64,000 nucleotides of DNA from a virus. The stretch's first letter is position 1. The number at the start of each line of letters is the position of its first letter. The notes below the pieces were generated by a model that saw only the letters and a program-made list of their open reading frames with translations, was not told the DNA's origin and did not search any database. This document shows, in pieces, positions 1 to 64,000 of the stretch. Where the stretch lies: the IMG/VR virus record IMGVR_UViG_3300045988_159685. The stretch is one strand, 5' to 3'. The position numbers and the translations under genes are program-made.

Positions 1-102
1 AGTTGCTTGCGCAGTTGCAGTTGAAGAGGCTATGAAGTAAGGTTTTAAGCCACTTTACGGATTTTGCAAGAAATTGTAAATTTACTTTTTATGTAAAAAA
101 AC

Positions 103-180
103 TTGTCCACTGTCCACGGATTGTCCACGCTTTTTTAAAATGTGGACAGTTTCGTGGACAAGTTGTATATTTCGTGGACA
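103..180. repeat. Six-copy GTGGACA/TGTCCAC heptamer cluster (3 direct + 3 inverted); att-arm-type or DnaA-box-like sites
   Basis: TTGTCCAC at 103-110, TGTCCAC at 111-117 and TTGTCCAC at 121-128. Inverted GTGGACA at 142-148, 154-160 and 174-180, symmetric around an A/T block. Lies just 3' of the integrase gene. One mismatch from the DnaA box TTATCCACA. Confidence 0.7.
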
Positions 181-215
181 ACGTTAAAGACTAAAAAATT
201 ATTAAGTAAAAAGAA

Positions 216-241
216 GGCGTTAGATTAATTTATCTAACGCC
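216..241 (-). terminator. Hairpin terminator after integrase gene
   Basis: Perfect 10-bp stem GGCGTTAGAT / ATCTAACGCC with loop taattt, T/A-rich on both sides, directly downstream of the int stop codon. Confidence 0.6.
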
Positions 242-259
242 TTAATTTTTTATTAACAA

Positions 260-1465
260 TCAGGCTTCATAGTCAAAAATATCATTAAGAACATCATCGC
301 CCTCTTCTTTCATTTCATTTGTAAGATGCTGGTATATCCCTAATGTGATTTGAATATTTTTATGCCCCAACCTTTCTTGGACATATTTAGGTTTAGCCCC
401 TGCCGACAACAACATCGAGCAGTGCGTATGCCTTAAAGAGTGAAAGGTAAAATTGATACCCAACTTCTTGTGTATAATCATCGAGGTATGTTGCATTGTT
501 CTTGGCTGTATATAACTGCCATCGTTTCTTATACAGACAGGATGTATTTTTTTACCTCTATGTTCGTTGTTCAATATTCCGTCTTTATCTTCAAACCAAT
601 AAATAAATTTGTCTTTTAAAAAACGACGATACTCTTCTTGTCTTTGCTTTTCACGTCGCAAAAGCTCAGCTAATCCGTCGTCTATAGTTATTGTCCTAAA
701 GGAATCATATTTTGGATTTGAGAAATACCAACACCGTTTTCCGCTATCGTCCCATTGTATTTGACGGTTTATTGAAATTGTTTTGTTAATCAGATCCACA
801 TCGTTCCAACATAATCCATAAGCCTCGCCTAATCGAAGCCCGCATTTGTAGCCCAACATCATTGGTATATGAGTAGAAGAGGTCTCTGGGAAACGCTCAA
901 AAATTCGTAACATGTCTTCTTCCGAGATTAGATAATGCGGCTGAGTCTTAGAATTGACCGTTGCCAAACGTTTGCTTGGCAATTGAACATATGCCATGGG
1001 ATTTGAAGAAATATAATTTAGTGGTTCTACGGCATAACTTAAACTGCTTGAAAGGATCGATTTAATAACCGACAAAGTATTTCTGCTCATCTTTGAATCA
1101 TAAAGTTTGTTTATAAATTTTTGTAATAAAGGAGGAGTTAGCGAACTTATTTTATATTTCCCCAATTCAGGCAATATATATAATCTTAGCTTTTTCTGGT
1201 AATTGGCTTTTGTTTGTTTATTAAGTTTTGCTTCACAAATCACATCAAACCAAGTTTTAAGGTAATCGTTAAAACTTGTTTCTGATTGAACAAATACATT
1301 GCCAGTTCTATTATACTCGTTCATGGCTTGCGTACCTGCTTTTTGCGCCGCTTTACGATTAGTAAATCCAGATTTTGTGTACTGTTTTCTTTTGCCGTCA
1401 ATTGCCGCACCTTCAAAACGATACTCCCATTTGCTACCACGCTTACGCACATTTAATCTTGCCAT
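260..1465 (-). CDS. int: Tyrosine site-specific recombinase (phage integrase)
   Basis: 401 aa. N-terminal arm-binding-type start MARLNVRKRGSKWEYRFE. C-terminal catalytic signature GLRLGEA ... HSLRHTHCSMLL ... LGHKNIQITLGIYQH (R..HxxR..H..Y). Confidence 0.92.
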   Translation of the reverse strand: MARLNVRKRGSKWEYRFEGAAIDGKRKQYTKSGFTNRKAAQKAGTQAMNEYNRTGNVFVQSETSFNDYLKTWFDVICEAKLNKQTKANYQKKLRLYILPELGKYKISSLTPPLLQKFINKLYDSKMSRNTLSVIKSILSSSLSYAVEPLNYISSNPMAYVQLPSKRLATVNSKTQPHYLISEEDMLRIFERFPETSSTHIPMMLGYKCGLRLGEAYGLCWNDVDLINKTISINRQIQWDDSGKRCWYFSNPKYDSFRTITIDDGLAELLRREKQRQEEYRRFLKDKFIYWFEDKDGILNNEHRGKKIHPVCIRNDGSYIQPRTMQHTSMIIHKKLGINFTFHSLRHTHCSMLLSAGAKPKYVQERLGHKNIQITLGIYQHLTNEMKEEGDDVLNDIFDYEA

Positions 1466-1520
1466 AATTCTCCTCCTTAGTTAATACGAAAAAAGCACAC
1501 ACATTCGTGCGTGTTCTACG

Positions 1521-1685
1521 TTACGATGATTTTGTATCTATATATCTAAGCAATTCCGACTCAAGTATTTTTAATGAACCTATCTTTACAGCTTTAATTT
1601 TACCCTCGCCTATTTCTCGATATATGTAATTCGTGTTTACTCTAAGAATTTGAGCAGCTTCTTTTATTGTGTAGATCTGTTCCAT
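1521..1685 (-). CDS. Excisionase-like / MerR-type HTH DNA-binding protein
   Basis: YTIKEAAQILRVNTNYIYREIGEGKIKAVKIG is typical of the excisionase-family HTH. Start moved to the ATG at 1685, preceded by GGAGGT. Immediately upstream of int. Confidence 0.75.
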   Translation of the reverse strand: MEQIYTIKEAAQILRVNTNYIYREIGEGKIKAVKIGSLKILESELLRYIDTKSS

Positions 1686-1713
1686 TTGTTGTACCTCCAC
1701 AAAAGCTTTAACA

Positions 1714-2196
1714 CTATCTTCCGGTGCTTCCAAAGCCACCATTTCTTATGCCGTCGGCTTTATCATCAACAGTAATACCATACTTAATAAAAATACCTTG
1801 ACACAATTTATCGCCAGCCTTTAGCTCTAAATCCTTGTCCACTGAGAACTTTGCCATAATATGTCCTTCATTTTCCGAGTGTGAATAATCGCTATCTACT
1901 ACGCCGAAGGTATTTGATAGCCTCATTCCGTATTTGAAGCCCAAACCCGATTTTGGGACAATTGCCAAAAACCAATCTTCGTCTATTTTACAACGTATGC
2001 CCAATGGAACAAGAACGGTTTCGCCCGCCTTGACATTGATTGCTACAGGTGTATGTATATCATAGCCCGCTGAGCCAGACGTTGCTCTTGTTGGTATTAT
2101 AATATTATCATACGAAAAATCTGTATATCCGCTCTTTACCATGTCATATTCAAAACGCTCTTTTGTTACTTTTTCAAATTCTGCAACATAAATCAT
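1714..2196 (-). CDS. dut: dUTP diphosphatase (trimeric dUTPase)
   Basis: Motifs SGSAGYDIHT, PKSGLG, GVVDSDY and C-terminal GGFGSTGR. Confidence 0.9.
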   Translation of the reverse strand: MIYVAEFEKVTKERFEYDMVKSGYTDFSYDNIIIPTRATSGSAGYDIHTPVAINVKAGETVLVPLGIRCKIDEDWFLAIVPKSGLGFKYGMRLSNTFGVVDSDYSHSENEGHIMAKFSVDKDLELKAGDKLCQGIFIKYGITVDDKADGIRNGGFGSTGR

Positions 2197-2316
2197 TAAG
2201 ATACCTCACTTTACTTTTTTGTTTCTATATGTTATAATTAAGATGTGATTAGTCGCTATCATTCGTTGAACATAATATTGAACAAATTATGATTTGTGGC
2301 GACTAATAATCTATTA

Positions 2317-2346
2317 GGGTTTGCTAAAATGCAAACCCTTTTTTTA
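2317..2346. terminator. Intergenic GC hairpin with T8 run (nrdG-dut spacer)
   Basis: GGGTTTGC-taaaat-GCAAACCC followed by TTTTTTTT on the plus strand, which is an A-run before the hairpin on the minus strand. Orientation relative to the minus-strand genes is ambiguous. Confidence 0.4.
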
Positions 2347-2838
2347 TTAATCACACCAAAGAACAACTTTGTTTTGCTTTAAACTTTCTTGTACATTAAT
2401 AACCCTCTGATTACTTGACCCTCGCCATTTTAATGTTATGTCACGTTTGTCATCTTCGTATTGACCATCAACGACTACATCGATGTACTCCATAATAGGC
2501 AAGTCTTTAATTTCTTCCCACCTATAACCTGTGTAAATCCATTGAGTTTTTGTAGGATGACAATCTTTTATTAGTGCAGATATTGCGCATACTATTTCGC
2601 GATTATCAGGAAACAAAGGATCGCCGCCTGAAAATGTTATACCTGAAATATACGACTTGTCTAACTGGTTACATATTTCAAAGATAGTATCAAAATCAAA
2701 TGGTATACCACTATCTTTATTCCATGTCTGAGGGTTTTGGCAGTTTTTACAATGATGATTACAGCCTGATACCCAAAGGACAGTTCTAAGCCCGTCACCA
2801 TTTAACATATCGTCCTTGGTTATATTATGATAGTTCAT
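2347..2838 (-). CDS. nrdG: Anaerobic ribonucleotide reductase activating protein (radical SAM)
   Basis: CNHHCKNCQNPQTW radical-SAM Cys cluster and GITFSGGDPLF. Stop/start coupled to the nrdD 3' exon. Confidence 0.9.
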   Translation of the reverse strand: MNYHNITKDDMLNGDGLRTVLWVSGCNHHCKNCQNPQTWNKDSGIPFDFDTIFEICNQLDKSYISGITFSGGDPLFPDNREIVCAISALIKDCHPTKTQWIYTGYRWEEIKDLPIMEYIDVVVDGQYEDDKRDITLKWRGSSNQRVINVQESLKQNKVVLWCD

Positions 2839-3797
2839 TACATACTCACCCTATCCTTTATCTCTGCAACCTTTGCGGCATTGTATCTACTTTTACCATG
2901 TATTCTAGTAAAGCCTAAATAGCCATTCATTCGATCAATCTGAGTTATATTTTCCGACCCACACTTCGGGCATTTATCCATTTCTAGTTGCTCATAACCG
3001 CAATCCTCACAATATGATAATGCTAAATTTATGCCCTCATAAAATCCGTAATCCATGGCACGTCTTACAAGTGTTTTTATAGCTTCCTTATTATACGATA
3101 TAGGATAACGACAATACTGTATCTTTCCACCATTGAATAAATTCCAAAAACGCTTTTCAGTATCTTGTTTCTGAACTGGAGTAATATGTTCCCATACGCC
3201 ACAATGGAATGAGTTGGAAACGTATGGTCTGTCTGATACGCCCTCTATGATACCATACTTCTTGCGGAATTGTTCAACTTGAAGCCCACACAGGCTCTCG
3301 GCAGGAGTACCGTAAATTGCGTATAGTATACGATCTTGTTCTTTAAATTCATTTGCCTTGTCATTTATGTATTGCATTACTTCATAGGCAAAATCACTAT
3401 CTTCTACAAGTGACTTACCATTATACAAATGCTGTAATTCGTTTAAAGCAGTGATACCAAAACTCATAGTCATAGCTGAAAGTATTGGTTTTATTTTATC
3501 ATTAGGGTTGAGATTGCCACCAAGAAAACCACCTTGAGTAAATCCCATTGGATTTGTCGATGCCTTTTTCTCTCCTAAAAATTCATACGTTCTTTTGTGC
3601 AGGTTTCTTATAAGTTCGAGGTAATAATCAAGAACTTCATAAAAATCTTTATTCTCCTGCCTTGCCTTTGCTAATATCATCGGCAAATGTAATGATATTG
3701 CACCAAGATTAAATCTACCCTCAAAGACAGGGTAATCATTTTCGTCTTTTGGTTTCATGCCACCTTTTACAAACCAAGGTGACAACGAAGCTCTACA
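2838..3797 (-). CDS. nrdD: Anaerobic ribonucleoside-triphosphate reductase NrdD, exon 3 (C-terminal part with Zn ribbon and glycyl-radical region)
   Basis: Begins CRASLSPWF after the splice. Contains CEDCGYE...CPKCGS and the C-terminal RMNGYLGF glycyl-radical-type motif. Confidence 0.85.
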   Translation of the reverse strand, partial: CRASLSPWFVKGGMKPKDENDYPVFEGRFNLGAISLHLPMILAKARQENKDFYEVLDYYLELIRNLHKRTYEFLGEKKASTNPMGFTQGGFLGGNLNPNDKIKPILSAMTMSFGITALNELQHLYNGKSLVEDSDFAYEVMQYINDKANEFKEQDRILYAIYGTPAESLCGLQVEQFRKKYGIIEGVSDRPYVSNSFHCGVWEHITPVQKQDTEKRFWNLFNGGKIQYCRYPISYNKEAIKTLVRRAMDYGFYEGINLALSYCEDCGYEQLEMDKCPKCGSENITQIDRMNGYLGFTRIHGKSRYNAAKVAEIKDRVSM

Positions 3798-4111
3798 CAA
3801 TGGCATAATGCCATTGGACTATATCTTTACACAACATTCTGTTACCAAATGCTGTGTACTTCGCTGTTCCACATAAGGAGTCGCACCTTATGTGTACTCT
3901 ATTCACTTCTTCACACAAGTCTTTCACTTATGCTATGTTTTCGATAGTCTCTTGACGATTATCAAAATAATTTTTGAATTTCGCACAGGATTTTTTTAGT
4001 TCCCTGTTAGCACAATTCCTAATTATCATTTCCTATAATTCCTCAACGTGAATTGTACACCCTACATTTGTAGGTTTACGAAGTTTTAGATGAGCCGTAG
4101 TGTAATTTTTA
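3798..4111 (-). mobile_element. Group I intron 2 in nrdD (ORF-less)
   Basis: Splits ..KVVSLMG | CRASLSPW... The exon ends in U (ATGGGT|) and can pair with the internal GCTCAT (U.G). The intron ends in G (CCATTG|TGT). Core elements: AATTGTGCTAACAGGGAA / AATCCTGTGCGAA (P/Q) and TCAAGAGACTATCG / AAGATATAGTCC (R/S; P7 GACTAT:ATAGTC). Confidence 0.8.
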
Positions 4112-4630
4112 ACCCATCAAACTAACGACTTTTCCATATTTCTTATACATTTCAGGAATATAACCATCCCCTGTCAAGGATAAAAAATCTGGATACATCG
4201 CTTTACTGCTACAATCAATGGCAACATCAAAAAGCCATTCTAACTTTTTACCTTTACCATGTAAATTTCCATCGTACAAAAACGTCAGCTTTGGAAATAG
4301 TACAGGTCTTTTAAAGCCCTCTTTTCCTTGTCCGCCCATTCGTGTTTTTAATGCCACCTCGCTTGCCATGGTTTCCCACTTGCTTGTGCCTATGCCAAAA
4401 CTAATGGCTATGAATGGATAATCGCCTCTTGATGACCCCACGGAATTAAACGCCATTTCCCATGATTGAAAGCCCTGTTCAAAATCCCGATAGACTTTTT
4501 TGGTTGCATATTCGTCGGCTTTATTCTTGTCACCGTTATCACATATGCTTAAATATTCGTCAACATATTTCTGATAACTTTTTTCGGCATATGGGGCTAA
4601 AAGAGTATCAACTCTAGGTATTGTAAAACC
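4112..4630 (-). CDS. nrdD: NrdD exon 2
   Basis: GFTIPRVDTLLAPY... continues exon 1 in frame once the intron is removed. Ends ..YGKVVSLMG. Confidence 0.85.
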
Positions 4631-5499
4631 CAATGCAGATGTATATTTCTATACTGGATACCGCACTGCAACATATCTTCACAACCGCTAATTGTGCCTA
4701 CTGTTTCAATTATGTGCCAATCTCACAATCTACTCTACTCGATTACTTTCATAATAAAAGCTATAATATTATGATATTCTTTCGATGTCCTCTACACTCT
4801 CTAAATTCCATTTATATTAAATTCCATTGATAACCTTGAAGTAATAATTGCTTTTTATTGTTTGTATCCTGATAGAGGTCTTTACCTTTTAATCCAATAT
4901 TTTTTCCCAATTCTTTTCTATCAAATGTTCCAACATAAATATTGTTTTTGTATAATTGATACATAAATCTTTTTGGCGATTTTTTATTTTTTAATGCTTT
5001 TCTCGTATTATTTTCTCTAGTTAATATTTGCAAATTTTCTATTGAATTATTTTGAGGATTTGCATCTATGTGATCGATCGTCAATTCCTGCGGAATATCC
5101 CCCCATCAGTGTTTCATATACCAATCTATGTACTCGGTAATATTTCCTTATATGTCGATTATTTTCTATAAAAGAAAGGCATACTTCTAAATATCCATCT
5201 TTATCCACTTTATAACAATGTTCTCTTGGTTGAAATATATTTATTCGCCCTTGTCCACCTTTAACTTTAGTAGTTATTACTTTGCCACTTTTGGTAACAT
5301 AGTATCCGTCATATTTAGTTTTATAAGCAATTTCATTTTCAAAAATTATTTCCTCCATAATTAAACCTCTCACTAATTTTCTTATGGAAATTAGATAGCA
5401 CGGTATTACCATATCAATTATGACTTAGGTTTCACCGTTAGCAACTTTCGTCACACCCTTTAGCAAGGTTAAGTAGGTTTTATTACGGCAATATTACTT
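4631..5499 (-). mobile_element. Group I intron 1 in nrdD, carrying an HNH homing-endonuclease ORF
   Basis: Splits ..SAASQQYG | GFTIPRVD... The exon end TACGGT pairs with GCCGTA 10 nt into the intron (P1 with U.G at the splice site). The last intron nt is G (GCATTG|GGT). P/Q-like TTGCTAACGGTGAAAC / AATACCGTGC and an S-like AAGATATGTTGC are present. Confidence 0.7.
4812..5358 (-). pseudogene. Intron-encoded HNH (NUMOD4/HNH_3-like) homing endonuclease, split by a +1 frameshift
   Basis: The N-terminal part (YYVTKSGKV..VHRLVYETL) and the HNH core (IDHIDANPQNNSIENLQILTRENN) are in different frames. Removing one G from the G6 run (C6 at 5099-5104 on the plus strand) gives ..YETLMGDIPQELTIDHID.. Confidence 0.75.
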
Positions 5500-6150
5500 A
5501 CCGTATTGTTGACTAGCTGCCGACATTGTTACATCACTTATAACATCGAAGGCAACGTCAAGTGTCTTAGGCTCGTTATAATGAATATTACCCATTTCAA
5601 AGCCACCAGACAAAACATTTGCCATATCGAAAATACAACAGTTTATGCCGTCAAGTCTGTCTTTCTTATCATGAATATAGATATAACCGTCTCTAGCCGC
5701 CTGTCTTTCTTCAACATTCAAGAAGAATTTATCATACAGGTTCTTGTTTAACTCACCATAAATCAAACTGCGCTGTGTGCTAGTCATAGTAGAATCAGTG
5801 TTGGCATTTGAAACGTCGCCAATATAACGAATGCCCTGAGACTTGGTATATACATCGTCCATCATATGAACAAAGTCTTTTTTGTAATTTCTATACTGCC
5901 TATAACATTCACCTGATTTCGGGTAAAGGTCAAGCAAGGTGCGCTCGACTATTGCATGTATCGCCTCAACCGAAATACAATCATTTTCTAAATCTTCTTC
6001 CATTATGTAATCCATAACAGCAGAGCAAATTTTTTCATAATCTTTATCTGAAAGATTTTCCAATGCCCTGTTAGCTGATTTGCTACAGGCATTGATTATT
6101 TTTTGATAATCAAAATCTTCTAATGTTCCGTCCTTTTTTATTACTTTCAT
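5500..6150 (-). CDS. nrdD: NrdD exon 1 (ATP-cone and N-terminal domain)
   Basis: MKVIKKDGTLEDFDYQKI ATP-cone start. The in-frame stop lies 2 codons after the inferred 5' splice site. Confidence 0.85.
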
Positions 6151-6172
6151 TTTATCGCTCCTTCTGTATTTT

Positions 6173-6808
6173 CTACAAATATATTTCTATACCAATTTCA
6201 GTTTCCATAATAGTATTAATTGCCTTGTCAATATCGTTCCAATTCTTACAACGATATTTTTGATACAACGTATGAATATTACTTTCATATGACTCAAAGC
6301 CATGTCTATTCCATGGATAATCAAATAAAATTTTATGGTAATAGCCATCAACTAAATTATCTACACAATCATCAATTAGAATATCAATGCCCCTACCGAG
6401 CATTTGCTTGTTCTTTATGACTATTAGGCTATCATACATATTTAAAAATGGAAGTTGTTCTTGTAACCAAGCCGCCTTACTAGAAATATTCTGTGGGGCT
6501 GTAGCTGTTACTATGTAAATTTCACAACCTAAATCATGGTATTTCTTCAATGTAGCAACACAATTTTCAAGCACTTTTATATTTTTCCATACTCTCTTAT
6601 CCGTGAAATAGTCATAGAACTTATCCTGAGAAACATTTTTAAAGAACTGCCTCATATTATAGGTAGTTATATCGGCAACAGACAAATTGTCATTATAGTC
6701 CTTATTATAAACATCAATAATACTCTCTGCTAGATTATTAATAACATTGTCACAATCCACACCGATTCGCCAAGGTCTAGGTCTTTTCAGATTTGCTTTC
6801 AGTTCCAT
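6173..6808 (-). CDS. 5'(3')-deoxyribonucleotidase-like HAD hydrolase (NT5C family)
   Basis: HAD motif I IGVDCDNVINN. Size and layout fit NT5C. Start chosen at MELKANL, 8 nt after AAAGGGGGA. Confidence 0.6.
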   Translation of the reverse strand: MELKANLKRPRPWRIGVDCDNVINNLAESIIDVYNKDYNDNLSVADITTYNMRQFFKNVSQDKFYDYFTDKRVWKNIKVLENCVATLKKYHDLGCEIYIVTATAPQNISSKAAWLQEQLPFLNMYDSLIVIKNKQMLGRGIDILIDDCVDNLVDGYYHKILFDYPWNRHGFESYESNIHTLYQKYRCKNWNDIDKAINTIMETEIGIEIYL

Positions 6809-6926
6809 TGGCATTTCCCCCTTTATCATTCTCGTCTAATTCATCAAGCATTTCGACCACTGTCCTATAGGCTATCAAAAAGCCAAACGCAAGTCCGACC
6901 AAAATACCAATAATAAAATTAGCCAT
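6777..6926 (-). CDS. Small membrane protein (49 aa, below ORF-track cutoff)
   Basis: MANFIIGILVGLAFGFLIAYRTVVEML.. has one clear TM helix. AAGGAG lies 10 nt upstream of the ATG. Confidence 0.4.
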   Translation of the reverse strand: MANFIIGILVGLAFGFLIAYRTVVEMLDELDENDKGGNANGTESKSEKT

Positions 6927-7314
6927 TCTTGTTATGCTCCTTTATGTATTTTTCATATTCTTTCTTAATCTGGCTAAGTGTTAAATACTTATACGGAATT
7001 CCTCTTTCGCTACAATACGCAATTTCGGTCAGGCAACCTTTAGAATACATATAGCTATCGGAACATATCACCATGCGATCCGCCAGTTCTTCGAGAAGAA
7101 ACAAAGTCATATTTAGCCCTTGCTCATAGCTCGTACAATCATACAAACTCCCGAACATAGCTATAGGGTTTAAATATAAATTTTCAGGATGCATAATCGT
7201 CAACAATCTTTGACACTCATTAACCTCGTCAAGATTATCTTTTTTACCGCCGTATGGATGAGAAAGATACACAACACCATTATAATTGCTCTTGTTAATT
7301 ATTTTCATTGTCAT
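6919..7314 (-). CDS. Nucleoside 2-deoxyribosyltransferase-like (DUF4406-like) protein
   Basis: VYLSHPYGG near the N-terminus and SKGCLTEIAYCSERGIPY near the C-terminus resemble the NDT-fold pattern. Sits in a nucleotide-metabolism context. Confidence 0.35.
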   Translation of the reverse strand: MTMKIINKSNYNGVVYLSHPYGGKKDNLDEVNECQRLLTIMHPENLYLNPIAMFGSLYDCTSYEQGLNMTLFLLEELADRMVICSDSYMYSKGCLTEIAYCSERGIPYKYLTLSQIKKEYEKYIKEHNKNG

Positions 7315-7882
7315 TATCCTGCCTTTTAGTTATCGCCTGAATATAATTTTTCAGTTCGTCATATGCTGTCTCAATATTATCATTGTTAGTAATTACATAA
7401 TCCACTACAAGATTGCAATTTTCAAATTCAATTTCATCTTGTTTAATACGCTCCATTGCACGATTTGTTGCCACGAGGCTATTCTGGTACATTTTAAAAT
7501 AGCGATCAAACAGGCGGTCATACCGATTAATAGGCAGACAATCTATGTATACCGAGTAAATTTTTCTGTCGCCTTTATACTTTTCTTTAAGCTCATTTAA
7601 ACCTGTCTGATCAACAACATAGAGGTCATGAGCTTCGTCGTCAATTTGCTGAGACGTAACACCATAATGATTGTTCAGATAATAATTATATGCCACAATG
7701 TCATTGAGGTTCTGAAACTCTTCCTCGGTTACAAAAGTATGTCCTGCCTCGCCCTCATATCTTGGTGGGCGCGTTGTGTAAGAGGCAATCTGTTTCATGT
7801 TTAACTCAATTTCAAGTTTTTGCACAAGCGTTGATTTGCCGCTTGCCGAAGCTCCGAGAATACAAAATAACGGTTTACTCAT
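7295..7882 (-). CDS. Guanylate kinase-like nucleoside monophosphate kinase
   Basis: P-loop GASASGKSTL followed by SYTTRPPRYEGEAGHTFVTEEEF (guanylate kinase signature). Confidence 0.75.
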   Translation of the reverse strand: MSKPLFCILGASASGKSTLVQKLEIELNMKQIASYTTRPPRYEGEAGHTFVTEEEFQNLNDIVAYNYYLNNHYGVTSQQIDDEAHDLYVVDQTGLNELKEKYKGDRKIYSVYIDCLPINRYDRLFDRYFKMYQNSLVATNRAMERIKQDEIEFENCNLVVDYVITNNDNIETAYDELKNYIQAITKRQDNDNENN

Positions 7883-8453
7883 TATTGCCCTCCTTGAAAT
7901 ATTGGCTCAAACACATCTCTTTGAAATAAGGAAGTTTTTCAATCCACTTGCAAAACTCTCTCCATTCTGGTAATTTATGATTATGACGTTGTTCCCAAAC
8001 GTTTTTCAAACAACGGTAATTTGTCGTCAGTCGTGCGGTAAGTTCAAAGCCACTAGGAACATTGTATAACAAACGAAGATAATCTTCTGTATCCTTTGTC
8101 TGATTATATATATCTTTAAGCTCATCGACTCTCTCGATAATTTTCTCATCGACATATTCATTACACTGTCCGGCTATATCTAATTTGGAAATTCGGTGCA
8201 TGGTAGATTGACTTGAAACGAAAACCAAATATTTGTACCTTTCAGCCTCAATCCACATTTTATTGCTACAGGTCAAATCAAAAGAAACGAGGACACCGCT
8301 CAAAAACTGATCGTGTCCTCCTTTGCTATTGCCAAGACTTTTTATTCTGGAAGTATACTCATTTGTACACTTTTCTGGCTCAACCGTCATAGGATATTTG
8401 CTTGCCTTGAAACTTTCGCCCAAATCGTGAATTTTAACATTTTCTACTCTCAC
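7875..8453 (-). CDS. ThyX-like protein (FAD-dependent thymidylate synthase family, divergent motif)
   Basis: FDLTCSNKMWIEAERYKYLVFVSSQSTMH aligns with ThyX F.i..SR....q..RHR..S...SQRY. VPSGFELTARLTTNYRCLKNVWEQR..EWREF aligns with lP....t.v.tmN.R.l..f..lR..A..EIR. The RHR/SQRY residues are replaced. Confidence 0.45.
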   Translation of the reverse strand: MRVENVKIHDLGESFKASKYPMTVEPEKCTNEYTSRIKSLGNSKGGHDQFLSGVLVSFDLTCSNKMWIEAERYKYLVFVSSQSTMHRISKLDIAGQCNEYVDEKIIERVDELKDIYNQTKDTEDYLRLLYNVPSGFELTARLTTNYRCLKNVWEQRHNHKLPEWREFCKWIEKLPYFKEMCLSQYFKEGNNE

Positions 8454-8689
8454 TTGCTTTCCTCCACGATGAAAGGTGCGAAAAAGCGCGTAACTACGCC
8501 ACTTTTTTCTGCATCAAATTCTAATTTTATTAATTCACCTAAATCGAGGGCAAAAATCCCCATAAGACTTGTCGCAGGCACTCTATAGCGACCCTGCTTA
8601 AGATCGACCTCGAAATCTAGCCTTGATACAATCTTTATAAATTCTTGTACCTCTTTAATTGTCGATAATCTAATAAATGCGCTTTTCAA
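8450..8689 (-). CDS. HPr-like small protein
   Basis: VDLKQGRYRVPATSLMGIFALDLGELIKLEF resembles the HPr core (v.akSimgvmsLg...g..i.l). The N-terminal His15 region is not conserved. Confidence 0.35.
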   Translation of the reverse strand: MKSAFIRLSTIKEVQEFIKIVSRLDFEVDLKQGRYRVPATSLMGIFALDLGELIKLEFDAEKSGVVTRFFAPFIVEESK

Positions 8690-8701
8690 TTATAATCACT
8701 C

Positions 8702-8902
8702 CTATACATGTAATTGATATTTTTGCTTGTGCATTTCTTTTATAAGTTTGCGCTTTTCTCTTATTCTTTTTTCTTCTTCTGTTTCTTTTCTATACACAAG
8801 CTCTTTACACTCAATTGGATAACGTGCAATCATTCGTTGCATTTCTATGTAACCTAAATATTTACGTCTTGCTCCCTTTGGATCCTTCATCTTATTTGTC
8901 AC
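8702..8902 (-). CDS. Hypothetical basic protein
   Basis: Tiling minus-strand ORF with a Lys/Arg-rich coiled C-terminus. Confidence 0.5.
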   Translation of the reverse strand: MTNKMKDPKGARRKYLGYIEMQRMIARYPIECKELVYRKETEEEKRIREKRKLIKEMHKQKYQLHV

Positions 8903-8907
8903 CTCGA

Positions 8908-9165
8908 TTACTTGTCATTATTGCCAACATTGTGGCTTTTGAAAAAGCTTGCAAACGTTGACACTGTTGCTATCAACCACGGAAGCATATCAGTAGCAAA
9001 CCTGTCTGTTCCAAATATTATATTTAGGCTTTCGACAACCATACTGCCGAAAATCCAATTAAGTATCAAACCGCCAAAATAACCAACTATAAATATAAAA
9101 GTTGGCTCCAATAAAAACACAGCAATTAAAGAAATTACTATCATTATTGTTTGAAATTTTTGCAT
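8908..9165 (-). CDS. Hypothetical membrane protein
   Basis: Two or three hydrophobic helices (IMIVISLIAVFLL.., IVGYFGGLILNWIF..). Confidence 0.55.
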   Translation of the reverse strand: MQKFQTIMIVISLIAVFLLEPTFIFIVGYFGGLILNWIFGSMVVESLNIIFGTDRFATDMLPWLIATVSTFASFFKSHNVGNNDK

Positions 9166-9554
9166 TATTTTTCCTCCTTTATCTCTGTCAGGTTAAAGTA
9201 TTTGACTTCACACTGTTTGGCAAAAGTTAAGCATGGCCTTATAACATTACGAATAATTTGTTTGCCGAGGGTGGCATCAATTAGAGCTTTGCCTGGCTTT
9301 ATCCCCTTGCACATAAACGACGGATTAATCCAAACCCATGTTTCAGAGCCTATGCAATAAGAAACATCGTACAATGTATCTCGCAATATTTTGATATCAA
9401 GTACCTGTTCTTTTGCATAAGCCTCAAGTTGTTCTTTGGCACGCTTTCTACTGTTGCAATAAATTGCATTAATCTGCGAAGCCGCATATTTTGACGAAAA
9501 ATTTTGTCCACTGAAAGCACAATTGCTTTCGTCGCAAGTATAACAATCCTTCAT
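9165..9554 (-). CDS. Hypothetical Cys-rich protein
   Basis: Tiling ORF, start/stop-coupled to its neighbours. Confidence 0.55.
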   Translation of the reverse strand: MKDCYTCDESNCAFSGQNFSSKYAASQINAIYCNSRKRAKEQLEAYAKEQVLDIKILRDTLYDVSYCIGSETWVWINPSFMCKGIKPGKALIDATLGKQIIRNVIRPCLTFAKQCEVKYFNLTEIKEEK

Positions 9555-9567
9555 TTGCTATCCCCCA

Positions 9568-10188
9568 TTACAATATATAAACTTCGATATTGATACGTCC
9601 CGACACCAAAAAGCTTTGAGGTACGAACGCTCTATCCCAATAGTAAAAGTCAATAACGTTATTCGACATACCGCCCGTGTCGTCAACACGGTAAGTCCCC
9701 GTAACGCCAGCTCCCTCAATGTAAAGCAAGGTACCGCTCGGAAAATAATTAGACGCCACACTATAACCCGTCTCAAGCGTTCGCCCAGATGAGCCATATG
9801 GTGGCGTCGAGTATCCCATATCTGTACCACAATACCAAGTACCCTCAAACGTTCCAATATAATTATTCGGCTGTTCAATAATGATTTCTGGTTCGCAAGG
9901 TTCATTCATTATATCTTCGGCGATATTATCAATAACAATATCTTCTTCCTCTATGATAAATATATCGGACATTCTTACAATGGTGTCTGAAGCCATAATC
10001 ATTTTATTAATATGTAAATGACCGACTAAAGCTCGAGCCGAAGTGAGGTGGCAATCAATTTCATTTTGCCTCCCAACTTCGGTTCCGTTACTATTAATGA
10101 TTCTTTTTTCTATGGGCGTACCATGCGCGTCGGTTAGTAATATTGTAAACTCGAATATAAACAGCAATATAACAAGTATTTTTAGCAT
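9568..10188 (-). CDS. Secreted 3D-domain (RlpA/MltA-like double-psi barrel) cell-wall protein
   Basis: Signal-like MLKILVILLFIFEFTILL. C-terminal GTWYCGTDMGY..GRTLETGYSVASNYFPSGTLLYIEG..YRVDDTGG..NVIDFYY is the 3D-domain pattern. Confidence 0.7.
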   Translation of the reverse strand: MLKILVILLFIFEFTILLTDAHGTPIEKRIINSNGTEVGRQNEIDCHLTSARALVGHLHINKMIMASDTIVRMSDIFIIEEEDIVIDNIAEDIMNEPCEPEIIIEQPNNYIGTFEGTWYCGTDMGYSTPPYGSSGRTLETGYSVASNYFPSGTLLYIEGAGVTGTYRVDDTGGMSNNVIDFYYWDRAFVPQSFLVSGRINIEVYIL

Positions 10189-10234
10189 TAAAAAAATATA
10201 ATTTACCTTTTCTTGTTTGATAAAACCACCTCGT

Positions 10235-10540
10235 TTATAAGTACATATTCTTGATTGGGTTGCCATCATTATCATAGTCGTCTATAAAATCGTTTATATC
10301 AATTTGTTTATACCCTATGACTGCCATATCGCACAGCTCTTCTACTCTAAAATCACATCCAACTATGTAATCCATGATTTTATCTTTTGCGCACTCTTCG
10401 CACAGCTCTTCTTTCTGGTCTTCGTCTTCGTCGCCCACGATGTATAACTCATCTACATCACAACCGCACTTGTCACACATTAATGCAAGATAATTATACT
10501 GCGGCAAGCCGTCATAACAGTTCCTTATTTCCTTTGCCAT
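10235..10540 (-). CDS. Hypothetical acidic CxxC protein
   Basis: Tiling ORF with CDKCGC...CEEC pairs. Confidence 0.55.
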   Translation of the reverse strand: MAKEIRNCYDGLPQYNYLALMCDKCGCDVDELYIVGDEDEDQKEELCEECAKDKIMDYIVGCDFRVEELCDMAVIGYKQIDINDFIDDYDNDGNPIKNMYL

Positions 10541-10549
10541 TTTTACCTC

Positions 10550-10876
10550 TCATAAAACAATTTTTTGTTTACGCCTTTTACATTCTTCTACAAGTTCTTT
10601 ATAATAGTTGTCAGTCTTTACTACGCTACAAATGCGTGGTCTAAGGAACTGGAATTCGATTTCTGTATCAATTGGTTTGTCTAAGATTATTGCACTCCAT
10701 TTATGACCTCTTACTTGCTCTTTTATAGATTTTACAATGTATATTGAAAACACTTCATTTGCAAAATAGAATTCATTGCTGTAAATATCACGTCGTTTTG
10801 AAGTAAATTTCATACAAGACTGGAACTTATCTTCCCATTCTTTTATATTATCAGTTACTACTAAAACACCTATCAT
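10550..10876 (-). CDS. Hypothetical protein
   Basis: Tiling minus-strand ORF. Confidence 0.55.
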   Translation of the reverse strand: MIGVLVVTDNIKEWEDKFQSCMKFTSKRRDIYSNEFYFANEVFSIYIVKSIKEQVRGHKWSAIILDKPIDTEIEFQFLRPRICSVVKTDNYYKELVEECKRRKQKIVL

Positions 10877-10883
10877 TTAATTT

Positions 10884-11162
10884 TCACTCCCTATAATTGT
10901 CATAAATTTCGATGTAATATTCACCAGTTTTTTTACACTCTTTTTTATACTCTTTACCAATAATTATTTCTACATCATATCTTGAGTCAGCACAAATATC
11001 CTCAAGAAACTGTATAGGATCATTAACTTCAATCGTTCCCATTGGAAGGTTACCATTGGTGCCAATTGGATTAGTAACAAGATGGTATTTATTAATTCTT
11101 GGATATTTTTCTGCTATTTTTCTTATATTATATGTCGATGTACAACATAAATTATAACGCAT
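10884..11162 (-). CDS. Hypothetical protein
   Basis: Tiling minus-strand ORF. Confidence 0.55.
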   Translation of the reverse strand: MRYNLCCTSTYNIRKIAEKYPRINKYHLVTNPIGTNGNLPMGTIEVNDPIQFLEDICADSRYDVEIIIGKEYKKECKKTGEYYIEIYDNYRE

Positions 11163-11178
11163 TTAATCACCTACCCCC

Positions 11179-11391
11179 TCATGCAAATTCGGCCTCCTGC
11201 ATAAGTTCTATTTCTTTATCTGTCATACCCCATGTGTATAGAACTTCCTCAGGCGCATAACATACTACATACCCTTTATCATATATTTGCTGTATCTTAT
11301 ATACCTTGTCTCGATATCCTATACGATTAGTAGCACCTAAATTTAGGTAGCGTTCACATAAGGCGTCAAATACCTTGCAATATACCTTCAT
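11179..11391 (-). CDS. Hypothetical protein
   Basis: Tiling minus-strand ORF. Confidence 0.5.
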   Translation of the reverse strand: MKVYCKVFDALCERYLNLGATNRIGYRDKVYKIQQIYDKGYVVCYAPEEVLYTWGMTDKEIELMQEAEFA

Positions 11392-11406
11392 AAACTTACC
11401 TCCTTT

Positions 11407-11721
11407 TTAAGACAGCCATTTTCTATATTTCCTATCTTGTTTACGTTTACTCTTCCTTATTCGATTGTATATATAGTTCTCATAATACTCAAACTGCATA
11501 GCCTTTGCATAGCAATATAGCCATGTTGCAAAAAAGGTTGAAATCACTATTATACTTACTATAGTTTTGACATGATGTAAGCCGTATTCGTCATAGCAAT
11601 GTGCTATAATTGGCGTTGTCAGAACAAAAGCACAGAAAGAGGCAATACTAACAATCGCCGATATTGTCATTCGTGTTTCACACCATTGTTTGCAATATTT
11701 TGCCGCTTTAATTTCTTTCAT
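11407..11721 (-). CDS. Hypothetical membrane protein
   Basis: Two TM helices and a basic C-terminus (RKSKRKQDRKYRKW). Confidence 0.55.
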   Translation of the reverse strand: MKEIKAAKYCKQWCETRMTISAIVSIASFCAFVLTTPIIAHCYDEYGLHHVKTIVSIIVISTFFATWLYCYAKAMQFEYYENYIYNRIRKSKRKQDRKYRKWLS

Positions 11722-11960
11722 TAATATTTCCTCTTTAATTTTACTTTTGATCCCTTTGCTTCTAACAGGTCAATCTGAGCATTCAAAAGTTCAACTCTTT
11801 GTTCCAAAGACAAAATACATTTCTGCAAATAATTAATTCTGCCCAAACAATATTCATAATCTGCATTAATAAGATAAGTTTTCTGACTCAAATCATTTAA
11901 AAAAGAAGGTTCTGCTGACTCTCCTCTCAGCATTCGTTCCACATCTCTTTCTATTCCCAT
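11721..11960 (-). CDS. Hypothetical coiled-coil protein
   Basis: Tiling ORF, ATGA-type coupling to the next gene. Confidence 0.5.
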   Translation of the reverse strand: MGIERDVERMLRGESAEPSFLNDLSQKTYLINADYEYCLGRINYLQKCILSLEQRVELLNAQIDLLEAKGSKVKLKRKY

Positions 11961-11998
11961 TGTTGTTCACCTCTAATCAAACATAAATTCTATCTTAT

Positions 11999-12379
11999 TT
12001 ACTTTGAACTAAAGAACTTTTTAATTTCCTTTTTAACAATATCTGATATTATTTCTTCGAGACCATTACCAATCTCTTTATCACTCATAATCTCAAATTC
12101 CTTTTTAAGTTCTTTGTAATTTTTAGTTCTTACATATCTATTTATAATTTCGTCTTTGGCTTTTTCCGATATATATTCCTTAGTGTCTTTATCCAAGGTT
12201 GTATTTATCATTTCTATAACAGTATCAGTTAAGTTGTCCCTGAAACTTCTACCATAATGGTCTTGGTTACGCATTACTTCATTGAGTATCTGATTAGCAG
12301 CGGCTTGTATAATTTCATCTTTAATATAATCGGTATCTTCATTAACTGTGACGGTAAATGTCAAGTTCATTTGTGTCAC
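11999..12379 (-). CDS. Hypothetical protein
   Basis: Tiling ORF overlapping the next start by 4 nt. Confidence 0.55.
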   Translation of the reverse strand: MTQMNLTFTVTVNEDTDYIKDEIIQAAANQILNEVMRNQDHYGRSFRDNLTDTVIEMINTTLDKDTKEYISEKAKDEIINRYVRTKNYKELKKEFEIMSDKEIGNGLEEIISDIVKKEIKKFFSSK

Positions 12380-12915
12380 CTCAATCCTAAATCATCTAAT
12401 GTTACCGGCGTGTAATCATGCAACATACAGCCTACGTTTGCACACCTGTAAGGAAAGCCACGTTCTCTCATTTGTTCAGCATATTCATTAAAAGGTCTTG
12501 TATCTCTACCACTGTGAATATGCCCATACAAATGAATGTAACCGTAGTCAGCATTAATCCAATGAGCTATAGGGTAATGGCAAAGCACAACATGTTCTTC
12601 GCCGTCCTTGATAACAGCATAATCTTTAATCCAGACGAAGTGGTTTTTCATTTCCTCGTTTACTCTATCGTGATTGCCCTTGATTAAATATTTGGCCCCA
12701 TTTAATCTCGGAAGAACTATTGGTATTTCTGCGTTGTTCCAAAACATATCTCCCAGAACATACACGCTGTCATTTTTGCTGACAACACTATTCCAATTTG
12801 AGATGATAGTTTCGGTCATTTCTTCAAGGCTGAAAAACGGTCTATTATCAAATGCGAGTATATTTTTATGACCTAAATGTAGGTCAGAAATATAAAATTT
12901 GCTAGGTAATGCCAT
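12376..12915 (-). CDS. Calcineurin-like metallophosphoesterase
   Basis: ISDLHLGH, LGDMFW, GNHD and the GHIH motif series. Confidence 0.8.
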   Translation of the reverse strand: MALPSKFYISDLHLGHKNILAFDNRPFFSLEEMTETIISNWNSVVSKNDSVYVLGDMFWNNAEIPIVLPRLNGAKYLIKGNHDRVNEEMKNHFVWIKDYAVIKDGEEHVVLCHYPIAHWINADYGYIHLYGHIHSGRDTRPFNEYAEQMRERGFPYRCANVGCMLHDYTPVTLDDLGLR

Positions 12916-12922
12916 TAGCGTT

Positions 12923-13198
12923 TCATCTCCTTTTGAATAAACTTAATTTATATTTAATTTCGCTTCTATTGACTACATCCCAACGTGACACTTGCATTTT
13001 CACGTCCATACCAATATAAAAAGGAGGGGTAATTCTCTCAGAAATTAATTGCTTTCGAGTTTTCTTTTTAATGGATGGTTTGTTATAACATTTGAATGGA
13101 TATACTTTTAATTTCACTCTGCCTTTATCGTCAATCTTCAGATAATCAAAACCCATAAAGATCATTGTAACCCTCCAATATTCTCTTTTCTTGCGCAC
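12923..13198 (-). CDS. Hypothetical basic protein
   Basis: Tiling ORF. Confidence 0.45.
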   Translation of the reverse strand: MRKKREYWRVTMIFMGFDYLKIDDKGRVKLKVYPFKCYNKPSIKKKTRKQLISERITPPFYIGMDVKMQVSRWDVVNRSEIKYKLSLFKRR

Positions 13199-13250
13199 AT
13201 CTAATTTGCACCATTCTTTTCTTGGTTAAAAATATTAAAATTTGTTCTTC

Positions 13251-14096
13251 TTAATAATTCGTAATTAAGACCTCTATATCTTTTGTCTTGTCTTTTTTCT
13301 GGTAATTACAATTTCCGTAACTGGTGCTTAGATAGTGGATTTTATAACCGTGGTCTTCTGCCCAATTCTTTAACGTCAGGTTTGTTTTCAGATTATTTGA
13401 TAACGCCCATTTCACGTTTGATGTCACAAGCATATTCCGCAAATCTTCTTCGTCGGTATTAGTCCAACCGCCATTTTCATTATAGGTTGCCGTAGAATTA
13501 AAGTACGGAGGATCGCAATACAGAAAATCATTTTCGCCAAACGCTACGCCGATGAACTCGCGAAAATCAGCATTGGTAAACTTGCAGTCTTTATTGCTGA
13601 TTGCTTCTGAAAATTCTATGAACTTTTCTCTTAATGTAGGGTTAAAGCTACTTCTGTCTTTCCCAAATGGCATATTAAATTCGCCTTTTGAATTAAAACG
13701 AATTTGGTTGTTAAAGGCGTAACAAATTAGCACATATAAAATAACGGACTGTTTAGATTCCGACTCGTTAAAATAGTTGCGGAGTCTCAAATACCCGTCC
13801 CTATTAATCTTTGATAAGTCATATTGCTTGATTATCTTATCTATTTCGCCAAGACTTTTATCGGTTCCATTTCTATGTATGTATTCAAGTATTTGCACTA
13901 CAGGCAAATTCAAATCATTATAAATAACCTCTTTCGCAGGAACATTAATTCCAACATTAAACCCACCGCCAAACAAGTCAATAAAAGTGTCAATATTTTT
14001 CGGAAACAATGGTAATATCTGCGGTAGAAGCTTGTATTTGCCACCCACATAATTGAGTGGCGATTTTATATATTTTTGTTTTATTAGTATCATCAC
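13251..14096 (-). CDS. DNA N6-adenine methyltransferase (D12/Dam class)
   Basis: PLNYVGGKYKLLPQI, FIDLFGGGFNVG (SAM binding), DPPY catalytic motif. Confidence 0.85.
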   Translation of the reverse strand: MMILIKQKYIKSPLNYVGGKYKLLPQILPLFPKNIDTFIDLFGGGFNVGINVPAKEVIYNDLNLPVVQILEYIHRNGTDKSLGEIDKIIKQYDLSKINRDGYLRLRNYFNESESKQSVILYVLICYAFNNQIRFNSKGEFNMPFGKDRSSFNPTLREKFIEFSEAISNKDCKFTNADFREFIGVAFGENDFLYCDPPYFNSTATYNENGGWTNTDEEDLRNMLVTSNVKWALSNNLKTNLTLKNWAEDHGYKIHYLSTSYGNCNYQKKDKTKDIEVLITNY

Positions 14097-14168
14097 CTAA
14101 ATAGAAATTTCTCTTTTATTCAGATTTTAAGTGTCTAAAAGTGCGTATTTACGCTGTTTTAGAATATG

Positions 14169-14705
14169 CTAAAGTAGCGTATTTTCATTAACTTGTAATT
14201 TAAAAAAATTACTTTTCTTTGTCTGTTTTAACAGTTCAGGATTGTCATAAATGTTGCCAACGATAAAAGAGATACGTTCGCCATAGCAAGATTCGACTTC
14301 AAGTTCTGCAAGATCAATCGTATTAAAAATATGATTTATTCCAAATGCTGGAGTACCCACATCCGTCAGTTCCCAAGAAAGTGTTTCATCATTCCACCTT
14401 ACATCCATAAGTCTATTAGTGATATCAGGAGTTACGTTAATTATATCTTCTTCAAAAATCTTCTTATCATACTTGTCTGTTAGCCCTGTGTATTGGCTGA
14501 TAGTCTTAGGGTCTACTACATAAGAAATTGGCATTGTATCAACAAACTGCTTATAGTCATTGTCCTCAATCTCCATATTGTCGTAAATAAGATGTTCAAC
14601 ATTAACCCCTTTGTCCTTAAAGTACGGACGTTTTCTGAGAACGTAATAGCCATATACCCATTCACCATTATCTACACGTTTCCCTCTAAATAGTATTTCT
14701 CGCAT
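14169..14705 (-). CDS. YopX-family protein
   Basis: MREILFRGKRVDNGEWVYGYYV.. is the characteristic YopX N-terminus. Start trimmed to the ATG at 14705. Confidence 0.75.
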   Translation of the reverse strand: MREILFRGKRVDNGEWVYGYYVLRKRPYFKDKGVNVEHLIYDNMEIEDNDYKQFVDTMPISYVVDPKTISQYTGLTDKYDKKIFEEDIINVTPDITNRLMDVRWNDETLSWELTDVGTPAFGINHIFNTIDLAELEVESCYGERISFIVGNIYDNPELLKQTKKSNFFKLQVNENTLL

Positions 14706-15300
14706 TGCCGTCTCTCCTTGTTGCCAAACTTTTAGTGCCATTTTTTTGCACCTGCGCAGGCACTGCCACAAACGACCACTCGTAAACTTCAAGCGGCTCG
14801 TCAAGAATGTGATAACACAGCCTACCGCCGTATTCACACCCCTTTTCATGGTCACAGCCGCCCTTGTGCATATCCTCTCCGCATACAGAGCAAAGCTTCT
14901 CTCCCATGGTGCAGGTAATGGATACTTCTTTCTTTATTCCACTCTGAATCTCGCTTATAAGATCGCCGTTAGAAGCAGTTCGCACCATGTAAGCCTTTGC
15001 CATAAGTCTGCGGTAGACCTCGCCGTCTGTCGTAGTTTTCTCAGGCAGAGTTTCCACCCAAGTGTCGAATATTCTAGCAGTCTGCTTTGAGCTTTTAGGG
15101 TCATGGTCGAAAATACCCGTTCTGCCCTTAAAAAGCTTCGCAAGCTTCCTCAAAGCGCCTGATGAAAACTTTTCACCGCCTCTGTCAATGTTATTGTCAC
15201 AAAGCGCCACCCTGAAAACAAATACCTTGTCCTCCGTGAGCGGCTTTCTTGCATAGTCGTTTATCTTTTCAAGCTCCTCGCCTGATACTGTTTCGCTCAT
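14686..15300 (-). CDS. HK97-type prohead-protease-like (S78-like) protein with Cys/His insert
   Basis: DRGGEKFSSGAL.., GIFDHD.. and the C-terminal EWSFVAVPAQ resemble the Peptidase_S78 layout. Inserted CSVCGEDMHKGGCDHEKGC cluster. AAGGAGG precedes the ATG at 15300. Confidence 0.35.
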   Translation of the reverse strand: MSETVSGEELEKINDYARKPLTEDKVFVFRVALCDNNIDRGGEKFSSGALRKLAKLFKGRTGIFDHDPKSSKQTARIFDTWVETLPEKTTTDGEVYRRLMAKAYMVRTASNGDLISEIQSGIKKEVSITCTMGEKLCSVCGEDMHKGGCDHEKGCEYGGRLCYHILDEPLEVYEWSFVAVPAQVQKNGTKSLATRRDGNARNTI

Positions 15301-15313
15301 TGCATTTCCTCCT

Positions 15314-15583
15314 TTATAGTTCTTTCTGTTCTTTCTCTTTCTCGTCAATATACTGTCCAATAACTTCTAATATTCGACTTTGTAACGCATAAGAAATTTC
15401 AATCTCGCAAACGTCTGGAACGCAAGTCTGCCTTCTTTTAAATTTTAACTTTGGCTTTGTAAAAATCAAAGTTGGACAAGAACTGGAACGAGTGCAAAAT
15501 CCTTTTACAAATGTTTGTATAGGTCTTATTTCTTCCTCAATCTCTTTATATTTTTTGTATTGCTTATCCGTCATTGCTGTCAC
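15314..15583 (-). CDS. Hypothetical protein
   Basis: Tiling ORF. Confidence 0.45.
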   Translation of the reverse strand: MTAMTDKQYKKYKEIEEEIRPIQTFVKGFCTRSSSCPTLIFTKPKLKFKRRQTCVPDVCEIEISYALQSRILEVIGQYIDEKEKEQKEL

Positions 15584-15977
15584 TGCCTTTCAACTTTCTA
15601 AGCATATCTCTTGTGGTGTATATTTTTCCATACGCACCACCAAGGGCAAAAGCTCTACGTTCTCGCTCAGACATTACTTCATAGATTTCAATTATATCTC
15701 CACAGGCTTCATCTATGGTATTATATGCTTGACATATATCCGATTTTGTGCTATCATCAAGGTGTGTTGAATTGGTATCTTTTGATACCACCTCCGAGCT
15801 TGTGCCTGTTGCCGCAGGTGCAGGCTCGGTTTCTTTTAGGTACTCAGCAAAGATAAGCACACAAGCTGCTTTTTCGTTATCTAATGGGCAGTTTGGGCAG
15901 AGTTCACCATGATCGCCACCCATTGTGCAGATTTCTGCCGCCTTTAGGATATCCTCGTCAGTGAATTTCTTATTCAT
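15564..15977 (-). CDS. Hypothetical protein with Cys-rich N-domain (paralogue of 15970-16491)
   Basis: AAEICTMGGDHGELCPNCPLDNEKAACVLIFAEYLKETEPAPA matches the neighbour's AVEVCTNSDMNCEQCPLNKKIYKCGVFFTRYIKENEPAPV. Confidence 0.55.
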   Translation of the reverse strand: MNKKFTDEDILKAAEICTMGGDHGELCPNCPLDNEKAACVLIFAEYLKETEPAPAATGTSSEVVSKDTNSTHLDDSTKSDICQAYNTIDEACGDIIEIYEVMSERERRAFALGGAYGKIYTTRDMLRKLKGSDSNDG

Positions 15978-16491
15978 TTTCAACCTCTTTAAAGAACTCT
16001 CTCGGCTCAAACCATTTATCTTCAATGATATTTCCTATTCCGACAACTAATCTATCTTCCTGTTTTACTCTAACATAATGACCTTTTATATCTTCCCATT
16101 TTGCAACGCCCACAACGTCCATAATTCTTGTAAGTGCTTCAAGTCCCTTTTCAGAACCTTCAAACGATGTTCCATTGAAAAAAGCTAAGTTATAACCGCC
16201 AAAACTAGCTCCCCAGCCTGAGCCTTTAAGAGTTATAGAAAAGGTAAGGCAACAATGGTCGCCTATTCCCAGTGATACATCAGTTATTTTAGCGTTTTCA
16301 TAAATAGTGTTAGTGTTACATTCTGCCGAAGGTGTATTTTTTATTACAGGTGCAGGCTCGTTTTCTTTTATGTAACGGGTAAAAAATACACCGCATTTAT
16401 AGATTTTTTTGTTAAGCGGACATTGTTCACAGTTCATATCTGAATTAGTGCAAACCTCAACCGCCTTTTCAAACTCCTCTTTCGTTATCAT
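15970..16491 (-). CDS. Hypothetical protein with the same Cys-rich N-domain
   Basis: See the paralogue at 15564-15977; its C-terminal domain is distinct. Confidence 0.55.
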   Translation of the reverse strand: MITKEEFEKAVEVCTNSDMNCEQCPLNKKIYKCGVFFTRYIKENEPAPVIKNTPSAECNTNTIYENAKITDVSLGIGDHCCLTFSITLKGSGWGASFGGYNLAFFNGTSFEGSEKGLEALTRIMDVVGVAKWEDIKGHYVRVKQEDRLVVGIGNIIEDKWFEPREFFKEVENE

Positions 16492-16524
16492 ATTCTACCT
16501 CTTTCTATAAATAAAACTAAATTT

Positions 16525-17238
<714 letters not shown>

Positions 17239-17342
17239 CGATTATTACCTCCGAAATTTGCTTTGAAATTCGTGATTTTCCACCTAAGTATTGAATTGCA
17301 ATCACCTCAAAAAAAATAGCGCACCATTAAGGTACGCTATCA

Positions 17343-17534
17343 TTACTTTATAGGTTGCTTCACAACATCACAGATATCTTGAAGCTTTTCTTTTTCATTT
17401 TTACTCTTATCATTAATTATATCATATACAACTTGACATATTGTTTTCACGCCTATACCTATTCCAATCTGGCGTGCTCGTTTGAGTTGTGTTGTATATG
17501 CCTCAATTATTTTGTCCTGCTCTTTTCTTTTCAT
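17343..17534 (-). CDS. Hypothetical small protein
   Basis: Tiling ORF. Confidence 0.45.
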   Translation of the reverse strand: MKRKEQDKIIEAYTTQLKRARQIGIGIGVKTICQVVYDIINDKSKNEKEKLQDICDVVKQPIK

Positions 17535-17573
17535 ATTTGTCCTTTTTATGTAACGGGGCTGAGCCCCGTCTTA

Positions 17574-17852
17574 TCATTCATTGCATCCGTCATCGTCGAA
17601 GTCGTCATAATCTTCGTCATATTCCTCGTCATCAAATGGTTCCTGTTCGTCACTAACTTCACCACATCCAACAAAATTGTTTGGTAAAGGCACATTGGAG
17701 TCTTCCAATGGAAGTTTTAATGTCTTCAACTTTTCGATCATTTCATCGACAACCTTGTTATATGTCGCCCTTTCACTACAAGTGCGGAGACATATGTCTC
17801 CCTTATTCTGACAAGGTGTGATTGAATCGAATTGGCATTTCTTTAATTTCAT
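17574..17852 (-). CDS. Hypothetical protein with extremely acidic C-terminus
   Basis: C-terminal SDEQEPFDDEEYDEDYDDFDDDG and an N-terminal Cys-containing region. Confidence 0.55.
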   Translation of the reverse strand: MKLKKCQFDSITPCQNKGDICLRTCSERATYNKVVDEMIEKLKTLKLPLEDSNVPLPNNFVGCGEVSDEQEPFDDEEYDEDYDDFDDDGCNE

Positions 17853-17876
17853 TGCACAATTCCTCCTTAAATAGAA

Positions 17877-18365
17877 TTATTTTATTAGGTTTTTCAAATA
17901 GTATTGAAAAGTTCCTAATATGTAAATTGGTGTATAACGTTTATCTGGCATGAACACGATTTGCAACCCATACCTATGATTAAAACTGTGCAATGATCCG
18001 AGATAACTTTTTGAATTATATTCAGACCTATAATTGCTATTCACCAAATCAAAGTAATTGGCATTCTCTATAAAAAGATATTTTGTCTTCGCCTTTGAGA
18101 TTGCGAATTCTTCTTCAAAGCGCTTTCGCTCTTTTGTAAAATTAATCGCCAGCTCATCCAAGCTTGCTTTGCGTTCTACATAAATCTGATTATCAAAATA
18201 TAAGTCTCTTGGTATAGCCAACTCTTGATTAGCCTTTATATAAAAGCTATAATCTCCGCAAATTAAAGCACGTCTCTCATATGCAATTTTATGCTTGTCA
18301 AAATACTCGGTTATATGATCGTTCTTTTTTTCTCTTGTATCTATAAGAACGACCATCATTTTCAA
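17877..18365 (-). CDS. ERCC4/XPF-Mus81-type nuclease
   Basis: IDTREKK, ICGDYSF and VERKASLDELA (GDY...ERKxxxD hallmark). Confidence 0.72.
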   Translation of the reverse strand: MKMMVVLIDTREKKNDHITEYFDKHKIAYERRALICGDYSFYIKANQELAIPRDLYFDNQIYVERKASLDELAINFTKERKRFEEEFAISKAKTKYLFIENANYFDLVNSNYRSEYNSKSYLGSLHSFNHRYGLQIVFMPDKRYTPIYILGTFQYYLKNLIK

Positions 18366-18413
18366 AAGTTCTTTTGCCTCTATATCATTGAATTTATAAT
18401 CTTCAATAAGCGT

Positions 18414-21400
18414 CTAAATCACCACCTTTTTATAAGAATTAATCCACCACTCCACGGTACCTGGAATGGCTATATACTTGCCGTCATCAAATCGAGTTTT
18501 ATTTTTCTTTTCAAATCTATCAATTTTAATTAAATCCTTTTCGGCAATTTTGTTGTATTCAAAGATTTTCTTCTTTAGTTTTGCCTGTGTAATCTGCCCT
18601 TTAGAAAGCGAATACATTGTAACCAACGGTGAATAACGTGTATTTATATCTAAAATATAAACCACCTTATCTAGCTTTGGATTTACATAGTCAACATATC
18701 CCAAAAGTTCATACTCGGTATCCATCCTCTCTTTGAGTGTAAACTCACATGGAGTGACAAAATCTGCGGTCTCAATTATAAACTTATTTATGTCTACATT
18801 TGAAAACTGCTTTGCCGTTTCCTTGCCTGCACATGCACTTGCAACTTTTAATTGCTGTTCATTTAGCTCTGCCTTTTTTAGCGTACTTCGTTTTCTTAAA
18901 GAGTAATAATACTCGCAGGTCGCAAGTAGTTTCCCTACTTCTCCAAATTCTTTAAAGTAGTCAAGCTTAATTAATATGTCGATAGCGCCTCTTCCAATTT
19001 TCAATTCGTATAGGTCAACAAGAAGTTCGGCAAAGTTGACATATTTTTTATCTTTAAGAGTGTACAAGTTGTCGCCAATACCTTGACCTAATCCTTTAAC
19101 CGACATTAACCCTTTATAAATTGAATTTGTATCACGGTCGCAGAAATATTTATCTTTTGACTTTCTAAATTTTATGCCGCAGAGCTTAATACCTCTCTTG
19201 CGCACGCAGTTTGTTATTGATATTGTCTTTTCAATATCGTCGTCGAATGCGTTGAGTTCCGCTGTTAGAAATTCTAACGGATAATAATGCCGCAGATATC
19301 CGCAAATATAACCTATCCATGAATATGGTTTTGCATGGTTTTCAGAGAAAAGATATTCCGAAGCATCCTTAATAACTTGTAGAAAGTTTACGATAAGTTC
19401 CTCGCTCTTTTCTTCGGTGGTGTTATATTTTTCTTTCATGGTTTTTATGAATCCTGCTTTGATATCTGGAATAAACTTTTCAGTACCTGTTTTCTTTGCA
19501 AAACCACGTCGAACAATATCGGCTTGACCCATTGAATAACCACAAAATCTATGAAGAAACTCTATAACTTGCTCTTGATAAACTAAGAACCCAAGCGTTG
19601 GATTCAACATTTCATTCAGTGCTTCATGACCATTATCATGGAATATTCCTTTAGCCAAATCATTTCTGTAAGATGCGCCCGCTGGTCTAATAGCTCCATT
19701 GCCAACAGAAAGCAAATCCATATACGTCATATTCGGGTTTACTTCTTTGATTCGTTTAATTGTTTCGTCGCTAAAAAGTTGTTTTAAATACCTAGAAGCC
19801 GACTCAGACTCCCATTGGAATATACAAGTTGTATCATCTCTGATGTCTTTCCAAACCTCGATATCGTCTGGTGTATTGTTAGGGTTTAATCTTTCGATGT
19901 GTGCCAAATCGCAAGCTTCATTAATCGCGCCGATATTATCAAGTCTAAGCAAATCAAGCTTAACAAAGTTTAGCGATTCAACTTCTTTCATATTAATCTG
20001 TGATATAGGATATTCGTCGGTACTACTTGTAAAAGTTCCAAACCAATCATTAAGTGGAAATGGCGAAACCACAACACCTGCTGGATGATTCCCCACGGAT
20101 ACTATAGTACCGCTAATCGACTCCGCCCATCTAAACAACTCTGGATATTCTTCTTTTAGTTTTTCGTAATCAGTATCAAGTCTTTTGCATATGTCAGCCA
20201 CTGTATCAAGAGGTATTTCTAAAGCACGACCAACATCACGAATTGCACCTTTTAAAGCCACGGTGTTAAAAGTAATTATATCACAACAGAATAATTTTTC
20301 TTTGTTGTAGAGGTAATCCTTTACCTTTGGAATATCTTTCTCATAAAAGTCTGTGTCGATATCAGCCAAAGAAACACGTTCGACATTCATAAACCTTGAG
20401 AAGTTTAAATGCTCCTTTATACTATCAATATCGGTAATGTGTAAACAATACGCAACGATACTTCCTGAGACGCTGCCTCTTGCGGGGCCATAACCGATGC
20501 CGATTTCACGACAATGACGTTTGTAGTCTTCGTCAAGCAACATAAAATCTATCGCATTATTATGTTTGAATGTTTCAATTTCTTCCTTAATTCTTTGAAT
20601 GTACTCATCATAGTTGTCATATTTATCAATACCACGTTCTTTGATGCCCTGATAAATTTTTTGTTTAAAAACCTTTTCGGGATCGTCATATAAATCTGGA
20701 TACTTATATCCCTTATCAAGAGTGAACGGTTCAATCATATCGGAGAGAACATTGGTATTTTCAATGGCTTCAAGATAAACATTCGGAGGTAAAGCACCCT
20801 GTTTTTCATAAGCCGCACATAACTCGTCGTATGATTTAAAAACGAGGTCACACTGGTCTTCACTTTCAAAATGCACTTTTTTAGCCTTTTGCAATATGGC
20901 TCTACTTGCCGCATGCTCCTCATCAATACTGTGAGTATCAGTTCCCGCAATGAGCGGAACGCCAATTGTTTTAGACAAAAACGCAAGTTCAACGTTGTAG
21001 TCGCATTGTTCAGCAAATGGATGATGCTGTATTTCCAAAAAGCAACGGTTTTTATTATTCTTTAGAAACCCGATAAATCTATCACGCAAGTCTTCATTAG
21101 TACCATGTAGAATACCACCAAGGCAAGCCGAAGTTACAATAATGTTGTCGCTCGTATTAATAAGCTCGTCCATTGTGATTCTTGGTTTAGAATAAAAGTG
21201 TCCGTCCTTTCTATTAAAGGAACTGGACACCAAAGCGTTTAATTCATTTTTGCCATCAAAATTCTTAGCAATAAGAATAACATGATAATTGTCGTTAATT
21301 TTTTCTTCAATGCCTGCGGTAAGATAACATTCACAACCGTGGATATATTTCATGCCCGCTTCTTCAATTGAATTCTTTTTATGAACCCATTCAAAAACCG

Positions 21401-21542
21401 AGCCGTGTTCTGCAAATCCAAAAGCTTTCATGCCAAGTTCTTTCGCCCGATTTACATAATCAATATACTTTGTTGTGCTGTCAATATTTGTTACGCCATT
21501 TGATAAATCAGAGTGAACATGAAACGGGGTATAATTCTTCAG
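18414..21542 (-). CDS. dnaE: DNA polymerase III alpha subunit (DnaE-type, PHP + polymerase core)
   Basis: More than 1000 aa with the PolIIIalpha layout (GPARGSVSGSIVAYCLHITDID, LADIDTDF, FQWES). The PHP motif FHVHSDLSNG lies upstream of the first ATG (21431). The frame is open back to 21554. Start proposed at CTG 21542 or ATT 21545, behind GAGGAGG. Confidence 0.88.
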   Translation of the reverse strand: MKNYTPFHVHSDLSNGVTNIDSTTKYIDYVNRAKELGMKAFGFAEHGSVFEWVHKKNSIEEAGMKYIHGCECYLTAGIEEKINDNYHVILIAKNFDGKNELNALVSSSFNRKDGHFYSKPRITMDELINTSDNIIVTSACLGGILHGTNEDLRDRFIGFLKNNKNRCFLEIQHHPFAEQCDYNVELAFLSKTIGVPLIAGTDTHSIDEEHAASRAILQKAKKVHFESEDQCDLVFKSYDELCAAYEKQGALPPNVYLEAIENTNVLSDMIEPFTLDKGYKYPDLYDDPEKVFKQKIYQGIKERGIDKYDNYDEYIQRIKEEIETFKHNNAIDFMLLDEDYKRHCREIGIGYGPARGSVSGSIVAYCLHITDIDSIKEHLNFSRFMNVERVSLADIDTDFYEKDIPKVKDYLYNKEKLFCCDIITFNTVALKGAIRDVGRALEIPLDTVADICKRLDTDYEKLKEEYPELFRWAESISGTIVSVGNHPAGVVVSPFPLNDWFGTFTSSTDEYPISQINMKEVESLNFVKLDLLRLDNIGAINEACDLAHIERLNPNNTPDDIEVWKDIRDDTTCIFQWESESASRYLKQLFSDETIKRIKEVNPNMTYMDLLSVGNGAIRPAGASYRNDLAKGIFHDNGHEALNEMLNPTLGFLVYQEQVIEFLHRFCGYSMGQADIVRRGFAKKTGTEKFIPDIKAGFIKTMKEKYNTTEEKSEELIVNFLQVIKDASEYLFSENHAKPYSWIGYICGYLRHYYPLEFLTAELNAFDDDIEKTISITNCVRKRGIKLCGIKFRKSKDKYFCDRDTNSIYKGLMSVKGLGQGIGDNLYTLKDKKYVNFAELLVDLYELKIGRGAIDILIKLDYFKEFGEVGKLLATCEYYYSLRKRSTLKKAELNEQQLKVASACAGKETAKQFSNVDINKFIIETADFVTPCEFTLKERMDTEYELLGYVDYVNPKLDKVVYILDINTRYSPLVTMYSLSKGQITQAKLKKKIFEYNKIAEKDLIKIDRFEKKNKTRFDDGKYIAIPGTVEWWINSYKKVVI

Positions 21543-22333
21543 AATAATTCCTCCTCATCAATCGTATAGCAAATGTTTCTAAAGCGACATAAATTGTTAC
21601 AATAAAAATATTGTTCGTTCTTTTGAAATTTATCGGTATCATAAATATTATCTATAACATTCATAGCCCATTCACAAGACTCTTCATAGTCTTCTTTATT
21701 AAAATCTATGATATGTAAATCACCGCTTCGTATAAAGTTCCAACCGATCTTATCTGGATAACGATTGTATAACTTTTTTATCCCCATGCAATAAATGTAT
21801 AGCTGCTTTTTGTAAAAGTCATAATCCTTAATTTTGGCTTTCTTGATACTGCCATTTTTGTTTAGAGGACTTTCGGCAGTCTTATGGTCAAGAACAACCA
21901 GTCGGTCATCGTTGTCGATATATACGAGGTCGATAAAGCCTATAAATTTTTTGCCATGAAAATCACAATCAATCTTTTTTTCAACGCCAACGACACGTTT
22001 TATAGGGAACATTTGTTTGCTGAAATTAGAAAAGTATAAAATACCGATTTGATGCAGTTTTTCGGCTCTTTCCTCATCTCGTGAGCCGTTTAGTATAACG
22101 GATTTGCGGAAAAGTACCTCAAACTGATTTTTCATATTTTCAACAGAACACTTACCTGTAAAGAAGTTTTCAAGGACTTTGTGACAAACTGTACCAAATT
22201 GCCCATAAATATTCTCAATACCTTCTTCGGCGTCAAGATATTTTAATCTCCACTCAAATGGGCATTGAGTGAATGTTTTTAAATTGCTAAAGCTCCAGTT
22301 TAAATCATCAAGAATAAAATCATATCCGTTCAA
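21539..22333 (-). CDS. PD-(D/E)XK Cas4/RecB-like exonuclease with C-terminal Cys cluster
   Basis: N-terminal CPFEWRLKYL, GFIDLVY..VVLDHKT (D..D/ExK) and C-terminal YCNNLCRFRNIC. Confidence 0.78.
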   Translation of the reverse strand: MNGYDFILDDLNWSFSNLKTFTQCPFEWRLKYLDAEEGIENIYGQFGTVCHKVLENFFTGKCSVENMKNQFEVLFRKSVILNGSRDEERAEKLHQIGILYFSNFSKQMFPIKRVVGVEKKIDCDFHGKKFIGFIDLVYIDNDDRLVVLDHKTAESPLNKNGSIKKAKIKDYDFYKKQLYIYCMGIKKLYNRYPDKIGWNFIRSGDLHIIDFNKEDYEESCEWAMNVIDNIYDTDKFQKNEQYFYCNNLCRFRNICYTIDEEELF

Positions 22334-23334
22334 TCAATCACCCTTTCTCTACTGCTATATAGTTCTTCCCATACTTGCAAGCCATTGTCTATCGGGGATT
22401 TCTTTTCACTAGGATCACCAAGCAAATTTTTTGTGTCATTGATATAATAAAGATTAGTAAATCGTGACAACAACTTCATGTTGTCATTATAATAATCCTC
22501 AAGTTTTTTATCTTTATCAAAAGCAATAACCACATCACAATGAAATCCTAATATTAATTTGATCTGTTCGTATGTTAATGCCGAAGTTTCTGCGGCGACT
22601 TGATTTCGCATTCCTAGTTGAAATGCTTTCATACAGGATTTAATGCCCTCAAATATAATCATTTCGCCTTTTTCTTTTACATACTTTTGTGCCTTATTTA
22701 ATTCCTGCAAATAGTCCATACAGCCAACTTTATAGTAATTAATATACTTCGGAATATTTAATTTTTTATATTCCTCATAAATTGTGCGACCCTTTACGTT
22801 TATGAGGTTGCCGTTCAAATCGTATACTGGATAAACAATCCTATCGCGCAATGTATCGTATCGAATGTTATACGCATCAATTGTTTTTGAATTTATACCC
22901 TCTTCCTCCCATAGTTTAATTGGGCGTTTATCGTACAGATTATAAACGCCCATATCAAGTATAGGATGAACAAATGGTTTCGCATGTTTGATTGGTTTGT
23001 ATTCTTTAAATACTTTAATTGTATCAGAGACTTGTTGTCTCACAACAGAAATATTACCAAAGTCGGCTGCCATGTCTACTGCGGTTTGATATGAAGCCTT
23101 ATGAAACATTTGAATAAAGTCGATAAGATCGCCAGTGGCATCGCAACCGAAACAGTGATAACGGTTTTTAGTTGTGTCAATTTTAAACGAAGGCGTCTTT
23201 TCATCATGAAAAGGGCATAGTCCCACAAGCGTTGTACCGACTTGCTTAAGATCTATATATTGTTTTATATAATCCTCTATCCGTATATTTGACTTTATAT
23301 TTGCAATAGTTTCAGGACTTATATCTTTCTTCAT
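22330..23334 (-). CDS. dnaG: DNA primase (DnaG-type: CHC2 zinc finger + TOPRIM)
   Basis: CPFHDEKTPSFKIDTTKNRYHCFGC zinc finger and a TOPRIM-like EGIKSCM..AFDKD. Confidence 0.88.
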   Translation of the reverse strand: MKKDISPETIANIKSNIRIEDYIKQYIDLKQVGTTLVGLCPFHDEKTPSFKIDTTKNRYHCFGCDATGDLIDFIQMFHKASYQTAVDMAADFGNISVVRQQVSDTIKVFKEYKPIKHAKPFVHPILDMGVYNLYDKRPIKLWEEEGINSKTIDAYNIRYDTLRDRIVYPVYDLNGNLINVKGRTIYEEYKKLNIPKYINYYKVGCMDYLQELNKAQKYVKEKGEMIIFEGIKSCMKAFQLGMRNQVAAETSALTYEQIKLILGFHCDVVIAFDKDKKLEDYYNDNMKLLSRFTNLYYINDTKNLLGDPSEKKSPIDNGLQVWEELYSSRERVID

Positions 23335-23345
23335 AATTTCCTCTA

Positions 23346-24683
23346 TTAAAACGGTTCTATAGCTGTGGCATGCTGCTTTTCTGTTTCGTCTATACGCATC
23401 TTTGAACCGTCAAACACAAAGTCTATGTATTCGCTGTCGTCCATTTGCTCGCCAAGTCTGTTTAAAGATATGTTGAGTCTGTAGTTTCCACACTCTTCAC
23501 CATCCATGATAATTTCATCACTTGTTTTATTACGCCATGACATACTTACCGAAGCGTATCTTTCAAGCTTATCAGAATCGGCAACTTGGTTCTGCCTATT
23601 TAACTGACAGGCCGCAAGAACGGCTAACTCCAAAACTCCTGCAACTTCATTTTTTAAGAAATCACAACGACCGCCTAGTTCGTTATACAATGCTGACGAG
23701 TCAAGTGTGTTGCCTTTCATATAATCAAAAATTACAAATTGTAAGCCAATCTTATATTTAAGGATATTACATATTGCATAGATTTCTTCATTGGTAAACT
23801 GCGGATTATAAATATGCACAAATGGCTGTTCCTGTATCCAAGATTTTGCCTCTTCTATCTTGGCACTTTCCTCTTCACTGTAAAGCCCACTTTTAACTTT
23901 CTTTAATTCTACACCTGAAATGTTAGCTATCATTCGTTCTAGGAATAGTCTGTCTGCCATCTCCGTATCAAAATACACAGTTGGGATTCCCATTCTTAAC
24001 TTGTGAATTGCCTCATTCATCATAAAACAACTTTTGCCCATTTTCATTCTCGCTTTTAGCAAAACCAATTCCGTTGTCTCATAGGTGAAATAATTATTGA
24101 TAGTAGGAAATTTTGACGGCAATCCGAACATACCATTGTCTGTACGTCTTTGGAGCACCTCATCCCACAATTCTCCAATCTTATCACCAAAGATTTCAAC
24201 CGAGTTTGTTGCCAAAAACTTCTCAGTAATATCGCCGATGGACTTATATACCTTATTATTAAGTTGTTCTAAGTCTATTTCGTCATTGTAACATTCCCCA
24301 GATAATTTAGATAACAGTCCGTGAAGTTCACGTTTAAAGGCAAACTCCATTACTTTATTAACAAGCATATTGTATTCCGAAGAAGACGATCGTGATATTG
24401 TAGAACTCAGTTCAATAAATTCTTGCATATCTTTTACGTTAAATTTTTCGGTCATACGTTTAACTGCCTGATTGGTATTAATCATACTCTCAATATTAAA
24501 GGCATCTATCTTGTCAATACCCTTTTTATAAAGCTCCTGAATAGCCCAATAAATACATCCGTTTTCTTTATTGTAAAAATGATTTGGCTTCAAATGGTCG
24601 CTTTGCATAATAAATTCGGGATGATGTACAAGTGTGGCAACAATACCACTTTCTGCTTCTTTGTCATAAAGAGCTGTTCTAAT
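23346..24683 (-). CDS. dnaB: Replicative DNA helicase (DnaB family)
   Basis: Walker A ARMKMGKS and RecA-like C-domain. The conserved N-terminal YDKEAESGIVATLV (EAE motif) is encoded upstream of the first ATG (24608). Start proposed at ATT 24683, 8 nt after AAAGGGGG. Confidence 0.88.
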   Translation of the reverse strand: MRTALYDKEAESGIVATLVHHPEFIMQSDHLKPNHFYNKENGCIYWAIQELYKKGIDKIDAFNIESMINTNQAVKRMTEKFNVKDMQEFIELSSTISRSSSSEYNMLVNKVMEFAFKRELHGLLSKLSGECYNDEIDLEQLNNKVYKSIGDITEKFLATNSVEIFGDKIGELWDEVLQRRTDNGMFGLPSKFPTINNYFTYETTELVLLKARMKMGKSCFMMNEAIHKLRMGIPTVYFDTEMADRLFLERMIANISGVELKKVKSGLYSEEESAKIEEAKSWIQEQPFVHIYNPQFTNEEIYAICNILKYKIGLQFVIFDYMKGNTLDSSALYNELGGRCDFLKNEVAGVLELAVLAACQLNRQNQVADSDKLERYASVSMSWRNKTSDEIIMDGEECGNYRLNISLNRLGEQMDDSEYIDFVFDGSKMRIDETEKQHATAIEPF

Positions 24684-24697
24684 ACTGCATACCCCCT

Positions 24698-25171
24698 TTA
24701 CTTAAGAATTTTATTAAAGCCTTTTTTATTTGGCGGCTTTGATTTAAAGGTGGTAGATGATGTCGAGATATTATCATAAGGCAATTTTATAGAAACAGAA
24801 TTTTTCTCATCTTTATATCTATCATACGCTTCCTTGAATCTTCTATCGTTAATCAGATAGTGTAAACCATAAGGTGATTTTATATTCTTTATTTTCATCT
24901 TGAGGTTATATTGTAAAGCAAATAATAGATATCCACTGTCAACGTTCTTATCAAATACTATATTATTAATTGCCCCACGCAACTGTTTGACAACAACAGA
25001 GGGATCTATTATTTCAATATAGAGCTTAATAATTTTGTTTATATTTTCTCGTTCGGCAAAACATTCTCTGTGATAATATAACCCTTTGCTCAATATCATC
25101 TTGTCTGCTGGAAGTTTTTTATCTGCAAATTTACAGTGAGTATATCTGCAACAATAAACTTTCTCTTTCAT
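24698..25171 (-). CDS. Hypothetical protein (Cys/His N-terminus; possible replication accessory)
   Basis: Tiling ORF between the HD hydrolase and dnaB. CCRYTHC..HREC. Confidence 0.5.
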   Translation of the reverse strand: MKEKVYCCRYTHCKFADKKLPADKMILSKGLYYHRECFAERENINKIIKLYIEIIDPSVVVKQLRGAINNIVFDKNVDSGYLLFALQYNLKMKIKNIKSPYGLHYLINDRRFKEAYDRYKDEKNSVSIKLPYDNISTSSTTFKSKPPNKKGFNKILK

Positions 25172-25767
25172 TATTTTTCAACACCAGATTCAAGTAAATA
25201 CGTTGCTTCTAAATCGGCTTCGTGTAATGCTACGACAATAGGGTAATATTCCATAGCTTTACCCAGAGCATTATAGTTTTCTTTTGGTTCCGAAAAACCC
25301 ATATGCCAACGTATTGCATATTTTTCTTCTGCTGTCAACTTCATAAACTCCATAATCATCATTACCGACTTTTCACCGTGTCCATATGGGTTCTTGTCGT
25401 CAATAATATAAAACGGATATTTCTCCCATACACCATCTTCGTTTTTACGGTTGCGCATTTCAACAGCATAGAAATTCGCCTTACAAATATCGTGGAGCAA
25501 GGATACAATAATTATAGTGTCTTCTCTCGATAGCGTAGATTTCCAAGTCTCTGTTTGGCTTTTTGCCTTCAACATTTTGTATACATTCATAGAATGCTGT
25601 AGCAGACCGCCTGGGCACGAGGAATGAAATCTTGTGCTTGCAGGCGCAGAAAAGAAATCTGTCTTGAGTTTAAGATAAGCGATCAGTTTATCTATTCCCT
25701 CTCTATGGGTCGATAAAAGCAAACTTTCAAACTCTTGTGCAAGCTCATTATTTATTATTTCTGCCAT
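25171..25767 (-). CDS. HD-domain phosphohydrolase
   Basis: LLQHSMNV .. SLLHDICK (H...HD) .. HMGF. Confidence 0.72.
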   Translation of the reverse strand: MAEIINNELAQEFESLLLSTHREGIDKLIAYLKLKTDFFSAPASTRFHSSCPGGLLQHSMNVYKMLKAKSQTETWKSTLSREDTIIIVSLLHDICKANFYAVEMRNRKNEDGVWEKYPFYIIDDKNPYGHGEKSVMMIMEFMKLTAEEKYAIRWHMGFSEPKENYNALGKAMEYYPIVVALHEADLEATYLLESGVEK

Positions 25768-25836
25768 TTTATTACCTCCTAAAAAAGAAATCAGGTAGTC
25801 TAAATTAATAGACTACCTGTAGTAATGATTATTTGA

Positions 25837-26229
25837 TTAGAATGGGAGGTCGTCCTCATCGATCTCTTGTGGCTTATCAGCCTGCTTAGATTTATTGACA
25901 GTCTTGTCGGTAGTGTTATTGTTATTACTCTTCGTTCCGTGTTCTAAAATGTCGAAATCAAAAGCCGTAATCTGCATCCACCATTTTGAATTGCCTTCCT
26001 TGTCTTTATAGGAACGATTAGTAAGCTTTGCCTTATTTATATGAATTCTCTGACGGTCTTTTAACTGCTTTGCTTTTTCAAGAGCACCACCAAGAAAAAC
26101 AATGTTCCATGACGAGTTTATGTAATCACCATTCTGGTTTTTCTCGGAAGTCGAGTACCTTGCCCTAACTACCTTTTCTTCAACTTTTGGCTCGAAAACT
26201 GTTCCATAAGATTCTGTAATAAAAATCAT
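25837..26229 (-). CDS. ssb: Single-stranded DNA-binding protein
   Basis: OB-fold-sized N-domain and the classic acidic tail ..EIDEDDLPF at the C-terminus. Confidence 0.7.
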   Translation of the reverse strand: MIFITESYGTVFEPKVEEKVVRARYSTSEKNQNGDYINSSWNIVFLGGALEKAKQLKDRQRIHINKAKLTNRSYKDKEGNSKWWMQITAFDFDILEHGTKSNNNNTTDKTVNKSKQADKPQEIDEDDLPF

Positions 26230-26280
26230 TTGCTAACACTCCTTTATAAAATGTGTTTATTTATAGACAAATGTGTAATA

Positions 26281-26517
26281 TTATACACATTGTTCTAACC
26301 AATAAATTTTATTGAATTTCCAAAGTAATTTACATTTTCGTGCATTTACTTTCTTACAATGTTTTGTTTTAGATTGAAAATTCAAAGCTAATTGTTCTGG
26401 ATATAAAGCTGTAACATATCCTGTATGTGTTTCTCCATTTTTATATGTATATGAAACTAAATCTCTATGTCTAATTCCTAATACATTATCAGTTTTTGCT
26501 TTGGATTTTCTTCTCAT
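26281..26517 (-). CDS. Hypothetical small basic protein
   Basis: [35 protein letters not shown].. Overlaps the end of the LAGLIDADG ORF. Function not recognised. Confidence 0.35.
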
Positions 26518-27316
26518 TGGCTTTATTATCCATTTTGAATCGTTCTTTTTTTCTATGCAAAAACAAATCATTGTCTGTCATATCTTTATATATAAAATCG
26601 CCAAACTTGGACACTTCATCTTTCCTAGTAACATATAAAGAATGAGGAATGTCACTTTTACTATTTTTATGATTTGTTTGTACTATTGAATGAACTCTAA
26701 TATTATTTTGTTCCAAAATTTCTTTTAAAGATATTAAAAAATGCTTAGTTCCCATAATGTGAACACAATACCCATTTTTATCTACTGAACCATCTCCATC
26801 AAAATATCCTCTAATAAAATCATTCAAATATTGTTTAGAAATCCATAATGGAAATTCTAATGTCAAACTTTTTCTTTCCGTAAATCCTAAATTGATTAAA
26901 CTGTCATATATTTTTTGATTGCAGATATTTATGGAAACAGAAGTTTGATTTTCATATAATTTATGAGTTGATTTCATATCTAATAGAATGTTTTTCAATA
27001 AATATTTATCATCGTTTTTTATATGAATATTAAAACACTTATTTCCACCACTTGAACATATACAACCATCAGCACACCAAAATCCTAAAACATAAAACAT
27101 ATTTCTACTTTTTTCATTGAAATAATTTTCATTAATATTGTATTTTTTATTTGCAATACCATTACTAGCATATCTATCAATCTTTTTTATCCCCATTTCT
27201 TTTGCCTTACAATTAATAGCATCTCTGTTTCGATGAAATATTTCAACTAAATCATTAGTTGGATAATTAGGATATAACTCTTGTAATAATATTACTTCTT
27301 CCTTTGACCATTTCAT
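26489..27316 (-). CDS. LAGLIDADG homing endonuclease (double-motif) with N-terminal Myb/SANT-like HTH
   Basis: Two LAGLIDADG motifs, [11 protein letters not shown] and [12 protein letters not shown]-terminal [15 protein letters not shown]. Confidence 0.8.
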
Positions 27317-27625
27317 TATTTGTCCTCTAATATTTTTAATTATTAATGCTTTCGCATCACCCTCTAGTTAATTAAACAAGGAAATATTGGTTATCTATGC
27401 AGGACATTAGCATAGTTTCTTGATTGGCACTCACAGAGCATCAGACCGACGAGCACATCTGAAGGTGTGTCTTTAACCTTTTCTCTAACGCAGTTCGTAT
27501 CTGCAACATATCTTTCGATAACAGCAGTCACTGAGGCTTGAAACCTGTTGCTAAGCAAGTGTGAACAAGAAATGTAATCATACATTTGTCCACTTATTTA
27601 CACTTTTGTCTATAAAATAAACCGC

Positions 27626-28273
27626 TTAACAATTAGTCCTTTTAAGTTTTTCAAGTTCGTTATGTAAAGCCTCAGACTCTTCTATTGATTTTATGTGATT
27701 TGGATTACCTGAAGCAATAAACTTTCTAACCGTATCACCGACCATGGTTTTTAATTCACCGCTCTGCTTGCTGATATTGCATGCAAGCTCAAAGTTTGCT
27801 CGGTTCATATCGTTAAGCTGGTTTGTAGCTTCTGGCAAATCCTCACCCTCATATAGATAAAGTCCAAGTCCATGTCTACCACAAGCCTTGGTAATAGAAC
27901 GTTGTACAGCCTTATTTGCATCTGTAGATTTAATATTCTCAGCCTCTATCGCTTTGTTTCTATGATCCATAATAGGAAGTCTTTCTATTGCCTCAATTCC
28001 GTTAATTGTTACGCCTGTTTTTACCCAGCCCGTTTTGCCGTCATCGAACCAAAATCTGCCGTCAGGATTTTCATATACGCAATATGTAGCATCGGGAAAT
28101 TTCTTTTTAACCTCTGCCCAAGCACTTGCCCATGACAAATACGAAAGACCGTTCTTATCTGAGACTTTACTAGACACGTCAATGTCATATAAAGTCTTAA
28201 AATAATTAGTCTTTCTTACGGGCCTTTTCTCAACCGGTACCGGTGTTTCAACTTTTACTATTTCATCACTCAA
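27626..28273 (-). CDS. Sak/Rad52-like single-strand annealing protein
   Basis: LSYLSWASAWAEVKKKFP.., LPIMDHRNKAI.., NKAVQRSITKACGRHGLGLYLYEGEDL match the Rad52/Sak (DUF1071) pattern. Confidence 0.7.
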   Translation of the reverse strand: MSDEIVKVETPVPVEKRPVRKTNYFKTLYDIDVSSKVSDKNGLSYLSWASAWAEVKKKFPDATYCVYENPDGRFWFDDGKTGWVKTGVTINGIEAIERLPIMDHRNKAIEAENIKSTDANKAVQRSITKACGRHGLGLYLYEGEDLPEATNQLNDMNRANFELACNISKQSGELKTMVGDTVRKFIASGNPNHIKSIEESEALHNELEKLKRTNC

Positions 28274-28406
28274 TATCGTTCTCTTCCTTTCGTTTTAGTT
28301 TCCATAAGGGGTGCAAAATTTCTTTTTGCACAAAATAAAAAAGCGACGCAAACCACGTTAATTCACGGTTTACATCGCTATTTTGTTATGTTTGTTGTGT
28401 GACATT

Positions 28407-29414
28407 TTATTTTTTACCTATGAATATCTTCTTCCATTGTAGATAGGCATTATAGATAATTTTGGGCGTCCCAATTTTGAAATTAAATTCTTCTTCAAAC
28501 AGTGCTTTTAATTGACTATTTTTGAGAAATTTCATACTCTGAACATTCTGCTCATACTGCCAAAACTTATAAAATAGAGCCGAACGTTTTAGACTTAGCA
28601 CACTGAAATCTTTTTGAATTATATAATTACAATGACTACTGAGATTCGGATATGATAACTTCTTGCAAGACTTCATAACGAAACTATCATCTACCCTATC
28701 ATCACCTGGTTTTGGACGTCCAACATTTTTTCTTTTAATAAGATATTTTGAAGAACAAATATCGTAAACAAAATTGTTCTGCAATACCCGCTTATCTTGA
28801 AAACTTAATTCACATAACTCAAAAAAGCTCTCTGGATATTCATTAAAAGCAATCCCGTCAACGTAAATAACTTTGTTTTTTACATCAACATTTGCAACTT
28901 CAATGATTGGAATATATTCTTCTGGCATGCCTAAATAAATTAGCAGTACGACAAGCATCTCATAAATATACGTTTCTTTAATGTAACTGTCTGACATTAA
29001 ATATTCATATAGGTCTTCATAGCTTGCAAAAAATTTTTCAAAAAACTTTTGTTCAACATCCATCATATTATAACGGATTGATATAAATTCATCCATATAA
29101 GGATAGTCCATAAACGTCAAATAGAGTTTTAGCAATCCTTTCATATTACGAAAACCGTCATAGCTGTTAATACAACTATTTAATACAAATTTAATCTGAT
29201 TGACGTTCATTCTCGAAATGTCTTTTTTATATTCCTTTTCTAATGAAGACATTTTGGAAAAGCTGTAGGCATAGTTCTTTAGCAAAGCTTCTGAGCCTGT
29301 GTCCTCTACAATTTTATTCAAGAATTTGATTTTTGGTTTTGGATTAAAAAAATTTTGATTTGCATAATCTTCAAAACCATTATCAAATGTCCAATGATTT
29401 TGATTGTTAGACAT
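28407..29414 (-). CDS. Hypothetical protein (335 aa)
   Basis: Long tiling ORF. ATG at 29414 follows AAAGGGG. Confidence 0.55.
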   Translation of the reverse strand: MSNNQNHWTFDNGFEDYANQNFFNPKPKIKFLNKIVEDTGSEALLKNYAYSFSKMSSLEKEYKKDISRMNVNQIKFVLNSCINSYDGFRNMKGLLKLYLTFMDYPYMDEFISIRYNMMDVEQKFFEKFFASYEDLYEYLMSDSYIKETYIYEMLVVLLIYLGMPEEYIPIIEVANVDVKNKVIYVDGIAFNEYPESFFELCELSFQDKRVLQNNFVYDICSSKYLIKRKNVGRPKPGDDRVDDSFVMKSCKKLSYPNLSSHCNYIIQKDFSVLSLKRSALFYKFWQYEQNVQSMKFLKNSQLKALFEEEFNFKIGTPKIIYNAYLQWKKIFIGKK

Positions 29415-29489
29415 ACATAACACCCCTTTACACTCTCATTTATTATATCATATATCTTATACGCTGTCAACTTTACAATTGTCCATCGT

Positions 29490-29906
29490 CTAATTTGAAA
29501 TTTTCCTAAAAAGATCTGTGTTATGTACGCCAGCCTGAAACGCCTTTATCACTATGGGCGTTGCGTACACCATAGCCGTAGCTATTTTGTCAAGTTGCTC
29601 GTCATTAAATGTACCGAGCTTTTTTAATATTTGCCACTTGTTAATAACCCATTTACTCTCAGCCTCTACGGTAGAATCACGTTTTAAGCCCTCGACCTCG
29701 GAGGCTTTGAAAGTAACATGAGTTGGAAGCTCTGAATTATTGCGCTTAGTTGTCAAAGGTAAAACCTCAACCATAGGACTTACTGCATTACCCACATTAT
29801 TTGATACTATAACTGCGGGTCTCTTACCACCTTGCTGATGCCCAATATTATTTGATAAATCAACAAGCACTAAATCCCCAGTGTAGTATGCTTCATATTT
29901 TGACAA
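29490..29906 (-). CDS. mazF: MazF/PemK-family endoribonuclease toxin-like protein
   Basis: GDLVLVDLSNNIGHQQGGKRPAVIVSNN...VLPLTTK. TTG start at 29906, 7 nt after AAAGGAG. About 40-aa C-terminal extension. Confidence 0.72.
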   Translation of the reverse strand: MSKYEAYYTGDLVLVDLSNNIGHQQGGKRPAVIVSNNVGNAVSPMVEVLPLTTKRNNSELPTHVTFKASEVEGLKRDSTVEAESKWVINKWQILKKLGTFNDEQLDKIATAMVYATPIVIKAFQAGVHNTDLFRKISN

Positions 29907-29960
29907 TACAATTCTCCTTTCTATTAATATTATGTAATGTGAATAATGCAAAAAAATTGA

Positions 29961-30368
29961 TTACATACGCACCCCTGGAAGTAGACGTGCAATTATGTTC
30001 AACTTTTCTCTTGGTGTAAATTCAACAAACAATTCGTTGTCGTCGTTTTTTTGACAATTAAAAATATCGTCGTATAGCGTGTCGAAATACCAATTTCCAA
30101 GTTCGTCACCATAAATCTCGAATTCAAATATGGTCTTGTCAATAACCAAATGGCTACCCTTTACAGGGACGATAAACATCGCCCCCGTAATATCGTCGCA
30201 GTCACCATTAATTGTCTTATATAACTCTTTAATCTCACAATATTTTTTATAGCCCGATCGCTCAAAATCTATTGCGAAAATAATAAAGCTATGTCTGTTG
30301 TTCACTACAATCCTAATGTTATTCATATGAATCCCATCAAGACTTATTTCCATGTCCTTTATTTTCAT
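29961..30368 (-). CDS. Hypothetical protein
   Basis: Tiling ORF. Confidence 0.5.
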   Translation of the reverse strand: MKIKDMEISLDGIHMNNIRIVVNNRHSFIIFAIDFERSGYKKYCEIKELYKTINGDCDDITGAMFIVPVKGSHLVIDKTIFEFEIYGDELGNWYFDTLYDDIFNCQKNDDNELFVEFTPREKLNIIARLLPGVRM

Positions 30369-30738
30369 TAATTCCCCTTCTTTTTTGTGGTTTCAATGTA
30401 GTTGGAAAAGTATAACCAACTATATACCCCTCTTTGTCAAAGATATAGTTTTCTAAATCGAAGTATGAACCGCTTGCTGACATCCAAGCATAACCCTCTT
30501 TGTTCAACTGACGGCGAGCCTCTTCCTCTTTGTTCACAAGTTTATAATCGTCAGGAAATGGGGTGCCGTCGTAGAATGTGTTGCTGTGATGACACCAATC
30601 CAACAACTCGAGTTGCCTGTCAAGGTTATAAGGCTTAGTTGGTTTCGGCGGAAGCTTTCTGGCAAGCTCGGCTTTTTCATGGACTTTCATGATACCGTAA
30701 ACTATCCAGCAACCTATAAGCATGAATAAATCAAACAT
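30337..30738 (-). CDS. Hypothetical protein with N-terminal TM helix
   Basis: MFDLFMLIGCWIVYGIM.. Confidence 0.5.
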   Translation of the reverse strand: MFDLFMLIGCWIVYGIMKVHEKAELARKLPPKPTKPYNLDRQLELLDWCHHSNTFYDGTPFPDDYKLVNKEEEARRQLNKEGYAWMSASGSYFDLENYIFDKEGYIVGYTFPTTLKPQKRRGINENKGHGNKS

Positions 30739-30749
30739 CTGCGTCCACC

Positions 30750-30953
30750 TTATTTAAGGTTATATTCGCATTCATCAACTATATGCTGAAATAAATCACG
30801 CATAGTTTCAAGCTTTTCAAGCCCTTCACTCCACTTATCATACTTTGCCGAGCATTCATTCTCGGGTTCATTGTCCATATAAAGTTCGATTTGTTCCTCA
30901 AACCTTTCAACTACAGCTTGTGCTTCTTCCATTATGCTACTATAATTAATCAT
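30750..30953 (-). CDS. Hypothetical acidic small protein
   Basis: First gene of the leftward unit, divergent from the XRE gene. Confidence 0.5.
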   Translation of the reverse strand: MINYSSIMEEAQAVVERFEEQIELYMDNEPENECSAKYDKWSEGLEKLETMRDLFQHIVDECEYNLK

Positions 30954-31252
30954 ATCATTCTCTCCTTAATATCCTAGCCTATCTCTATCTCGTCTCGGTA
31001 TATTATTATCTCTTTATAATACGTTTACATTTTTGACCTCCTTATCAACATCACAACATTAGCTTTAATCATATATTTACCCCTTTTTGCAAACAATACA
31101 TACAAAGTATATTCTAAACTTATATGGTTATTATAAGCTTAAAAGCCTTATTCTGTATGTAACTATACCACAAAATCAACTAAATTGCTACAGTTTTTTA
31201 CATTTGTTCACTATTGTAAACACAACATATGTTGCAAAAGGGGGTTATTATC

Positions 31253-31453
31253 ATGCGCATAATAATAAAAATATATGATATAAGAACTCAAAGAGGATAT
31301 ACGCTTCGTAAACTTGAAAAGAAGTCGGGGGTTTCATTTTCTGCTATCAATCTTATCGAGAACGGGCAACGTTCGCCAACCTTAGAAACTCTTCGACTTA
31401 TTGCTGAGGCACTTGGCACATCAGTAAAAGACCTCTTTGATGAAGAAGAATAA
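31253..31453 (+). CDS. XRE-family (Cro/CI-type) HTH transcriptional regulator
   Basis: IRTQRGYTLRKLEKKSGVSFSAINLIENGQRSPTLETLRLIAEALG. ATG follows AAAGGGGG. The only plus-strand gene in the left arm. Confidence 0.85.
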   Translation: MRIIIKIYDIRTQRGYTLRKLEKKSGVSFSAINLIENGQRSPTLETLRLIAEALGTSVKDLFDEEE

Positions 31454-31477
31454 CAGTTTATTTTTCTTCTTATGTGA

Positions 31478-31640
31478 CATCCTCCCCCGACCTATAGAGG
31501 TCGGAGCTTCCTCCTGCAAGATTTGCAGGCAGTCGGTTCTCGTTCGAGCAGTCCATTGACTACAGCATAAGCGAGCTATCCCCGTGTGTCCCACGGTTCT
31601 ATTGGATTTGGCTATGCGAAAGCTATTCGCATGCCTTCAT
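31478..31640 (-). ncRNA. Putative TnpB omega (re)RNA scaffold at the element's right end
   Basis: The GC-rich, hairpin-dense segment overlapping and following the tnpB 3' end (CCGTGGGACACACGG, CTGCAAATCTTGCAG, CCGACCTCTATAGGTCGG on the minus strand) sits where omega RNAs are encoded. Confidence 0.55.
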
Positions 31641-32751
31641 TTCTAATGTTAATAGCGGCATTTACGTCTCTGTCGTGATGAGTACCACATTCAGGGCAAT
31701 CCCATTCACGGATAGACAGATCTTTTGTAGCATTGTTTTTGTAACCGCATACGCTGCAGGTCTGAGAGCTGGCAAAGAATTTATCTACTCGTATAAGTCT
31801 TTTACCCTGTTCTTCAAGCTTGTACTTTAAGAACGCAGTAAACATTCCCCAGCCATTATCAGATACAGATTTACCAAAGTGCAAAGATCTTGACATAGCT
31901 TTCATATTAAGACCTTCTATACATATACAATCATAGGCATTGGATATCTGTCTTGATAGTTTATGCAAGAAGTCTTTCCTTTGGCCAGCTACCTTTTCGT
32001 GCAGCTTGGCTACCTTTATACGCTGCTTGTTTCTATTACTTGAGCCTTTTTGCATATGAGATAGCTTACGTTGTTCTTTAGCAAGTTTCTTTTCTGCACT
32101 GCGATAATATCTTGGATAAGCAGGCTCATTACCGTTACTATCTTTGTACAGCTCGTGCATAGAATAATCAAGACCAAGAAAACTAAGCAATTCTTTGCTT
32201 TGTACTTGTTTTTCGTACTCGAAAAGAATGCTTACATAATACTTTCCTGCAGGTGTTTGTTTTACTGTTACATATTTAAGTATATAGCTGTCAGGTACCT
32301 TTCTATGCTGCTTTATCTTTACTTTACCCATCTTAGGAAGCTTTATATATCTATTAGATAGTTCTATATTTCCATTTACACAGTTTGTTGTGTAGCTGCG
32401 GTCGTTTTCTTTCTTAGACTTATACCTTGGATAACCGTTGCCCTGCAAAGTAAAGAAACTCTGAAAAGCCTCATCAAGGTGACGAAGAGCCTGCTGAAGA
32501 GCAATACTGTCCACTTCTTTCAGAAAAGAATATTCCTCGGCCTTTTTAATATCTGTAAGCTGTTGACTGCACTTATTATATGATACGCTTTCTTTGTTAT
32601 CAGTATATGCTGTTCTTCTTATATACAGCCAATGATTATATACCCACCTTACACAGCCAAATGTCTTTGTAAGAAGGGCTTTCTGCTCTGAAGATGGATA
32701 GATCCTAAATACATAGGCTTTATGACCAAGATCATCGTTCTTTTTAGGCAT
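31612..32751 (-). CDS. tnpB: TnpB (OrfB) RNA-guided nuclease, IS200/IS605 family
   Basis: AYVFRIYPSSEQKALLTKTFGCVRWVYN.., RuvC-like segments, SQTCSVCGYKN..WDCPECGTHHDRDVNAAINI zinc finger/RuvC III. ATG at 32751 follows AGGAGGTGG. Confidence 0.9.
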   Translation of the reverse strand: MPKKNDDLGHKAYVFRIYPSSEQKALLTKTFGCVRWVYNHWLYIRRTAYTDNKESVSYNKCSQQLTDIKKAEEYSFLKEVDSIALQQALRHLDEAFQSFFTLQGNGYPRYKSKKENDRSYTTNCVNGNIELSNRYIKLPKMGKVKIKQHRKVPDSYILKYVTVKQTPAGKYYVSILFEYEKQVQSKELLSFLGLDYSMHELYKDSNGNEPAYPRYYRSAEKKLAKEQRKLSHMQKGSSNRNKQRIKVAKLHEKVAGQRKDFLHKLSRQISNAYDCICIEGLNMKAMSRSLHFGKSVSDNGWGMFTAFLKYKLEEQGKRLIRVDKFFASSQTCSVCGYKNNATKDLSIREWDCPECGTHHDRDVNAAINIRNEGMRIAFA

Positions 32752-32872
32752 TCTTTGCCACCTCCTTATTATGATTATATCATTTTGAACTCTTTTTAGC
32801 AAACTTTAGAGACGCAATCCATCCCTCACCTATAGAGGTGAGGGTATTCTTGCTTCGGTTTGATAAAAGTTA

Positions 32873-33451
32873 TTATGGCTCAAAGTCAAGTGGAACACCA
32901 TATTTCTTATTAGCGATTAGCTTTATTTTATATTTATCTGCAAGTCTTTTTGCTTCCATATCTTCACGCTCTTTCTGCAAACGGCGTTCTTTCTTACGCT
33001 TTATATTTTTAGCCTGTTCTTTCAGCCTTCTCGCTTTTTCTTCTGTTTTTGCTTTTTGCTTTGGAAGTTTGTTTATCCAATAATCTGCCTCATTATTTAC
33101 TTTGTTACTATTACCCATGGCGTATTTGGCTATGGCTGTATAGAAGCCCGTATACTGATTGGCTTCTTCTATAGGGCATGATACCGTTACTTTATCACCA
33201 TTAACAAAAGTAATTACAGTTTCCATCGCATCGTAACGTGTGTTATTACTCTTATTGATTGCCTGCACTTTAGTATAAGAATAATCGCTAATCTTTGGCA
33301 TACAGAATGTTGCACGGTATGGAGTATACAATTCTTCCGTCTTTTGGAGCGTATTTATCGAATTAACTATTGGATTTATCGCAGCCATCCAACTCTCATA
33401 TTTACTTGTTGGCGCATAATCAAACCATTCTTTACTTGTTAGATATTTCAT
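32873..33451 (-). CDS. Hypothetical protein with Lys/Arg-rich coiled C-terminus
   Basis: Tiling ORF; start trimmed to MKYLTSKEW. Confidence 0.5.
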   Translation of the reverse strand: MKYLTSKEWFDYAPTSKYESWMAAINPIVNSINTLQKTEELYTPYRATFCMPKISDYSYTKVQAINKSNNTRYDAMETVITFVNGDKVTVSCPIEEANQYTGFYTAIAKYAMGNSNKVNNEADYWINKLPKQKAKTEEKARRLKEQAKNIKRKKERRLQKEREDMEAKRLADKYKIKLIANKKYGVPLDFEP

Positions 33452-33461
33452 TTTAACAACC

Positions 33462-33686
33462 TCAATCTTTCTGCCATTTTTCTTTATAGTCTTCACGACT
33501 CATATTTCCAACCAAAATACTGCATAAATCATTTAGCTTATCACAGGTGTCATAATATTTACTAACATCTATGTATAACAATCTTGCCCGAATGACCTGT
33601 AACGCAACGATAAGTTCACCCACTCCTTTCATATTAGCCGACGGAGTATTAATGATTTCATTCTCGAAATACTTTACTAACTTCAA
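33462..33686 (-). CDS. Hypothetical protein
   Basis: TTG start 5 nt after GAGGTGG. Confidence 0.5.
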   Translation of the reverse strand: MKLVKYFENEIINTPSANMKGVGELIVALQVIRARLLYIDVSKYYDTCDKLNDLCSILVGNMSREDYKEKWQKD

Positions 33687-33696
33687 CTATACCACC

Positions 33697-33873
33697 TCAC
33701 TTATGATTTAATTTGTACAGCCAGTTTTTAAACCATCTTTTGAAACGATACCACAATTTTATCAGCCTCCCTGTTTCATCATATATGTCAATGATTTCAA
33801 CGTCATATAATAATCTGTTGTGATCTGGCTCACGACCTGCATTAAGAATATCATCTATGCCCTCGAACCACAT
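33697..33873 (-). CDS. Hypothetical 58-aa protein (below ORF-track cutoff)
   Basis: MWFEGIDDILNAGREPDHNRLLYD... ATG lies 9 nt after AAGGAGG. Fills an otherwise empty 170-nt gap. Confidence 0.5.
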   Translation of the reverse strand: MWFEGIDDILNAGREPDHNRLLYDVEIIDIYDETGRLIKLWYRFKRWFKNWLYKLNHK

Positions 33874-34145
33874 AAAGACTTACCTCCTTGTATCTTGCAC
33901 TGTTTTAAATATTCAATCGTATTGAATAGAGCTTCAGTCATATCTGCTGTAAAACTTAATGGTGCATCTTCATCGTAAGTATTTTCACAGCCCTCAAAAC
34001 TGCCATCAGAATAGATAGTTATAAATTGGTTTCCAACCCGATCAAACACTGCGTCTGTTGCTACGTTGATACAATTGTCACTAGAGCGATCGATATAAAA
34101 GAAACCTGCGTCATACCACATTTTTTTTATTTCTAAATCTGTCAT
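33855..34145 (-). CDS. Hypothetical protein
   Basis: Tiling ORF; ATG at 34145. Confidence 0.5.
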   Translation of the reverse strand: MTDLEIKKMWYDAGFFYIDRSSDNCINVATDAVFDRVGNQFITIYSDGSFEGCENTYDEDAPLSFTADMTEALFNTIEYLKQCKIQGGKSLCGSRA

Positions 34146-34147
34146 AT

Positions 34148-34270
34148 TCAAACAAATACCTCCATAATTTTGCCAAAATCCGGAATGTTATCCACTGTTG
34201 CTTTTTCTTCTTGAGTCCTACCAAAAGGCGTAACTTCGATATAGCCTTCACAATATGTCCATTCACTCAT
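34148..34270 (-). CDS. Hypothetical 40-aa protein (below cutoff)
   Basis: MSEWTYCEGYIEVTPFGRTQEEK... Its stop abuts the next gene's start. Confidence 0.35.
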   Translation of the reverse strand: MSEWTYCEGYIEVTPFGRTQEEKATVDNIPDFGKIMEVFV

Positions 34271-34345
34271 AATAATTCGCCTTTCATATAATTGATTCAA
34301 CTTAGCATTACTTAGTTGACATCAATCAGCTGTCATTTTTTATAA

Positions 34346-35146
34346 TTATCTTGCCCTATTAATTCTCTGTCGGGCTACTGTAATAATATAATCAAAAGAC
34401 GGCATTGGTTTGAGTTTAAACTCATTTTTCTTATGAAGATTATCTATCTTCGACTTGATTTCTGCCTTGGGCAGAACCCCATATCGTATATATTTATCCA
34501 AAGTATCGTAACTAAATCCAAGGTTATCTTCATCCGTCTTCCCACACAAACCATCAGAAGGAGTTTTCTCAATAAATTTCTCAGGTAAACCAAGAAAGCG
34601 ACCTATTGATTTTACTTCTTGCACTGTAAACTTCGCAAGCGGTGCCATGTCCCCTGCTCCATCGCCATACCTTGTGGCATAACCAATATAATCCTCAGAA
34701 TAATTGCAAGTATTAATAACACGCCCACCGACTGTCTGCGATACAGCATAAAGTGTAGCCATACGCAAACGTGCTGGCAGATTTATTGTTGTTTGTTCAC
34801 TAAGGGTAGTCTCAAGGGCGTCACTGATTTTTGCTATAGCAGTATCATAAACTGATTCAATATTTATTGTTACATTATTAATACCGAGAAACTCGCAGAG
34901 TTCATTAGCATAGTTGATATCTGCCTGTTCTCCGTTTGGCATAAGCACGCCGAACACTCTTTCTTTACCAAGTGCTTTAACGCAGAGTGCTGCGACAACA
35001 GATGAGTCTTTTCCGCCAGATATTCCAATAACGGCTTTGCAACCATTTCCATTGTTCTCAAACCAATCTCTAATCCATTCAACACACATCTCTGCTGCCA
35101 CGTAAGAATTAAAATCCAGATTATAATTATCGTCATTATAACTCAT
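34346..35146 (-). CDS. nadE: NAD+ synthetase (NadE, ATP-pyrophosphatase family)
   Basis: PP-loop GISGGKDSSVVAALC; size and layout fit ammonia-dependent NadE. Confidence 0.85.
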   Translation of the reverse strand: MSYNDDNYNLDFNSYVAAEMCVEWIRDWFENNGNGCKAVIGISGGKDSSVVAALCVKALGKERVFGVLMPNGEQADINYANELCEFLGINNVTINIESVYDTAIAKISDALETTLSEQTTINLPARLRMATLYAVSQTVGGRVINTCNYSEDYIGYATRYGDGAGDMAPLAKFTVQEVKSIGRFLGLPEKFIEKTPSDGLCGKTDEDNLGFSYDTLDKYIRYGVLPKAEIKSKIDNLHKKNEFKLKPMPSFDYIITVARQRINRAR

Positions 35147-35164
35147 AAAAACACCTCGCTTAGA

Positions 35165-36643
35165 TTAGAAATTATTATTGTGGAGTCTGTTGCGGATATT
35201 AGCAAGTGAGTCATCAATAAGCAATTCGCTATTTCTGAATATTGCCTTTAACTCTTGTTTACTATTACAGGAAACTTCTTTCCAAGTATATTCGTCCTTA
35301 TAACAGAGCTCGCCGTTATCGTCTTTATAAACAAGACAACAACCCTTTTGTGATTTCTTAAATCCACCCTCTTTTGGATTTTTGAATATAGGATATGGCT
35401 TATGATCGATTTCACAGTATGTTGCCTTAATACAAGAACTAAAGGTATCTCTTGTAAATGGTTTAAGTATTCCATCTTCTTCTACGCACTGAAATGAAAA
35501 TGAGCCAACGCCAAGTGCAACATTGCTAGCCGCAAAGCCGTTATCCTTTAAAATTTCATATATCCTTTCACAACGCTGGATAGTAATTGAGTCACCATAA
35601 ATAGCCTTTACATGAGGGTCAAGAACTTTGTATCCCTTACTATTAATTGTGCCACCAAATTCATCCCAAAGTTTAAACACTGTTTTAGTTACAACTTCTA
35701 TGCAATCACCTGAATCGCCACGCATAAGCATGCAACCATTGTGCGCCATAATCTCTGGTTTTATTTGTGGCAAAACGTTATCAATGACATTCCAATAATC
35801 ATATGAATCAAGGACAGCAGAAAAACTTGTATCAGGATAAATCTCGGTCAATAATCTTTTAAGCAACGTAACTTCGTCACCATCAACCGCATAATTTGAA
35901 CACATAACTGCATGTTCGGTAGAGGGCGAACCAAATGCTACAGGCTCTTTGGTACAATCGCAATTATAAAGCTTTTCAAGATATGGTATGACAGGGACTG
36001 TTGCTGTATTTACAAAACTCAGACACCAACCAGCCGCCGCTTTAATAGCAGAATCCGTACATTCTTCACCTCTAAAGTCAAAAGAACCTAGAGCTTTGTT
36101 TCGTGACACACTATCATCACAGGTTTCATCGTAGAACTTATTTACGATATCACGATAAGTTGCACCCACCGTTGCGGCAAGCATTGGATGCCAAGCCTCG
36201 GCTGATATAAGCGATTCAAGAGCCTGCGGTAGCCATGCAAAATCGTCATGCGTATTAGTTATGCAAAACATCGGAACGTGCATTGGAACCTTTGTTCCTT
36301 CTGGTAATGCCCATATCTCAATTGGGAGATAGCCAAGGGCATGCAGGTCTTTTATTTTCTGCAAGCCATATACGCCCTTACCAAGTGAAGCATCCATAAT
36401 ACGCTCATATTCCGAAATGACTTCGTCTATAGGGCGTTCAAAAAATCTTTCATTAAAGTAATCTATCAAATAGGTTTTTACAAAGCCCTGAAGTCCGAAC
36501 ATCACGACTTTGTTCCACATCCTTACACGACTCATTCGTGGCGTAAAATATGAAACGGATTTTGTTATCTTAGTCGGCAACATCTCAGCATGAACCGCTT
36601 TATAAAAATCAATAAGTAGCATTGGGTTTATATTATATAACAT
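35165..36643 (-). CDS. Nicotinamide/nicotinate phosphoribosyltransferase-family protein (NAMPT/NadV-like; possible Namat)
   Basis: N-terminal NPMLLIDFYKAVHAEM. 492 aa, typical of the NAMPT/NAPRT fold family. Adjacent to a Prs-like gene. Confidence 0.8.
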   Translation of the reverse strand: MLYNINPMLLIDFYKAVHAEMLPTKITKSVSYFTPRMSRVRMWNKVVMFGLQGFVKTYLIDYFNERFFERPIDEVISEYERIMDASLGKGVYGLQKIKDLHALGYLPIEIWALPEGTKVPMHVPMFCITNTHDDFAWLPQALESLISAEAWHPMLAATVGATYRDIVNKFYDETCDDSVSRNKALGSFDFRGEECTDSAIKAAAGWCLSFVNTATVPVIPYLEKLYNCDCTKEPVAFGSPSTEHAVMCSNYAVDGDEVTLLKRLLTEIYPDTSFSAVLDSYDYWNVIDNVLPQIKPEIMAHNGCMLMRGDSGDCIEVVTKTVFKLWDEFGGTINSKGYKVLDPHVKAIYGDSITIQRCERIYEILKDNGFAASNVALGVGSFSFQCVEEDGILKPFTRDTFSSCIKATYCEIDHKPYPIFKNPKEGGFKKSQKGCCLVYKDDNGELCYKDEYTWKEVSCNSKQELKAIFRNSELLIDDSLANIRNRLHNNNF

Positions 36644-36660
36644 AACTTGTCACCTCCAAA

Positions 36661-37512
36661 TTAAAACATATCGAAAATCTCAATTTTGTCTGCGTTTACT
36701 TCAAGTCCATCGGCACCAATCTTCTTGCGGTAAATACTATTGGTAGAGAAAACCTTTTTGATAAGCCCGCTCTTAATCATGTCGCCGTCGTGTACCGAAT
36801 TTTCAAGATGTGAAACGTATAAATAAATGTCGCCAACACCATACTCTTTTAGAGCTTTTGCACTATAATAGAAAGTTCCGCCCCTAGAACAAATATCATC
36901 AACAATTAATACGTTTCTACCTTTTAATGTGTCTGTATTACCCATGATGCTTAATCCATTAATGGTTCCAGTTTTCCAATCCCTATTTTTCATACCGAAT
37001 ACATAAGGCACTTCAAGAATACTAGATATGAATGAATAACGTTTCATTGCGCCTTCGTCTGGGAAAAATAAAATAAGATCTTTCCTAGAAATCTTTTCGT
37101 CAATAATATTATCCCTCAAAATGCCAGCCGGTGAAGAATCTCTGATATTGTTTATTAGAGCCGCTCCAACGTTTGAATGAATGTCAAGTGTAAATACTTT
37201 TCTAAACTCCATATTATTGATTAGATTTGCAAATGTTTTGAGCGTAAACATTTCAAACGCTTTTTGTGTACGATCCATGCGAGCATTAGGAACATATGGC
37301 ATATTCAGATTAATGTTACAAAAGCCCTTGCTCTTTAACCAATCGACACAGCAAGCTAACTGAAATATCTCCGAATCATTGTCGTAAAGCCAAGTTATGT
37401 CTATAGGTGCTGAAACCCCATATCCAATGAGTTCCGCAATGCTATAGGTCAGTTTACACGTTCCATCAGGAAATTTAATAATATTAATTGGTTTAGAATC
37501 AATAGAAATCAT
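36661..37512 (-). CDS. Ribose-phosphate pyrophosphokinase-like protein (Prs-like; possible Adps)
   Basis: FTLDIHSNVGA (DxHS-type) and the PRPP-loop NVLIVDDICSRGGTF. Confidence 0.75.
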   Translation of the reverse strand: MISIDSKPINIIKFPDGTCKLTYSIAELIGYGVSAPIDITWLYDNDSEIFQLACCVDWLKSKGFCNINLNMPYVPNARMDRTQKAFEMFTLKTFANLINNMEFRKVFTLDIHSNVGAALINNIRDSSPAGILRDNIIDEKISRKDLILFFPDEGAMKRYSFISSILEVPYVFGMKNRDWKTGTINGLSIMGNTDTLKGRNVLIVDDICSRGGTFYYSAKALKEYGVGDIYLYVSHLENSVHDGDMIKSGLIKKVFSTNSIYRKKIGADGLEVNADKIEIFDMF

Positions 37513-37524
37513 AGAATCCTCCTA

Positions 37525-38049
37525 TTATATAATGTTAATTTGACAACTTTTTGCTACCGTTAAAGCCGCCTGCTTCGCTTCGGGTGTTGTGCCTGCTGTA
37601 GCATTTTCGATTATATTAATCTTCATTTCGGGAAACCGTGTTTTTAGAATTAAGGCATTTGTAATCACGCAGATATCAGTGCAAAGTCCAACCAAATCGA
37701 CTTCGTCGTAGTTATCCTCAACTAACTTAGTGGCAATATTAAATGTACCAAATGTCGGCTTATTAATAACATCACATGGTATATTGCTTTCAATAGAAGC
37801 GACAGCTATATCATCATGTATTTTCCAACCATTGGTGCCTCTTATACAATGTTCGATAGGTAAATTTTTGCCCTCCTGTGTATCAAGATAATCTTTGCTA
37901 TGGGTGTCTCGTGTAAAAAATATCGCCGCATAGTCGGAACTTTGTATAAGCTTTGCAACATTTGGAACAATAGCTTGGGCTTCCCTAGTTCCCAAACTGC
38001 CATTAATAAAATCATTCTGCATATCAATAACTATTAATGCTTTTTTCAT
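37525..38049 (-). CDS. pncA: Nicotinamidase / isochorismatase-family hydrolase
   Basis: ALIVIDMQNDF, TRDTH, LVGLCTDICV (catalytic Cys). Confidence 0.78.
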   Translation of the reverse strand: MKKALIVIDMQNDFINGSLGTREAQAIVPNVAKLIQSSDYAAIFFTRDTHSKDYLDTQEGKNLPIEHCIRGTNGWKIHDDIAVASIESNIPCDVINKPTFGTFNIATKLVEDNYDEVDLVGLCTDICVITNALILKTRFPEMKINIIENATAGTTPEAKQAALTVAKSCQINII

Positions 38050-38186
38050 ATGTAAACCTCTTTTCTCATTCACTTCATATAATATAAAATAAGTCCATCT
38101 AGGTGCTTACAAGGGTTTTCTTCTTGCCTTTAGCGGTACATTCGATCTTATATAGTTTTATCATTTTTTTATTTCTCCTAAAAAAA

Positions 38187-38747
38187 TCAAGCATTGTTAT
38201 CTGCTAAATAGCCTTCCACATCAAAATGAACACCGTCGCCATTACAAATCAAATACTCACTAAACCTAGGATCTATGTCATAATTATTCAATGTAGTTCT
38301 GTCACACTTTTTAAAATATGTTCCTTCCACATCAAACTCTGAATTGGCTCTATCTGTATAACCATATGTATCAAATCCAATACATAATACACTTATATCA
38401 TTGGTATACCAATTACCTCGATATAAAAGTAAATCGTTTACAACACATAAGCAATGCTCGTTAGTAACTCCATAAGGAGCTCCCGATTTTCCAATAATAA
38501 CGTCACCAATTTTAAATGGAAATTTATCGCCATCATCGCAGTCACAGGACTCAAATATATCGACCCATCTATCAGCCAAATAACCATAACAAGTGCCAAA
38601 TACATCATAACAAAACTGTTCTTTCAATCTTTTATATTTCAAAACATCGTCAAAATCTATTATATATTTACGATGCTCAAAATGATCAATATGCTGGTCG
38701 TAGAACTCGCAAAGCAAATCTTTATGTCTTCTAAGTTTCATCCACAT
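38187..38747 (-). CDS. Member of the small RRxKDLxCE paralogue family (longest, N-terminally truncated motif)
   Basis: MWMKLRRHKDLLCEFYDQ.. Confidence 0.55.
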   Translation of the reverse strand: MWMKLRRHKDLLCEFYDQHIDHFEHRKYIIDFDDVLKYKRLKEQFCYDVFGTCYGYLADRWVDIFESCDCDDGDKFPFKIGDVIIGKSGAPYGVTNEHCLCVVNDLLLYRGNWYTNDISVLCIGFDTYGYTDRANSEFDVEGTYFKKCDRTTLNNYDIDPRFSEYLICNGDGVHFDVEGYLADNNA

Positions 38748-39066
38748 TGTCAATACCTCTTAACTTACTCGGTTCTTCAAACAAATCTTTATGCCATCTT
38801 TTATCTGTAATCAAGCGTTTTGAACATTGGTTTTCTGCGGAAAGCTTCCAATAACCAGAAAACGTACTATCATGTATTTTCACAATTTTACCACATAAAA
38901 TATCCATGTCTCCACCTAAAATGCCATAGTCATTCAGATTACGTATATAATCATCTGTATTTCCGTATTCATAGTCATCGTCATATATGTCTGAGTCAAA
39001 ACTATATTCACAACATAAATCCTTAAATCTCCTAATGCGAACTTTGTCACCACTATTTAATATCAT
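38731..39066 (-). CDS. GDKVRIRRxKDLxCE family paralogue
   Basis: MILNSGDKVRIRRFKDLCCEYSF.. Confidence 0.6.
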   Translation of the reverse strand: MILNSGDKVRIRRFKDLCCEYSFDSDIYDDDYEYGNTDDYIRNLNDYGILGGDMDILCGKIVKIHDSTFSGYWKLSAENQCSKRLITDKRWHKDLFEEPSKLRGIDNVDET

Positions 39067-39074
39067 GATATCAC

Positions 39075-40661
39075 CTACTCATTCTCTGTAAGATATTCAG
39101 ATTTATTAATATTTGAACTCCAAATAACTATTTCTTGATTTTCAGCAGTGTTGCCTGTTAATGAATTTGTAGAGGTTAGCCATTCCCCATTAAATAGGCT
39201 TTTCACGCCAGCTCCAATCTTAATCAAAGACAGGTTTGATCCATACCTGTTGCAAGCATTGCGGAAGTTCATATAATCAGGAAAATTAAGATAATGCTCG
39301 CCGCTTATTACAAGACCTGACTCTTTTTTAACTGGCGTATCTGAAATATCTATACCAACTTCAGAAAGTATCGAATTGAAACTTGCATTTACCGATTCAT
39401 CTGTATAAATATTGCATGCAGGATACATTCTTGACTGAACATATTCTGTATGATCCTTATTTATCATAAATAACTGCCTAAATATTTTATCGTTCTTATA
39501 GTAATCATTGTCAGAACAATTTTTATCAAGCCCATATGTAATAACGGTTACATCATCATTTGCATATGATAAACATCCAGCGTGCCAACCACCACGATTT
39601 TTAAAACTGTGACACGATGACCAACTGTTGCCATGTGACATTGTAACAAAATCACATATATTTAGTGATACTACAAATTTAACCTGTAGAGGCCTTAAAG
39701 CCATGGCATCAAAACATTTTGCCGAGGCTTTGTTATACTCCGTCCTATCGGCTAATTTGAATTTTTTCATAATTGCATTTATATTTCTACTAGCCTTTGC
39801 ATTGACATTCATATCATCGTCATTTAAGCCGATTCTATTTAAGTATTCTTTTATATTTCTATATGAGGATTCAACAAAACGAATACAATTGTCAACCGAT
39901 TTGTAACTATACGAACTTGAAACTATAGCTGCTATGTAATCATATACTGACAAGGTTTGACGTGAAAATACAGGTGATTCCGCAGACATTGTTTGGAATA
40001 ATTCGCGAGCCGCAAACGCAACTACGTTATTATCTACATTACGATTGATTGGCAAGTCAATGGCAATACATTTTTCTTTATCATTCCACTGCGGATGTTC
40101 TCTAAACAATGCAATTAAATCCTTTTTGGCTTCATACCAAGTTTTAAATTCGTTATAAATGTATTTATCTTTTGCCTGAGGATAATAGGTCTTTATTAAT
40201 TTGTAGAAACAATCATAATTATACTTAAGATTGGAGTCCATCCAATCGGCGTTTTCTTCAATTGGTTCTTCAACAAATTTATAAGCTTTAAATGAGAGAC
40301 TGCCATCAGAATAAATATACGGACGCCTTTTAAGTACACCGTCCTGATAATATGAAAAAGTCTTTCTGCCAGATCCATATACAACAACTTTTTTATTTGT
40401 TCTACTAAGAATAACTGCGTCACCTGGAAGAAGTAACCTTGTATGCTGACCAGTAATGAAAACATATTTGTCCCCTAATATCTCATGCCCAAATACTTCT
40501 GCATCATACCATCGTCGAGCTACTATTTGTTTAGTTGCATCAATGATAAGTGGTTTTTTAAAGTTTCCAATAAGTTTTGATTCACCAACTGTTACATATT
40601 CATCATTTTCATTTTTTTCAATATCATAGCCATAAACACGTCCACAAAGTCTTATATACAT
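39075..40661 (-). CDS. Large Cys/His-motif protein (paralogue of 43249-45135)
   Basis: Blocks shared with the paralogue: LFREHPQWNDKEKCI / LRKHPNWDEKNLCI, SLNICDFVTMSHGNSWSSCHSF..GGWHAGCLSY / SVNPCDFLKMSYGEGWDSCHHVGHHGCYHAGTQSY, and FPDYMNF / YPDYNYE. Confidence 0.6.
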   Translation of the reverse strand: MYIRLCGRVYGYDIEKNENDEYVTVGESKLIGNFKKPLIIDATKQIVARRWYDAEVFGHEILGDKYVFITGQHTRLLLPGDAVILSRTNKKVVVYGSGRKTFSYYQDGVLKRRPYIYSDGSLSFKAYKFVEEPIEENADWMDSNLKYNYDCFYKLIKTYYPQAKDKYIYNEFKTWYEAKKDLIALFREHPQWNDKEKCIAIDLPINRNVDNNVVAFAARELFQTMSAESPVFSRQTLSVYDYIAAIVSSSYSYKSVDNCIRFVESSYRNIKEYLNRIGLNDDDMNVNAKASRNINAIMKKFKLADRTEYNKASAKCFDAMALRPLQVKFVVSLNICDFVTMSHGNSWSSCHSFKNRGGWHAGCLSYANDDVTVITYGLDKNCSDNDYYKNDKIFRQLFMINKDHTEYVQSRMYPACNIYTDESVNASFNSILSEVGIDISDTPVKKESGLVISGEHYLNFPDYMNFRNACNRYGSNLSLIKIGAGVKSLFNGEWLTSTNSLTGNTAENQEIVIWSSNINKSEYLTENE

Positions 40662-40716
40662 TTTTTATACTTCCTTTCGGTATTATTTACCGCATAGCAT
40701 ATACGGCATTGGCGGA

Positions 40717-41082
40717 TTAAACCGCCCTGCTCGCCTTGATTTTATCATTGGCAATTTTAAATATTTTGAGGTAATATTCCAACCTTGCTTTTTTAATTTC
40801 ATTATCGCCACACCATCGCATCTGCTTTTCAAGCTCAATTATTAATTGAGGTATCGTGTAATTATCTTTTATAGTATTACAGTCGTGGCAGCATACAACT
40901 AAATTACTGACCTCGTCTTTACCACCTTTTGATACAGGTATGATATGGTCAAGCGTTTTATCTGATTTGATATACTTCCCACAATAAAAGCAGAAATCAG
41001 AATCTACCTCTTTGCGTACTTGTTCTGTGTAGTTTCGCATATAATAAAAAAAAAGAGGGCGACTAACGCCGCCCTCGTACAT
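40717..41082 (-). CDS. HNH endonuclease-domain protein
   Basis: CFYCGKYIKSDKTLDHIIPVSKGGKDEVSNLVVCCHDCNTIKDN. Confidence 0.8.
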   Translation of the reverse strand: MYEGGVSRPLFFYYMRNYTEQVRKEVDSDFCFYCGKYIKSDKTLDHIIPVSKGGKDEVSNLVVCCHDCNTIKDNYTIPQLIIELEKQMRWCGDNEIKKARLEYYLKIFKIANDKIKASRAV

Positions 41083-41086
41083 GTTG

Positions 41087-41803
41087 TTATCTAATGCCTC
41101 TGCTGTCGATTTCATGATTGATGAATTTCTGCAAATCATCATATGTCATAGCGGCAATAGTATCATCGAGACCATACTCATCGTCACATGTTGACACTGG
41201 GTAAATCTTGTTTGCCTCGCAGATCATCTGATCAACATTGCAATAATCGTCGCCATACTTTGTAGGATTGTCAACCGCAGTTCTATAAACCTCTACAATA
41301 TCATAGTCGCTATTTGACACATGCTCCAGGGTGTCATTGTCAAACTTGGAAAGCCATGTAAAGCTGTTATTAGCTGTATGATATCTAACAATATCGCCGA
41401 ACTCTGCGCCCTTAAATACTGTAGACCTCTTGCCGTTTCTATGAACAAGCATATCACCTGTTTTAAGGGAGTCGATTGTTATATCGTCGCCGTTAGCCTC
41501 GGCTGTAGCTCTGTCGTAAACAACTGTGCCGTACTCCAGCATCTTAAGTGGATTAAAAACAAGGTCGCCAATCTTATTGCTTGCAACGCCTATAGCACGA
41601 TAAACCTTAACAATTGTCAGTCCATCTGCTCTCTTGTTTGTCATATCTGAATTGTAGTTTACGCCGAGTCTTGAGAATGAATTAAACTCAGTATGGAAGC
41701 GAAGCACATCTTCTCTAGCTGTGCCCTTCATAACTGTTGCCATCTTACCGTTTGCACATATAACGAGGTCGCCTGTCTTAAGATTAGAAATTGTAAATGT
41801 CAT
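41087..41803 (-). CDS. Protein with an internal tandem duplication (two ~95-aa repeats)
   Basis: FTISNLKTGDLVICANGKMATVMKGTAREDVLRFHTEFNSF.. versus ITIDSLKTGDMLVHRNGKRSTVFKGAEFGDIVRYHTANNSF.. ATG at 41803 follows AAAGGAG. Confidence 0.6.
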   Translation of the reverse strand: MTFTISNLKTGDLVICANGKMATVMKGTAREDVLRFHTEFNSFSRLGVNYNSDMTNKRADGLTIVKVYRAIGVASNKIGDLVFNPLKMLEYGTVVYDRATAEANGDDITIDSLKTGDMLVHRNGKRSTVFKGAEFGDIVRYHTANNSFTWLSKFDNDTLEHVSNSDYDIVEVYRTAVDNPTKYGDDYCNVDQMICEANKIYPVSTCDDEYGLDDTIAAMTYDDLQKFINHEIDSRGIR

Positions 41804-41927
41804 AAAAATATCTCCTTTTAAATGTTTTAATATTAGTGTCATTTGAATTGATATGTAGCGCTTTTTATTCTGGTGGACTACGACCATGAATAATCATGTT
41901 TATCACCCCCTCCGTTCGTCGTTAGAC

Positions 41928-43247
41928 TTATTTACATATCGCAACAGAAATTTCACTTTCTGGTTTGAAAGTTTCACAATCTGTCTCGTCGTTTGCTTCT
42001 CCCGGATACATTGCGTCGAGGAGTATCATCATAAAATCATCACTAAGATTTGTGCAATATGTCATATCATAAATTGACAAATTCATTATATAGTCATTTA
42101 TTTTTTCTATATTTTCATAAAACGCCCAAGGCATTTCCATTGAATCCTCTTCGCGATAACTTATTAGATCGCCTTTATCATCAACCAGTTTATACTGTTC
42201 TTGTAAAGGATAATATAGAGCTGTATCTTCATCAAGGCCATATATTGTGCCGTCTTTATCAATCACATATTCATCCAGTGATTCAGTTGGCTTACTATCT
42301 GGCTCATTAAAGTTCTTTAAATAAACCTTGCTGTTTGGCACGCAAAGTTTCTTGTGAAAAATGCTACTATAAAGATCTAAGCCTAGCTGCGGTTCTTCGT
42401 CATAGAAATCGCTGACTGAATTTTTTGCTTTGCCGCCGCCATAATAATCCTCAATTTTAAACTGTCCATCTTTGTCATCGCTTTTTTGTTTTTTAATGTC
42501 ATTACTGGCACTATAAAAATCATAGCCGTAATATCGCCCATAAAGGCCTGAATAATCATACTTGATTTTAACCTTTTCAATGTATTCATATCTTGGCGTT
42601 TCAGTATTGATGAGCACCATTGCACGCTTGATATTATTCTCAACATCTTCAAGGTTAATATATTCGTGCTGGGTATGAGGTGAATAGTACCCACTCGACA
42701 GATTAACGGCTGCAACCTTTAAATGCGGCGCAACGTGGCTTATATCACTACAACTACCCCATGCACTTTTGAAACCAACATCTGGATTTGTAATAAATTT
42801 TTCAAATTCATCATTATCACAATCGTAAAACACGGCGTCGTTTCCACTTTTTCTGTCAAACTCGATAATATAATTGAGTTTTTCTGGTACATATGAGGAT
42901 TTGCAAAATTTTCTGGCTCCAACGCAACCAATTTCTTCATCCTCGGTGAAGATTACTGAGCAATGAACGTCTTTGACAATTTGTAATATCATATAGATAC
43001 CACAACGGTCATCACCTCCGATACCCTGTGGTGACATTATATACTTGCCGTCTTCGGAAACGCACACAATCGTACAGTTATCATGATGTACGGTATCCAT
43101 ATGTGCCATTAGTAATACTGGATGCGTACCCTCTGCATATATGTAGCCGTCTTCATTTACAGGCGAATAACCTAAATTTTGAAGTTCTACAAAAAGCCTT
43201 TCTTTAAGCTTATCCTGTGGTAGTTTGCAAATCTCAATAATATTCAT
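41928..43247 (-). CDS. M20/M28-type metallopeptidase-like protein with ~200-aa C-terminal extension
   Basis: LLMAHMDTVHH, GGDDRCGIYMIL, FTEDEEIGCVGA (metal ligand pattern H/D..D..EE). Confidence 0.55.
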   Translation of the reverse strand: MNIIEICKLPQDKLKERLFVELQNLGYSPVNEDGYIYAEGTHPVLLMAHMDTVHHDNCTIVCVSEDGKYIMSPQGIGGDDRCGIYMILQIVKDVHCSVIFTEDEEIGCVGARKFCKSSYVPEKLNYIIEFDRKSGNDAVFYDCDNDEFEKFITNPDVGFKSAWGSCSDISHVAPHLKVAAVNLSSGYYSPHTQHEYINLEDVENNIKRAMVLINTETPRYEYIEKVKIKYDYSGLYGRYYGYDFYSASNDIKKQKSDDKDGQFKIEDYYGGGKAKNSVSDFYDEEPQLGLDLYSSIFHKKLCVPNSKVYLKNFNEPDSKPTESLDEYVIDKDGTIYGLDEDTALYYPLQEQYKLVDDKGDLISYREEDSMEMPWAFYENIEKINDYIMNLSIYDMTYCTNLSDDFMMILLDAMYPGEANDETDCETFKPESEISVAICK

Positions 43248-43248
43248 A

Positions 43249-45135
43249 TTAGTCCACCTCTTTTATTCCATCAATATCAACTATACATACATACTTGTCG
43301 TCAACATTAAGTGCACATAACGTATGTTCAGCACCATCGTACATCCACTTAAAAGTTTTTATTATTGTTCCAAAAATATTAAGATCATAGTAGCATTCAC
43401 AAGCTTTTCTATCAAAAAGCTGTAATGTTGGAAACATCTCTTTTGCACTAAGAAAACGTATAAAAATTAAACCCTTTTTTGAAACAAAAACTTTTTTGCC
43501 AGCAATAAGTTTCTTTTCACGGCAATCTTTACACAATCCGTCAACTAACGAATTGTTACCATAAAACGCTTGATGACAACAATTACATTTATGAACACGA
43601 TGCGGGGCATATAAAACATCATGTTCTTCGTCGTAACCCGCATAATTATCTACTTCTCTTACATAAAAATACTCATTGGTAATATCGTCAATAAAAAATG
43701 CCTCCTGTGTGCTCCAATCTTCCCCCTCATCACAATCGTCGCATATCATATTTCCTGAATTGCAAAGTTCATCGCCGCATTTCAAACACCAAGAACTATG
43801 CCCAATTGTAATATCATCGCCATCCCATATACTATCAAAAGCGTACAGATTAGTATTGTATTGCTCATAATTATAGTCTGGATAATGCAATGAGTTTTCC
43901 GCCGCGCAGATATGACTATGATCCACTTTTCTATACTCGTTTTTTATACCAAGACAATTGGATATTGCTTGCGAAACAAAATATGTATAAGTTGCGTCGC
44001 GCTGAGGTAACTTATAATTTGGATAGTTACGAGATTGCAATAGAAGCCCGTTCTGAAAACAATAAATCTGTCTTGTCAGCTTGTTGTTTTCCCATGGCTC
44101 GCCTACATATTGGTTTGACAAAGTATAAAAAATCATGCTCGAAGAATCCATTATATAAGACTGCGTTCCTGCATGATAACAACCGTGGTGCCCTACATGG
44201 TGACATGAATCCCATCCCTCACCATATGACATTTTTAGGAAGTCGCATGGATTTACTGAGAGTATTGCCACCTGCGTGTTTTTTAATGGGTTTACGGCAT
44301 CGGCAATCACCGCAAAATCGTGATTGTAGTTTGGGTATTTATCAAGTCCCATATCTACAAAAATCTTGTTAAGTTCACGAGAATACTTGGCCCCAACGGT
44401 CATATGTACGCCAACCGCCTCATACCTTTCTTTTATCTCCTTAGTAACAAACTGCTGTGGTTGGGTACACTGCACACCATCCCACATTATGTCTAATTGT
44501 TTGTCTGTCAGATACATACCGTTTTCACGGCAATTATGGTAAAATTCTTTACAAGCTTTAAGAAAGTCGTTACCGTCCTTTACACGAGTTTCTTCTACCT
44601 CACCTTTAATGCAAAGATTTTTTTCATCCCAATTAGGATGTTTCCTCAATATAGAAAGCAGTTCTGCTTTGTTTGTAAAGAATTCATTAACGATATCGAC
44701 AATAACGTCTTTATTATACTCGTAGCTTGCATCGTCAAGAATACTGCACATATTATTTACAATATCCATGCGTTCACAAGAACCCTGTGGTTCTTTTTCA
44801 TGAGGCTTCATTGGAGCAAAAAACGTAAGCTCATCAGCTTCAGGTGAAATATAATGATATAAAGCCGATTCACCATTATTTTTTTCATATGTAAATGTTG
44901 CCGTAGAATCAATAACGTGTTTGGCTATTTTACATACCTTAACTTTTCTGCCGTTCTTACGCAGAACGATAGTGTCACCAATCTCAAAGAGGTTTTCACT
45001 AAGTTCACTGCGGTTATAGATTTCTCCCGACATCATATAAACTTCGTCGCCTGCTATCTTCCTTATTCTGCCGATATACTCTCCACAACGAACAAGCTCA
45101 AATCTTCTTAATGTTTTAAATTTTTCTTCCGTCAT
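43249..45135 (-). CDS. Large Cys/His-motif protein (paralogue of 39075-40661) with extra CxxC-rich C-terminal region
   Basis: See 39075-40661. The C-terminal part adds CLKCGDELCNSGNMICDDCDEG and CNCCHQ..CKDC. Confidence 0.6.
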   Translation of the reverse strand: MTEEKFKTLRRFELVRCGEYIGRIRKIAGDEVYMMSGEIYNRSELSENLFEIGDTIVLRKNGRKVKVCKIAKHVIDSTATFTYEKNNGESALYHYISPEADELTFFAPMKPHEKEPQGSCERMDIVNNMCSILDDASYEYNKDVIVDIVNEFFTNKAELLSILRKHPNWDEKNLCIKGEVEETRVKDGNDFLKACKEFYHNCRENGMYLTDKQLDIMWDGVQCTQPQQFVTKEIKERYEAVGVHMTVGAKYSRELNKIFVDMGLDKYPNYNHDFAVIADAVNPLKNTQVAILSVNPCDFLKMSYGEGWDSCHHVGHHGCYHAGTQSYIMDSSSMIFYTLSNQYVGEPWENNKLTRQIYCFQNGLLLQSRNYPNYKLPQRDATYTYFVSQAISNCLGIKNEYRKVDHSHICAAENSLHYPDYNYEQYNTNLYAFDSIWDGDDITIGHSSWCLKCGDELCNSGNMICDDCDEGEDWSTQEAFFIDDITNEYFYVREVDNYAGYDEEHDVLYAPHRVHKCNCCHQAFYGNNSLVDGLCKDCREKKLIAGKKVFVSKKGLIFIRFLSAKEMFPTLQLFDRKACECYYDLNIFGTIIKTFKWMYDGAEHTLCALNVDDKYVCIVDIDGIKEVD

Positions 45136-45153
45136 TTTAAGACACTCCTTTTT

Positions 45154-45384
45154 TTATTTACCCATTAGAGGCATTACAAATTTAATAAATGTTATAGGAT
45201 TAACATTTTGTCTTTCACATTCAGATATGATATCTTCCATGTGCGTTGTTTTTGGTCTACATTTCGCTATTCGTTTCATAATGTAACGAAAAAGCAAATA
45301 GGTATGCGGGCTATTAATTTCCTTTATTTTTTCAAGCAAATCCAGGTATCGCTTAAAAAAGAAAACACTTTTTTCCAACCTCAT
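45154..45384 (-). CDS. Hypothetical protein
   Basis: Tiling ORF. Confidence 0.45.
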   Translation of the reverse strand: MRLEKSVFFFKRYLDLLEKIKEINSPHTYLLFRYIMKRIAKCRPKTTHMEDIISECERQNVNPITFIKFVMPLMGK

Positions 45385-45402
45385 ATATTCACCTCCTAAA
45401 AA

Positions 45403-45663
45403 TTAAAGCGCTCTGCCGTCAAGGGATTCAAGCATGTATAAATCAAAGACATAGTCATAATTAATGCCGAGTAAGTATCCATCATAACCATCAAAATCGT
45501 CTTCAAAAGCATCTATCGTGGTTTCTTCGCCACAAAAATTATACATGTAACCAGCAAATGTATGTCCTACCTCAATTGCCCCATTTTTATCGTGTGGTTC
45601 TACAAACTCACACAATAAATCTTTGCACCGCCTAATCCGAACCCTATCTCCAATTTTAGTCAT
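45403..45663 (-). CDS. GDKVRIRRxKDLxCE family paralogue
   Basis: MTKIGDRVRIRRCKDLLCEF...YMLESLDGRAL. Confidence 0.6.
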   Translation of the reverse strand: MTKIGDRVRIRRCKDLLCEFVEPHDKNGAIEVGHTFAGYMYNFCGEETTIDAFEDDFDGYDGYLLGINYDYVFDLYMLESLDGRAL

Positions 45664-45678
45664 ATCATCATCTCCTAT

Positions 45679-45975
45679 TTAATTTTCAGCAATAAGGCTA
45701 CCGTCAAGGCGTTCTAACATATATGCGTTAAAATTGAAACTGCACGCTTCATCTATACGAAAAATGTCATAACTTCCATCTATCAGAAACAGATTAATTA
45801 TTTTGTGTTCCTCTCCACAGTATTTGCACATGGCGTCAACAAAAGAACTATCCTTCTCAATTAAGATACCCCAATTACCAAACATTTCAACGCCGTCATA
45901 CATTTCGATGTCTATATATTCACAGGCTAAATCTTTTAGTCGTCTAACCCTGATTTTGTCTCCAACTTGCAACAT
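45679..45975 (-). CDS. GDKVRIRRxKDLxCE family paralogue
   Basis: MLQVGDKIRVRRLKDLACEY...YMLERLDGSLIAEN. Confidence 0.6.
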   Translation of the reverse strand: MLQVGDKIRVRRLKDLACEYIDIEMYDGVEMFGNWGILIEKDSSFVDAMCKYCGEEHKIINLFLIDGSYDIFRIDEACSFNFNAYMLERLDGSLIAEN

Positions 45976-45990
45976 ATCACCGCCTCCTAT

Positions 45991-46290
45991 TTAATTTTCA
46001 GCAATAAGACTGCCATCGAGATGTTCTAACATATACGCGTTCAAATTGAAAGGACATTTATACGCAGAAAAAACGGCACAACCTCTATATGGAGAATGGC
46101 GCGAATTTATTACGAGCTCCTGCCCACAAAAGACACACATGCTATCAATAAAAAAGCTTCCTTTGTCAATCAGAGCTATACATTCGCTACCAGTTCCGGA
46201 TCCGATTAGTTTATACCTTTCAATATTCATGTGTTCACAGGCTAAATCTTTTAGTCTTCTAACTCGAACTTTGTCACCCACCTGTATCAA
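45991..46290 (-). CDS. GDKVRIRRxKDLxCE family paralogue
   Basis: (TTG)IQVGDKVRVRRLKDLACEH...YMLEHLDGSLIAEN. TTG lies 8 nt after GGAGGTGG. Confidence 0.6.
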   Translation of the reverse strand: MIQVGDKVRVRRLKDLACEHMNIERYKLIGSGTGSECIALIDKGSFFIDSMCVFCGQELVINSRHSPYRGCAVFSAYKCPFNLNAYMLEHLDGSLIAEN

Positions 46291-46322
46291 AACAGTACCA
46301 CCTCCTATCAAATAAATAATTG

Positions 46323-46805
46323 TTAAAGATTAAAGTTAAACTTAATCATTTTATCATTAAACCAATTACATAATTTTATATATTTAGTTATGTCATAAAG
46401 CATAATCTGATTATATTCACAATTATAATGGTCAATAAAATCAGGAATATATCTTAGCCTAAAATCATCTGGGGTAATTTGATATAAGCCTCTGCCATAA
46501 AAATCATTGCCCTTTATCTTATACCCACAAAGCATACTTATAAAAGAGTAAGTATCTTCATTATTAATCCATACGACCTTTTCTGTTGAAAGCCTATCTT
46601 TTATAGTGTGAAGTGCAAGTGTTTTATGCCAAGTCAAAACGGCTCCTACATTAACTGTATTATCTGTTATTGTAGGAGTGAATATAAGGAATTCTCTACA
46701 AGCGGGGTTTGTTTTATATTCTTCTTGTATAGCTCTTTCACGATTGGTATATGTAGTTCCGTTTGTAATTGTATAGGCATGGGTTTCTTTTAGCATATAA
46801 TACAA
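46323..46805 (-). CDS. Hypothetical protein
   Basis: Tiling ORF inside the paralogue array. Confidence 0.5.
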   Translation of the reverse strand: MYYMLKETHAYTITNGTTYTNRERAIQEEYKTNPACREFLIFTPTITDNTVNVGAVLTWHKTLALHTIKDRLSTEKVVWINNEDTYSFISMLCGYKIKGNDFYGRGLYQITPDDFRLRYIPDFIDHYNCEYNQIMLYDITKYIKLCNWFNDKMIKFNFNL

Positions 46806-46826
46806 CCTCCCTTATAGTTTTATCAT

Positions 46827-47150
46827 CTACACCCATAATTGATTATCCAACTCTTCCAAATCTTCTTCAGTATATTCTCTAACGTTTTTTCCACATCTTT
46901 CAAACATATATTCTGCAAAGGCAAAAGGCAATTCTCGACCACAATTAGTTTCAAGCCTATAAATATTATGATTGCAGAAGTAAAAATCCTTTATAAAGAA
47001 TTCTTTTCCGCAATATGGAATCATGCTTTTGATGAAATGAATATATCCGAAAATCAATGCGTTACCACAATACTGTGGAGACGGAGTTTCAAACTCGCAC
47101 CGCATATCCTTAAGAGATCTTATTCGCACTTTGTCGCCTATCTGATACAT
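46827..47150 (-). CDS. GDKVRIRRxKDLxCE family paralogue
   Basis: MYQIGDKVRIRSLKDMRCEF...EYMFERCG.. Confidence 0.6.
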   Translation of the reverse strand: MYQIGDKVRIRSLKDMRCEFETPSPQYCGNALIFGYIHFIKSMIPYCGKEFFIKDFYFCNHNIYRLETNCGRELPFAFAEYMFERCGKNVREYTEEDLEELDNQLWV

Positions 47151-47170
47151 TAAAAATCACCTCTTTTCAA
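47126..47170. repeat. 45-bp perfect direct repeat, copy 1 (RBS + first codons of paralogue)
   Basis: gcactttgtcgcctatctgatacattaaaaatcacctcttttcaa, identical to 47396-47440. Confidence 0.9.
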
Positions 47171-47420
47171 ACATATATTCCTCAAAAGTAGATAAAAGAG
47201 GGGCTCTATTTATGGTTTCAAGTAGATAACATTTACGCCCATCCACATATCTTAGTTGACGAATATGATATTGCTGCCCACAAAAAATAACCATGTACTT
47301 TAAAAAACCTGTCCCTTTTCTTATTAATAAATTCCCAACATAGTACGGCGGCATCGTTTCATATTCACACAGCATATCTTTTAAACGCCTCATTTGCACT
47401 TTGTCGCCTATCTGATACAT
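47157..47420 (-). CDS. GDKVRIRRxKDLxCE family paralogue
   Basis: MYQIGDKVQMRRLKDMLCEY...EEYMFEKR. Confidence 0.6.
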   Translation of the reverse strand: MYQIGDKVQMRRLKDMLCEYETMPPYYVGNLLIRKGTGFLKYMVIFCGQQYHIRQLRYVDGRKCYLLETINRAPLLSTFEEYMFEKR

Positions 47421-47440
47421 TAAAAATCACCTCTTTTCAA
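47396..47440. repeat. 45-bp perfect direct repeat, copy 2
   Basis: Identical to 47126-47170. Confidence 0.9.
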
Positions 47441-48010
47441 TAGGTCATTTACGATGTCCTTAAAGAGTTTGCGTAATTTCGGGTTATTTTCTATAACCTC
47501 ATGTTTTGAGGTTACATTTGCCCTCTTCATACGATTACTCCATACGATGCCATATCTTGCAGACATTTCACCATAAATACGCCGCAATGTGGCATTATAC
47601 CCCAGAGAGTTATCGTCACGCCTTTGCGCAAGAGGAGCCGCCACCATTGAACAAGTGACATCGATTAGTTCTACCGGTGTAAGATCTAATTTTCTTACAT
47701 TCATATTATCCATAATGTGGTATGTAAATGTTGTTCTTTCAACAATTCTGAATTTTAAAAAGTCAAGAAAATCTTTGCCATCACAATGTCTTGTTTCGTA
47801 TTTGCGACTAAAGCCCCATACACGGCAAAACTCATTAATAGTTTCATTGATAAGTTGTTCTGTTTTTCTACGTGCTGTCGTTTCTTTCCCAAATGTTTTT
47901 ATTAAAAAATGGTTATATACATTAGTAAGCAAAACGCTTTTCCATTCATCCGCGCCGAGCACTCTCCCAAGAATTTGTTCGTCGCGTGTAGCCCTTTCAA
48001 TCTTTTTCAT
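47420..48010 (-). CDS. Hypothetical protein
   Basis: Tiling ORF, ATGA-type overlap with the downstream paralogue. Confidence 0.5.
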   Translation of the reverse strand: MKKIERATRDEQILGRVLGADEWKSVLLTNVYNHFLIKTFGKETTARRKTEQLINETINEFCRVWGFSRKYETRHCDGKDFLDFLKFRIVERTTFTYHIMDNMNVRKLDLTPVELIDVTCSMVAAPLAQRRDDNSLGYNATLRRIYGEMSARYGIVWSNRMKRANVTSKHEVIENNPKLRKLFKDIVNDLLKRGDF

Positions 48011-48085
48011 GTAAATCTATCCCTTCTTTTTTTATTATGTAGTTATATGAAACTACATATCAGTAATACTATTGGTTGCATTATT

Positions 48086-48160
48086 TGGTGACTCGTGCAG
48101 GAATTGCACCTACGATTCCATCCTGAGAAGATAGCGTCTTAACTACTTGACCAACGAGCC
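48086..48160 (-). tRNA. tRNA-Glu-like, anticodon CUC (copy A; atypical T-loop UGCAAUU)
   Basis: Minus strand: GGCTCGT TG GTC AAGTAGTTAA GAC G CTATC TTCTCAG GATGG AATC GTAGG TGCAATT CCTGC ACGAGTC A CCA. Same architecture as Firmicutes tRNA-Glu (3-bp D stem). Confidence 0.7.
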
Positions 48161-48243
48161 ATAAGCCCATAAGGGCTTTTTAATACTATGGGATTATTGG
48201 AGGTGAAGAACCATAGTATGTATCAGGAATTACCCTCGCGCTG

Positions 48244-48319
48244 TGGCTGGAGTGGCTGGACTCGAACCAGCGGAATGACGGAGTCAAAGTCCGTTGCCTT
48301 ACCTCTTGGCTACACTCCA
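48244..48319 (-). tRNA. tRNA-Gln (UUG)
   Basis: TGGAGTG TA GCC AAGAGGTAA GGC A ACGGA CTTTGAC TCCGT .. GCTGG TTCGAGT CCAGC CACTCCA G CCA. Close to Bacillus tRNA-Gln. Confidence 0.85.
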
Positions 48320-48345
48320 ATATAGCCCGTAAAAGCGGGCATTTT

Positions 48346-48618
48346 TTACAACTTTTTACCATCAAGGGTTTCGAACATATATTCCGTCCAAGCCCAACAC
48401 GTGATTTCATTCAACGTATATTCGCCTGTATCTCCATATCCTCTATCCTGAATCTCCGTTATACTGTGAATTTCTCCACAATATATATACATTGATGGGT
48501 TAAAACTTAAATATGAATTTTTGGGGCGTAATGGTTCATCTTCTTGATTGTTGTAACTATATTCGCAAAGCAGGTCTTTTTTACGCCTTATTCTGACTTC
48601 ATTGCCGATTTTTAGCAT
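48346..48618 (-). CDS. GDKVRIRRxKDLxCE family paralogue
   Basis: MLKIGNEVRIRRKKDLLCEY...EYMFETLDGKKL. ATG at 48618 follows GGAGGTG. Confidence 0.6.
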   Translation of the reverse strand: MLKIGNEVRIRRKKDLLCEYSYNNQEDEPLRPKNSYLSFNPSMYIYCGEIHSITEIQDRGYGDTGEYTLNEITCWAWTEYMFETLDGKKL

Positions 48619-49150
48619 TATGCACACCTCCAATTTTGTATGGAATCTGAGTTACTCCAAGTTTTTTTGCGGCAATGTATCTGGCATAGCCGTCTTTCAA
48701 AATTTTGTTGCCCTTAGCATCAAGCTTTATAGTTATGGGGTTATCGAAAATTCCATAATATTTATAGAAACAGATAGCCCTGTCCACCTTTTCTTTCTTT
48801 GGCGGATGATTCATAAAGTCTCTGGGTATGTACACTTTATCTACATCTATGAGCTTTTTGAAGTTGCTCATAAAAGCGGGGCGACTAATGTTTACAACTA
48901 TCGCATTTATAGTTGCTACGCCATCACGCTTGGAGATTTCGTAATCTCTTCGACCTGTAATCAAAGAATATGTATCACGGGAATTTCGCCGCACAATTAC
49001 AACGAGGTTGTCTTTTGTGCCGAGTTTTTCAGTGTCGATACTCTTCTTGTGTACACTATCTGTCAGCATGATGTTCCTAACTGGTATAGGAATCGCCTGC
49101 GCCGCCATTCTTGACCTGAAATTTTTTATATTGTTAAAACAGTACGCCAT
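48599..49150 (-). CDS. ParB/Sulfiredoxin-like nuclease-domain protein
   Basis: C-terminal KILKDGYARYIAAKKLGVTQIPYKI (DGxxR-type ParB N-domain motif). An N-terminal segment YSLITGRRDYEISKRDGVATINAIVV looks like a second copy. Confidence 0.55.
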   Translation of the reverse strand: MAYCFNNIKNFRSRMAAQAIPIPVRNIMLTDSVHKKSIDTEKLGTKDNLVVIVRRNSRDTYSLITGRRDYEISKRDGVATINAIVVNISRPAFMSNFKKLIDVDKVYIPRDFMNHPPKKEKVDRAICFYKYYGIFDNPITIKLDAKGNKILKDGYARYIAAKKLGVTQIPYKIGGVHNAKNRQ

Positions 49151-49179
49151 AATTTCTACCTCCTATTTTTTATAATGGC

Positions 49180-49255
49180 TGGTGTGCCATTCGGGATTTG
49201 AACCCGAGACCTTTCGATTAAAAGTCGAATGCTCTACCAATTGAGCTAATGGCAC
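49180..49255 (-). tRNA. tRNA-Lys (UUU), copy 1
   Basis: GTGCCAT TA GCTC AATTGGTA GAGC A TTCGA CTTTTAA TCGAA AGGTC TCGGG TTCAAAT CCCGA ATGGCAC A CCA. Confidence 0.88.
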
Positions 49256-49615
49256 ATAGACCGCCGTGGCGGTCAGCATTGTAACCCATGGTTACACAGA
49301 TTACAATTTAATTACAAAGTGGTGACATAATTCAATCGACCGTGTTACTTAAATGTAACTCGCAAGCTTTTTAGCTTGCATTTGAATAAAAAAAATAACG
49401 ACGGATTAACCAAAGTTGACCCGTCGTTAAATATATAAAATGGACACTTTTCAGCCTTGTGGATAACCTACGGTCAAGTTATGACGCACCTTAACCAAAC
49501 TCAAGGGTTTTGTAAAATCTTAATTGTTGTGCTTTAAGATTTAAGCTTTAGACGATTATAAGCTTTGAACTTTCGTAATTAAATTTTCAGCTTTATGCCT
49601 TAAGCTTTATCTTAT

Positions 49616-49657
49616 TACTCGTACAGGAATTGAACCTGTAATGCAACCAGTCGAGCA
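49616..49657 (-). other. tRNA-derived acceptor/T-arm minihelix-like fragment (no D or anticodon arm, no CCA)
   Basis: Minus strand: TGCTCG-ACTGGTTGCATT-ACAGG TTCAATT CCTGT-A-CGAGTA. The 3' half resembles the tRNA-Glu-like copies. Confidence 0.4.
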
Positions 49658-49819
49658 ACAAAACATTCCCACAAAAAAGGAATATCATATATCTTCGTAT
49701 AGACTACGATAGCTATTACTTATATTTGAGGCCAGATTTTTATTATTTTACTTTGTGAATATAGCCTAAAACACAAAGGTCATAAAATTAAAGGTTTTCA
49801 AAAAGCACCCATTTTTTGC

Positions 49820-50461
49820 TTAGTACGAAATTTCGATTTCGGTTATAGCGTTCGATACGCTGATAGCCGAGTCAAAATCAATCTTAAACTTGTCTATACG
49901 ATCGACAAGGTCAGAAATGATTTCGGCAGTGTCAAAACCCTCGATAATTTCAAAAGTGTTCGCCTTTATGAAATTGGTTTTCGCCTCCTCTATTTCCTTT
50001 GTAACAGCTTTACCGTCTTTTGAACCAAACATTCCAAGTACATACTCATCGGCACGCCCCTGTAATGTTTCGCCGTTCTCATAATTACATCTGTCCTGTG
50101 CAGCTTTAAGCTGTTTAGACATATGCTTCAAAAGATCTTCCTCAAATTCAATGCCGTGATTCTTATACTCTATAGCCTCGGCAATAGTCAGTTTCATACC
50201 CTGTATTGTGACTTCGGTCTCGGCATTTGAAAGCGTAACGGCACGCTTAATTGCCTTACGCCTTTTTATAAGGTCGGCTATTTTGTCATAGCTCGCCTTG
50301 AAGCCATTCTTAGCTTCTTCAATAGAGACGCCATTTATCTTTGTGTTGCTATGTTTGTTCTCAACCACAAATTTTGCATCTTTGATAAGGGCGGGTATCC
50401 TCTTATCGAGAATCTTAAGCTCACAAAGTGCCTGATGAATCGTCATTTTTTCGTTAGTCAT
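49820..50461 (-). CDS. Hypothetical protein (213 aa, helical)
   Basis: Clean ORF between tRNA-like elements. Confidence 0.55.
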   Translation of the reverse strand: MTNEKMTIHQALCELKILDKRIPALIKDAKFVVENKHSNTKINGVSIEEAKNGFKASYDKIADLIKRRKAIKRAVTLSNAETEVTIQGMKLTIAEAIEYKNHGIEFEEDLLKHMSKQLKAAQDRCNYENGETLQGRADEYVLGMFGSKDGKAVTKEIEEAKTNFIKANTFEIIEGFDTAEIISDLVDRIDKFKIDFDSAISVSNAITEIEISY

Positions 50462-50515
50462 TTCAAAAACTCCTTTGAATTTTAAAATTTACAGACCTGA
50501 TTATGCCTGTATTGA

Positions 50516-50575
50516 TGGTGGCTCACACAGGATTTACACCTGTACTCTCACTGGGGATAAGAGTCTATTTGAGCC
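50516..50575 (-). pseudogene. 60-nt truncated tRNA-like element ending in CCA (D arm absent)
   Basis: GGCTCAA ATAG ACTCTTA TCCCCAG TGAGAGT ACAGG TGTAAAT CCTGT GTGAGCC A CCA. The acceptor pairs at 6 of 7 positions. The loop has C at position 33. Confidence 0.45.
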
Positions 50576-50628
50576 ATAGCGATGCAAAGCATCGCACTCA
50601 GAAAAAGAAGGGAATGCCCAAAACGGGC

Positions 50629-50704
50629 TGGTGACTCACGCAGGATTTGAACCATGCAATTCCGCCCTGAGAAGGCGGCGTCTTAACCGTTTGACCAGTG
50701 AGCC
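50629..50704 (-). tRNA. tRNA-Glu-like, anticodon CUC (copy B; one unpaired base in the T stem)
   Basis: GGCTCAC TG GTC AAACGGTTAA GAC G CCGCC TTCTCAG GGCGG AATT GCA(T)GG TTCAAAT CCTGC GTGAGTC A CCA. Confidence 0.6.
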
Positions 50705-50728
50705 ATAAGGCGGAGAACTCCGCCTATA

Positions 50729-51673
50729 TTACTTTTCTTTAAAGGTTGGCGAACAGCTCTCAAAGAATTCTTTTACGTTGACATTGTATTTCTCAAGAAT
50801 CGCAACGATAACTTTTTGTACCTTGTCCCATTCGTCATCTTTGATATACTGAATATACGGTGTCTTGCGATTGCCACGCTTTTTGAGGTCAATCCCGTAG
50901 CGATAACTAAGCTGCTTATATAGCATACTGAAAGCCACGCCGAAACTGATATGCAAAGTCGAAGCAAACTTACGCATAACTCTGTTGAACATTTTGCGGT
51001 CTGAAATATGTAAGACCTCGGCTGTTAAAAGCTTGTTTGACGTTTCAATTCTGTCGATATGACGCCGCTGAAACGCCGTGTAAGCCTGGGCGGCTGTCGC
51101 AAATTCCATGATATCACCCGTGGCAAAAGCCTTGCCGATTGCCGCTTGGAGCTTTTCTTCGTCGTCGATATCTTGCGTGAGAAGTTCGGGCTTTTCCTCG
51201 GCGGTGTGTTCGACAATGTTTAGGAGCTGTGTCCTGACCTCTTGGGCTATCTTGCTATCACGAAGAAGCATGCCTATTCTGAGGATGGCACGCTTTGAGA
51301 AACACTTGATGCCTCGGTTTGGGATTTCAAGGTGGGTATTATCGTCGATTTGGATAACAAGTTTGCCGTTTTGTTGCTCAAAATTCTTAAAGGTACAACT
51401 TGTACCTTTAAGAATTTCTTTAAAGATTGTAGGCGTTTTAGTTGCAACGCCATCACCCTCAATCTCAGTGCGGTTTCGCTGACAACAACGCTTTATAGTA
51501 TCAATATCAACCTCATAATAATCCGCCACCTGCCTAATAGTCATACAGTTCATCTCAGGTATCAAAAGCAGCTTCTTAACCTTATCAAGAACCTCAGTTC
51601 TGGCAATAAGCTCGTTTCTGAGGTCATGGTTGTCTACCATGCTTTCGCTCGTGATGATTTTACTTTCTGGCAT
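50729..51673 (-). CDS. HTH DNA-binding regulatory protein (phage antirepressor/Rha-like layout)
   Basis: N-terminal MTIRQVADYYEVDIDTIKRCCQRNRTEI HTH. The C-terminal helical domain resembles phage regulatory/antirepressor C-domains. Its own palindromic motif recurs upstream. Confidence 0.5.
   Translation of the reverse strand: MPESKIITSESMVDNHDLRNELIARTEVLDKVKKLLLIPEMNCMTIRQVADYYEVDIDTIKRCCQRNRTEIEGDGVATKTPTIFKEILKGTSCTFKNFEQQNGKLVIQIDDNTHLEIPNRGIKCFSKRAILRIGMLLRDSKIAQEVRTQLLNIVEHTAEEKPELLTQDIDDEEKLQAAIGKAFATGDIMEFATAAQAYTAFQRRHIDRIETSNKLLTAEVLHISDRKMFNRVMRKFASTLHISFGVAFSMLYKQLSYRYGIDLKKRGNRKTPYIQYIKDDEWDKVQKVIVAILEKYNVNVKEFFESCSPTFKEK
51381..51417. promoter_or_regulatory. 37-bp perfect palindrome (operator-like O1) inside the HTH gene
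   Basis: AAATTCTTAAAGGTACAA-C-TTGTACCTTTAAGAATTT. Confidence 0.7.
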
Positions 51674-51729
51674 AATTTCACCTCCTCTTGTAAAACAAAT
51701 TGAACATCTTGCTTAGTTAGTAACCTAAA

Positions 51730-51760
51730 TTCTTAACGGAACAAGTTGTTCCTTTAAGAA
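51730..51760. promoter_or_regulatory. Operator-like palindrome O2 upstream of the HTH gene
   Basis: TTCTTAACGGAACA-AGT-TGTTCCTTTAAGAA, one mismatch from perfect symmetry and the same consensus as O1. Confidence 0.65.
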
Positions 51761-51775
51761 ATATCCATCTTTAAT

Positions 51776-51798
51776 GGGATAAGTTGTTCCTTTAAAAG
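51776..51798. promoter_or_regulatory. Degenerate operator-like site O3 (good right half only)
   Basis: GGGATA-AGT-TGTTCCTTTAAAAG. Confidence 0.4.
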
Positions 51799-51842
51799 CA
51801 CTTGAATAGAGTTTAGACTTTTTTGCTATAATGCCATTTGAA

Positions 51843-51867
51843 CTAACGGAACATCTTGTTCCTTTAG
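51843..51867. promoter_or_regulatory. Operator-like palindrome O4
   Basis: CTAACGGAACA-TCT-TGTTCCTTTAG. Confidence 0.6.
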
Positions 51868-52074
51868 TAATTTTTAAAGATATTAAACTTACCTCTGCCT
51901 AACATTTAAGACTTATAATAACCGCAATCACCGTTATAATCAGATTAAGCAGTGCGCCGATCCACAGTGGTGATACCACCCAAAGCCAACTCCAGCATAT
52001 AACTTTAGTCAGTTTCAGTATGATAAATACGATAGTAAGCAGTCCGCAAAAACCAATTCCGCCGCTCTTCATAA

Positions 52075-52308
52075 TTATTCTCCCTCCCTTACAATATGAA
52101 ATTTATCCACGCCGTAAATAACGCCAAGTGAGCGCCCATTGTCAAAATTGCAATGAATCGTACCAGCGTCATCGACATGATCAACCGTTCCAAGCGTATT
52201 CGGCTCAACTGGGTATGGATCATCAACCATTTTCTCAAGGCATATTCTTGTACCCTCGGGGAAAACTCTTTTGAGCCAAGATATCCTCTTGTCATTGTAT
52301 AAACTCAT
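52075..52308 (-). CDS. DUF4314-like protein
   Basis: FPEGTRICLEKMVDDPYPVEPNTLGTVDHVDDAGTIHCNFDNGRSLGV matches the remembered DUF4314 pattern (G..v.l..M.Dp.p...G..GtV..vDd.GtihV.wDnG..L). Confidence 0.55.
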   Translation of the reverse strand: MSLYNDKRISWLKRVFPEGTRICLEKMVDDPYPVEPNTLGTVDHVDDAGTIHCNFDNGRSLGVIYGVDKFHIVREGE

Positions 52309-52646
52309 ACCTTGCCTCTTTCAAACTCAATAACACCGCCATCGGCATCAACGACAACTGGGCGAATTGATAGGATATTTCTTGTGAATAAAAACGCACA
52401 GGCTAATGGCACGGCAATAACCGCACTCTCGGGCATAGCTATAGCCATAACGCCCATAGCAAAGCCGAGAACTTTCTGCATAATCCACAACACTTTGGCT
52501 GCTTTTCTTTCAAGTCTGCGGCTTTTATAGCTTTCTATGCGCTTTTTAAGCTCTCTTTCTTCTTTGTCACGTTCTTCTGCGTGTTTCATAGATCTGATTA
52601 ACTTTGTCAGGTCGTATGTATTATGTACGTTTTCAAAAGCGTCCAT
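52305..52646 (-). CDS. Hypothetical membrane protein
   Basis: Charged helical N-terminus, then two TM helices. Confidence 0.5.
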   Translation of the reverse strand: MDAFENVHNTYDLTKLIRSMKHAEERDKEERELKKRIESYKSRRLERKAAKVLWIMQKVLGFAMGVMAIAMPESAVIAVPLACAFLFTRNILSIRPVVVDADGGVIEFERGKV

Positions 52647-52719
52647 AAAAACACCTCCATTTTAAAATAATAATAATGATTTTCTGATTACGCCTGAAAA
52701 TCACCATAAAATCTGGCGT

Positions 52720-52795
52720 TGGTGCGACTTATGGGGCTTGAACCCATGACCTCCGCATTAAAAGTGCGTTGCTCTACTAACTGAGCTAAAGCCGC
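52720..52795 (-). tRNA. tRNA-Lys (UUU), copy 2 (sequence-divergent from copy 1)
   Basis: GCGGCTT TA GCTC AGTTAGTA GAGC A ACGCA CTTTTAA TGCGG AGGTC ATGGG TTCAAGC CCCAT AAGTCGC A CCA. Confidence 0.85.
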
Positions 52796-52888
52796 AAGCG
52801 CAGGCATCACACTACATTCCCATATGGTGGGATAAGCACTGTACCTGCTATGCCAATTTTCTTTTTGTGTAGCATTGGCAAACTACAC

Positions 52889-52975
52889 TGGTGCCGCTGA
52901 CGAGACTTGAACTCGTAAGGATTTTACTCCGAGGGTTTTTAAGACCCTTGTGTATGCCTATTCCACCACAGCGGC
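52889..52975 (-). tRNA. tRNA-Leu (UAA), type II with long variable arm
   Basis: GCCGCTG TG GTGGAATAGGCATACAC A AGGGT CTTAAAA ACCCT (long variable arm) ACGAG TTCAAGT CTCGT CAGCGGC A CCA. Confidence 0.85.
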
Positions 52976-53085
52976 TTGTCTTGCCCACAACCCACAGAAG
53001 GCAAGTAATGTACGGCTCATCCGTACTTCCCTACGTATTCAGCGACTGATGCCACCGATGCGCGTCTAAGGACTGCGACGTCCTT

Positions 53086-53160
53086 TGGTGACTCGTGCAG
53101 GATTCAAACCTACGACTCCGCTCTGAGAAAGCGGTATCTTAATCACTTGACCAACGAGCC
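53086..53160 (-). tRNA. tRNA-Glu-like, anticodon CUC (copy C; T-loop UUUGAAU)
   Basis: GGCTCGT TG GTC AAGTGATTAA GAT A CCGCT TTCTCAG AGCGG AGTC GTAGG TTTGAAT CCTGC ACGAGTC A CCA. Confidence 0.7.
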
Positions 53161-53458
53161 ATAAGGCGGCTTTTGACCGCCTACTGAATAAAAAGAAAGG
53201 AATTTTAAATCAATGCTAATATCTAACTTATGTAACCCTCTACACGAGGGCTGGCACAATAAGCATAATTCACCACCTCCGTTCCTACTCATACCAGCCG
53301 AGCCCAATATTTCAATATCACCTAAGCCTTGCAATAAACCGCAGTAATAGACTTTTAGCGGGTTATGCCGTACTTAGACGCCGCAAATTATTTAACGTGG
53401 CTTGCGGTTACCACTTACTCAAATGAGCATATCAACTACCTCTTTTCAAAAAAACTTG

Positions 53459-53935
53459 TTAGGTCTCTTTATTAATTTGTGATTCTACAACGAAATACTC
53501 TCTTGCGTCTTCGTAGTTCTTGGCCATTTTTATAATTTCATCGTCTCGCTTCTGAAGTAACGCTCTTCTTTTTTCAGCAAGTTCTTTGTCATTGTAGTAA
53601 CCAAGAAGGGAATATTCCCCATACTTGCCAAGAGAGAACAGCACATAGGCTGTCGTGGCGCTATCATCTACTTCGATTTCGTCAAAGTGGATGGCTGTGT
53701 TTTCATAGTCATCACTGTCAAACAGGTCATTTTCGATAATCCAATTATTGGTTTTTTCGATACTTTCGACCTGCTCTCTTGCCACCTTGATAGCTACTTC
53801 TTTTGAAGTATATATGCCAATCAAGGCATATTCGGGGTATAAATGCCATGAAGAATCAACCTTCATAACAACATATAACTTTTGACTTTCTTGGTTGCTT
53901 TCGCAAGAAGTTTCGATTGTAAATTTTGTCAACAT
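53459..53935 (-). CDS. Hypothetical protein
   Basis: Clean ORF; GGAGGTA upstream of the ATG. Confidence 0.55.
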   Translation of the reverse strand: MLTKFTIETSCESNQESQKLYVVMKVDSSWHLYPEYALIGIYTSKEVAIKVAREQVESIEKTNNWIIENDLFDSDDYENTAIHFDEIEVDDSATTAYVLFSLGKYGEYSLLGYYNDKELAEKRRALLQKRDDEIIKMAKNYEDAREYFVVESQINKET

Positions 53936-53962
53936 AAAATTACCTCCTCATTTTTCATAAAA

Positions 53963-54064
53963 TTAAAGTATAATACCATACTTACGGCAATATTCGACGG
54001 CTTCGCCTTTTGTGACAACTCCGTCATGCAATGCCTTCAATATGGCAATAGCAAGCTTATTCAT
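53963..54064 (-). CDS. Hypothetical 33-aa protein (below cutoff)
   Basis: MNKLAIAILKALHDGVVTKGEAVEYCRKYGIIL. ATG lies 7 nt after AAGGAGG. Confidence 0.45.
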   Translation of the reverse strand: MNKLAIAILKALHDGVVTKGEAVEYCRKYGIIL

Positions 54065-54076
54065 AAAACTACCTCC

Positions 54077-54472
54077 TTACCTGTACCTAGAAAAGTGCAT
54101 TGATATACACTGGACAGCAAACTTTTCCGCCGCTGATTTACCGCCATGGCGTGGAACCTCGGCAAGTATTGACCGAGGACCCTGCTTGCCTACTTTTGGC
54201 GGATATTCTGCGGAAATATGCCTTTTTGCACACTCTTGTGCTATTTCAGAAGAATCTGGCTCAAATTTATCTTTGAACCATATTTTTGTATCGTCGTAAT
54301 ATGTATAAAAAATTACGACTCTATCTTTGTGTTTTTGCCCATGATAGACAAAATAAACGGGGCGTTTTACCCCGTCAATAATGAGTTGCCCTTGCCCATA
54401 AGCACCGCCCTTTAGGACGTGAAAACCATGAAATTTTAGCGGTTTTTGTGCTATATTTAGTGAAAATCTCAC
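54077..54472 (-). CDS. Hypothetical protein
   Basis: GTG start 7 nt after AAGGGAGG. Confidence 0.5.
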   Translation of the reverse strand: MRFSLNIAQKPLKFHGFHVLKGGAYGQGQLIIDGVKRPVYFVYHGQKHKDRVVIFYTYYDDTKIWFKDKFEPDSSEIAQECAKRHISAEYPPKVGKQGPRSILAEVPRHGGKSAAEKFAVQCISMHFSRYR

Positions 54473-54604
54473 CGTAAAACCTCCCTTTTCTGATTTTAAA
54501 GACAGATTGACCCTCAAGGGCTTTTACTAAGTGACGCCTTTTAGGTCGTTTTGAGTAAAAAGAAATTCCGCAAGGGTCAAAAAAATCCGCCTTAAAATTT
54601 GCAC

Positions 54605-54635
54605 AAAAAAAAGAGCGACAGAATAACTGTCACTC
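54605..54635 (-). terminator. Rho-independent terminator after the 54686-55435 gene
   Basis: Minus strand: GAGTGACAG-TTATT-CTGTCGCTC (9-bp stem) followed by T8. Confidence 0.8.
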
Positions 54636-54685
54636 AATGTGCGTTGGTGAGGGGCTTTTACAGATACCCCTCAGAACTGTTTAAA

Positions 54686-55435
54686 CTAAGCCTTTACTGG
54701 CTCAGCTTTTGTTGCTTCTGGCTCGGCTTTTGCCGTCTTTTTAGCTGTCTTTTTGGCCGGCTTTTTGGCTGGCTCGGCTGGCTTATCAGCCTGTGAGTCT
54801 GCAAGTTTCTTATATGTTTCAGTGGCGTCATCAAGAACCGCCTGTTTGATGGAGTTTTTGGCATAACCGAGAGCACACTCTGTCTTGCTCTCACCAAAAT
54901 TCAACTCCTTAAAGCAGAAGTTAATAAACTGATATACGCTTACAGGCTTGACAGTCCAGCCCTCAGCAATAGCCTCTCTGTTGGATCTGGCGTATTTAAA
55001 GCAGTGTGCCTCTAATGTATCTATATCTGTAGACTTGCAGTTGACTTTTACACCGAGCCATGTTTTGAGGGCTTTAAGCTCATCAAAACACTCAGACTTT
55101 GAGTCTGTCATAGCCTTAATATCGTCAGCATCTCCAGACTCCGCAGCACGGCGCTTGCAAAGTCCATAGATGGCAAGTCGTGTCTGTAGAGCTTTGAACG
55201 GTTTAAGCCAGCCCTTAAAAGTATCACTGTCGATGTCAGGTGAAAAAAGCGACTTTGAAAATGATATAGCAAAACCAAAGCCCTCAAGTACAGAGTACAT
55301 TGTGCGTATAGACTTAATATTAAGCCTCTTAATGTAGCTCTTGATGTTGTCGATCTGCTCACTTGTTGTTGCTATGACCTCTACACCGTCGCCTGTTTTT
55401 GACTCCACGAGTCTGTAATTTTCCAAAATGTTCAT
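54686..55435 (-). CDS. Hypothetical protein with histone-H1-like Lys/Ala/Pro-rich tail
   Basis: C-terminal ..DKPAEPAKKPAKKTAKKTAKAEPEATKAEPVKA. ATG at 55435 follows GGAGGG. Confidence 0.55.
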   Translation of the reverse strand: MNILENYRLVESKTGDGVEVIATTSEQIDNIKSYIKRLNIKSIRTMYSVLEGFGFAISFSKSLFSPDIDSDTFKGWLKPFKALQTRLAIYGLCKRRAAESGDADDIKAMTDSKSECFDELKALKTWLGVKVNCKSTDIDTLEAHCFKYARSNREAIAEGWTVKPVSVYQFINFCFKELNFGESKTECALGYAKNSIKQAVLDDATETYKKLADSQADKPAEPAKKPAKKTAKKTAKAEPEATKAEPVKA

Positions 55436-55634
55436 AATAGAACCCTCCAATAAAATTTAATTTTTGAGCTTTAAAGCCCTATTCAAGCCCACGAGCGACT
55501 ACTCATGAGCTTTATATAAAGCTTTAAACCGCCTTGCTTAATTCAAGACAGCTCAAAGAATTAGCCTACTTTTTTTGTGATTGAATTGTACGGCAAGCTT
55601 GCGTACTGCAAAGGCATACAGTTACCTTTACTCC

Positions 55635-55658
55635 ACGGGGCATCACGCCCGTTTTTTT
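55635..55658 (+). terminator. Plus-strand terminator-like hairpin inside the ORF-free region
   Basis: ACGGGGCATCACGCCCGT followed by T7. No annotated plus-strand gene lies upstream. Confidence 0.45.
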
Positions 55659-56603
55659 GCTCAGTCGGCTCTTGCTATTCCAACACCCTAGGGGATGCGA
55701 CTTTACTGCGCTGTCGTCAGGGTATAGCTCGCCCGTAAAAATACAGGGTCATCGCCGATACTCGCTGAAATTTCAAGCAAGGTCTGAGCTAATTCAATCT
55801 ATGCTACACTTTTAACCATGAACGGCTCAGCGGTCTGTTCTCACAGCTCACGGCTCTATCATCTCTGATAGGCATATGTGAGTGCTTTACTGCTCGAATG
55901 ATATAGTTATAGTTTTTTCAAGATACTGGAGTTTAAAGAGTTCACGCTCTATGCTACTACATATCACAGGGCTTGATATTTGCTGTGGGTCACTGTATTG
56001 TGTAACCCCTTGCCCTGTTGACAATGATAGTATAAGCTATATTGAATTAAAAGTCAATAGCTTTTTTGAAAATATTTAAAATGCAAAAATGACTTTTTAT
56101 TATAAAAAGGAAGCAAGGACTAAATGCAAGCTATTTCGATAAGCTTGCATGAGGGGGTTAATAAAAAATATTTTTGTGCCCAGAACGCCGAAGAATCAAA
56201 GAGTAACACCATCTTTCACATCCGCCCTATTTTCGCAATCTTTTCTTCCGCTCCCCTCCCCTTTTTCATCCACGCATCGTCACTTTTGCAAAAAATGCGA
56301 TTCTTTGTAATGCAAGCTTTTAGGCTTATGAACGCAAGGTTTTTTGGTGACGCCCCCGAAAGAAAGCTTGTATTTCGCACATTTGTAAACTTTTTGTGAA
56401 CGCATTTCTCAAAGGCATAAGCATTTAACGCCGACTTAATCCGCCGCCAGAAAGCGACACGCAACCGTGGCGCCGTTTCAGCCCCAACGATCAATCTGAG
56501 TCCCATCCTGCAATCGTGCGCTCAGCACGCTTCGTACTTGCGCTTAATAGATTTATGCCTTAAATATAATTGTCAAAAAACGCATAGATATTTTCTAAAA
56601 AGC

Positions 56604-56632
56604 TTGACATTTAGCCAAAAATGGTGTATAAT
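56604..56632 (+). promoter_or_regulatory. Consensus sigma-A-type promoter for the small recombinase gene
   Basis: TTGACA - 17 nt - TATAAT, about 50 nt upstream of the AAAGGAG RBS and the ATG at 56685. Confidence 0.75.
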
Positions 56633-56684
56633 ATGTATATAAGGATAAGGGTGATAAACCCCGTAGATAAAAGGAGATAGACAT

Positions 56685-57473
56685 ATGAGACATTACAAAA
56701 TCAAGCACGCCCAGCAGGTATTCAGTGGTTCGACCGCCCCAAAACTTAAGTGCAACGTTATCGACATTGGCGACGCTGTAAAACCAAAGCGACCCGAAAT
56801 TGAGAAGCGTCCACGCAACAATTCACCGTACACCTCACATGGCAAACCCAAGGCAACCCCTGGCGATCCAATTCGAGACATGGCGGATATTCAAAAGGCA
56901 AAAGAGTTCTTGCTCAACAACGGTAAGACTAGACGCATCAGACTTCGTAACTACATGTTCTTCACCCTTGGCATTTCAACGGGACTCCGTGGTGGCGACT
57001 TAGTTAAAATCAAGATTGGCGATGTGATTACTGAGGGCGGTAGATTTAAAAGCTATATCAGCTTGTTCGAGGAAAAGACCTCTAAACACAACAATCCAAA
57101 GCTTAATTCATCATGCCGTGAAGCAATCAAGACATATCTCGACTACATCGGCGACTACTCCCTTGAAGACTATCTGTTCAAATCCGAGAAAGGCGGTTGT
57201 CTTGACCAATCACAAATCTATAGAATCATTCATTCGCTTCAAACCGACCTTGGGCTACCATACCACTTGAGCGCACATAGCCTCAGAAAGACCTTTGGCT
57301 ACTGGACAATAAAGATGCACCCCGACGATTCAAGAGCTCTTGTGACACTCCAGAGAATGTTAAATCACGATTCACCCGAGACTACACTGATTTACTGCGG
57401 AATAACTCAAGACGACAAAGACGCATTCTACGATGACATGGATACACTGTTCGATGAGGCTACAACCATATAA
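56685..57473 (+). CDS. Small tyrosine recombinase (XerC/D- or invertase-sized, 262 aa)
   Basis: GLRGGDLVKIKIGDV (Arg I), HSLRKTFGYW (HxxR), LNHDSPETTLIYCG (H...Y). Confidence 0.85.
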   Translation: MRHYKIKHAQQVFSGSTAPKLKCNVIDIGDAVKPKRPEIEKRPRNNSPYTSHGKPKATPGDPIRDMADIQKAKEFLLNNGKTRRIRLRNYMFFTLGISTGLRGGDLVKIKIGDVITEGGRFKSYISLFEEKTSKHNNPKLNSSCREAIKTYLDYIGDYSLEDYLFKSEKGGCLDQSQIYRIIHSLQTDLGLPYHLSAHSLRKTFGYWTIKMHPDDSRALVTLQRMLNHDSPETTLIYCGITQDDKDAFYDDMDTLFDEATTI

Positions 57474-57833
57474 CTTCTCGCTACAGGTCTAAGACGTTTA
57501 TACGAAAGCCGACATAAGCCGGCATAAGCAACTTGACAAATCACAGTACGCTGTGCATAAAATGGGCACAAATCTCAAGCCTTGCCAAATCAAGGTTCAA
57601 TGCAGTTCTAGCCGACAGTAATTAAGCAAAGAAAATCCTGCCGCATTGAATTGGCAACAAACTTGAGTGCGTTTGTCCGAAGTGACAGGTCACTGGAGAT
57701 TAAACTCTGTCACTGGTCTTGTGAATGCAGGTACATCCATAGGTGAAAATTTGCAAGCCCCGATTTATTTGGCATAAGAAAAAAAGAAAAGAAAGAAGCA
57801 AAGAAAAGAAATAAAAGAATTATTATATATTAT

Positions 57834-57853
57834 AATATATATATATATATATA
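57834..57853. repeat. (AT)10 microsatellite within a ~50-bp pure A/T block
   Basis: Read directly. Confidence 0.9.
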
Positions 57854-57858
57854 TTAAT

Positions 57859-57890
57859 TCTTAAATCACTAGATTTATCTAGTGATTTAA
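57859..57890. repeat. Perfect inverted repeat IR-A (15-bp arms, 2-nt spacer)
   Basis: CTTAAATCACTAGAT-TT-ATCTAGTGATTTAAG. Confidence 0.9.
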
Positions 57891-57891
57891 G

Positions 57892-57951
57892 AAGAGACAA
57901 TAATCTAGTATTATAACTATTCTTGAATAATAAATATAAGATTATTGTCTC
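57892..57951. repeat. Perfect inverted repeat IR-B (14-bp arms, 32-nt AT-rich loop)
   Basis: AGAGACAATAATCT ... AGATTATTGTCTCT. Confidence 0.9.
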
Positions 57952-58044
57952 TAAAAGAAAGAATAAATAAGAAAGAAAAGAATTGAATCAATGCCAATAT
58001 CTTTCAAACCCATTTGACGGTTAAGACCAATAAAGGAGAAAGAT

Positions 58045-60768
58045 ATGGCATTAAACAAATTATACTATGTGTACGGACTTGATACTGCGTGCCTTTATAC
58101 ACCAGAGGAAAGTGCTATTGAACAAAAAATTATCAAGGCACGTTGCCTTCGAGCTACGCTCAAAGACAGAATTGCCAAACAAAAGATAACCCCTTGTCTT
58201 TGTAAAGGTAAAAAAACTATAGCAAACAAAGACAACAAAGCCCCATACGTTGGAAAACATCAGAAGCGTCTGCGTTTTCTCAACGATTACATAGCCAGTC
58301 ATAAAGCATTACTTAAGCAGGAGCTTGCCAAAAATGTATCACTCACACGAACCGTGATACCTGACAAGCTCAATATACGTCGCCAGATTTCAATATTTGG
58401 CTCTTCCCTTACAAGATATTTCAACCTAAAGGAAAGAGAGCTTAATGAAGAAATCGTGATTGTAAAAGTTTACTTCTTCGATGTCGCCAAGAGCATTGTG
58501 AAGAACGGCTTTTACATGAATGGTCACAAATACGTTTTCTTCTCAAGTAGTGCGGGGCAAATCAGAACCAAAAAGCTCGTGGCCGTTCGTGAAGATTTAC
58601 TCAACAAGTATTGGAACGCATTGACGGCAGGCTTGACAATTGAAAAGATTAATGAGCAAGGCGGCATGAATGTAAATAAATTTCTTGCCTACCTTGCTCT
58701 TTGTAATTCAGCTACTGATTTATGGTGTGACTTCAACATTGACGAGTGTATTGTAGTTGACGACTTTGAAACGCTTGTGCATGGTACGGTTGACTTTATA
58801 GACGATAAGACCTATAGGATTGAAAGACAAGAAATGAATATACCGATCACGCACACCGATGGCTGTGGAATGATACTTCCAGAACTGAGTACAAAAAATT
58901 TCATGACAAGATTGCCATGGGTCAAAGGTCTGCTAGCAAGTTTTGACTTTGTGAAGTTTATCAAGGATAATAATTGCGACCCCGTGATTACTGACGTCTA
59001 CGGCGATAAGCATAATATCCTTGAGGAAAATATCAAAATCATATTTACCAAGAGTCAGTTCAAAATGTGGAAATATTATTCAAACTGGGGTGAATATAAA
59101 AACAACTTCAAGAAATATGGAAGCACCGCAGGCAAGTGTAACATAGAAGAAGGATATATCCCATATGCAACGATCAACTACCAAATGATACAGACACTAA
59201 TTGATACCACTGACAATGAGATAGCCGCACTTGCTCGTAAGAGCATGAACGATATTCGCAATCTCGCAACCGATAAAGCAACAATGCTCAAGGTTTTCGG
59301 AGCTACAAGCTACAACAAAAATATGAACGGCTTTCAAAAATGTCTTAAGTTATATCCCGAGCTTTTATCAGACCCATATTCTCGTGCCGCCCTTAAAGAC
59401 ATCAAACATAGCCTTGAGACAGATCAGTGGGCGGCCAAATTCAAAACAAGCGGTAAATACACGTTTGTTGTTCCAGACCTTTATGCGTTCTGTGAATATT
59501 TATTCTTACATATATCAAATCCTAAAGGACTTTTAAGCAACGGTGAAGTAAGTTGCAAACTGTTCAAAGATAATATTGAGCTTGATTGTTTACGTTCGCC
59601 GCACCTCTACATCGAACATGCCATAAGAACAAATCGTCATGTTGACAGTTGGTTTAATACAGATGCAATCTATACAAGTTGTGCCGACTGTATATCGAAA
59701 GTTTTGCAGTTCGACAACGACGGTGATAAACTATTGGTGATTCCAGATGAAACACTAATAAACCTTGCTAAACGAAACTTGCAAAAGTATGACATAGTAC
59801 CGCTCTTCTATAACATGGCTAAGGCGGGGGCAAAAGAACTTACTCCCGATAGCCTGTATGATGGATTAATATGTGCCTACACTGGTGGCAATATTGGCGA
59901 AATAAGCAACGCCATTACCAAGGTTTGGAATAGCGGAGTAATCGACCAAGAAAAAATCAATGTTGTTAAATGGCTTTGTATGGAAAATAACTTCGTCATA
60001 GACTACGCCAAGACCTTGTATAAACCCGTTCGTCCTGATTGGGTAAACGAAATTATTTCTAAGCACGTCAAGAGCAGAGTTCCACATTTCTTTCAATATG
60101 CTAAAGGCAAAGAAACCAATCAAGTAGAAGAAAGAGGTTTAAACACGGTTGACAGAATTAAGTCGTTGACCCCTATACAAAAGCTTAACTTTAATTTTAA
60201 GAACGACAATGTTGGAAAGTTTGATTATAGATTTCTGCTAAAAAACAAAGAAATTGAAGTCGATGAGAATGTGCTTCAACGCTTTAGGGATATATCAAGC
60301 AATCTAAGGTTTTGTGACTCAGATGGAACGGCACTTAACTACCAAGCCGTATACGATCAAGCGAAAGAAGAAATGCTTATGCTCGGTCATAACATTGACG
60401 ATGTTGTAGATATGCTTGTAGAGGATTTATTTCACAGTAGACGTGTTGAAAAGAAAAAAGCATTTTGGGAAATGTTTGGCGAAGTTGTGTACGAACATTT
60501 GTCGAACAATTTATCACAAAATTATATCCAGTGTGCTCACTGTCAGAAAAGATTTTATCGTGAAAACTCGAAACAAATTTACTGCAACAAATGTCAAAAC
60601 AAGAAGTCCATCAAAGCAAATACCAAGATTCTTCAATGTGCAGGTTGCGGCAAAACCATAACAGTAAGTACAAGATGTCATCGTGAAGCCTACTGCCCTG
60701 AGTGTAAAATTCATGCAAGAAATGCGGCAAGACTGAGGGCGTATTATAAAAATAAGCATCTTGTGTAG
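58045..60768 (+). CDS. YonO-like single-subunit two-barrel RNA polymerase candidate (RdRP-related family) with C-terminal zinc ribbons
   Basis: 907 aa. YVFFSSSAGQIRTKKL (RdRP/YonO-type SxxQxR block), LRSPHLYIEH, QFDNDGDKLLVIPD (DxDGD metal loop). C-terminal CAHC..CNKC..CAGC..CPEC. An HU gene lies nearby, as with yonN-yonO in SPbeta. Confidence 0.55.
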   Translation: MALNKLYYVYGLDTACLYTPEESAIEQKIIKARCLRATLKDRIAKQKITPCLCKGKKTIANKDNKAPYVGKHQKRLRFLNDYIASHKALLKQELAKNVSLTRTVIPDKLNIRRQISIFGSSLTRYFNLKERELNEEIVIVKVYFFDVAKSIVKNGFYMNGHKYVFFSSSAGQIRTKKLVAVREDLLNKYWNALTAGLTIEKINEQGGMNVNKFLAYLALCNSATDLWCDFNIDECIVVDDFETLVHGTVDFIDDKTYRIERQEMNIPITHTDGCGMILPELSTKNFMTRLPWVKGLLASFDFVKFIKDNNCDPVITDVYGDKHNILEENIKIIFTKSQFKMWKYYSNWGEYKNNFKKYGSTAGKCNIEEGYIPYATINYQMIQTLIDTTDNEIAALARKSMNDIRNLATDKATMLKVFGATSYNKNMNGFQKCLKLYPELLSDPYSRAALKDIKHSLETDQWAAKFKTSGKYTFVVPDLYAFCEYLFLHISNPKGLLSNGEVSCKLFKDNIELDCLRSPHLYIEHAIRTNRHVDSWFNTDAIYTSCADCISKVLQFDNDGDKLLVIPDETLINLAKRNLQKYDIVPLFYNMAKAGAKELTPDSLYDGLICAYTGGNIGEISNAITKVWNSGVIDQEKINVVKWLCMENNFVIDYAKTLYKPVRPDWVNEIISKHVKSRVPHFFQYAKGKETNQVEERGLNTVDRIKSLTPIQKLNFNFKNDNVGKFDYRFLLKNKEIEVDENVLQRFRDISSNLRFCDSDGTALNYQAVYDQAKEEMLMLGHNIDDVVDMLVEDLFHSRRVEKKKAFWEMFGEVVYEHLSNNLSQNYIQCAHCQKRFYRENSKQIYCNKCQNKKSIKANTKILQCAGCGKTITVSTRCHREAYCPECKIHARNAARLRAYYKNKHLV

Positions 60769-60786
60769 TACAACAAAACTAAAACG

Positions 60787-60832
60787 AAATCCCCGTAAAC
60801 GACGTATCTACGTTGTTTGCGGGATTTTTTTG
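60787..60832 (+). terminator. Rho-independent terminator after the polymerase-like gene
   Basis: Long imperfect hairpin AAATCCCCGTAAACGACGTA / TACGTTGTTTGCGGGATTT followed by a T-run. Confidence 0.75.
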
Positions 60833-60983
60833 TATATAAATTTCAAAAAATTACACCCCTTATGGAGAGGAAAAGTCAATATACAAAGAACGGGCTGTCC
60901 TACGCTAGCGTTATAATCTTATCAAGTGCGCAGTTATAAGTTAGGATATATCTCCAAAAATATAGAACAAAAGGATTAGATAA

Positions 60984-61157
60984 ATGATTGAAATTAACAA
61001 GTGGGAAGAAAAACAATTAAGAAAGACCATACCGAACCTGTGCGTTGCAAGAACTGGTAAAAGTAAAAAAGCAAAGCGTGGTAAAATATATGCTGAGCCT
61101 ACACGCAAGGTGTTATCTACGCTAAAACGGATTCGTGAAGTTGACTACATCAACTAA
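60984..61157 (+). CDS. Hypothetical 57-aa basic protein (below cutoff)
   Basis: MIEINKWEEKQLRKTIPNLCVARTGKSKKAKRGK.. with a weak AAGGA RBS. Confidence 0.4.
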   Translation: MIEINKWEEKQLRKTIPNLCVARTGKSKKAKRGKIYAEPTRKVLSTLKRIREVDYIN

Positions 61158-61174
61158 GGGCAAATGGTGGATAT

Positions 61175-62362
61175 ATGAGTTATAAATATCAACGTTATGA
61201 AAATGAAAGCCCCGAAGAATTGATATTCAGGATCTGTAGTCACAAAAATGAAATTGGTACATGGAGCGACGTAGGTAGGGTGTTGAACGAATTACTTGGT
61301 GAAAACTATACCGAGTCTGCTTACCGCAAAAAATATCAGAGCTTTGAAAAAATGTTCTCAGGCAATCAGAAACTGTTTTCTGATAATGAAGAAGTCTTAT
61401 CGGAAATATCAGAGCAAAGACGTGAGCTTGAAAAAGAAAAGATTAAATTCCGTGATGAAAGAAACGCTTGGAACAAACAGAACCGCATTGCGGCAAGAAC
61501 TGAACAAAAATTAGATTATCTTGAAGAACAGCTTGTCTCCATGGGTAAAGTGAATTTTAGCAATCATACCACACCTGTAACAGTTAGAGGTAATTCAGAT
61601 TTGCTTATTACAATTAGTGATATTCACTATGGACTTAATTACAACAATTACTTTGGGACGTATAATTCTGACATATGCAAAAACTATCTTGCTAAATATC
61701 TCGAAAAGATTATAAGCATTGGATCACGTCATAAGGCAAGAAATATTCACGTCGTAATGTTAGGCGATATAATTTCTGGCTCAATACATAAGTCGATTCA
61801 AATTGCTAACCGCGAAAATGTCATAGAGCAGATTAAAGGCGTGTCTGAGTTATTGAGTTCATTCGTATATGAACTGTCGAATCATTTTGCAAAAGTCACA
61901 GTCACAAGCGTATCAGGAAATCATTCGCGTCTTGACAAAAAAGATGAAGCACTTCATGACGAAAGACTCGACGACATCGTTTCGTTCATAATGGAAAAGT
62001 CATTAAGCAATGTTGACAATATCAGTTTTCAAACTTACTACAATTTTGATACAAGCATAGCAAGTATTAAGATATGCGGCAAATTGTATTTCCTTGTACA
62101 CGGTGACTATGATACACCAAATGAGACAGGCGTAATGCGCCTATGTAGTATGGTTGGAAACATCCCGTATGCAATAATCATGGGTCATAGACATTCGGCG
62201 GCGTACAATGAAATCAACGGGATTGTTATTGTGCAAAGCGGTTGTTTGTGCGGAAGTGGCGATGACTATACGATACAAAAGCGTCTTAGTGGTTTGCCGA
62301 GTCAGACAATTTGTGTATGCTCCGAACATGGCATAGATTGTATGTACCCAGTGAAATTTTAG
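61175..62362 (+). CDS. Metallophosphoesterase with N-terminal coiled-coil region
   Basis: ISDIHYG, MLGDIISG, GNHSR, VHGD, GHRH motif series. Confidence 0.7.
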   Translation: MSYKYQRYENESPEELIFRICSHKNEIGTWSDVGRVLNELLGENYTESAYRKKYQSFEKMFSGNQKLFSDNEEVLSEISEQRRELEKEKIKFRDERNAWNKQNRIAARTEQKLDYLEEQLVSMGKVNFSNHTTPVTVRGNSDLLITISDIHYGLNYNNYFGTYNSDICKNYLAKYLEKIISIGSRHKARNIHVVMLGDIISGSIHKSIQIANRENVIEQIKGVSELLSSFVYELSNHFAKVTVTSVSGNHSRLDKKDEALHDERLDDIVSFIMEKSLSNVDNISFQTYYNFDTSIASIKICGKLYFLVHGDYDTPNETGVMRLCSMVGNIPYAIIMGHRHSAAYNEINGIVIVQSGCLCGSGDDYTIQKRLSGLPSQTICVCSEHGIDCMYPVKF

Positions 62363-62512
62363 CACACTCAATAATCTGTATGGGCAATCAAAAAAATAAA
62401 TATTCATTGAAGACTTATAATCTTCATGATTACACCAGGAACCCAACACGCCTCCTAGCAGTGCGTACCACGTTGGGTCTTTAAATTAATTTAGAATGTG
62501 AGGAAAAATAAA

Positions 62513-62791
62513 ATGGTAAAGAAAGATATTATAACAGCCGTATCAAAGAGAACTGGCTTTACAAGAGAAAATTCTGAGGCTGCTATTAATGCAGCAATTG
62601 CGGCAATCGTTGACGCTATCAAATCAAATGAGGAAGTAAGAATTATGGAGCTTGGAAAACTTGAGCCAGTTGTTAGAGCGGCACGCAATAGACATAATCC
62701 AAAGACTGGTGAGAAGATATTTGCTCCAGCCTACAAGAGTTACAGATTCAAGATGAATTCTGTGCTCAAGGATTTTGTCAGAAACAACTAA
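62513..62791 (+). CDS. hup: HU/IHF-family DNA-binding protein
   Basis: MVKKDIITAVSKRTGFTRENSEAAINAAI..RNRHNPKTGEKIFAPAYKSYRFK (beta-arm RNPxTGE). Confidence 0.85.
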   Translation: MVKKDIITAVSKRTGFTRENSEAAINAAIAAIVDAIKSNEEVRIMELGKLEPVVRAARNRHNPKTGEKIFAPAYKSYRFKMNSVLKDFVRNN

Positions 62792-62866
62792 TTATAGCAT
62801 ATTCAAATCTCCTTTTCAGTGTCTTAATATTGACAGATAGAGGACGGCAATAGTCGTCCTTTACAT

Positions 62867-62942
62867 TGCGGAGTAGAGAAAAGGTATCTCGCTTGTTTCA
62901 TAGGCAAGAGATTATTGGTTCGAGTCCAATCTCACGCAACCA
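62867..62942 (+). tRNA. tRNA-Met(CAU)-like gene with a bulged acceptor stem (possible pseudogene or att-associated copy)
   Basis: TGCGGAG TA GAGA AAAGGTA TCTC G CTTGT TTCATAG GCAAG AGATT ATTGG TTCGAGT CCAAT CTC(A)CGCA A CCA. D, anticodon and T arms fold. The acceptor needs one bulged A. Confidence 0.45.
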
Positions 62943-63012
62943 ATTGGGGTACGGTTTATGAGGTTTTGTAGACCCATAAAAACAAAACCTAAAATGAAAG
63001 AAAGGAGACGCT

Positions 63013-64000
63013 ATGTCAAAGGTATCAAAACTTCCGCCTGTTACGCAGGAAGAGTGGAACAAAGTAAACGACTTTAACAAATTTATATTTGAAGATTTTA
63101 TAACGAACAGCACAGAGCTATCGCCTAAAACAAAAATTGCTTATGAGTCAAATTTAAAAATTTGGTTTATTTGGGTCAAAGATAATCTTAATAACAAATC
63201 TCAGATCGACATTAAACCTTTAGACTTTAAGCGTTTTCAAAACTGGATGGTCAACCGTGGTTGTTCAAGTGCAGATTGTGCAAACAAAAGAGCGGCAATT
63301 AGCTCGCTTAATAATTACATAGATGTTTACTATAGGGACGATTATCCACAATTTCGCAATTTTATTAATAAGAGTATAGCACGACCGCCAAAGGCTTTTG
63401 TAAATGAGAAGCAACCACTGACGAAAGAGGAATTTGCAAATCTTATTTCTGTTCTCGAAAAACGTGGTGATTGGCAAAAGGTTGCCTATCTTAAATTTAC
63501 ATTAGATACAGGATGTCGCCGTGCTGAGAGCATACAAGTGAAAAAGGATTTTGTAAACATCAAGCCGACCATAAAACACAAAACCCATATTGACGAAAAT
63601 GGTAACGAAGTAACAAAAGAGATTAAGTATTATGTTACCCCTACTATTCGTTGTAAAGGAAAGGGTACGGTTGGTAAAGAAAGAAAGTTTAAATTCTCAC
63701 AGGATACAATGGATGCATTTAAGAAGTGGATTGAAGTTAGAGGTGAAGACGATTGCCCAGACATGTTTATTTCTAAATATGCCGGAAAAGTAAAAGGCAT
63801 AGCAGAGAACACGTTAAACAATTGGGCTACTCATGTATTTACACCTATCGTCGGCAGACGCTTTCATCCGCATCTTCTAAGAGAGTCTAAGGCAACTCAG
63901 CTTGCAGTCGAAGAAGGAAAAGACATTTCTGTAATCCAAAGTCTATTAGGCCACGAGTCATCAGAAACTACACAAATTTATATAATCCGTGACGAAACCG
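63013..64000 (+). CDS. int: Tyrosine recombinase / integrase, 3'-partial (runs off window)
   Basis: Open frame from the ATG at 63013 (after AAAGGAG) to the window end. LDTGCRRAES (Arg I), FHPHLLRESKAT (HxxR), LLGHESSETTQIYI (H...Y). Absent from the ORF track because it has no stop. Confidence 0.85.
   Translation, partial: MSKVSKLPPVTQEEWNKVNDFNKFIFEDFITNSTELSPKTKIAYESNLKIWFIWVKDNLNNKSQIDIKPLDFKRFQNWMVNRGCSSADCANKRAAISSLNNYIDVYYRDDYPQFRNFINKSIARPPKAFVNEKQPLTKEEFANLISVLEKRGDWQKVAYLKFTLDTGCRRAESIQVKKDFVNIKPTIKHKTHIDENGNEVTKEIKYYVTPTIRCKGKGTVGKERKFKFSQDTMDAFKKWIEVRGEDDCPDMFISKYAGKVKGIAENTLNNWATHVFTPIVGRRFHPHLLRESKATQLAVEEGKDISVIQSLLGHESSETTQIYIIRDET

Follow-up and report, generated by a model that had tools for sequence, protein, structure and literature searches.

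The genes described here lie in a window of 64,000 nucleotides, which is the whole stretch of DNA that was analysed (IMGVR_UViG_3300045988_159685), and the carrier is a temperate phage or prophage of gut Clostridia (Ruminococcus). Four genes run along the minus strand (34346-38049) with intergenic gaps of 12, 17 and 18 nt, a spacing that fits an operon (Table 1). An earlier annotation made without database searches (the sequence-only reading) had proposed four back-to-back minus-strand genes with recognisable motifs, and both the ORFs and the profile matches bore this out. Its end coordinate, 38049, is also the correct start of the first gene: the ribosome-binding site AAGAGG lies 7 nt before the ATG at this position, so that this ATG was taken as the start instead of the GTG at 38073.

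Table 1. Genes of the operon and features of the transferase, in window coordinates.
Feature	Position	Strand	Evidence or remark
nadE, single-domain NH3-dependent NAD+ synthetase, 266 aa, last gene	34346..35146	-	PP-loop GISGGKDSS
Namat/NAMPT-fold transferase (PRTase), 492 aa	35165..36643	-	PF04095, PF18127, phrog_448 E=7e-156
Selectivity-clamp helix region of the transferase, GSFSFQCVEEDGILKPFTRD	35447..35506	-	Namat SCH motif start GSFSFQ, end TRD
Codon of Ser241 (= SpβL1 Namat Ala242, nicotinamide-pocket residue)	35921..35923	-	covaries with position 215
Codon of Ala214 (= SpβL1 Namat Asp215 = human NAMPT Asp219)	36002..36004	-	NTAT replacing GTDT
Adps-type Prs homologue, 283 aa	36661..37512	-	phrog_619 E=5.6e-69; DIHS and VDDICSRGGT loops
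pncA-like nicotinamidase, 174 aa, first gene	37525..38049	-	PF00857 E=2.9e-25

The PncA-like protein carries the isochorismatase-type motifs DMQNDF and CTDICV, and in the PDB it matches best with nicotinamidases/pyrazinamidases (1ilw, 3pl1, 3o90). It has both an Asp-Lys-Cys triad (D of IDMQNDF, K of INKPTF, C of CTDICV) and an Asp/His/His metal site (RDTH...EHC), so the protein satisfies the fold, triad and metal site criteria for a nicotinamidase. It scores 27.3 against the NCBIfam PncA equivalog profile, under the cutoff of 174, and is hence a divergent member. Its predicted reaction converts nicotinamide to nicotinate and NH3, with both substrate and product being inferred. At the other end of the operon, NadE is matched to PF02540 (E=1.5e-55) and TIGR00552 (191 bits; cutoff 63.65). 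The best PDB match is the NH3-dependent NadE of P. horikoshii (2e18, 142.6 bits), followed by the Francisella enzyme (3fiu, 121 bits). No glutaminase domain was found in the window NadE, and the single synthetase domain with its SGGxDS PP-loop meets the criterion for an NH3-dependent NadE. The enzyme is predicted to form NAD+ from deamido-NAD (NaAD), ATP and NH3, in which the specificity for NaAD is inferred.

The Prs homologue fails the NCBIfam Prs cutoffs (112.3 against TIGR01251, barely under the cutoff of 113) and shares 36% identity with the validated Adps of SpβL1 but 21% with E. coli Prs. Functional residues and structures of Adps are available (PMC13586617): these enzymes have lost the C-terminal α11-α12 and the N-terminal extension of Prs, and their PP-loop has an aromatic lid. 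The window protein has the short termini of Adps together with the RMDR and PHS-DV motifs, and keeps F18, R87, H121, D161, K185, I194, D212, D213 and the F221/aromatic-223 lid (ICP1 numbering). All residues common to the ICP1 and SpβL1 enzymes are present and invariant in 76 clade members. Prs shares several of the tested residues, so it is the hairpin motif, the aromatic lid and the truncated termini that set Adps apart. Judged from its sequence, the protein groups with validated Adps enzymes and not with cellular Prs. It is predicted to turn ADP-ribose and ATP into ADPR-pyrophosphate (ADPR-PP) and AMP, although substrate and product are again inferred. Adps genes adjoin a Namat gene in 97% of cases, which is the criterion for NARP1, and the window pair meets it, with an Adps-clade Prs homologue and a Namat-family gene that run in the same direction, separated by 17 nt.

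The transferase completes the NARP1-type pair that had been suspected beforehand. In a PDB sequence search Namat (9w5x/9w5w) reached 377 bits against about 145 bits for human NAMPT. For the AF2 model (pLDDT 94.8), Foldseek ranked the crystallised SpβL1 Namat as the nearest structure (TM 0.92-0.94), and no PncB-type NAPRT appeared in the top 50 matches. The Namat catalytic core (D13, Y15, F189, R192, the catalytic His, R306, D308 and G360-D361) is kept. Sequence and predicted model thus agree in placing the protein on the Namat side of the NAMPT family. It also passes NCBIfam NF006629 (419.6 bits; cutoff 405), whose name, nicotinate phosphoribosyltransferase, is a generic label for NadV-type enzymes.

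In Namat, Asp215 hydrogen-bonds the amide of nicotinamide and Ala242 lines the pocket, and a D215A mutation lowers NAD+ output 8.1-fold (PMC12774641). For human NAMPT, reviews (PMC4919578 and PMC7096376) state that Asp219 sets substrate specificity, that D219S shifts the preference toward nicotinic acid and that D219A abolishes nicotinamide activity. The window transferase does not meet the Namat requirement for nicotinamide recognition (Asp215 and Ala242), and Asp215 is absent from every one of the 164 distinct clade members that were compared. Position 242 covaries with it almost perfectly: 52 of 55 non-Asp representatives have Ser there, and 95 of 96 Asp representatives have Ala. In addition, 17 of 150 diverse representatives carry Ser at position 215, the D219S change itself. 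An unbiased scan returned 215, 187 and 242 as the most clade-discriminating positions, then 304, 213, 240, 239 and 185; all but 304 fall within the three segments building the nicotinamide pocket. His187Ser/Gly is a further natural pocket change in the Ala/Ser clade. R40, F392, T398, R399, D400, D361, R306 and D308 are conserved across both clades, and the ribose-phosphate residues and most adenine-clamp residues of the transferase are conserved. On these substitutions, the window transferase is not a canonical Namat and apparently has been re-tooled for nicotinic acid. Its predicted reaction, nicotinate and ADPR-PP to NaAD and PPi, is inferred on both sides. The human mutant (described by Khan et al. 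2006 and taken here from the same two reviews) has the same pocket Asp replaced, but there a single substitution was engineered into an enzyme that uses PRPP, whereas the phage change occurs naturally throughout the clade and comes together with Ala242Ser, His187Ser/Gly and further differences in the pocket. The D219S evidence, as given in these reviews, concerns PRPP and not ADPR-PP.

The selectivity clamp was also compared with that of Namat. In the clamp helix region a 9-residue insertion replaces the Tyr396 position, so that the helix reads GSFSFQC, then the inserted VEEDGILKP, then FTRD. Phe at position 3 and the TRD are retained, position 7 is Cys followed by the insertion, and the full SCH motif as defined for Namat (PMC12774641) is not met. 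The insertion is predicted by AF2 to be an ordered β-hairpin (residues 386-395), and with Tyr396 replaced in this way the preference for ADPR-PP could be weaker. Some members of the Ala/Ser clade retain the 11-residue form, e.g. GAYTYQYVTRD in Phass-1. In the clamp loop (SCL), the criterion of a stacking Arg is met at the Arg40 position, in PRMSRV, and 50 of 55 clade representatives have Arg or Lys there.

The residue pattern goes strictly together with gene content. We observed two cleanly separated clades among 190 distinct relatives of the PRTase, one with Ala/Ser215 and Ser242 and the other with Asp215 and Ala242. Most Ala/Ser-type PRTases (147 of 164) are located in a PncA-Adps-transferase-NadE module, the rest mostly on cut contigs, while none of the 26 Asp-type PRTases has PncA or NadE within 10 kb. 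The flanking of the pair by PncA and NadE, which the sequence-only reading had pointed out at this one locus, is thus a strongly conserved association. Among complete loci, 92 of 96 from viruses and 69 of 69 from bacterial genomes have the four genes in identical order on one strand, a recurrence that is not due to chance; partner proteins have a median identity of only about 47-60% across loci, and the order is nonetheless fixed. The Ala/Ser enzymes all belong to one lineage, so the correlation reflects one or a few events that selection has preserved and not numerous separate origins. In 50,697 GenBank phage records we found a Namat/Nampt homologue in 2,020, a NadE homologue in only 45 and this PncA in 7, all from human gut. 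The four-gene module is plentiful in gut metagenomes and almost missing from isolate phages. Related modules also contain genes for handling ADP-ribose, namely a Macro domain protein at about 30 loci (for one of them PF01661, 27.7 bits) and NADAR at 12. The Macro gene looks like an add-on of the same kind as the Adpp of NARP1-AP.

The absence of a visible NMNAT/Nudix gene, remarked on earlier, held within the scope of our scan. No such Pfam domain, nor the NMN adenylyltransferase typical of NARP2 (CTP_transf_like and Nudix), was matched among the Pfam-scanned window ORFs of 150 aa or longer; shorter ORFs were only partly scanned, and nine large ORFs were scanned by PHROGs only, seven of which are annotated with other functions. 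NadD was not found among the scanned window ORFs either, and the NARP3 traits (PnuC-like transporter, NadR-like bifunctional enzyme) had no match in the four genes or the other scanned window ORFs.

The closest known system is NARP1, composed of Adps and Namat (Osterman et al. 2024, bioRxiv 10.1101/2024.02.11.579819; Namat structures in PMC12774641), two enzymes that suffice to form NAD+ from ADPR, ATP and nicotinamide. NARP1 and the window operon are both phage-borne, place an Adps-clade Prs homologue directly upstream of a Namat-lineage transferase, conserve the catalytic cores of both enzymes and the clamp residues R40, F392 and T398-R399-D400, and are expected to take ADP-ribose as input. 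The window operon differs in the two pocket residues, the clamp-helix hairpin, the obligatory nicotinamidase and NAD synthetase that make it a four-gene unit, and a predicted transferase product that is NaAD instead of NAD+. NARP1-AP adds the Macro-domain ADPR-1''-phosphate phosphatase Adpp to NARP1 (bioRxiv 10.64898/2026.01.28.702374) and likewise extends the core by enzymes of the same operon. The window operon lacks a Macro gene, however, and its PncA/NadE extension alters the base chemistry, whereas Adpp merely repairs the ADPR input. NARP2 (Nampt with Nmnat/Nudix, Vibrio phage KVP40) also rebuilds NAD+ in infected cells with a NAMPT-family enzyme, but it proceeds from PRPP and nicotinamide via NMN, requires an NMN adenylyltransferase and has no Adps, in contrast to the Adps homologue and Namat-side PRTase found here.

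We consider it probable, with moderate confidence, that the operon is a deamido variant of NARP1 that rebuilds NAD+ via NaAD after host NADase attack. A host NADase (Thoeris, DSR, SIR2-HerA and similar) would cleave NAD+ into ADP-ribose and nicotinamide. PncA would then deamidate nicotinamide to nicotinate with release of NH3, the Adps homologue would convert ADP-ribose to ADPR-PP, the Namat-derived transferase would join nicotinate and ADPR-PP into NaAD, and the NH3-dependent NadE would amidate NaAD to NAD+. Such a set of four enzymes would be self-sufficient and make an adenylyltransferase unnecessary, and the NH3 output of the first step would balance its use in the last. A nicotinate-type route is favoured because a Namat working on nicotinamide would lose its substrate to a nicotinamidase, and a route through NaAD because NadE would have no substrate unless the deamido dinucleotide is made. 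The Macro/Adpp-like and NADAR genes of related modules indicate ADP-ribose as the input. A hybrid of nicotinate and ADPR-PP chemistry, one option of the sequence-only reading, is now the best-supported reading, owing to the Asp to Ala change and the covarying Ala to Ser change in the pocket. The analysis itself shows what the genes are, to which families and clades they belong, which residues have changed and how strictly these changes go with PncA and NadE. Every substrate and product and the counter-defence role remain inferred, since there is no biochemistry for any clade member, and the selective advantage of the two added steps is unexplained.

A doubtful but still possible alternative is a phage-borne Preiss-Handler route, in which the Prs-like protein supplies PRPP, the PRTase makes NaMN from PncA-fed nicotinate, NadD of the host carries this on to NaAD, and the phage's own NadE completes NAD+. 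Like the bacterial pathway (PncA-PncB-NadD-NadE), the operon starts with PncA, ends with NadE and passes through deamidated intermediates. The pocket changes favour nicotinate whichever the ribosyl donor, so the PRTase could be a NAPRT on a NAMPT scaffold, as the NF006629 name would have it; moreover, Namat keeps PRPP activity in vitro (PMC12774641), and the Tyr396 clamp position is lost in the window transferase. The operon, however, has no PncB-type NAPRT and, in the scanned ORFs, no NadD, and it is proposed to go from nicotinate to NaAD in one ADPR-PP step, whereas the alternative needs a host enzyme midway through a phage pathway. Its Prs-like protein resembles Adps in sequence, motifs and truncations and stays under the curated Prs thresholds, the clamp residues R40, F392 and T398-R399-D400 are conserved, and the Macro/Adpp-like and NADAR genes in related modules suggest ADP-ribose as input. 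Besides, the PRTase is coupled to an Adps homologue as tightly as classical Namat is, in contrast to the PRPP-using NARP2 Nampt clade, which is found in phages without any Adps homologue.

Classical NARP1 operons do acquire extra genes such as Adpp and RyDEP, and an adjacent pair of Adps and Namat-family genes is present, so the operon could be ordinary NARP1 (nicotinamide and ADPR-PP to NAD+) with independent PncA and NadE aiding host salvage. We regard this as very unlikely in view of the pocket changes: the nicotinamide-binding Asp is missing clade-wide, and equivalent mutations cripple Namat and NAMPT on nicotinamide. PncA would also compete for the pathway's own nicotinamide, and the clade-wise distribution of PncA and NadE is hard to reconcile with independent additions. 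General NAD+ boosting in infected gut anaerobes by the same chemistry, for example from dietary niacin, is quite unlikely as the purpose. KVP40-type salvage does raise NAD+ even without a defence system, and the hosts, gut Clostridia, live in a niacin-rich habitat; yet ADP-ribose, the substrate of Adps, builds up mainly upon NAD+ cleavage, the classical Adps and Namat pair is a proven counter-defence, and the Adpp-like Macro genes counter a specific defence, aRES. It is very unlikely that NadE acts as an NMN synthetase on NaMN, as the Francisella enzyme does, in a route from nicotinate through NaMN and NMN to an adenylyltransferase. Although that enzyme is the second-best PDB match, the best one is archaeal-type, and the M. 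jannaschii member of the same subfamily is NaAD-specific without NMN synthetase activity. No NMNAT was found in the scanned window ORFs or the module, and the Adps homologue would be left unexplained.

In conclusion, the configuration had been considered foreign to NARP1 and NARP2, and indeed we found no mention of a nicotinate-type route, PncA or NadE in the NARP1/2/3, NARP1-AP, Namat or Adps papers. With a confidence slightly above even, we propose that gut phages encode a fourth, unrecognised NAD+ reconstitution pathway, whose central reaction, nicotinate and ADP-ribose-pyrophosphate to NaAD, has never been described. If this is true, the NaAD-forming step would be flanked by a nicotinamidase and an NAD synthetase that the phage encodes for this purpose, and the products of NADases would be recycled without an adenylyltransferase.

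The sequence-only reading had placed four contiguous genes on the minus strand, and it turned out that all four ORFs lie where it put them and that every motif quoted for them is found in the translations (table below). The genes are separated by gaps of 12, 17 and 18 nt, and an AAGAGG ribosome-binding site precedes the ATG at 38049. A short ORF with a plausible ribosome-binding site lies on either side of the operon. A scan for promoters and terminators gave no more matches than in shuffled sequence. The window belongs to a temperate phage, and its gene content includes an integrase, DNA polymerase, DnaB helicase, primase and nucleotide-metabolism genes. The claim that no NMNAT or Nudix gene is visible held as well: none was found among the window's ORFs of 150 aa or more that were scanned with Pfam, nine large ORFs being searched by PHROGs only (seven of the nine are annotated with other functions).

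Positions of the operon genes, other genes of the window and related features
Feature	Position	Strand	Length	Match or remark
NadE	34346-35146	minus	266 aa	PF02540 E=1.5e-55; TIGR00552 191 bits vs cutoff 63.65
NAMPT-family PRTase	35165-36643	minus	492 aa	PF04095 + PF18127; phrog_448 E=7e-156
Prs-like	36661-37512	minus	283 aa	phrog_619 E=5.6e-69
Isochorismatase-type	37525-38049	minus	174 aa	PF00857 E=2.9e-25
Short ORF upstream of operon	38099-38164	minus	~22 aa
Short ORF downstream of operon	34151-34269	minus	~40 aa
Integrase	260-1465
dUTPase	1714-2196
NrdG	2347-2838
NrdD ORFs	2838-3806; 4109-4633; 5494-6150	minus		ATP-cone in 5494-6150
NT5C nucleotidase	6173-6829
Kinase-like gene	7295-7882
D12-class adenine methyltransferases	13251-14096; 16525-17238
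LAGLIDADG endonuclease	26489-27316
MazF/PemK-type toxin gene	29490-29951	minus		PF02452 E=2e-21
OrfB_IS605 protein	31612-32802	minus	396 aa	TnpB / Cas12f-like
HNH endonuclease	40717-41142
Accessory genes in related four-gene modules (loci L001, L091, L100, L040)	L001:7714-8190; L091:11487-12002; L100:11904-12314; L040:9488-10240			L001 gene Macro-like, PF01661 27.7 bits
Module of Phage Phass-1 (L054)	OQ749652.1 96860-101298			Recoded code-15 gut phage
NadE-like gene of cyanophage S-SSM7 (L055)	204978-205739			Not the same system

Elsewhere in the window, NrdD (anaerobic ribonucleotide reductase) is distributed over three ORFs, whose gaps of ~860 and 300 bp suggest introns or homing elements, and NrdG, dUTPase, the nucleotidase and the kinase-like gene stand beside it. 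The OrfB_IS605 protein is encoded 1.5 kb downstream of the operon, and a toxin gene is also present. Two methyltransferases together with two endonucleases point to a phage rich in homing-type and methylation genes. At ~56 kb the coding strand and the GC/AT skew flip; genes up to this point are on the minus strand and later ones on the plus strand.

For the transferase, NAMPT, NAPRT and Namat had all been left in play, and Namat proved the best match in both sequence and fold. Against PDB sequences it scores 377 bits to 9w5x/9w5w, identified by Foldseek as SpβL1 Namat structures, and ~145 bits to human NAMPT. Its high-confidence structural model (pLDDT 94.8) superposes on these two entries with TM 0.92-0.94 and an rmsd of 1.7 Å, and Foldseek ranks Namat above H. 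ducreyi NadV and human NAMPT. No PncB-type NAPRT appears among the top 50 Foldseek matches of the model, and this identity was rejected on fold and sequence.

The transferase nevertheless differs from canonical Namat. In the alignment, Ala214 stands at Asp215 of SpβL1 Namat (whose numbering is used for transferase positions below), NTAT replacing GTDT, and Ser241 stands at the pocket residue Ala242. The clamp-helix motif reads GSFSFQC-VEEDGILKP-FTRD, with a 9-residue insertion which is predicted from the model to form an ordered β-hairpin. Asp215 of SpβL1 Namat hydrogen-bonds the nicotinamide amide, and its D215A mutant has an 8.1-fold lower NAD+ output (PMC12774641). In human NAMPT, Asp219 sets substrate specificity; D219A is listed as losing activity and D219S, according to reviews, as a switch of substrate preference (PMC4919578, PMC7096376).

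The Prs-like protein, for which both Prs and Adps had been proposed as comparison, shares 36% identity with SpβL1 Adps, compared with 21% for E. coli Prs. Its TIGR01251 score of 112.3 lies slightly under the cutoff of 113, and it falls far under every Prs equivalog cutoff. It is without the N-terminal extension of Prs, has a shorter C-terminus, and in place of the Prs motifs RQDRR and DLHA-EQIQGFF carries RMDR and PHS-DV. Functional residues of Adps were taken from the ICP1 Adps structures (PMC13586617). All residues common to the ICP1 and SpβL1 enzymes are kept (in ICP1 numbering F18, R87, H121, D161, the catalytic K185, I194, D212, D213 and the F221/aromatic-223 lid), and they are invariant across 76 distinct members of the clade. 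With its Adps-like sequence and residues and its scores under the Prs cutoffs, canonical Prs was rejected as its identity. The core pair of Prs-like protein and transferase is NARP1-related, a family placement which these comparisons show.

The best solved matches of the isochorismatase-family protein are the nicotinamidases 1ilw, 3pl1 and 3o90, and both the Asp-Lys-Cys triad and the Asp/His/His metal ligands are present. To see how this gene and NadE are associated with the core pair, three locus sets were examined, with transferases typed by the residue at position 215. In the IMG/VR set (80 loci retrieved with mixed alignment), Adps, NadE and PncA all occur with Ala-type (29 of 29) and Ser-type (24 of 24) transferases with full flanks, whereas Asp-type ones have Adps in 22 of 25 loci and NadE or PncA within 10 kb in none of 25. 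The 80 loci from bacterial genomes are all Ala-type, and the four genes are complete in 61 of the 64 with adequate flanks. After de-duplication to 190 distinct transferases, complete modules hold 147 of 164 Ala/Ser-type proteins, the others being mostly on cut contigs, and NadE or PncA accompanies 0 of 26 Asp-type ones. The order PncA-Adps-PRTase-NadE is found in 92 of the 96 complete viral loci and in all 69 complete loci from bacterial genomes, and the median pairwise identity of the partner proteins is 47-60%.

Covariation in the pocket was measured on 150 representatives of 50%-identity clusters, used because a direct homologue search gave only copies 98-100% identical, without diversity. 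Positions 215 and 242 covary nearly perfectly: Asp215 goes with Ala242 in 95 representatives. Ala stands at position 215 in 37 representatives, Ser in 17 and Val in 1, and 52 of these 55 have Ser242. A column scan not biased toward any position put 215, 187 and 242 on top as clade-discriminating, followed by 304, 213, 240, 239 and 185; all except 304 fall in the three segments which build the nicotinamide pocket. Both clades keep R40, F392, T398, R399, D400, D361, R306 and D308, and among the adenine-clamp residues Tyr396 is the sole difference. In a midpoint-rooted neighbour-joining distance tree, limited to the 150 nearest representatives, the two pocket states split cleanly into groups of 96 and 46 tips that do not intermingle. 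Because the Ala/Ser clade is monophyletic, the perfect correlation represents one or few phylogenetic events; it is, however, maintained across deep divergence. The residue changes and their covariation with gene content are observations. In three Asp-type homologues (P0167, P0209 and P0214), intein-like insertions of ~280 aa (C...SHN) sit exactly within the clamp-helix motif GS[FY]-/-TYQ[MY][NV]TRD, and many further homologues of 550-1100 aa have split matches.

Some related modules contain additional genes: Macro-like proteins in ~30 loci, NADAR proteins in 12 (PF08719, 96.5 bits), and in 22 a 251-aa protein without Pfam match but with a DxDxT-like motif. None of these three is present in the window operon. 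The Macro-like genes resemble the arrangement of NARP1-AP, in which classical NARP1 has the published add-on Adpp, a Macro-domain ADPR-1''-phosphate phosphatase (bioRxiv 10.64898/2026.01.28.702374). RyDEP, another ADPR-producing enzyme, also lies within NARP1 operons. Such parallels link the clade with ADP-ribose input and with counter-defence.

All substrates and products of the operon, and its biological role, are inferred. The best-supported reading, which we hold to be probable without being assured, is a deamidated NARP1 through NaAD: PncA would convert nicotinamide to nicotinate and NH3, Adps would turn ADPR into ADPR-PP, the re-tooled transferase would make NaAD from nicotinate and ADPR-PP, and NadE would amidate NaAD to NAD+. 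It is the sole reading which needs all four genes, requires no host enzyme and is free of sabotage by PncA. A route that uses PRPP and passes through NaMN and the host's NadD could draw on the loss of Tyr396 and on residual PRPP activity in Namat, but the Prs homologue is Adps-like, the remaining clamp residues are conserved, the transferase is strictly coupled to Adps, and related modules contain genes for ADPR handling; we consider this route unlikely. To NARP1 in its usual form, accompanied by two auxiliary NAD genes that work independently of it, we give very little credence.

Slighter still is the chance that NadE acts as an NMN synthetase. The window NadE is of the single-domain, NH3-dependent type; Francisella NadE, its second closest PDB relative, is an NMN synthetase, but the closest is P. 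horikoshii NadE, and M. jannaschii NadE from the same archaeal subfamily is NaAD-specific. At Y27, Q133 and R236 of the Francisella enzyme, presumed to bear on the choice between NaAD and NaMN, the window NadE aligns Asn, Gln and Lys; this comparison is ambiguous and was not relied on.

Near-identical copies of the transferase occur in long Ruminococcus contigs and hundreds of gut metagenome contigs. Megablast of the 4.2-kb region against GenBank phages gave no match, and protein-level searches were needed. Of 50,697 GenBank phage records, 2,020 encode a homologue of Namat/Nampt; NadE homologues are present in only 45 records and this PncA in 7, every one of them from human gut. The module is abundant among prophages of Clostridia from human and animal gut and nearly missing from isolate-phage databases, which would explain the silence of isolate-genome surveys. 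Hosts of these prophages include Lachnospiraceae, Ruminococcus/Oscillospiraceae, Acutalibacteraceae and Filifactor, a list from a single-protein scan of genome contigs which reaches close relatives only (69-79% identity). Phage Phass-1 has the same colinear module, with an Ala/Ser-type transferase whose clamp helix is of classical length (GAYTYQYVTRD), suggesting that the pocket switched before the hairpin was inserted. The NadE-like gene of cyanophage S-SSM7 was rejected as the same system, since it lies in a sugar-modification cluster; its neighbours are sugar epimerases, glycosyltransferases and UDP-glucose dehydrogenase, and its role may lie outside NAD synthesis.

A literature search, which was not exhaustive, brought up no account of a NARP that is nicotinate-type or linked to PncA or NadE, so one in a subscription journal is possible; term searches of the NARP1, NARP3, Namat, RyDEP and aRES papers also returned none. 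NARP3 was rejected as a published name for the module, being the unrelated PnuC+NadR. If the proposed chemistry is true, direct synthesis of NaAD from nicotinate and ADPR-PP would be a new enzymatic reaction, and the clade would be a natural case in which two or three pocket substitutions switch an enzyme of the NAMPT fold from the amide to the acid. The two enzyme types can be separated in annotation by GTD...A-TEH vs [NK]T[AS]...S-TEH. The module raises the question why some phages spend extra ATP on the deamido-NAD route, for which fast host nicotinamidase, an irreversible pull that draws the pathway forward and the use of dietary niacin are possible reasons.

Follow-up and report, generated by a model that had tools for sequence, protein, structure and literature searches.

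A tandem array of small phage proteins as a remote, divergent branch of the SH3_15 / Mind bomb REP superfamily

The SH3_15 / Mind bomb REP superfamily has characterised members in eukaryotes, and their substrates are recognised through short peptide motifs. In MIB1, these domains (PF18346; 4TSE, 4XI6) occur as repeats inside a RING E3 ubiquitin ligase, and the REP region has a role in substrate recognition (PMC11701565). SH3-like domains are also found in two phage proteins that bind defence enzymes. In TifA (Orf65 of Enterococcus phage 47), this domain is N-terminal and acidic; the protein inhibits type IV restriction enzymes by binding them directly and adapts via point mutations (PMC10680825). 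Nip of phage phi3T (phi3T_120) carries two such domains; it binds the TIR NADase SpbK and inhibits it (PMC11984713).

We analyzed a group of small genes in a viral sequence of 64,000 nucleotides (IMGVR_UViG_3300045988_159685; hereafter the window, with positions counted from its first letter), which looks like an SPbeta-like Ruminococcus prophage. The window proteins share the small SH3-like barrel of SH3_15, and MIB1 REP is their best PDB match by both fold and profile. However, they are standalone, phage-encoded proteins of ~90 aa with no link to ubiquitination, and they have signatures of their own (KDLxCE[YF], CG and a C-terminal LDG tail). TifA is likewise a small acidic phage protein with an SH3-like domain, although it has two domains, and is a plausible functional analogue, not a homologue. 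Nip is similar in being an SPbeta-group accessory gene upstream of replication genes, but it is a protein of 279 aa with an HU-like dimerisation domain. We tentatively read the array as a lineage-specific tandem expansion of a cytoplasmic ~90-aa SH3-like barrel, the copies of which may be protein-binding modules for host takeover or counter-defence.

Family membership of the eight genes

All eight ORFs that the initial annotation had assigned to one family were found, all on the minus strand. Leave-one-out profiles were compared to the 624 six-frame ORFs of the window: each of seven full-length paralogues (m2-m8) was retrieved by the profile of the other six at E <= 1.4e-9 (range 1.4e-9 to 9e-26), and no non-family ORF was matched at E <= 10. 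The core six (m3-m8) are also related by pairwise BLASTP (E 3e-7 to 5e-29); for example, m4 and m5 are 52% identical (E 5e-29), and m6 and m7 are 48% identical (E 1.5e-23). The motifs described in the initial annotation were seen in the copies, namely GDKVRIRRxKDLxCE(Y/F) at the N-terminus, (Y/F/L)CG in the center and YM(L/F)E at the C-terminus, the first of them being visible in the DNA as well, as a six-copy repeat with 64-76% identity. Thus, by BLASTP and profiles, the proposed family of paralogues, diversified in tandem within an accessory region of the phage, is real.

The diverged full-length member m2 (38731..39066, 111 aa; leave-one-out E 1.4e-9) aligns end to end with the family and lies 6 kb away from the main array; its homologues P0057, P0062 and P0075 carry the names Ruminococcus bicirculans or Ruminococcus sp. 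The main array consists of m3 (45403..45663, 86 aa; E 6.7e-18), the most acidic copy with a pI of 4.3; m4 (45679..45975, 98 aa; E 9e-26), the copy chosen for modelling, which is missing in several related phages; m5 (45991..46290, 99 aa; E 8.5e-21), which starts with TTG at 46290 and has AGGAGGTGG as its Shine-Dalgarno (SD) site; m6 (46827..47150, 107 aa; E 7.8e-21), with an acidic C-terminal extension; m7 (47157..47420, 87 aa; E 1.2e-20), the only basic copy (pI 9.2), without the LDG tail and missing in many related phages; and m8 (48346..48618, 90 aa; E 3e-17), with an SD site and ATG, and with orthologues in 16 loci. The last copy overlaps the end of a ParB_N-like gene (48599-49150), and tRNA-Gln and tRNA-Glu come after it. 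Strong SD sites were found for m3-m8 (6/6 read at the DNA level) and for m1. A duplicated junction of 118 nt (47053..47170, minus strand; repeat family D3), 77% identical to 47323-47440, takes in the 3' end of the preceding gene, its neighbouring SD site and the beginning of m6/m7, with ttgaaaagaggtgatttttaatgtatcagataggcgacaaagtgc occurring twice; it is a mark of tandem duplication.

The eighth gene, m1 (38187..38747, minus strand, 186 aa), overlaps m2 by 17 nt. Its resemblance to the family is limited to the first ~20 residues, MKLRRHKDLLCEF, which were matched in every leave-one-out run (E 2e-5 to 3e-3), and it has no match to the broad superfamily profile. On these results, m1 is related to the family but falls short of full membership, being either chimeric or strongly diverged, and the eight-member family holds for seven paralogues and extends to m1 only in this N-terminal segment. 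The rest of m1 appears to be a different, lineage-restricted domain. Homologues of m1 are confined to this phage lineage; the orthologue in L034 is more diverged, yet keeps a fuller motif, KVRIRKYKDVLCEY. The structure model of m1 was unusable (pLDDT 32.6). Construction of the entire 10-kb block from a single small module, as had been suggested, is not supported: with filters off and a cutoff of E <= 10, the narrow and the broad profile both left the large paralogues (39075-40661 and 43249-45135) and both repeats of 41087-41803 unmatched.

Fold and relation to SH3_15

The family was not recognised in the initial annotation. Profiles, a structure model and intermediate sequences place it in the SH3-like superfamily SH3_15 / Mind bomb REP, as a divergent and remote branch made up of standalone proteins. 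The suggested AlphaFold2 and Foldseek analysis yielded a confident model of m4 (pLDDT 83.3, pTM 0.74), a small beta-barrel with two short helices, and its top PDB matches were the MZM-REP/REP domains of MIB1, 4xi6 and 4tse (probability 0.97 and 0.87), with weak scores (E 0.08-0.14, TM 0.46). By sequence, the best PDB match of the broad profile was also MIB1 REP 4tse (E 0.026, full-length alignment), with a common opening GD-V strand, central M...G(K) strand and closing aromatic strand. A direct comparison of the A3 family profile to the MIB1 REP2 sequence fails (probability 1.5%), and none of the eight window proteins reaches any Pfam threshold, PF18346 giving no match even at E <= 1. The link to SH3_15 is made because the intermediates are matched by both the family profile and PF18346 on the same residues. 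The family profile matches P0115 (residues 3-81), P0122 (225-301) and P0120 (293-372) with E-values of 1.8e-15 to 1e-13, and on the same stretches PF18346 scores 32.1, 37.0 and 23.3 bits, respectively, i.e., above or near its gathering threshold of 24 bits. PF18346 was found in 22 of the 87 long homologues (best 1.6e-70). The full members from the window are single-domain proteins of 86-111 aa, with no RING or other domain.

The profile search of metagenomes, another of the checks that had been suggested, matched 920 clusters, often with 2-5 repeats; the family is widespread in phage metagenomes. In this way, eight "hypothetical proteins" have gained a place in a remote SH3_15 branch, a defined domain family whose profile detects relatives by the hundred. 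A cell-wall-binding SH3b domain was also considered and rejected: among the eight window proteins there was no Pfam match to SH3_3, SH3_5 and related families, the genes are located in the replication/accessory arm, and the N-termini are polar, without a signal-like segment (by eye).

Barrels of the SH3-like type commonly bind nucleic acids, and the family shows weak fold and profile similarities to ribosomal S4e/L19/S17, PetP and RapA-Tudor barrels, one copy (m7) being basic. The copies could be nucleic-acid binders (a Tudor, KOW or Sso7d-like barrel) that modulate transcription or translation, or protect phage DNA. This explanation is very unlikely in our opinion: of the seven full members, five are acidic (pI 4.3-5.2, net charge of -4 to -10) and a sixth is neutral, and both fold and profile point first to MIB1 REP, which binds peptides, and not to nucleic-acid binders. 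The acidic pI of these five members would favor protein binding over nucleic-acid binding.

Evolution of the array

Copy number among close relatives, a comparison that the initial annotation had recommended, varies from 3 to 7, and therefore the copies are individually dispensable. In pooled window-versus-relative comparisons, which are phylogenetically non-independent, the dN/dS of the family copies was 0.29-0.53 (0.29 for m6, 0.41 for m8 and 0.48 for m3), compared to 0.04-0.28 for flanking genes, i.e., 2-10 times the values of the neighbours. The predicted loops evolve fastest (dN/dS of 0.69 versus 0.26-0.27 for the conserved termini). Three elements make up the fixed scaffold: a strand-helix at the N-terminus (GDKVRIRRxKDLxCEY), a strand in the center (M...CG) and a strand at the C-terminus (YM(L/F)E). 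The segments between these elements differ from copy to copy. A dN/dS > 1 was reached in no region, so that the faster evolution of the loops could result from relaxed constraint alone. Values below 1 show purifying selection, so the copies are functional genes.

The same data bear on the explanation that the copies are largely functionless duplicates, persisting via a recombination hot spot without a distinct role for each. The individual dispensability of the copies, the visible duplication junctions and the constraint relaxed relative to the neighbours would all be expected in this case; the L013 relative has two frameshifted copies, and homing HNH genes invade the array region. However, every copy with enough changes for a measurement has a dN/dS well below 1, the reading frames are intact and the SD sites conserved in about 20 independent assemblies, scaffold residues are kept across copies that are only 30-50% identical, and the domain is retained in 920 diverse clusters. 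We give this explanation little chance of being correct.

Gene neighbourhood and possible function

The prophage is integrated and carries integrases. The array lies within a long co-directional replication and accessory arm, together with genes for a DNA polymerase, a primase, a DnaB-like helicase, a methyltransferase, NrdD and NAD metabolism; m1 and m2 abut an isochorismatase / PRPS-like / NAMPT-like / NAD-synthase cluster. This cluster has the gene content of phage NAD+ reconstitution pathways (bioRxiv 10.1101/2024.02.11.579819; PMC12774641; PMC13586617), a known kind of counter-defence. The distant homologue P0103 is located between NAMPT/NAD synthase and a Macro-domain gene on an unrelated 211-kb contig, the two-repeat homologue P0083 is directly upstream of ArdA, and anti-defence genes are known to cluster (PMC11724313). 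A promoter scan performed no better than chance. The argument from context is ambiguous, because these surroundings double as an arm for replication and nucleotide metabolism.

The same arm is what would be expected if the copies were adaptor or regulatory subunits that tether or regulate the phage's own replication and nucleotide-metabolism enzymes. This role would also agree with domain fusions in distant homologues, to a dATP/dGTP diphosphohydrolase N-domain (P0120), a GNAT acetyltransferase (P0115) and DUF3310, and with Enterococcus phage BC611, in which the domain forms the N-terminus of two-domain proteins encoded just after DNA polymerase I. Nevertheless, we regard it as unlikely. Core partners should impose a stable copy number and strong constraint, whereas the copies vary from 3 to 7 in near-identical phages and evolve faster than the surrounding enzymes; moreover, the fusions were found in only a few of the 87 long homologues, and the "cytidine deaminase" label of BC611 efb49 has no Pfam backing.

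It has also to be considered that the copies protect the lysogen, as a superinfection exclusion or defence component, and are not involved in counter-defence. Accessory regions of integrated prophages often hold defence genes, and toxin-antitoxin-like genes (PemK, MazE) and reverse transcriptases are present near related loci. This is highly improbable in our assessment, given that PADLOC-DB models showed no match for m1-m8 or both large paralogues at E <= 0.01, and that the genes have no membrane or secretion features and are co-oriented within a lytic-type replication arm, not in the position of a moron expressed in lysogeny.

The reading that we tentatively favor remains that of protein-binding modules for takeover or counter-defence. 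Each copy would be a small protein-binding module, with the variable loops giving different target specificity; it might bind a host protein during takeover and block or redirect it, most plausibly a protein relevant to defence or infection. This would parallel the way in which defence enzymes are inhibited by other small phage proteins of the SH3-like type, which bind them directly. The initial annotation had proposed an arms-race function, and the variable copy number, raised dN/dS, fast loops and counter-defence-type neighbours are consistent with this view; on the other side, there is no dN/dS > 1 and no match to a known anti-defence or defence family, so that the anti-defence reading remains guilt by association. 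Homology to the two phage inhibitors was rejected over the regions compared. Among the phage 47 ORFs at positions 1-50000 (the last 7.3 kb being outside), none matched the a2, it1 and it3 profiles at E < 0.1, and the family profiles left unmatched the probable TifA gene (L026 37068-37475), picked by its position, L32 and a share of 21.5% acidic residues. Similarly, there was no profile match among the ORFs of the 60-100 kb region of phi3T, including the Nip gene phi3T_120.

A more specific version is that the array is a panel of single-domain SH3-scaffold binders with a conserved scaffold and diversified loops, each neutralising a different host defence or hub protein; phages would gain, lose and shuffle copies in step with the defences that their Ruminococcus hosts possess. 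We consider it rather doubtful, although a role as an anti-defence scaffold would be consistent with the 920 clusters and with the recurring position by NAD-reconstitution, ArdA and Macro genes. If true, Mind-bomb-type SH3 barrels would serve gut phages generally as an anti-defence scaffold that had not been recognised before. Should the copies be target-specific binders, the family would offer a widespread scaffold, easy to recognise, with which new counter-defence or host-takeover proteins could be sought in gut phages, and differences in copy number between near-identical prophages would be natural experiments linking individual copies to host defences.

Other phages encode uncharacterised SH3_15-like proteins, including efb48/efb49 of BC611, hypothetical proteins of the Clostridium phage phiCP39-O and the Bacillus phage vB_BcoS-136 and, tentatively, PHROG 7488. 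These have the same domain by profile (E 1.6e-13, 5e-11), by tblastn with the consensus and by fold, and likewise occupy early or accessory regions, in some cases next to each other in pairs or arrays; five copies are present in L024. However, they are 25-40% identical to the window family, and many are multi-repeat or fused; they have no known function and therefore allow no functional transfer. The PHROG 7488 profile had no match to the other members of the family but matched m5 and m6 at E of about 0.09, and m4 and m8 at E 2e-4. Related virome proteins have been auto-named "Mind bomb SH3 repeat domain".

Full members and a partial relative of the family

The eight open reading frames that the initial annotation had described as one paralogous family of small proteins are all present at the positions it gave, and the observation proved largely correct: there are seven full members and one partial relative. 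The full-length paralogues lie on the minus strand, which carries every gene from ~56 kb to the left end of the window; they are m2 (38731-39066), m3 (45403-45663), m4 (45679-45975), m5 (45991-46290, with the start codon TTG at 46290), m6 (46827-47150), m7 (47157-47420) and m8 (48346-48618, overlapping the end of a ParB_N-like gene). In their end-to-end alignment, G5, R11, K14, D15, C18, E19, M49, C53, G54, I59 and E88 are invariant (m4 numbering), and pairwise BLASTP comparisons within the core six, m3-m8, gave E values from 3e-7 to 5e-29. When each copy was left out in turn, the profile of the other six recovered it from the full set of 624 six-frame window ORFs (E 1.4e-9 to 9e-26), and no unrelated ORF was retrieved even at E <= 10. 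Across all window ORFs, no further family member was supported by either narrow or iterated broad profiles.

At the DNA level, the N-terminal motif is a six-copy repeat, and two longer repeats record the duplication of m3/m4/m5 and of m6/m7; one of these two takes in the upstream gene's 3' end along with the ribosome-binding site. Strong Shine-Dalgarno sites precede each of m3-m8, the six genes examined at this level; a promoter scan did not exceed the shuffled expectation. Two tRNA genes lie between m8 and the other copies of the array; the window has seven in all (48086-53160, minus strand), namely three Glu(CTC), two Lys(TTT), one Gln(TTG) and one Leu(TAA).

The part of the eight-member claim that did not stand concerns m1 (38187-38747, minus strand; 186 aa), which overlaps m2 by 17 nt. 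Its match to the family is confined to the first ~20 residues, MKLRRHKDLLCEF, and is reproducible, as all leave-one-out runs returned it at E 2e-5 to 3e-3; the broad superfamily profile did not detect m1. Homologues of m1 occur in this phage lineage only, and the diverged orthologue in the related locus L034 keeps a fuller motif, KVRIRKYKDVLCEY. Structure prediction with nine close homologues gave no usable model (pLDDT 32.6), and a PDB sequence search with m1 gave no match. Accordingly, m1 is treated as a putative chimeric or strongly diverged relative.

The further suggestion that a single module built the whole 10-kb block was not borne out: with filters off, neither the narrow nor the broad family profile matched the two large paralogues, big1 and big2 (39075-40661 and 43249-45135; 528 and 628 aa), or the repeats of the 238-aa protein at 41087-41803. 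The two large proteins share homology (E 3e-28), have just 13 database relatives and yielded no Pfam, PHROG, NCBIfam or PADLOC match; PDB sequence searches with big2 and the 238-aa protein were empty. The gene order (big2, M20-M28-like peptidase, 238-aa two-repeat protein, HNH, big1) is kept in the diverged relative L034, and both there and in the window this block is flanked by SH3-like genes. A distant 469-aa homologue is found among PcfJ, YodL and DUF2786 genes in locus L035. The HNH endonuclease gene (40717-41142, minus strand) probably has its true start near 41040, because relatives call it as 107 aa. Directly upstream of it and right after the 238-aa repeat gene is a strong terminator-like hairpin (41076-41055, minus strand) with a 9-bp stem, seven GC pairs and T9.

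Relationship to SH3_15 and the Mind bomb repeats

None of m1-m8 had a significant Pfam, NCBIfam or PADLOC match, and PHROG 7488 was matched weakly, below threshold. The absence of PADLOC matches also bears against the copies being lysogen-protecting genes, which we consider very unlikely. The family, which the initial annotation did not recognise, fits in as a remote SH3_15-like branch and is frequent in phage dark matter. Profile searching across 5.8 billion proteins yielded 107 relatives, and when 1.84 billion cluster representatives were searched exhaustively with HMMER, 920 clusters scored at E <= 1e-3; many of these are proteins of 200-700 aa with 2-5 copies of the domain. Three intermediates (P0115, P0122 and P0120) match PF18346 (SH3_15, "Mind bomb SH3 repeat domain") above or near threshold, and in these PF18346 and the window profile match exactly the same residues. 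In total, PF18346 is matched by 22 of the 87 long homologues, at best with 1.6e-70.

From a 50-sequence alignment, AlphaFold2 gave a confident model of m4 (pLDDT 83.3, pTM 0.74), which comprises a small beta-barrel and a pair of short helices; its confidence is lowest at residues 21-40, the most divergent segment between copies. Among 350,542 PDB chains, the best matches of this model were 4xi6 (MIB1 MZM-REP) and 4tse (REP), with probabilities of 0.97 and 0.87 and weak absolute scores (E about 0.1, TM 0.46). The best PDB sequence match of the broad family profile was likewise the MIB1 REP, in a full-length alignment at E 0.026. In a direct hhalign comparison, the 50-sequence family alignment showed no significant match to the MIB1 REP2 fragment, so the relationship to MIB1 REP is remote. 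We conclude that the family belongs to the SH3_15 superfamily, as a divergent branch that phages carry in standalone form. The full members are standalone cytoplasmic proteins with a conserved SH3_15-like scaffold and variable loops.

In the viral structure library, the model matched mostly uncharacterised phage proteins, a few of them auto-named "Mind bomb SH3 repeat domain", and a literature search on SH3_15 in phages found nothing relevant beyond the ECOD description. Among cultured phages, the domain is carried by Enterococcus saphexaviruses (in BC611, at the N-terminus of each of the adjacent genes efb48 and efb49), by Clostridium perfringens phages and by Bacillus phage vB_BcoS-136; all of these carriers are uncharacterised in function. 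The record label of efb49 (L025, 2995-3579) as a "cytidine deaminase" fusion was rejected, as Pfam finds no deaminase domain in it; its N-terminus is SH3_15-like and its C-terminus looks coiled-coil.

Copy number and selection

As the initial annotation had proposed, copy number was compared across related phages, using close relatives whose fetched DNA spans the whole block, and ranged from three to seven full-length copies: three in L004; five in L018 and L005-L008; six in L001 and L012; and seven in L010, L011, L014 and the window. In another related viral contig, L013, two copies are frameshifted (8103-8409 and 9641-9971), which reflects either pseudogenisation or assembly error. L030 lacks m1 along with the entire adjoining NAD cluster, and L024, a more distant phage, has a five-copy array of its own. 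The 160-aa ORF between m5 and m6 (46323-46805, minus strand) is replaced in several relatives, the near-identical prophages L002, L003 and L005-L008, by an RRXRR-HNH homing gene of 397-413 aa; the array is therefore an insertion target or hot spot for homing endonucleases.

From Nei-Gojobori comparisons between the window genes and their distinct, ungapped orthologues, we obtained dN/dS of 0.29-0.53 for family members, with too few changes for an estimate in m7, and 0.04-0.28 for neighbours (13 genes run, 11 usable estimates). Pooled by region, dN/dS was 0.26-0.27 for the conserved N-terminal strand-helix and the C-terminal strand, 0.43 for the core and 0.69 for the two variable segments; it exceeded 1 in no region, and the comparisons are not phylogenetically independent. 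That the copies are near-neutral duplicates is disfavoured by dN/dS < 1 and by frames intact in about 20 assemblies, and we give this explanation little credence. The family members are functional genes, selection on their loops is relaxed or partly diversifying, and the full members are dispensable and fast-evolving.

The host element and possible roles of the family

The element looks like a large SPbeta-like prophage of Ruminococcus, with the family in its replication/accessory arm. Many contigs from gut metagenomes, between 50 kb and 1.8 Mb in length, contain the same block, and the sources label some of the encoded proteins as Ruminococcus bicirculans or Ruminococcus sp. The element has no close counterpart among cultured phages: a near-identity search of 50,697 phage records returned tRNA matches only, the tRNA-Gln region being the only part of the block to match cultured phages. 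A scan of GTDB representative genomes with m2 gave no match. Divergent from the long minus-strand arm are a tyrosine integrase (56685-57473, plus strand) and a 907-aa protein (58045-60768, plus strand) matching PF05183 (RdRP family), an RNA-polymerase family that includes the YonO polymerase of SPbeta. The window and its relatives also encode a PHROG 405 DNA polymerase, primase, DnaB-like helicase, methyltransferase, NrdD, the seven tRNA genes and an IS605-type transposase, in the window an IS605/TnpB-type gene at 31612-32802 (minus strand). A 322-aa NrdD-like ORF (2838-3806, minus strand) matches NrdD profiles in their C-terminal half alone (positions 393-711 of 718) and lies near a gene for a 401-aa integrase/recombinase-like protein (260-1465, minus strand); because of this, the NrdD gene may be split or interrupted.

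Directly downstream of m1, and adjoining m1 and m2, is a four-gene NAD cluster (34346-38073, minus strand) consisting of NAD synthase-like (34346-35146), NAMPT/NadV-like (35165-36643; NF006629, 420 bits), divergent PRPS-like (36661-37512; under all PRPP-synthetase cut-offs) and isochorismatase/nicotinamidase-like (37525-38073) genes. Phage NAD+ reconstitution pathways, which act against NAD-depleting defences, have the same gene content (bioRxiv 10.1101/2024.02.11.579819; PMC12774641; PMC13586617), and the PRPS-like and NAMPT-like pair resembles, by gene content, the NARP1 (Adps + Namat) counter-defence pathway. NAMPT/NAD synthase on one side and a Macro-domain gene on the other also flank a 26%-identical homologue on an unrelated 211-kb contig; a two-repeat homologue is directly upstream of ArdA, with ThiF and reverse transcriptase nearby; and the L024 array adjoins ThiF, reverse transcriptase, an AAA/nSTAND3 gene and a PRPS-like gene. 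Clustering is common among known anti-defence genes (PMC11724313). This context is suggestive but ambiguous, because the same arm encodes replication and nucleotide metabolism.

Each copy may be a protein-binding module with its own specificity, and such copies would serve the phage in host takeover or counter-defence. In eukaryotes, the MIB1 repeats are domains for substrate recognition (PMC11701565). Two small SH3-like phage proteins are precedents for inhibiting defence enzymes by direct binding: TifA (PMC10680825) and, from the SPbeta-group phage phi3T, Nip (PMC11984713). Homology to either was rejected; since neither matches the family profile, they are analogues only. A role as adaptors serving nucleotide or replication enzymes of the phage itself would accord with the few homologues fused to dNTP diphosphohydrolase, GNAT or DUF3310 domains, and we regard this role as unlikely. 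Nucleic-acid binding is disfavoured by net charge, five full members being acidic (pI 4.3-5.2), one having pI 6.8 and one pI 9.2, and is highly doubtful. An arms-race reading of the family is a plausible candidate, with circumstantial support.

Reverse transcriptases neighbour the distant arrays L024 and L032, which prompted the idea of a diversity-generating retroelement; no such enzyme was noticed among the window ORFs scanned. The L024 array (8300-12597) consists of five SH3_15-like paralogues of 84-94 aa and is broken by a tyrosine recombinase gene and a 692-aa orphan. Its members share the tail C(K/R)SLL-stop, whereas the window family has LDG(x)2-6.

Follow-up and report, generated by a model that had tools for sequence, protein, structure and literature searches.

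The tRNA island of this phage belongs to a known kind: in our reading, at about even odds (roughly 0.5), it adds decoding capacity through functional elongator tRNAs, including Glu(CUC) for bulk virion synthesis, and its three Glu(CUC) genes are the one incompletely explained feature. The window (the whole analysed stretch of 64,000 nucleotides, record IMGVR_UViG_3300045988_159685) is an SPbeta-like temperate prophage integrated in Hominimerdicola aceti, which corresponds to 'Ruminococcus bicirculans', a bacterium common in the human gut. Prophage sequence meets host DNA at about window position 55, the GlgB gene in the flank shares 99% identity with its H. aceti counterpart, and GC content is 36.4% in the window against 43% in the host flank. 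With Bacillus phage SPbeta the prophage shares a YonO-type RNA polymerase, YonJ, YonG, YonD and YonB family genes, a DnaE-type polymerase (43–53% identity to the nearest phage relatives) and a large, temperate, siphovirus-like character; unlike SPbeta, it resides in a gut Oscillospiraceae species. The island occupies the leftward, non-structural arm, where an NAD-salvage cluster of counter-defence type is also found.

The initial annotation had placed seven full-length tRNA genes here, and ARAGORN returns exactly seven, all on the minus strand and at the same coordinates. The set consists of three Glu(CUC), two Lys(UUU), one Gln(UUG) and one Leu(UAA), each also matched by Rfam RF00005 at 49–78 bits (gathering score 29; E-values 1e-7 to 1e-15):

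53086..53160, minus strand: tRNA-Glu(CUC) copy 1; 53.7 bits (Rfam) and ARAGORN; anticodon loop UUCUCAG; CCA encoded
52889..52975, minus strand: tRNA-Leu(UAA); 55.4 bits and ARAGORN; class II with long variable arm; loop CUUAAAA
52720..52795, minus strand: tRNA-Lys(UUU) copy 2; 68.3 bits and ARAGORN; loop CUUUUAA
50629..50704, minus strand: tRNA-Glu(CUC) copy 2; 53.4 bits and ARAGORN; loop UUCUCAG
49180..49255, minus strand: tRNA-Lys(UUU) copy 1; 78.5 bits, the top Rfam score of the seven, and ARAGORN; fully canonical
48244..48319, minus strand: tRNA-Gln(UUG); 62.9 bits and ARAGORN; anticodon arm ACGGA-CUUUGAC-UCCGU
48086..48160, minus strand: tRNA-Glu(CUC) copy 3; 49.1 bits and ARAGORN; loop UUCUCAG

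From both program calls, the CCA encoded in all seven genes, the pairing and the invariant anticodons, the island tRNAs look functional. More than 25 related contigs from gut metagenomes have kept them; across 28 related loci the anticodons do not vary and the Lys and Leu stems carry compensatory changes. Among the Glu paralogues and their relatives, 99.6% of the cloverleaf is paired, and 15 of 21 pairs have changed on both sides, against a shuffle mean of 6.5. The Lys and Glu duplicates are divergent, as first described, with pairwise identities of 74% and 78–79%, respectively. All three Glu copies are retained in every relative, while Leu(UAA) is absent from some (L002, L004, L115). The D loop of Lys copy 2 reads GUUAGUA in this strain versus GUUGGUA in most relatives. 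A search of about 30 kb of late genes that lie past the window revealed no additional tRNA.

The tRNAs are indeed scattered among protein genes, seven of which, all conserved, lie between them on the minus strand (48346..52646). They are interspersed with hairpins, operator-like palindromes and two tRNA-like remnants:

53164-53182, 52980-53005, 50708-50725, 49259-49274, 48325-48340 and 48163-48178, minus strand: GC-rich hairpins 5′ of tRNAs
52305-52646, minus strand: gene for a 113 aa protein
52075-52308, minus strand: DUF4314 gene
51899-52072, minus strand: gene for a 57 aa protein
51727..51870, unstranded: three operator-like 34-nt palindromes upstream of the 314 aa gene
50729-51673, minus strand: 314 aa, anti-repressor-like gene, matching PADLOC PDC-M59A
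50515..50575, minus strand: Glu-derived tRNA-like element without D arm; acceptor stem, 7–8 bp hairpin (loop UCCCCAG), T arm and CCA
49820-50461, minus strand: 213 aa gene, phrog_1491
49612..49656, minus strand: second Glu-derived remnant; acceptor and T-arm minihelix without CCA
48599-49150, minus strand: ParB_N-like gene
48346-48633, minus strand: gene for a 95 aa protein

At six of the seven tRNAs the hairpin stops 2–5 nt short of the 5′ end (dG −9 to −12 kcal/mol), and several tRNAs have further hairpins directly 3′. These flanking hairpins are kept in relatives, with a compensatory change in the one after Leu. Because hairpins bracket each gene, the tRNAs are probably released from transcripts by RNase P and 3′ processing enzymes of the host; charging by host synthetases would then enlarge the host tRNA pool during phage development. 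The palindromes, a fourth of which lies inside the 314 aa gene (51381-51414), suggest a putative internal regulated promoter within the island.

Relative to the host, as represented by 6,278 codons from flanking genes only, the phage uses AAA at 58.0 instead of 30.9 per 1000 (1.9x, the largest excess of any codon), UUA at 19.4 instead of 2.5 (7.6x) and CAA at 15.2 instead of 5.3 (2.9x); by excess over the host, these rank first, second and fourth among purine-ending codons. Codon bias thus strongly explains the Lys, Leu and Gln tRNAs, as the initial annotation had anticipated for AAA, CAA and UUA, and two Lys(UUU), Gln(UUG) and Leu(UAA) would add capacity for exactly these codons.

Glu is different. 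Under standard wobble rules, tRNA-Glu(CUC) reads GAG only and cannot read GAA, which accounts for 68% of the Glu codons in the phage. Across the phage genome GAG is rarer than in the host flank (22.6 versus 33.5 per 1000), where it is among the most frequent codons. Genome-wide bias thus leaves Glu(CUC) unexplained and predicts instead Glu(UUC), which is indeed present in a sister lineage. The claim that codon usage leaves the Glu copies unexplained therefore stands for the genome as a whole but is weakened by the virion genes. The major capsid gene, identified by the HK97 fold of its 331-aa late product, and two genes in its neighbourhood for putative high-copy virion proteins (putatively scaffold and tail tube) together use GAG 34 times and GAA 12 times, whereas the remaining late genes use GAA at 57.7 and GAG at 23.7 per 1000. 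This preference gives Glu(CUC) a partial codon-supply rationale, and added GAG decoding for bulk virion synthesis would be the most economical role for the three copies. Several observations qualify it. GAG reaches 31.4 per 1000 over the initial 10 kb of late genes, not above the host level, and other codons, such as ACA, GGU and GUU, are more enriched than GAG in the three virion genes. The same genes equally favour AAG (43 to 10) and CAG (21 to 0), but the tRNAs present are Lys(UUU) and Gln(UUG), not the C34 isoacceptors, which counts against supply. Gut phages in general favour G-ending codons in genes of this capsid family, which suggests that hosts already supply C34 tRNAs well.

The syntenic site in 40 more distant relatives holds broad sets of mostly U34 tRNAs for A-ending codons, and one sister group carries Lys UUU, Gln UUG, Leu UAA, Leu CAA and Glu UUC. 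The GAG share of Glu codons is highest in the group resembling the window (0.37), versus 0.26 in the Glu(UUC) group. The classical codon-compensating model, as it is cited in PMC10264068, fits the Lys(UUU), Gln(UUG) and Leu(UAA) genes and the mainly U34 tRNAs of relatives; three Glu(CUC) genes reading a codon depleted across the phage genome do not fit.

The three Glu copies are also unusual in structure. All have C34, with U32 and G38 in the anticodon loop, whereas C32 with C38 or A38 is found in 54 of the 55 other Firmicute-type Glu(CUC) genes compared; one probably cellular Glu(CUC) gene (L241) shares the loop UUCUCAG, and copy 2 has CUCUCAG in relatives L009 and L011. In copy 1 the elbow pair 19:56 is A-U and not G-C, in copy 2 an additional U bulges out of the 5′ strand of the T stem, and copy 3 combines the T loop UGCAAUU (G55) with A18 in the D loop. 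A pure supply model does not predict the U32/G38 loop or the altered elbow and T-arm nucleotides, nor does it account for C34 in Glu only or for three divergent copies. Because of C34, these genes fall outside the modified-wobble-U class, to which the initial annotation had assigned all seven tRNAs; nucleases requiring xm5s2U34 therefore cannot use the Glu copies as substrates.

The alternative proposed initially, a replacement kit against host defence, is possible though doubtful. Here a putative anticodon nuclease of the host or a competitor would cut tRNAs with U-rich anticodons during infection, and the phage would replenish them, with Lys, Gln and Leu as extra copies and a Glu decoder of non-substrate anticodon and loop; candidates are PrrC/RloC-like, PARIS-like or collateral HEPN nucleases such as Cas13d. 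Its codon premise holds, and the U32/G38 loop, the near-invariant elbow nucleotides altered in two Glu copies, the bulged T stem of copy 2, the retention of all three divergent copies where Leu is dispensable, C33 in tRNA-Lys(UUU) of a sister lineage and the NAD-salvage cluster in the same arm favour it circumstantially. However, Glu(CUC) cannot read GAA and so is no substitute for a cleaved tRNA-Glu(UUC), Lys, Gln and Leu have canonical and still U-rich anticodon loops (CUUUUAA, CUUUGAC, CUUAAAA), the C32U change itself puts a UU dinucleotide into the Glu loop, the L241 loop is identical, and more distant relatives carry broad sets for A-ending codons. The pattern is moreover confounded with codon bias, because an AT-rich phage also needs U-rich anticodons. 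In T4, cleaved host tRNA is repaired by Pnk and Rnl1. As in T4 with its PrrC, polynucleotide kinase and RNA ligase, tRNA-Lys(UUU) is at stake here; unlike T4, this window yielded no Pnk/Rnl1-type gene in a search for RNA ligase, PNK and RtcB.

Known systems place this alternative more closely. In the phage T5 cluster, which acts against PARIS (AriB) and retron Ec78 (PMC11464382, PMC12409363, PMC11555353), phage tRNAs including Lys(UUU) likewise add to or replace host tRNAs, and in both cases several may be needed together. T5 encodes about 24 tRNAs for most amino acids, against four anticodons here; its tRNA-Lys is substituted at the AriB cut site (U39A, A41C), whereas the island Lys loop is canonical; and its rescue is shown experimentally, whereas the island, in a Clostridium-class host, is known from sequence. 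Mycobacteriophage tRNAs carry loop substitutions flanking the anticodon (van den Berg et al. 2023, eLife, PMC10264068), as do the three Glu copies with U32/G38. In that work the host tRNAs and nuclease targets used for comparison were known, while our comparison used Firmicute-type genes; in the island only Glu deviates, and its anticodon differs from the codon-bias prediction. Collateral targets of Cas13a and Cas13d have U-rich anticodons (Lys UUU, Glu UUC, Gln UUG, Leu) and match the island's four amino acids (PMC11042736; bioRxiv 10.64898/2025.12.03.690598), the same four whose tRNAs suffer most from LshCas13a in E. coli (PMC11042736). Cas13d occurs naturally in ruminococci, and RfxCas13d, from a Ruminococcus, cuts U^U within anticodons (bioRxiv 10.64898/2025.12.03.690598), a dinucleotide missing from CUC. 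The host species corresponds to 'R. bicirculans' (PMC9723785), in which Cas13d homologues are reported (PMC9307479). In E. coli, however, overexpressing the four tRNAs failed to relieve Cas13a toxicity (PMC11042736). The Cas13 link to this host comes from the literature only. We know of no phage tRNA shown to counter Cas13.

It is improbable that the tRNAs, Glu(CUC) above all, are kept by selection on lysogens, whose GAG capacity they would raise, and not on phage development. The host's heavy use of GAG is consistent with such a benefit, as are the integrated state of the prophage, its wide distribution in human gut assemblies and the internal operator-like sites, which suggest regulated, not purely lytic, expression; the other four tRNAs, however, read host-rare codons (TTA 2.5, CAA 5.3 per 1000), and the representative H. 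aceti genome is without the prophage.

Least probable is a non-decoding role, in which tRNA and tRNA-like units serve as processing punctuation for mRNA ends, recombination joints for cassette exchange or decoys for tRNA-binding host factors: the flanking hairpins, the two conserved remnants unable to decode, the non-canonical Glu elbows and T arms, and spacing and gene content that vary among close relatives (for example, Lys copy 2 and Glu copy 2 are 0.5 to 2.6 kb apart) would suit it, but processing or recombination would leave anticodons unconstrained, whereas they are strictly conserved and of four species only, three of which match the phage codon excess, and compensatory change maintains full cloverleaves with encoded CCA.

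Of the two remnants, the element at 50515-50575 has a minimum free energy of −21.9 kcal/mol (z = −4.8) and is kept in all 24 relatives checked. An eighth tRNA-like gene lies outside the island, 9.7 kb away and after the HU gene:

62868..62938, plus strand: tRNA-like gene with anticodon CAU (Met or Ile2); Rfam 48.8 bits, rejected by ARAGORN

It has one bulged base in the acceptor stem and is identical in three related loci (L113-L115).

As proposed in the initial annotation, ARAGORN calls seven tRNA genes in the 64-kb window, all on the minus strand, and every one matches the Rfam covariance model RF00005 (7/7, 49.1–78.5 bits; gathering score 29).

Island tRNA genes, each found by ARAGORN and Rfam
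48086-48160, minus strand, tRNA-Glu(CUC) copy 3
48244-48319, minus strand, tRNA-Gln(UUG)
49180-49255, minus strand, tRNA-Lys(UUU) copy 1
50629-50704, minus strand, tRNA-Glu(CUC) copy 2
52720-52795, minus strand, tRNA-Lys(UUU) copy 2
52889-52975, minus strand, tRNA-Leu(UAA)
53086-53160, minus strand, tRNA-Glu(CUC) copy 1

The CCA end is encoded in all seven genes. The duplicates are divergent, as had been noted, with pairwise identities of 78–79% among the Glu copies and 74% between the Lys copies, and are therefore old; the scattering of the tRNAs among protein genes is likewise borne out by seven interspersed ORFs that are also called in related contigs. Assignment of the whole set to the modified-wobble-U class stands for the two Lys, the Gln and the Leu tRNAs, which have U34, and falls for the three Glu tRNAs, which lie outside that class because of a C34 (U32-U33-C34-U35-C36-A37-G38) that is constant across relatives. 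The elbow set G18, G19, U55 and C56 is kept in Glu copy 2, Lys copy 1, Gln and Leu, and the D loop of Lys copy 2 reads GUUAGUA in this strain as against GUUGGUA in most relatives. Glu copy 1 has A19-U56 in place of the G19-C56 elbow pair, with both sides changed, the T stem of Glu copy 2 contains a bulged U, and Glu copy 3 has A18 and G55, at positions where G18 and U55 are near-invariant in tRNAs. Stop-codon recoding and suppressor tRNAs are both out, since table 11 gives long ORFs and none of the anticodons pairs with a stop codon.

The 213-aa protein encoded within the island matches 14 IMG/VR contigs and 10 ENA or Logan contigs at 93–100% identity, and the content and order of the tRNA genes are the same in those relatives that cover the region, with no anticodon variation among close relatives. 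The Leu tRNA is missing from three relatives (L002, L004 and L115), and the Glu, Lys and Gln genes are found in every relative covering the region. Compensatory changes among close relatives affect the Lys acceptor stem (GTGCCAT/ATGGCAC versus GTGTCAT/ATGACAC) and the Leu anticodon stem (AGGGT/ACCCT versus AGGGA/TCCCT). When the window's Glu paralogues and their variants are aligned with three outgroup tRNA-Glu genes, pairing in the cloverleaf reaches 99.6%. Both sides have changed in 15 of the 21 pairs, a result matched by 0 of 500 shuffles. With constant anticodons, compensatory stems and both-side pair changes, the island genes are under selection both to keep a tRNA fold and to keep their anticodons.

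An alignment-based search of more distant relatives adds 40 loci at 34–50% identity, whose syntenic site holds tRNAs that are mostly U34 readers for A-ending codons (Gln UUG 23, Leu UAA 19, Lys UUU 15, Glu UUC 9, Thr UGU 8, Ile UAU 7, Leu UAG 6, Ser UGA 4), together with Leu CAA (19), Met CAU (6), Ser GCU (4) and Asn GUU (3). One sister group carries Lys UUU, Gln UUG, Leu CAA, Leu UAA and Glu UUC, and in the last of these the loop, CUUUCAC, is canonical. A theme of Lys, Gln, Leu and Glu therefore predates the window's lineage, and the switch to CUC in three copies is, to judge from these loci, specific to that lineage. A sister lineage (L154, L156, L157 and related loci, at about 7347-7422) has a tRNA-Lys(UUU) with C33 in a CCUUUAA loop; U33 is near-universal, and the position adjoins the bond cut by PrrC-type nucleases.

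The window is a prophage with a defined integrase and host junction. Over positions 1-11465 it matches, at 100% identity, the terminal part of a locus on a 365-kb contig from human gut, and this contig runs on past the integrase (260-1465) into the cellular genes GlgB, GalT and YfhO. At 99% identity, the flanking GlgB matches the protein of Hominimerdicola aceti Sanger_31 (Oscillospiraceae), a strain equated with 'Ruminococcus bicirculans' in the species description (PMC9723785). The 213-aa island protein has no match in species-representative genomes; the prophage is therefore absent from the representative H. aceti genome, where the integration site is empty. Integration into a tRNA gene, as in tRNA-dependent lysogeny (PMC10865867), is out, as the junction and att site contain no tRNA. 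GC content is 36.4% in the window versus 43% in the host flank. No tRNA gene lies in 10 kb of host flank or in a 21.8-kb H. aceti locus, and 79 other genome loci hold only two irrelevant ones. A GenBank phage search for near-identical phages returns tRNA-sized fragments only, and the phage is absent from that collection. By its sequence the phage is SPbeta-like and temperate, in a gut Oscillospiraceae host, and it encodes an RNA polymerase with the fold of eukaryotic RNA-dependent RNA polymerases (PF05183).

58045-60768, plus strand, YonO-type single-subunit RNA polymerase, 907 aa (PF05183)

This polymerase is followed by YonJ, HU, a second and a third integrase-like gene, and then the YonG, terminase, portal, YonD and YonB families (YonJ, YonG, YonD and YonB at 10501-20279 of the related locus L113). 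The DnaE polymerase shares 53% identity with its counterpart in a Clostridioides phage-plasmid, and positions 56604-56632 (plus strand) hold a promoter in perfect agreement with the sigma-70 consensus.

For codon usage, 84 window ORFs (17,221 codons) were set against 6,278 codons from ORFs in the H. aceti locus.

Codon frequencies per 1000 codons in host and phage
AAA: host 30.9, phage 58.0 (1.9x, the top absolute excess among all codons)
TTA: host 2.5, phage 19.4 (7.6-fold)
CAA: host 5.3, phage 15.2 (2.9-fold)
GAA: host 34.1, phage 48.4
GAG: host 33.5, phage 22.6 (depleted, 0.68x)

Among purine-ending codons, which are those able to have their own tRNA, the codons read by the phage U34 tRNAs hold excess ranks 1, 2 and 4. 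GAA is rank 3, so codon bias predicts a Glu(UUC) tRNA. The earlier remark that bias fits AAA, CAA and UUA and not GAG can thus be put in numbers (1.9x, 2.9x and 7.6x versus 0.68x). GAG makes up 50% of Glu codons in the host and 32% in the phage, and it reaches 31.4 per 1000 in the first 10 kb of late genes. Across phage groups its share is highest in the window-like group (0.37), with 0.26 in the Glu(UUC) group and 0.19–0.33 elsewhere, which hints weakly at co-adaptation. A 254-aa ORF with a TTG start (54686-55450, minus strand) has 17 GAG and 3 GAA codons; it lies in the 41–42% GC stretch (50–56 kb) that holds the upstream part of the island, and has no family match in Pfam, PHROGs or PADLOC.

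The 30 kb past the window, read from a related 90-kb contig (L263 coordinates below), contain no further tRNAs. Late-gene codon usage there is bimodal, and three genes that nearly always avoid AAA, GAA, CAA, UUA and UUG are set apart.

L263 9483-9977, 164-aa gene
L263 10001-10996, 331-aa YonB-family gene, HK97-fold capsid
L263 14667-15479, 270-aa 'virion structural protein' gene, followed downstream by two small ORFs and the tape-measure gene

Codon use in the three virion genes (counts) and in other late genes (per 1000)
GAG/GAA: 34/12; other late genes 23.7/57.7
AAG/AAA: 43/10; other late genes 31.9/69.2
CAG/CAA: 21/0; other late genes 10.5/21.8
TTA, TTG: 0, 0; other late genes 21.8, 12.2

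Third-position GC is 0.37 in these genes versus 0.32 in the other late genes, a small difference which indicates that the shift is specific to these codon pairs and no general GC shift. Sequence searches gave the 331-aa protein no name; its structural model (mean pLDDT 73.6) matches HK97-fold capsid proteins with probability 1.00 in a fold search, which identifies it as the major capsid protein. Gene order alone suggests a scaffold and a tail tube for the 164-aa and 270-aa genes. In the capsid gene and its two neighbouring virion genes GAG accounts for 74% of Glu codons and is thus the Glu codon of the most abundantly made proteins, which gives tRNA-Glu(CUC) a plausible job. Among 65 capsid-gene homologues from other gut phages the medians are 0.78 for GAG, 0.96 for AAG and 1.0 for CAG; the G-ending preference looks like ordinary high-expression adaptation to host-preferred codons. 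Contigs retrieved by the capsid protein and contigs retrieved by the island protein form two non-overlapping sets. GAG use in capsid genes does not explain why the phage lacks Lys(CUU) and Gln(CUG).

The evidence best supports a supply of decoding capacity by the island, an account to which we assign a probability of about 0.5. Supply is clear for AAA, CAA and UUA, and plausible but incomplete for GAG in bulk virion synthesis. Phage tRNA clusters are already known, and the Glu(CUC) feature of this one is explained in part only; if the Glu copies are simple GAG supplements for the capsid, the island represents ordinary, well-documented codon compensation. Whether phage tRNA genes are codon supplements or counter-defence tools is currently debated. 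This widespread prophage, from a ruminococcus that is dominant in the human gut, allows the two readings to be told apart: codon bias is tracked closely by four tRNAs, and not by the three divergent, structurally odd tRNA-Glu(CUC).

That the island is instead a counter-defence tRNA kit is unlikely. Phage tRNAs can evade tRNA nucleases or replenish the pool after them, as described for T5 against PARIS and against retron Ec78 (PMC11464382, PMC12409363, PMC11555353), and mycobacteriophage loop variants are a further example (PMC10264068). The initial annotation had cast the set as replacements for tRNAs cleaved by host defence; in that form the proposal fails, because tRNA-Glu(CUC), with C34, is no wobble-U tRNA and cannot stand in for tRNA-Glu(UUC). 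What speaks for a counter-defence role is the Glu anticodon loop, which is UUCUCAG in 3 of 3 copies and appears atypical: an IMG/VR scan for Firmicute-type Glu(CUC) genes outside this phage group yields 55, with CUCUCAC in 44, CUCUCAA in 10 and UUCUCAG in one. This single match (locus L241) looks cellular and probably is, so the loop is rare yet not exclusive to phages, and both this gene and the canonical anticodon loops of the island's Lys, Gln and Leu tRNAs weigh against the kit. The bodies of the Glu copies share G1-C72, G2-U71, A73, U11-A24 and a 4-nt variable region with aligned sister-phage and cellular Firmicute tRNA-Glu, features that presumably fit Firmicute tRNA-Glu generally. Among the 55 comparison genes 25 lie at most 200 nt from a locus edge, often with Lys(CUU) or Gln(CUG) adjacent; such edge genes are probably cellular ones flanking prophages, and integration at tRNA-Glu(CUC) thus appears to be common in gut Firmicutes. 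Predicted gut prophages in IMG/VR often end at such a tRNA (L170, L175, L207, L204, L217 and others).

PHROGs and Pfam reveal no RNA ligase, polynucleotide kinase or RtcB among window ORFs of at least 150 aa and the smaller island ORFs, which sets the scanned ORFs apart from T4-type tRNA repair; for a few ORFs of 150 aa or more within the first 7.9 kb, coverage comes from the precomputed Pfam annotation of the same DNA (L029), which has no RNA-repair family. No CCA-adding enzyme was found in the window, PADLOC reports no tRNA nuclease among ten scanned proteins near the island, and known defence or anti-defence tRNA nucleases were not found in the window; the host DNA read amounts to 22 kb. 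Two further loci deserve mention.

29490-29951, minus strand, MazF/PemK-family (EndoA-like) toxin, closest to Bacillus subtilis EndoA (E = 1e-16)
34346-38073, minus strand, NAD cluster with NadE, NAMPT, PRPP-synthetase-like and isochorismatase-family (nicotinamidase-like) genes

The toxin was considered as a tRNA nuclease and rejected, as EndoA is deposited as an mRNA interferase and the protein matches no MazF described as tRNA-cleaving. The NAD cluster, which we take to resemble phage pathways restoring NAD+ against NAD-depleting defence, may be a lead towards counter-defence in the island's arm.

A more specific proposal, which we regard as improbable, is that the island and phage codon choice act jointly, as the two parts of one escape from an anticodon nuclease that is U-specific and belongs natively to the host lineage. 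The best candidate would be Cas13d collateral activity, cutting U^U within anticodons: RfxCas13d makes this cut (bioRxiv 10.64898/2025.12.03.690598), and Cas13d homologues are reported in R. bicirculans (PMC9307479). LshCas13a cuts Lys(UUU), Glu(UUC), Gln(UUG) and Thr(UGU), with Lys, Gln, Glu and Leu most strongly affected and no rescue of growth by overexpression (PMC11042736). The amino-acid set shared by the island and the Cas13a-affected tRNAs is striking, and is confounded because an AT-rich phage needs U-rich anticodons anyway. Under the two-part proposal, bulk-translated genes (major capsid, putative scaffold and tail tube) almost wholly avoid AAA, GAA, CAA and UUA, extra cleavable Lys, Gln and Leu tRNAs would serve the AT-rich phage genes, and GAG would be read by three UU-free, loop-altered tRNA-Glu(CUC) copies that the nuclease could not cut. 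If true, no natural phage tRNA set before this one would have been shown to counter CRISPR type VI. Since the host species is reported with Cas13d, which was recently found to cleave U-rich anticodons, phage and host offer a natural, culturable pair for the question of whether phage tRNAs can soften Cas13 collateral damage. A benefit of the island to the lysogen is very unlikely, and non-decoding roles of its tRNAs rank last.

Further tRNA-like elements occur in and near the island.

62868-62938, plus strand, eighth tRNA-like gene, anticodon CAU (Met or Ile2), Rfam 48.8 bits
50515-50575, minus strand, Glu-derived tRNA-like element without D arm, with CCA (MFE -21.9 kcal/mol, z = -4.8)
49612-49656, minus strand, Glu-derived remnant, acceptor and T-arm minihelix, conserved in relatives

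The CAU gene has one bulged base in its acceptor stem and no ARAGORN call; its neighbours are the HU gene on one side and an integrase-like gene on the other, and L113-L115 carry the same sequence unchanged. The two Glu-derived remnants flank the 213-aa gene and are both kept in relatives, and the stems of the larger one stay paired despite substitutions among 24 relatives. A GC-rich hairpin precedes 6 of the 7 island tRNAs, ending 2–5 nt from the mature 5′ end (48163-53182, minus strand), and a second hairpin lies 3′ of several; the one after the Leu tRNA shows a compensatory change in relatives. None of these flanking hairpins is a canonical minus-strand terminator; possible roles are to mark sites of processing or to shield mRNA ends. 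A 34-nt palindrome (core GGAACAAGTTGTTCC) occurs four times (51381-51414, 51727-51760, 51765-51798 and 51837-51870), upstream of and inside the 314-aa anti-repressor-like gene in mid-island, and the copies look like operator sites.

Mobile and modification genes elsewhere in the window are listed below.

31612-32802, minus strand, transposase-family gene, 396 aa (phrog_506)
26489-27316, minus strand, LAGLIDADG endonuclease
13251-14096, minus strand, D12-class adenine methyltransferase
16525-17238, minus strand, D12-class adenine methyltransferase

The anaerobic ribonucleotide reductase NrdD is spread over three minus-strand ORFs (5494-6150, 4109-4633 and 2838-3806; same DNA in L029 and L030), and Rfam, at its gathering threshold, finds no intron family there. 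One copy of this DNA (L030) includes an HNH_3 ORF call, which together with the split of NrdD suggests introns or homing-endonuclease insertions.
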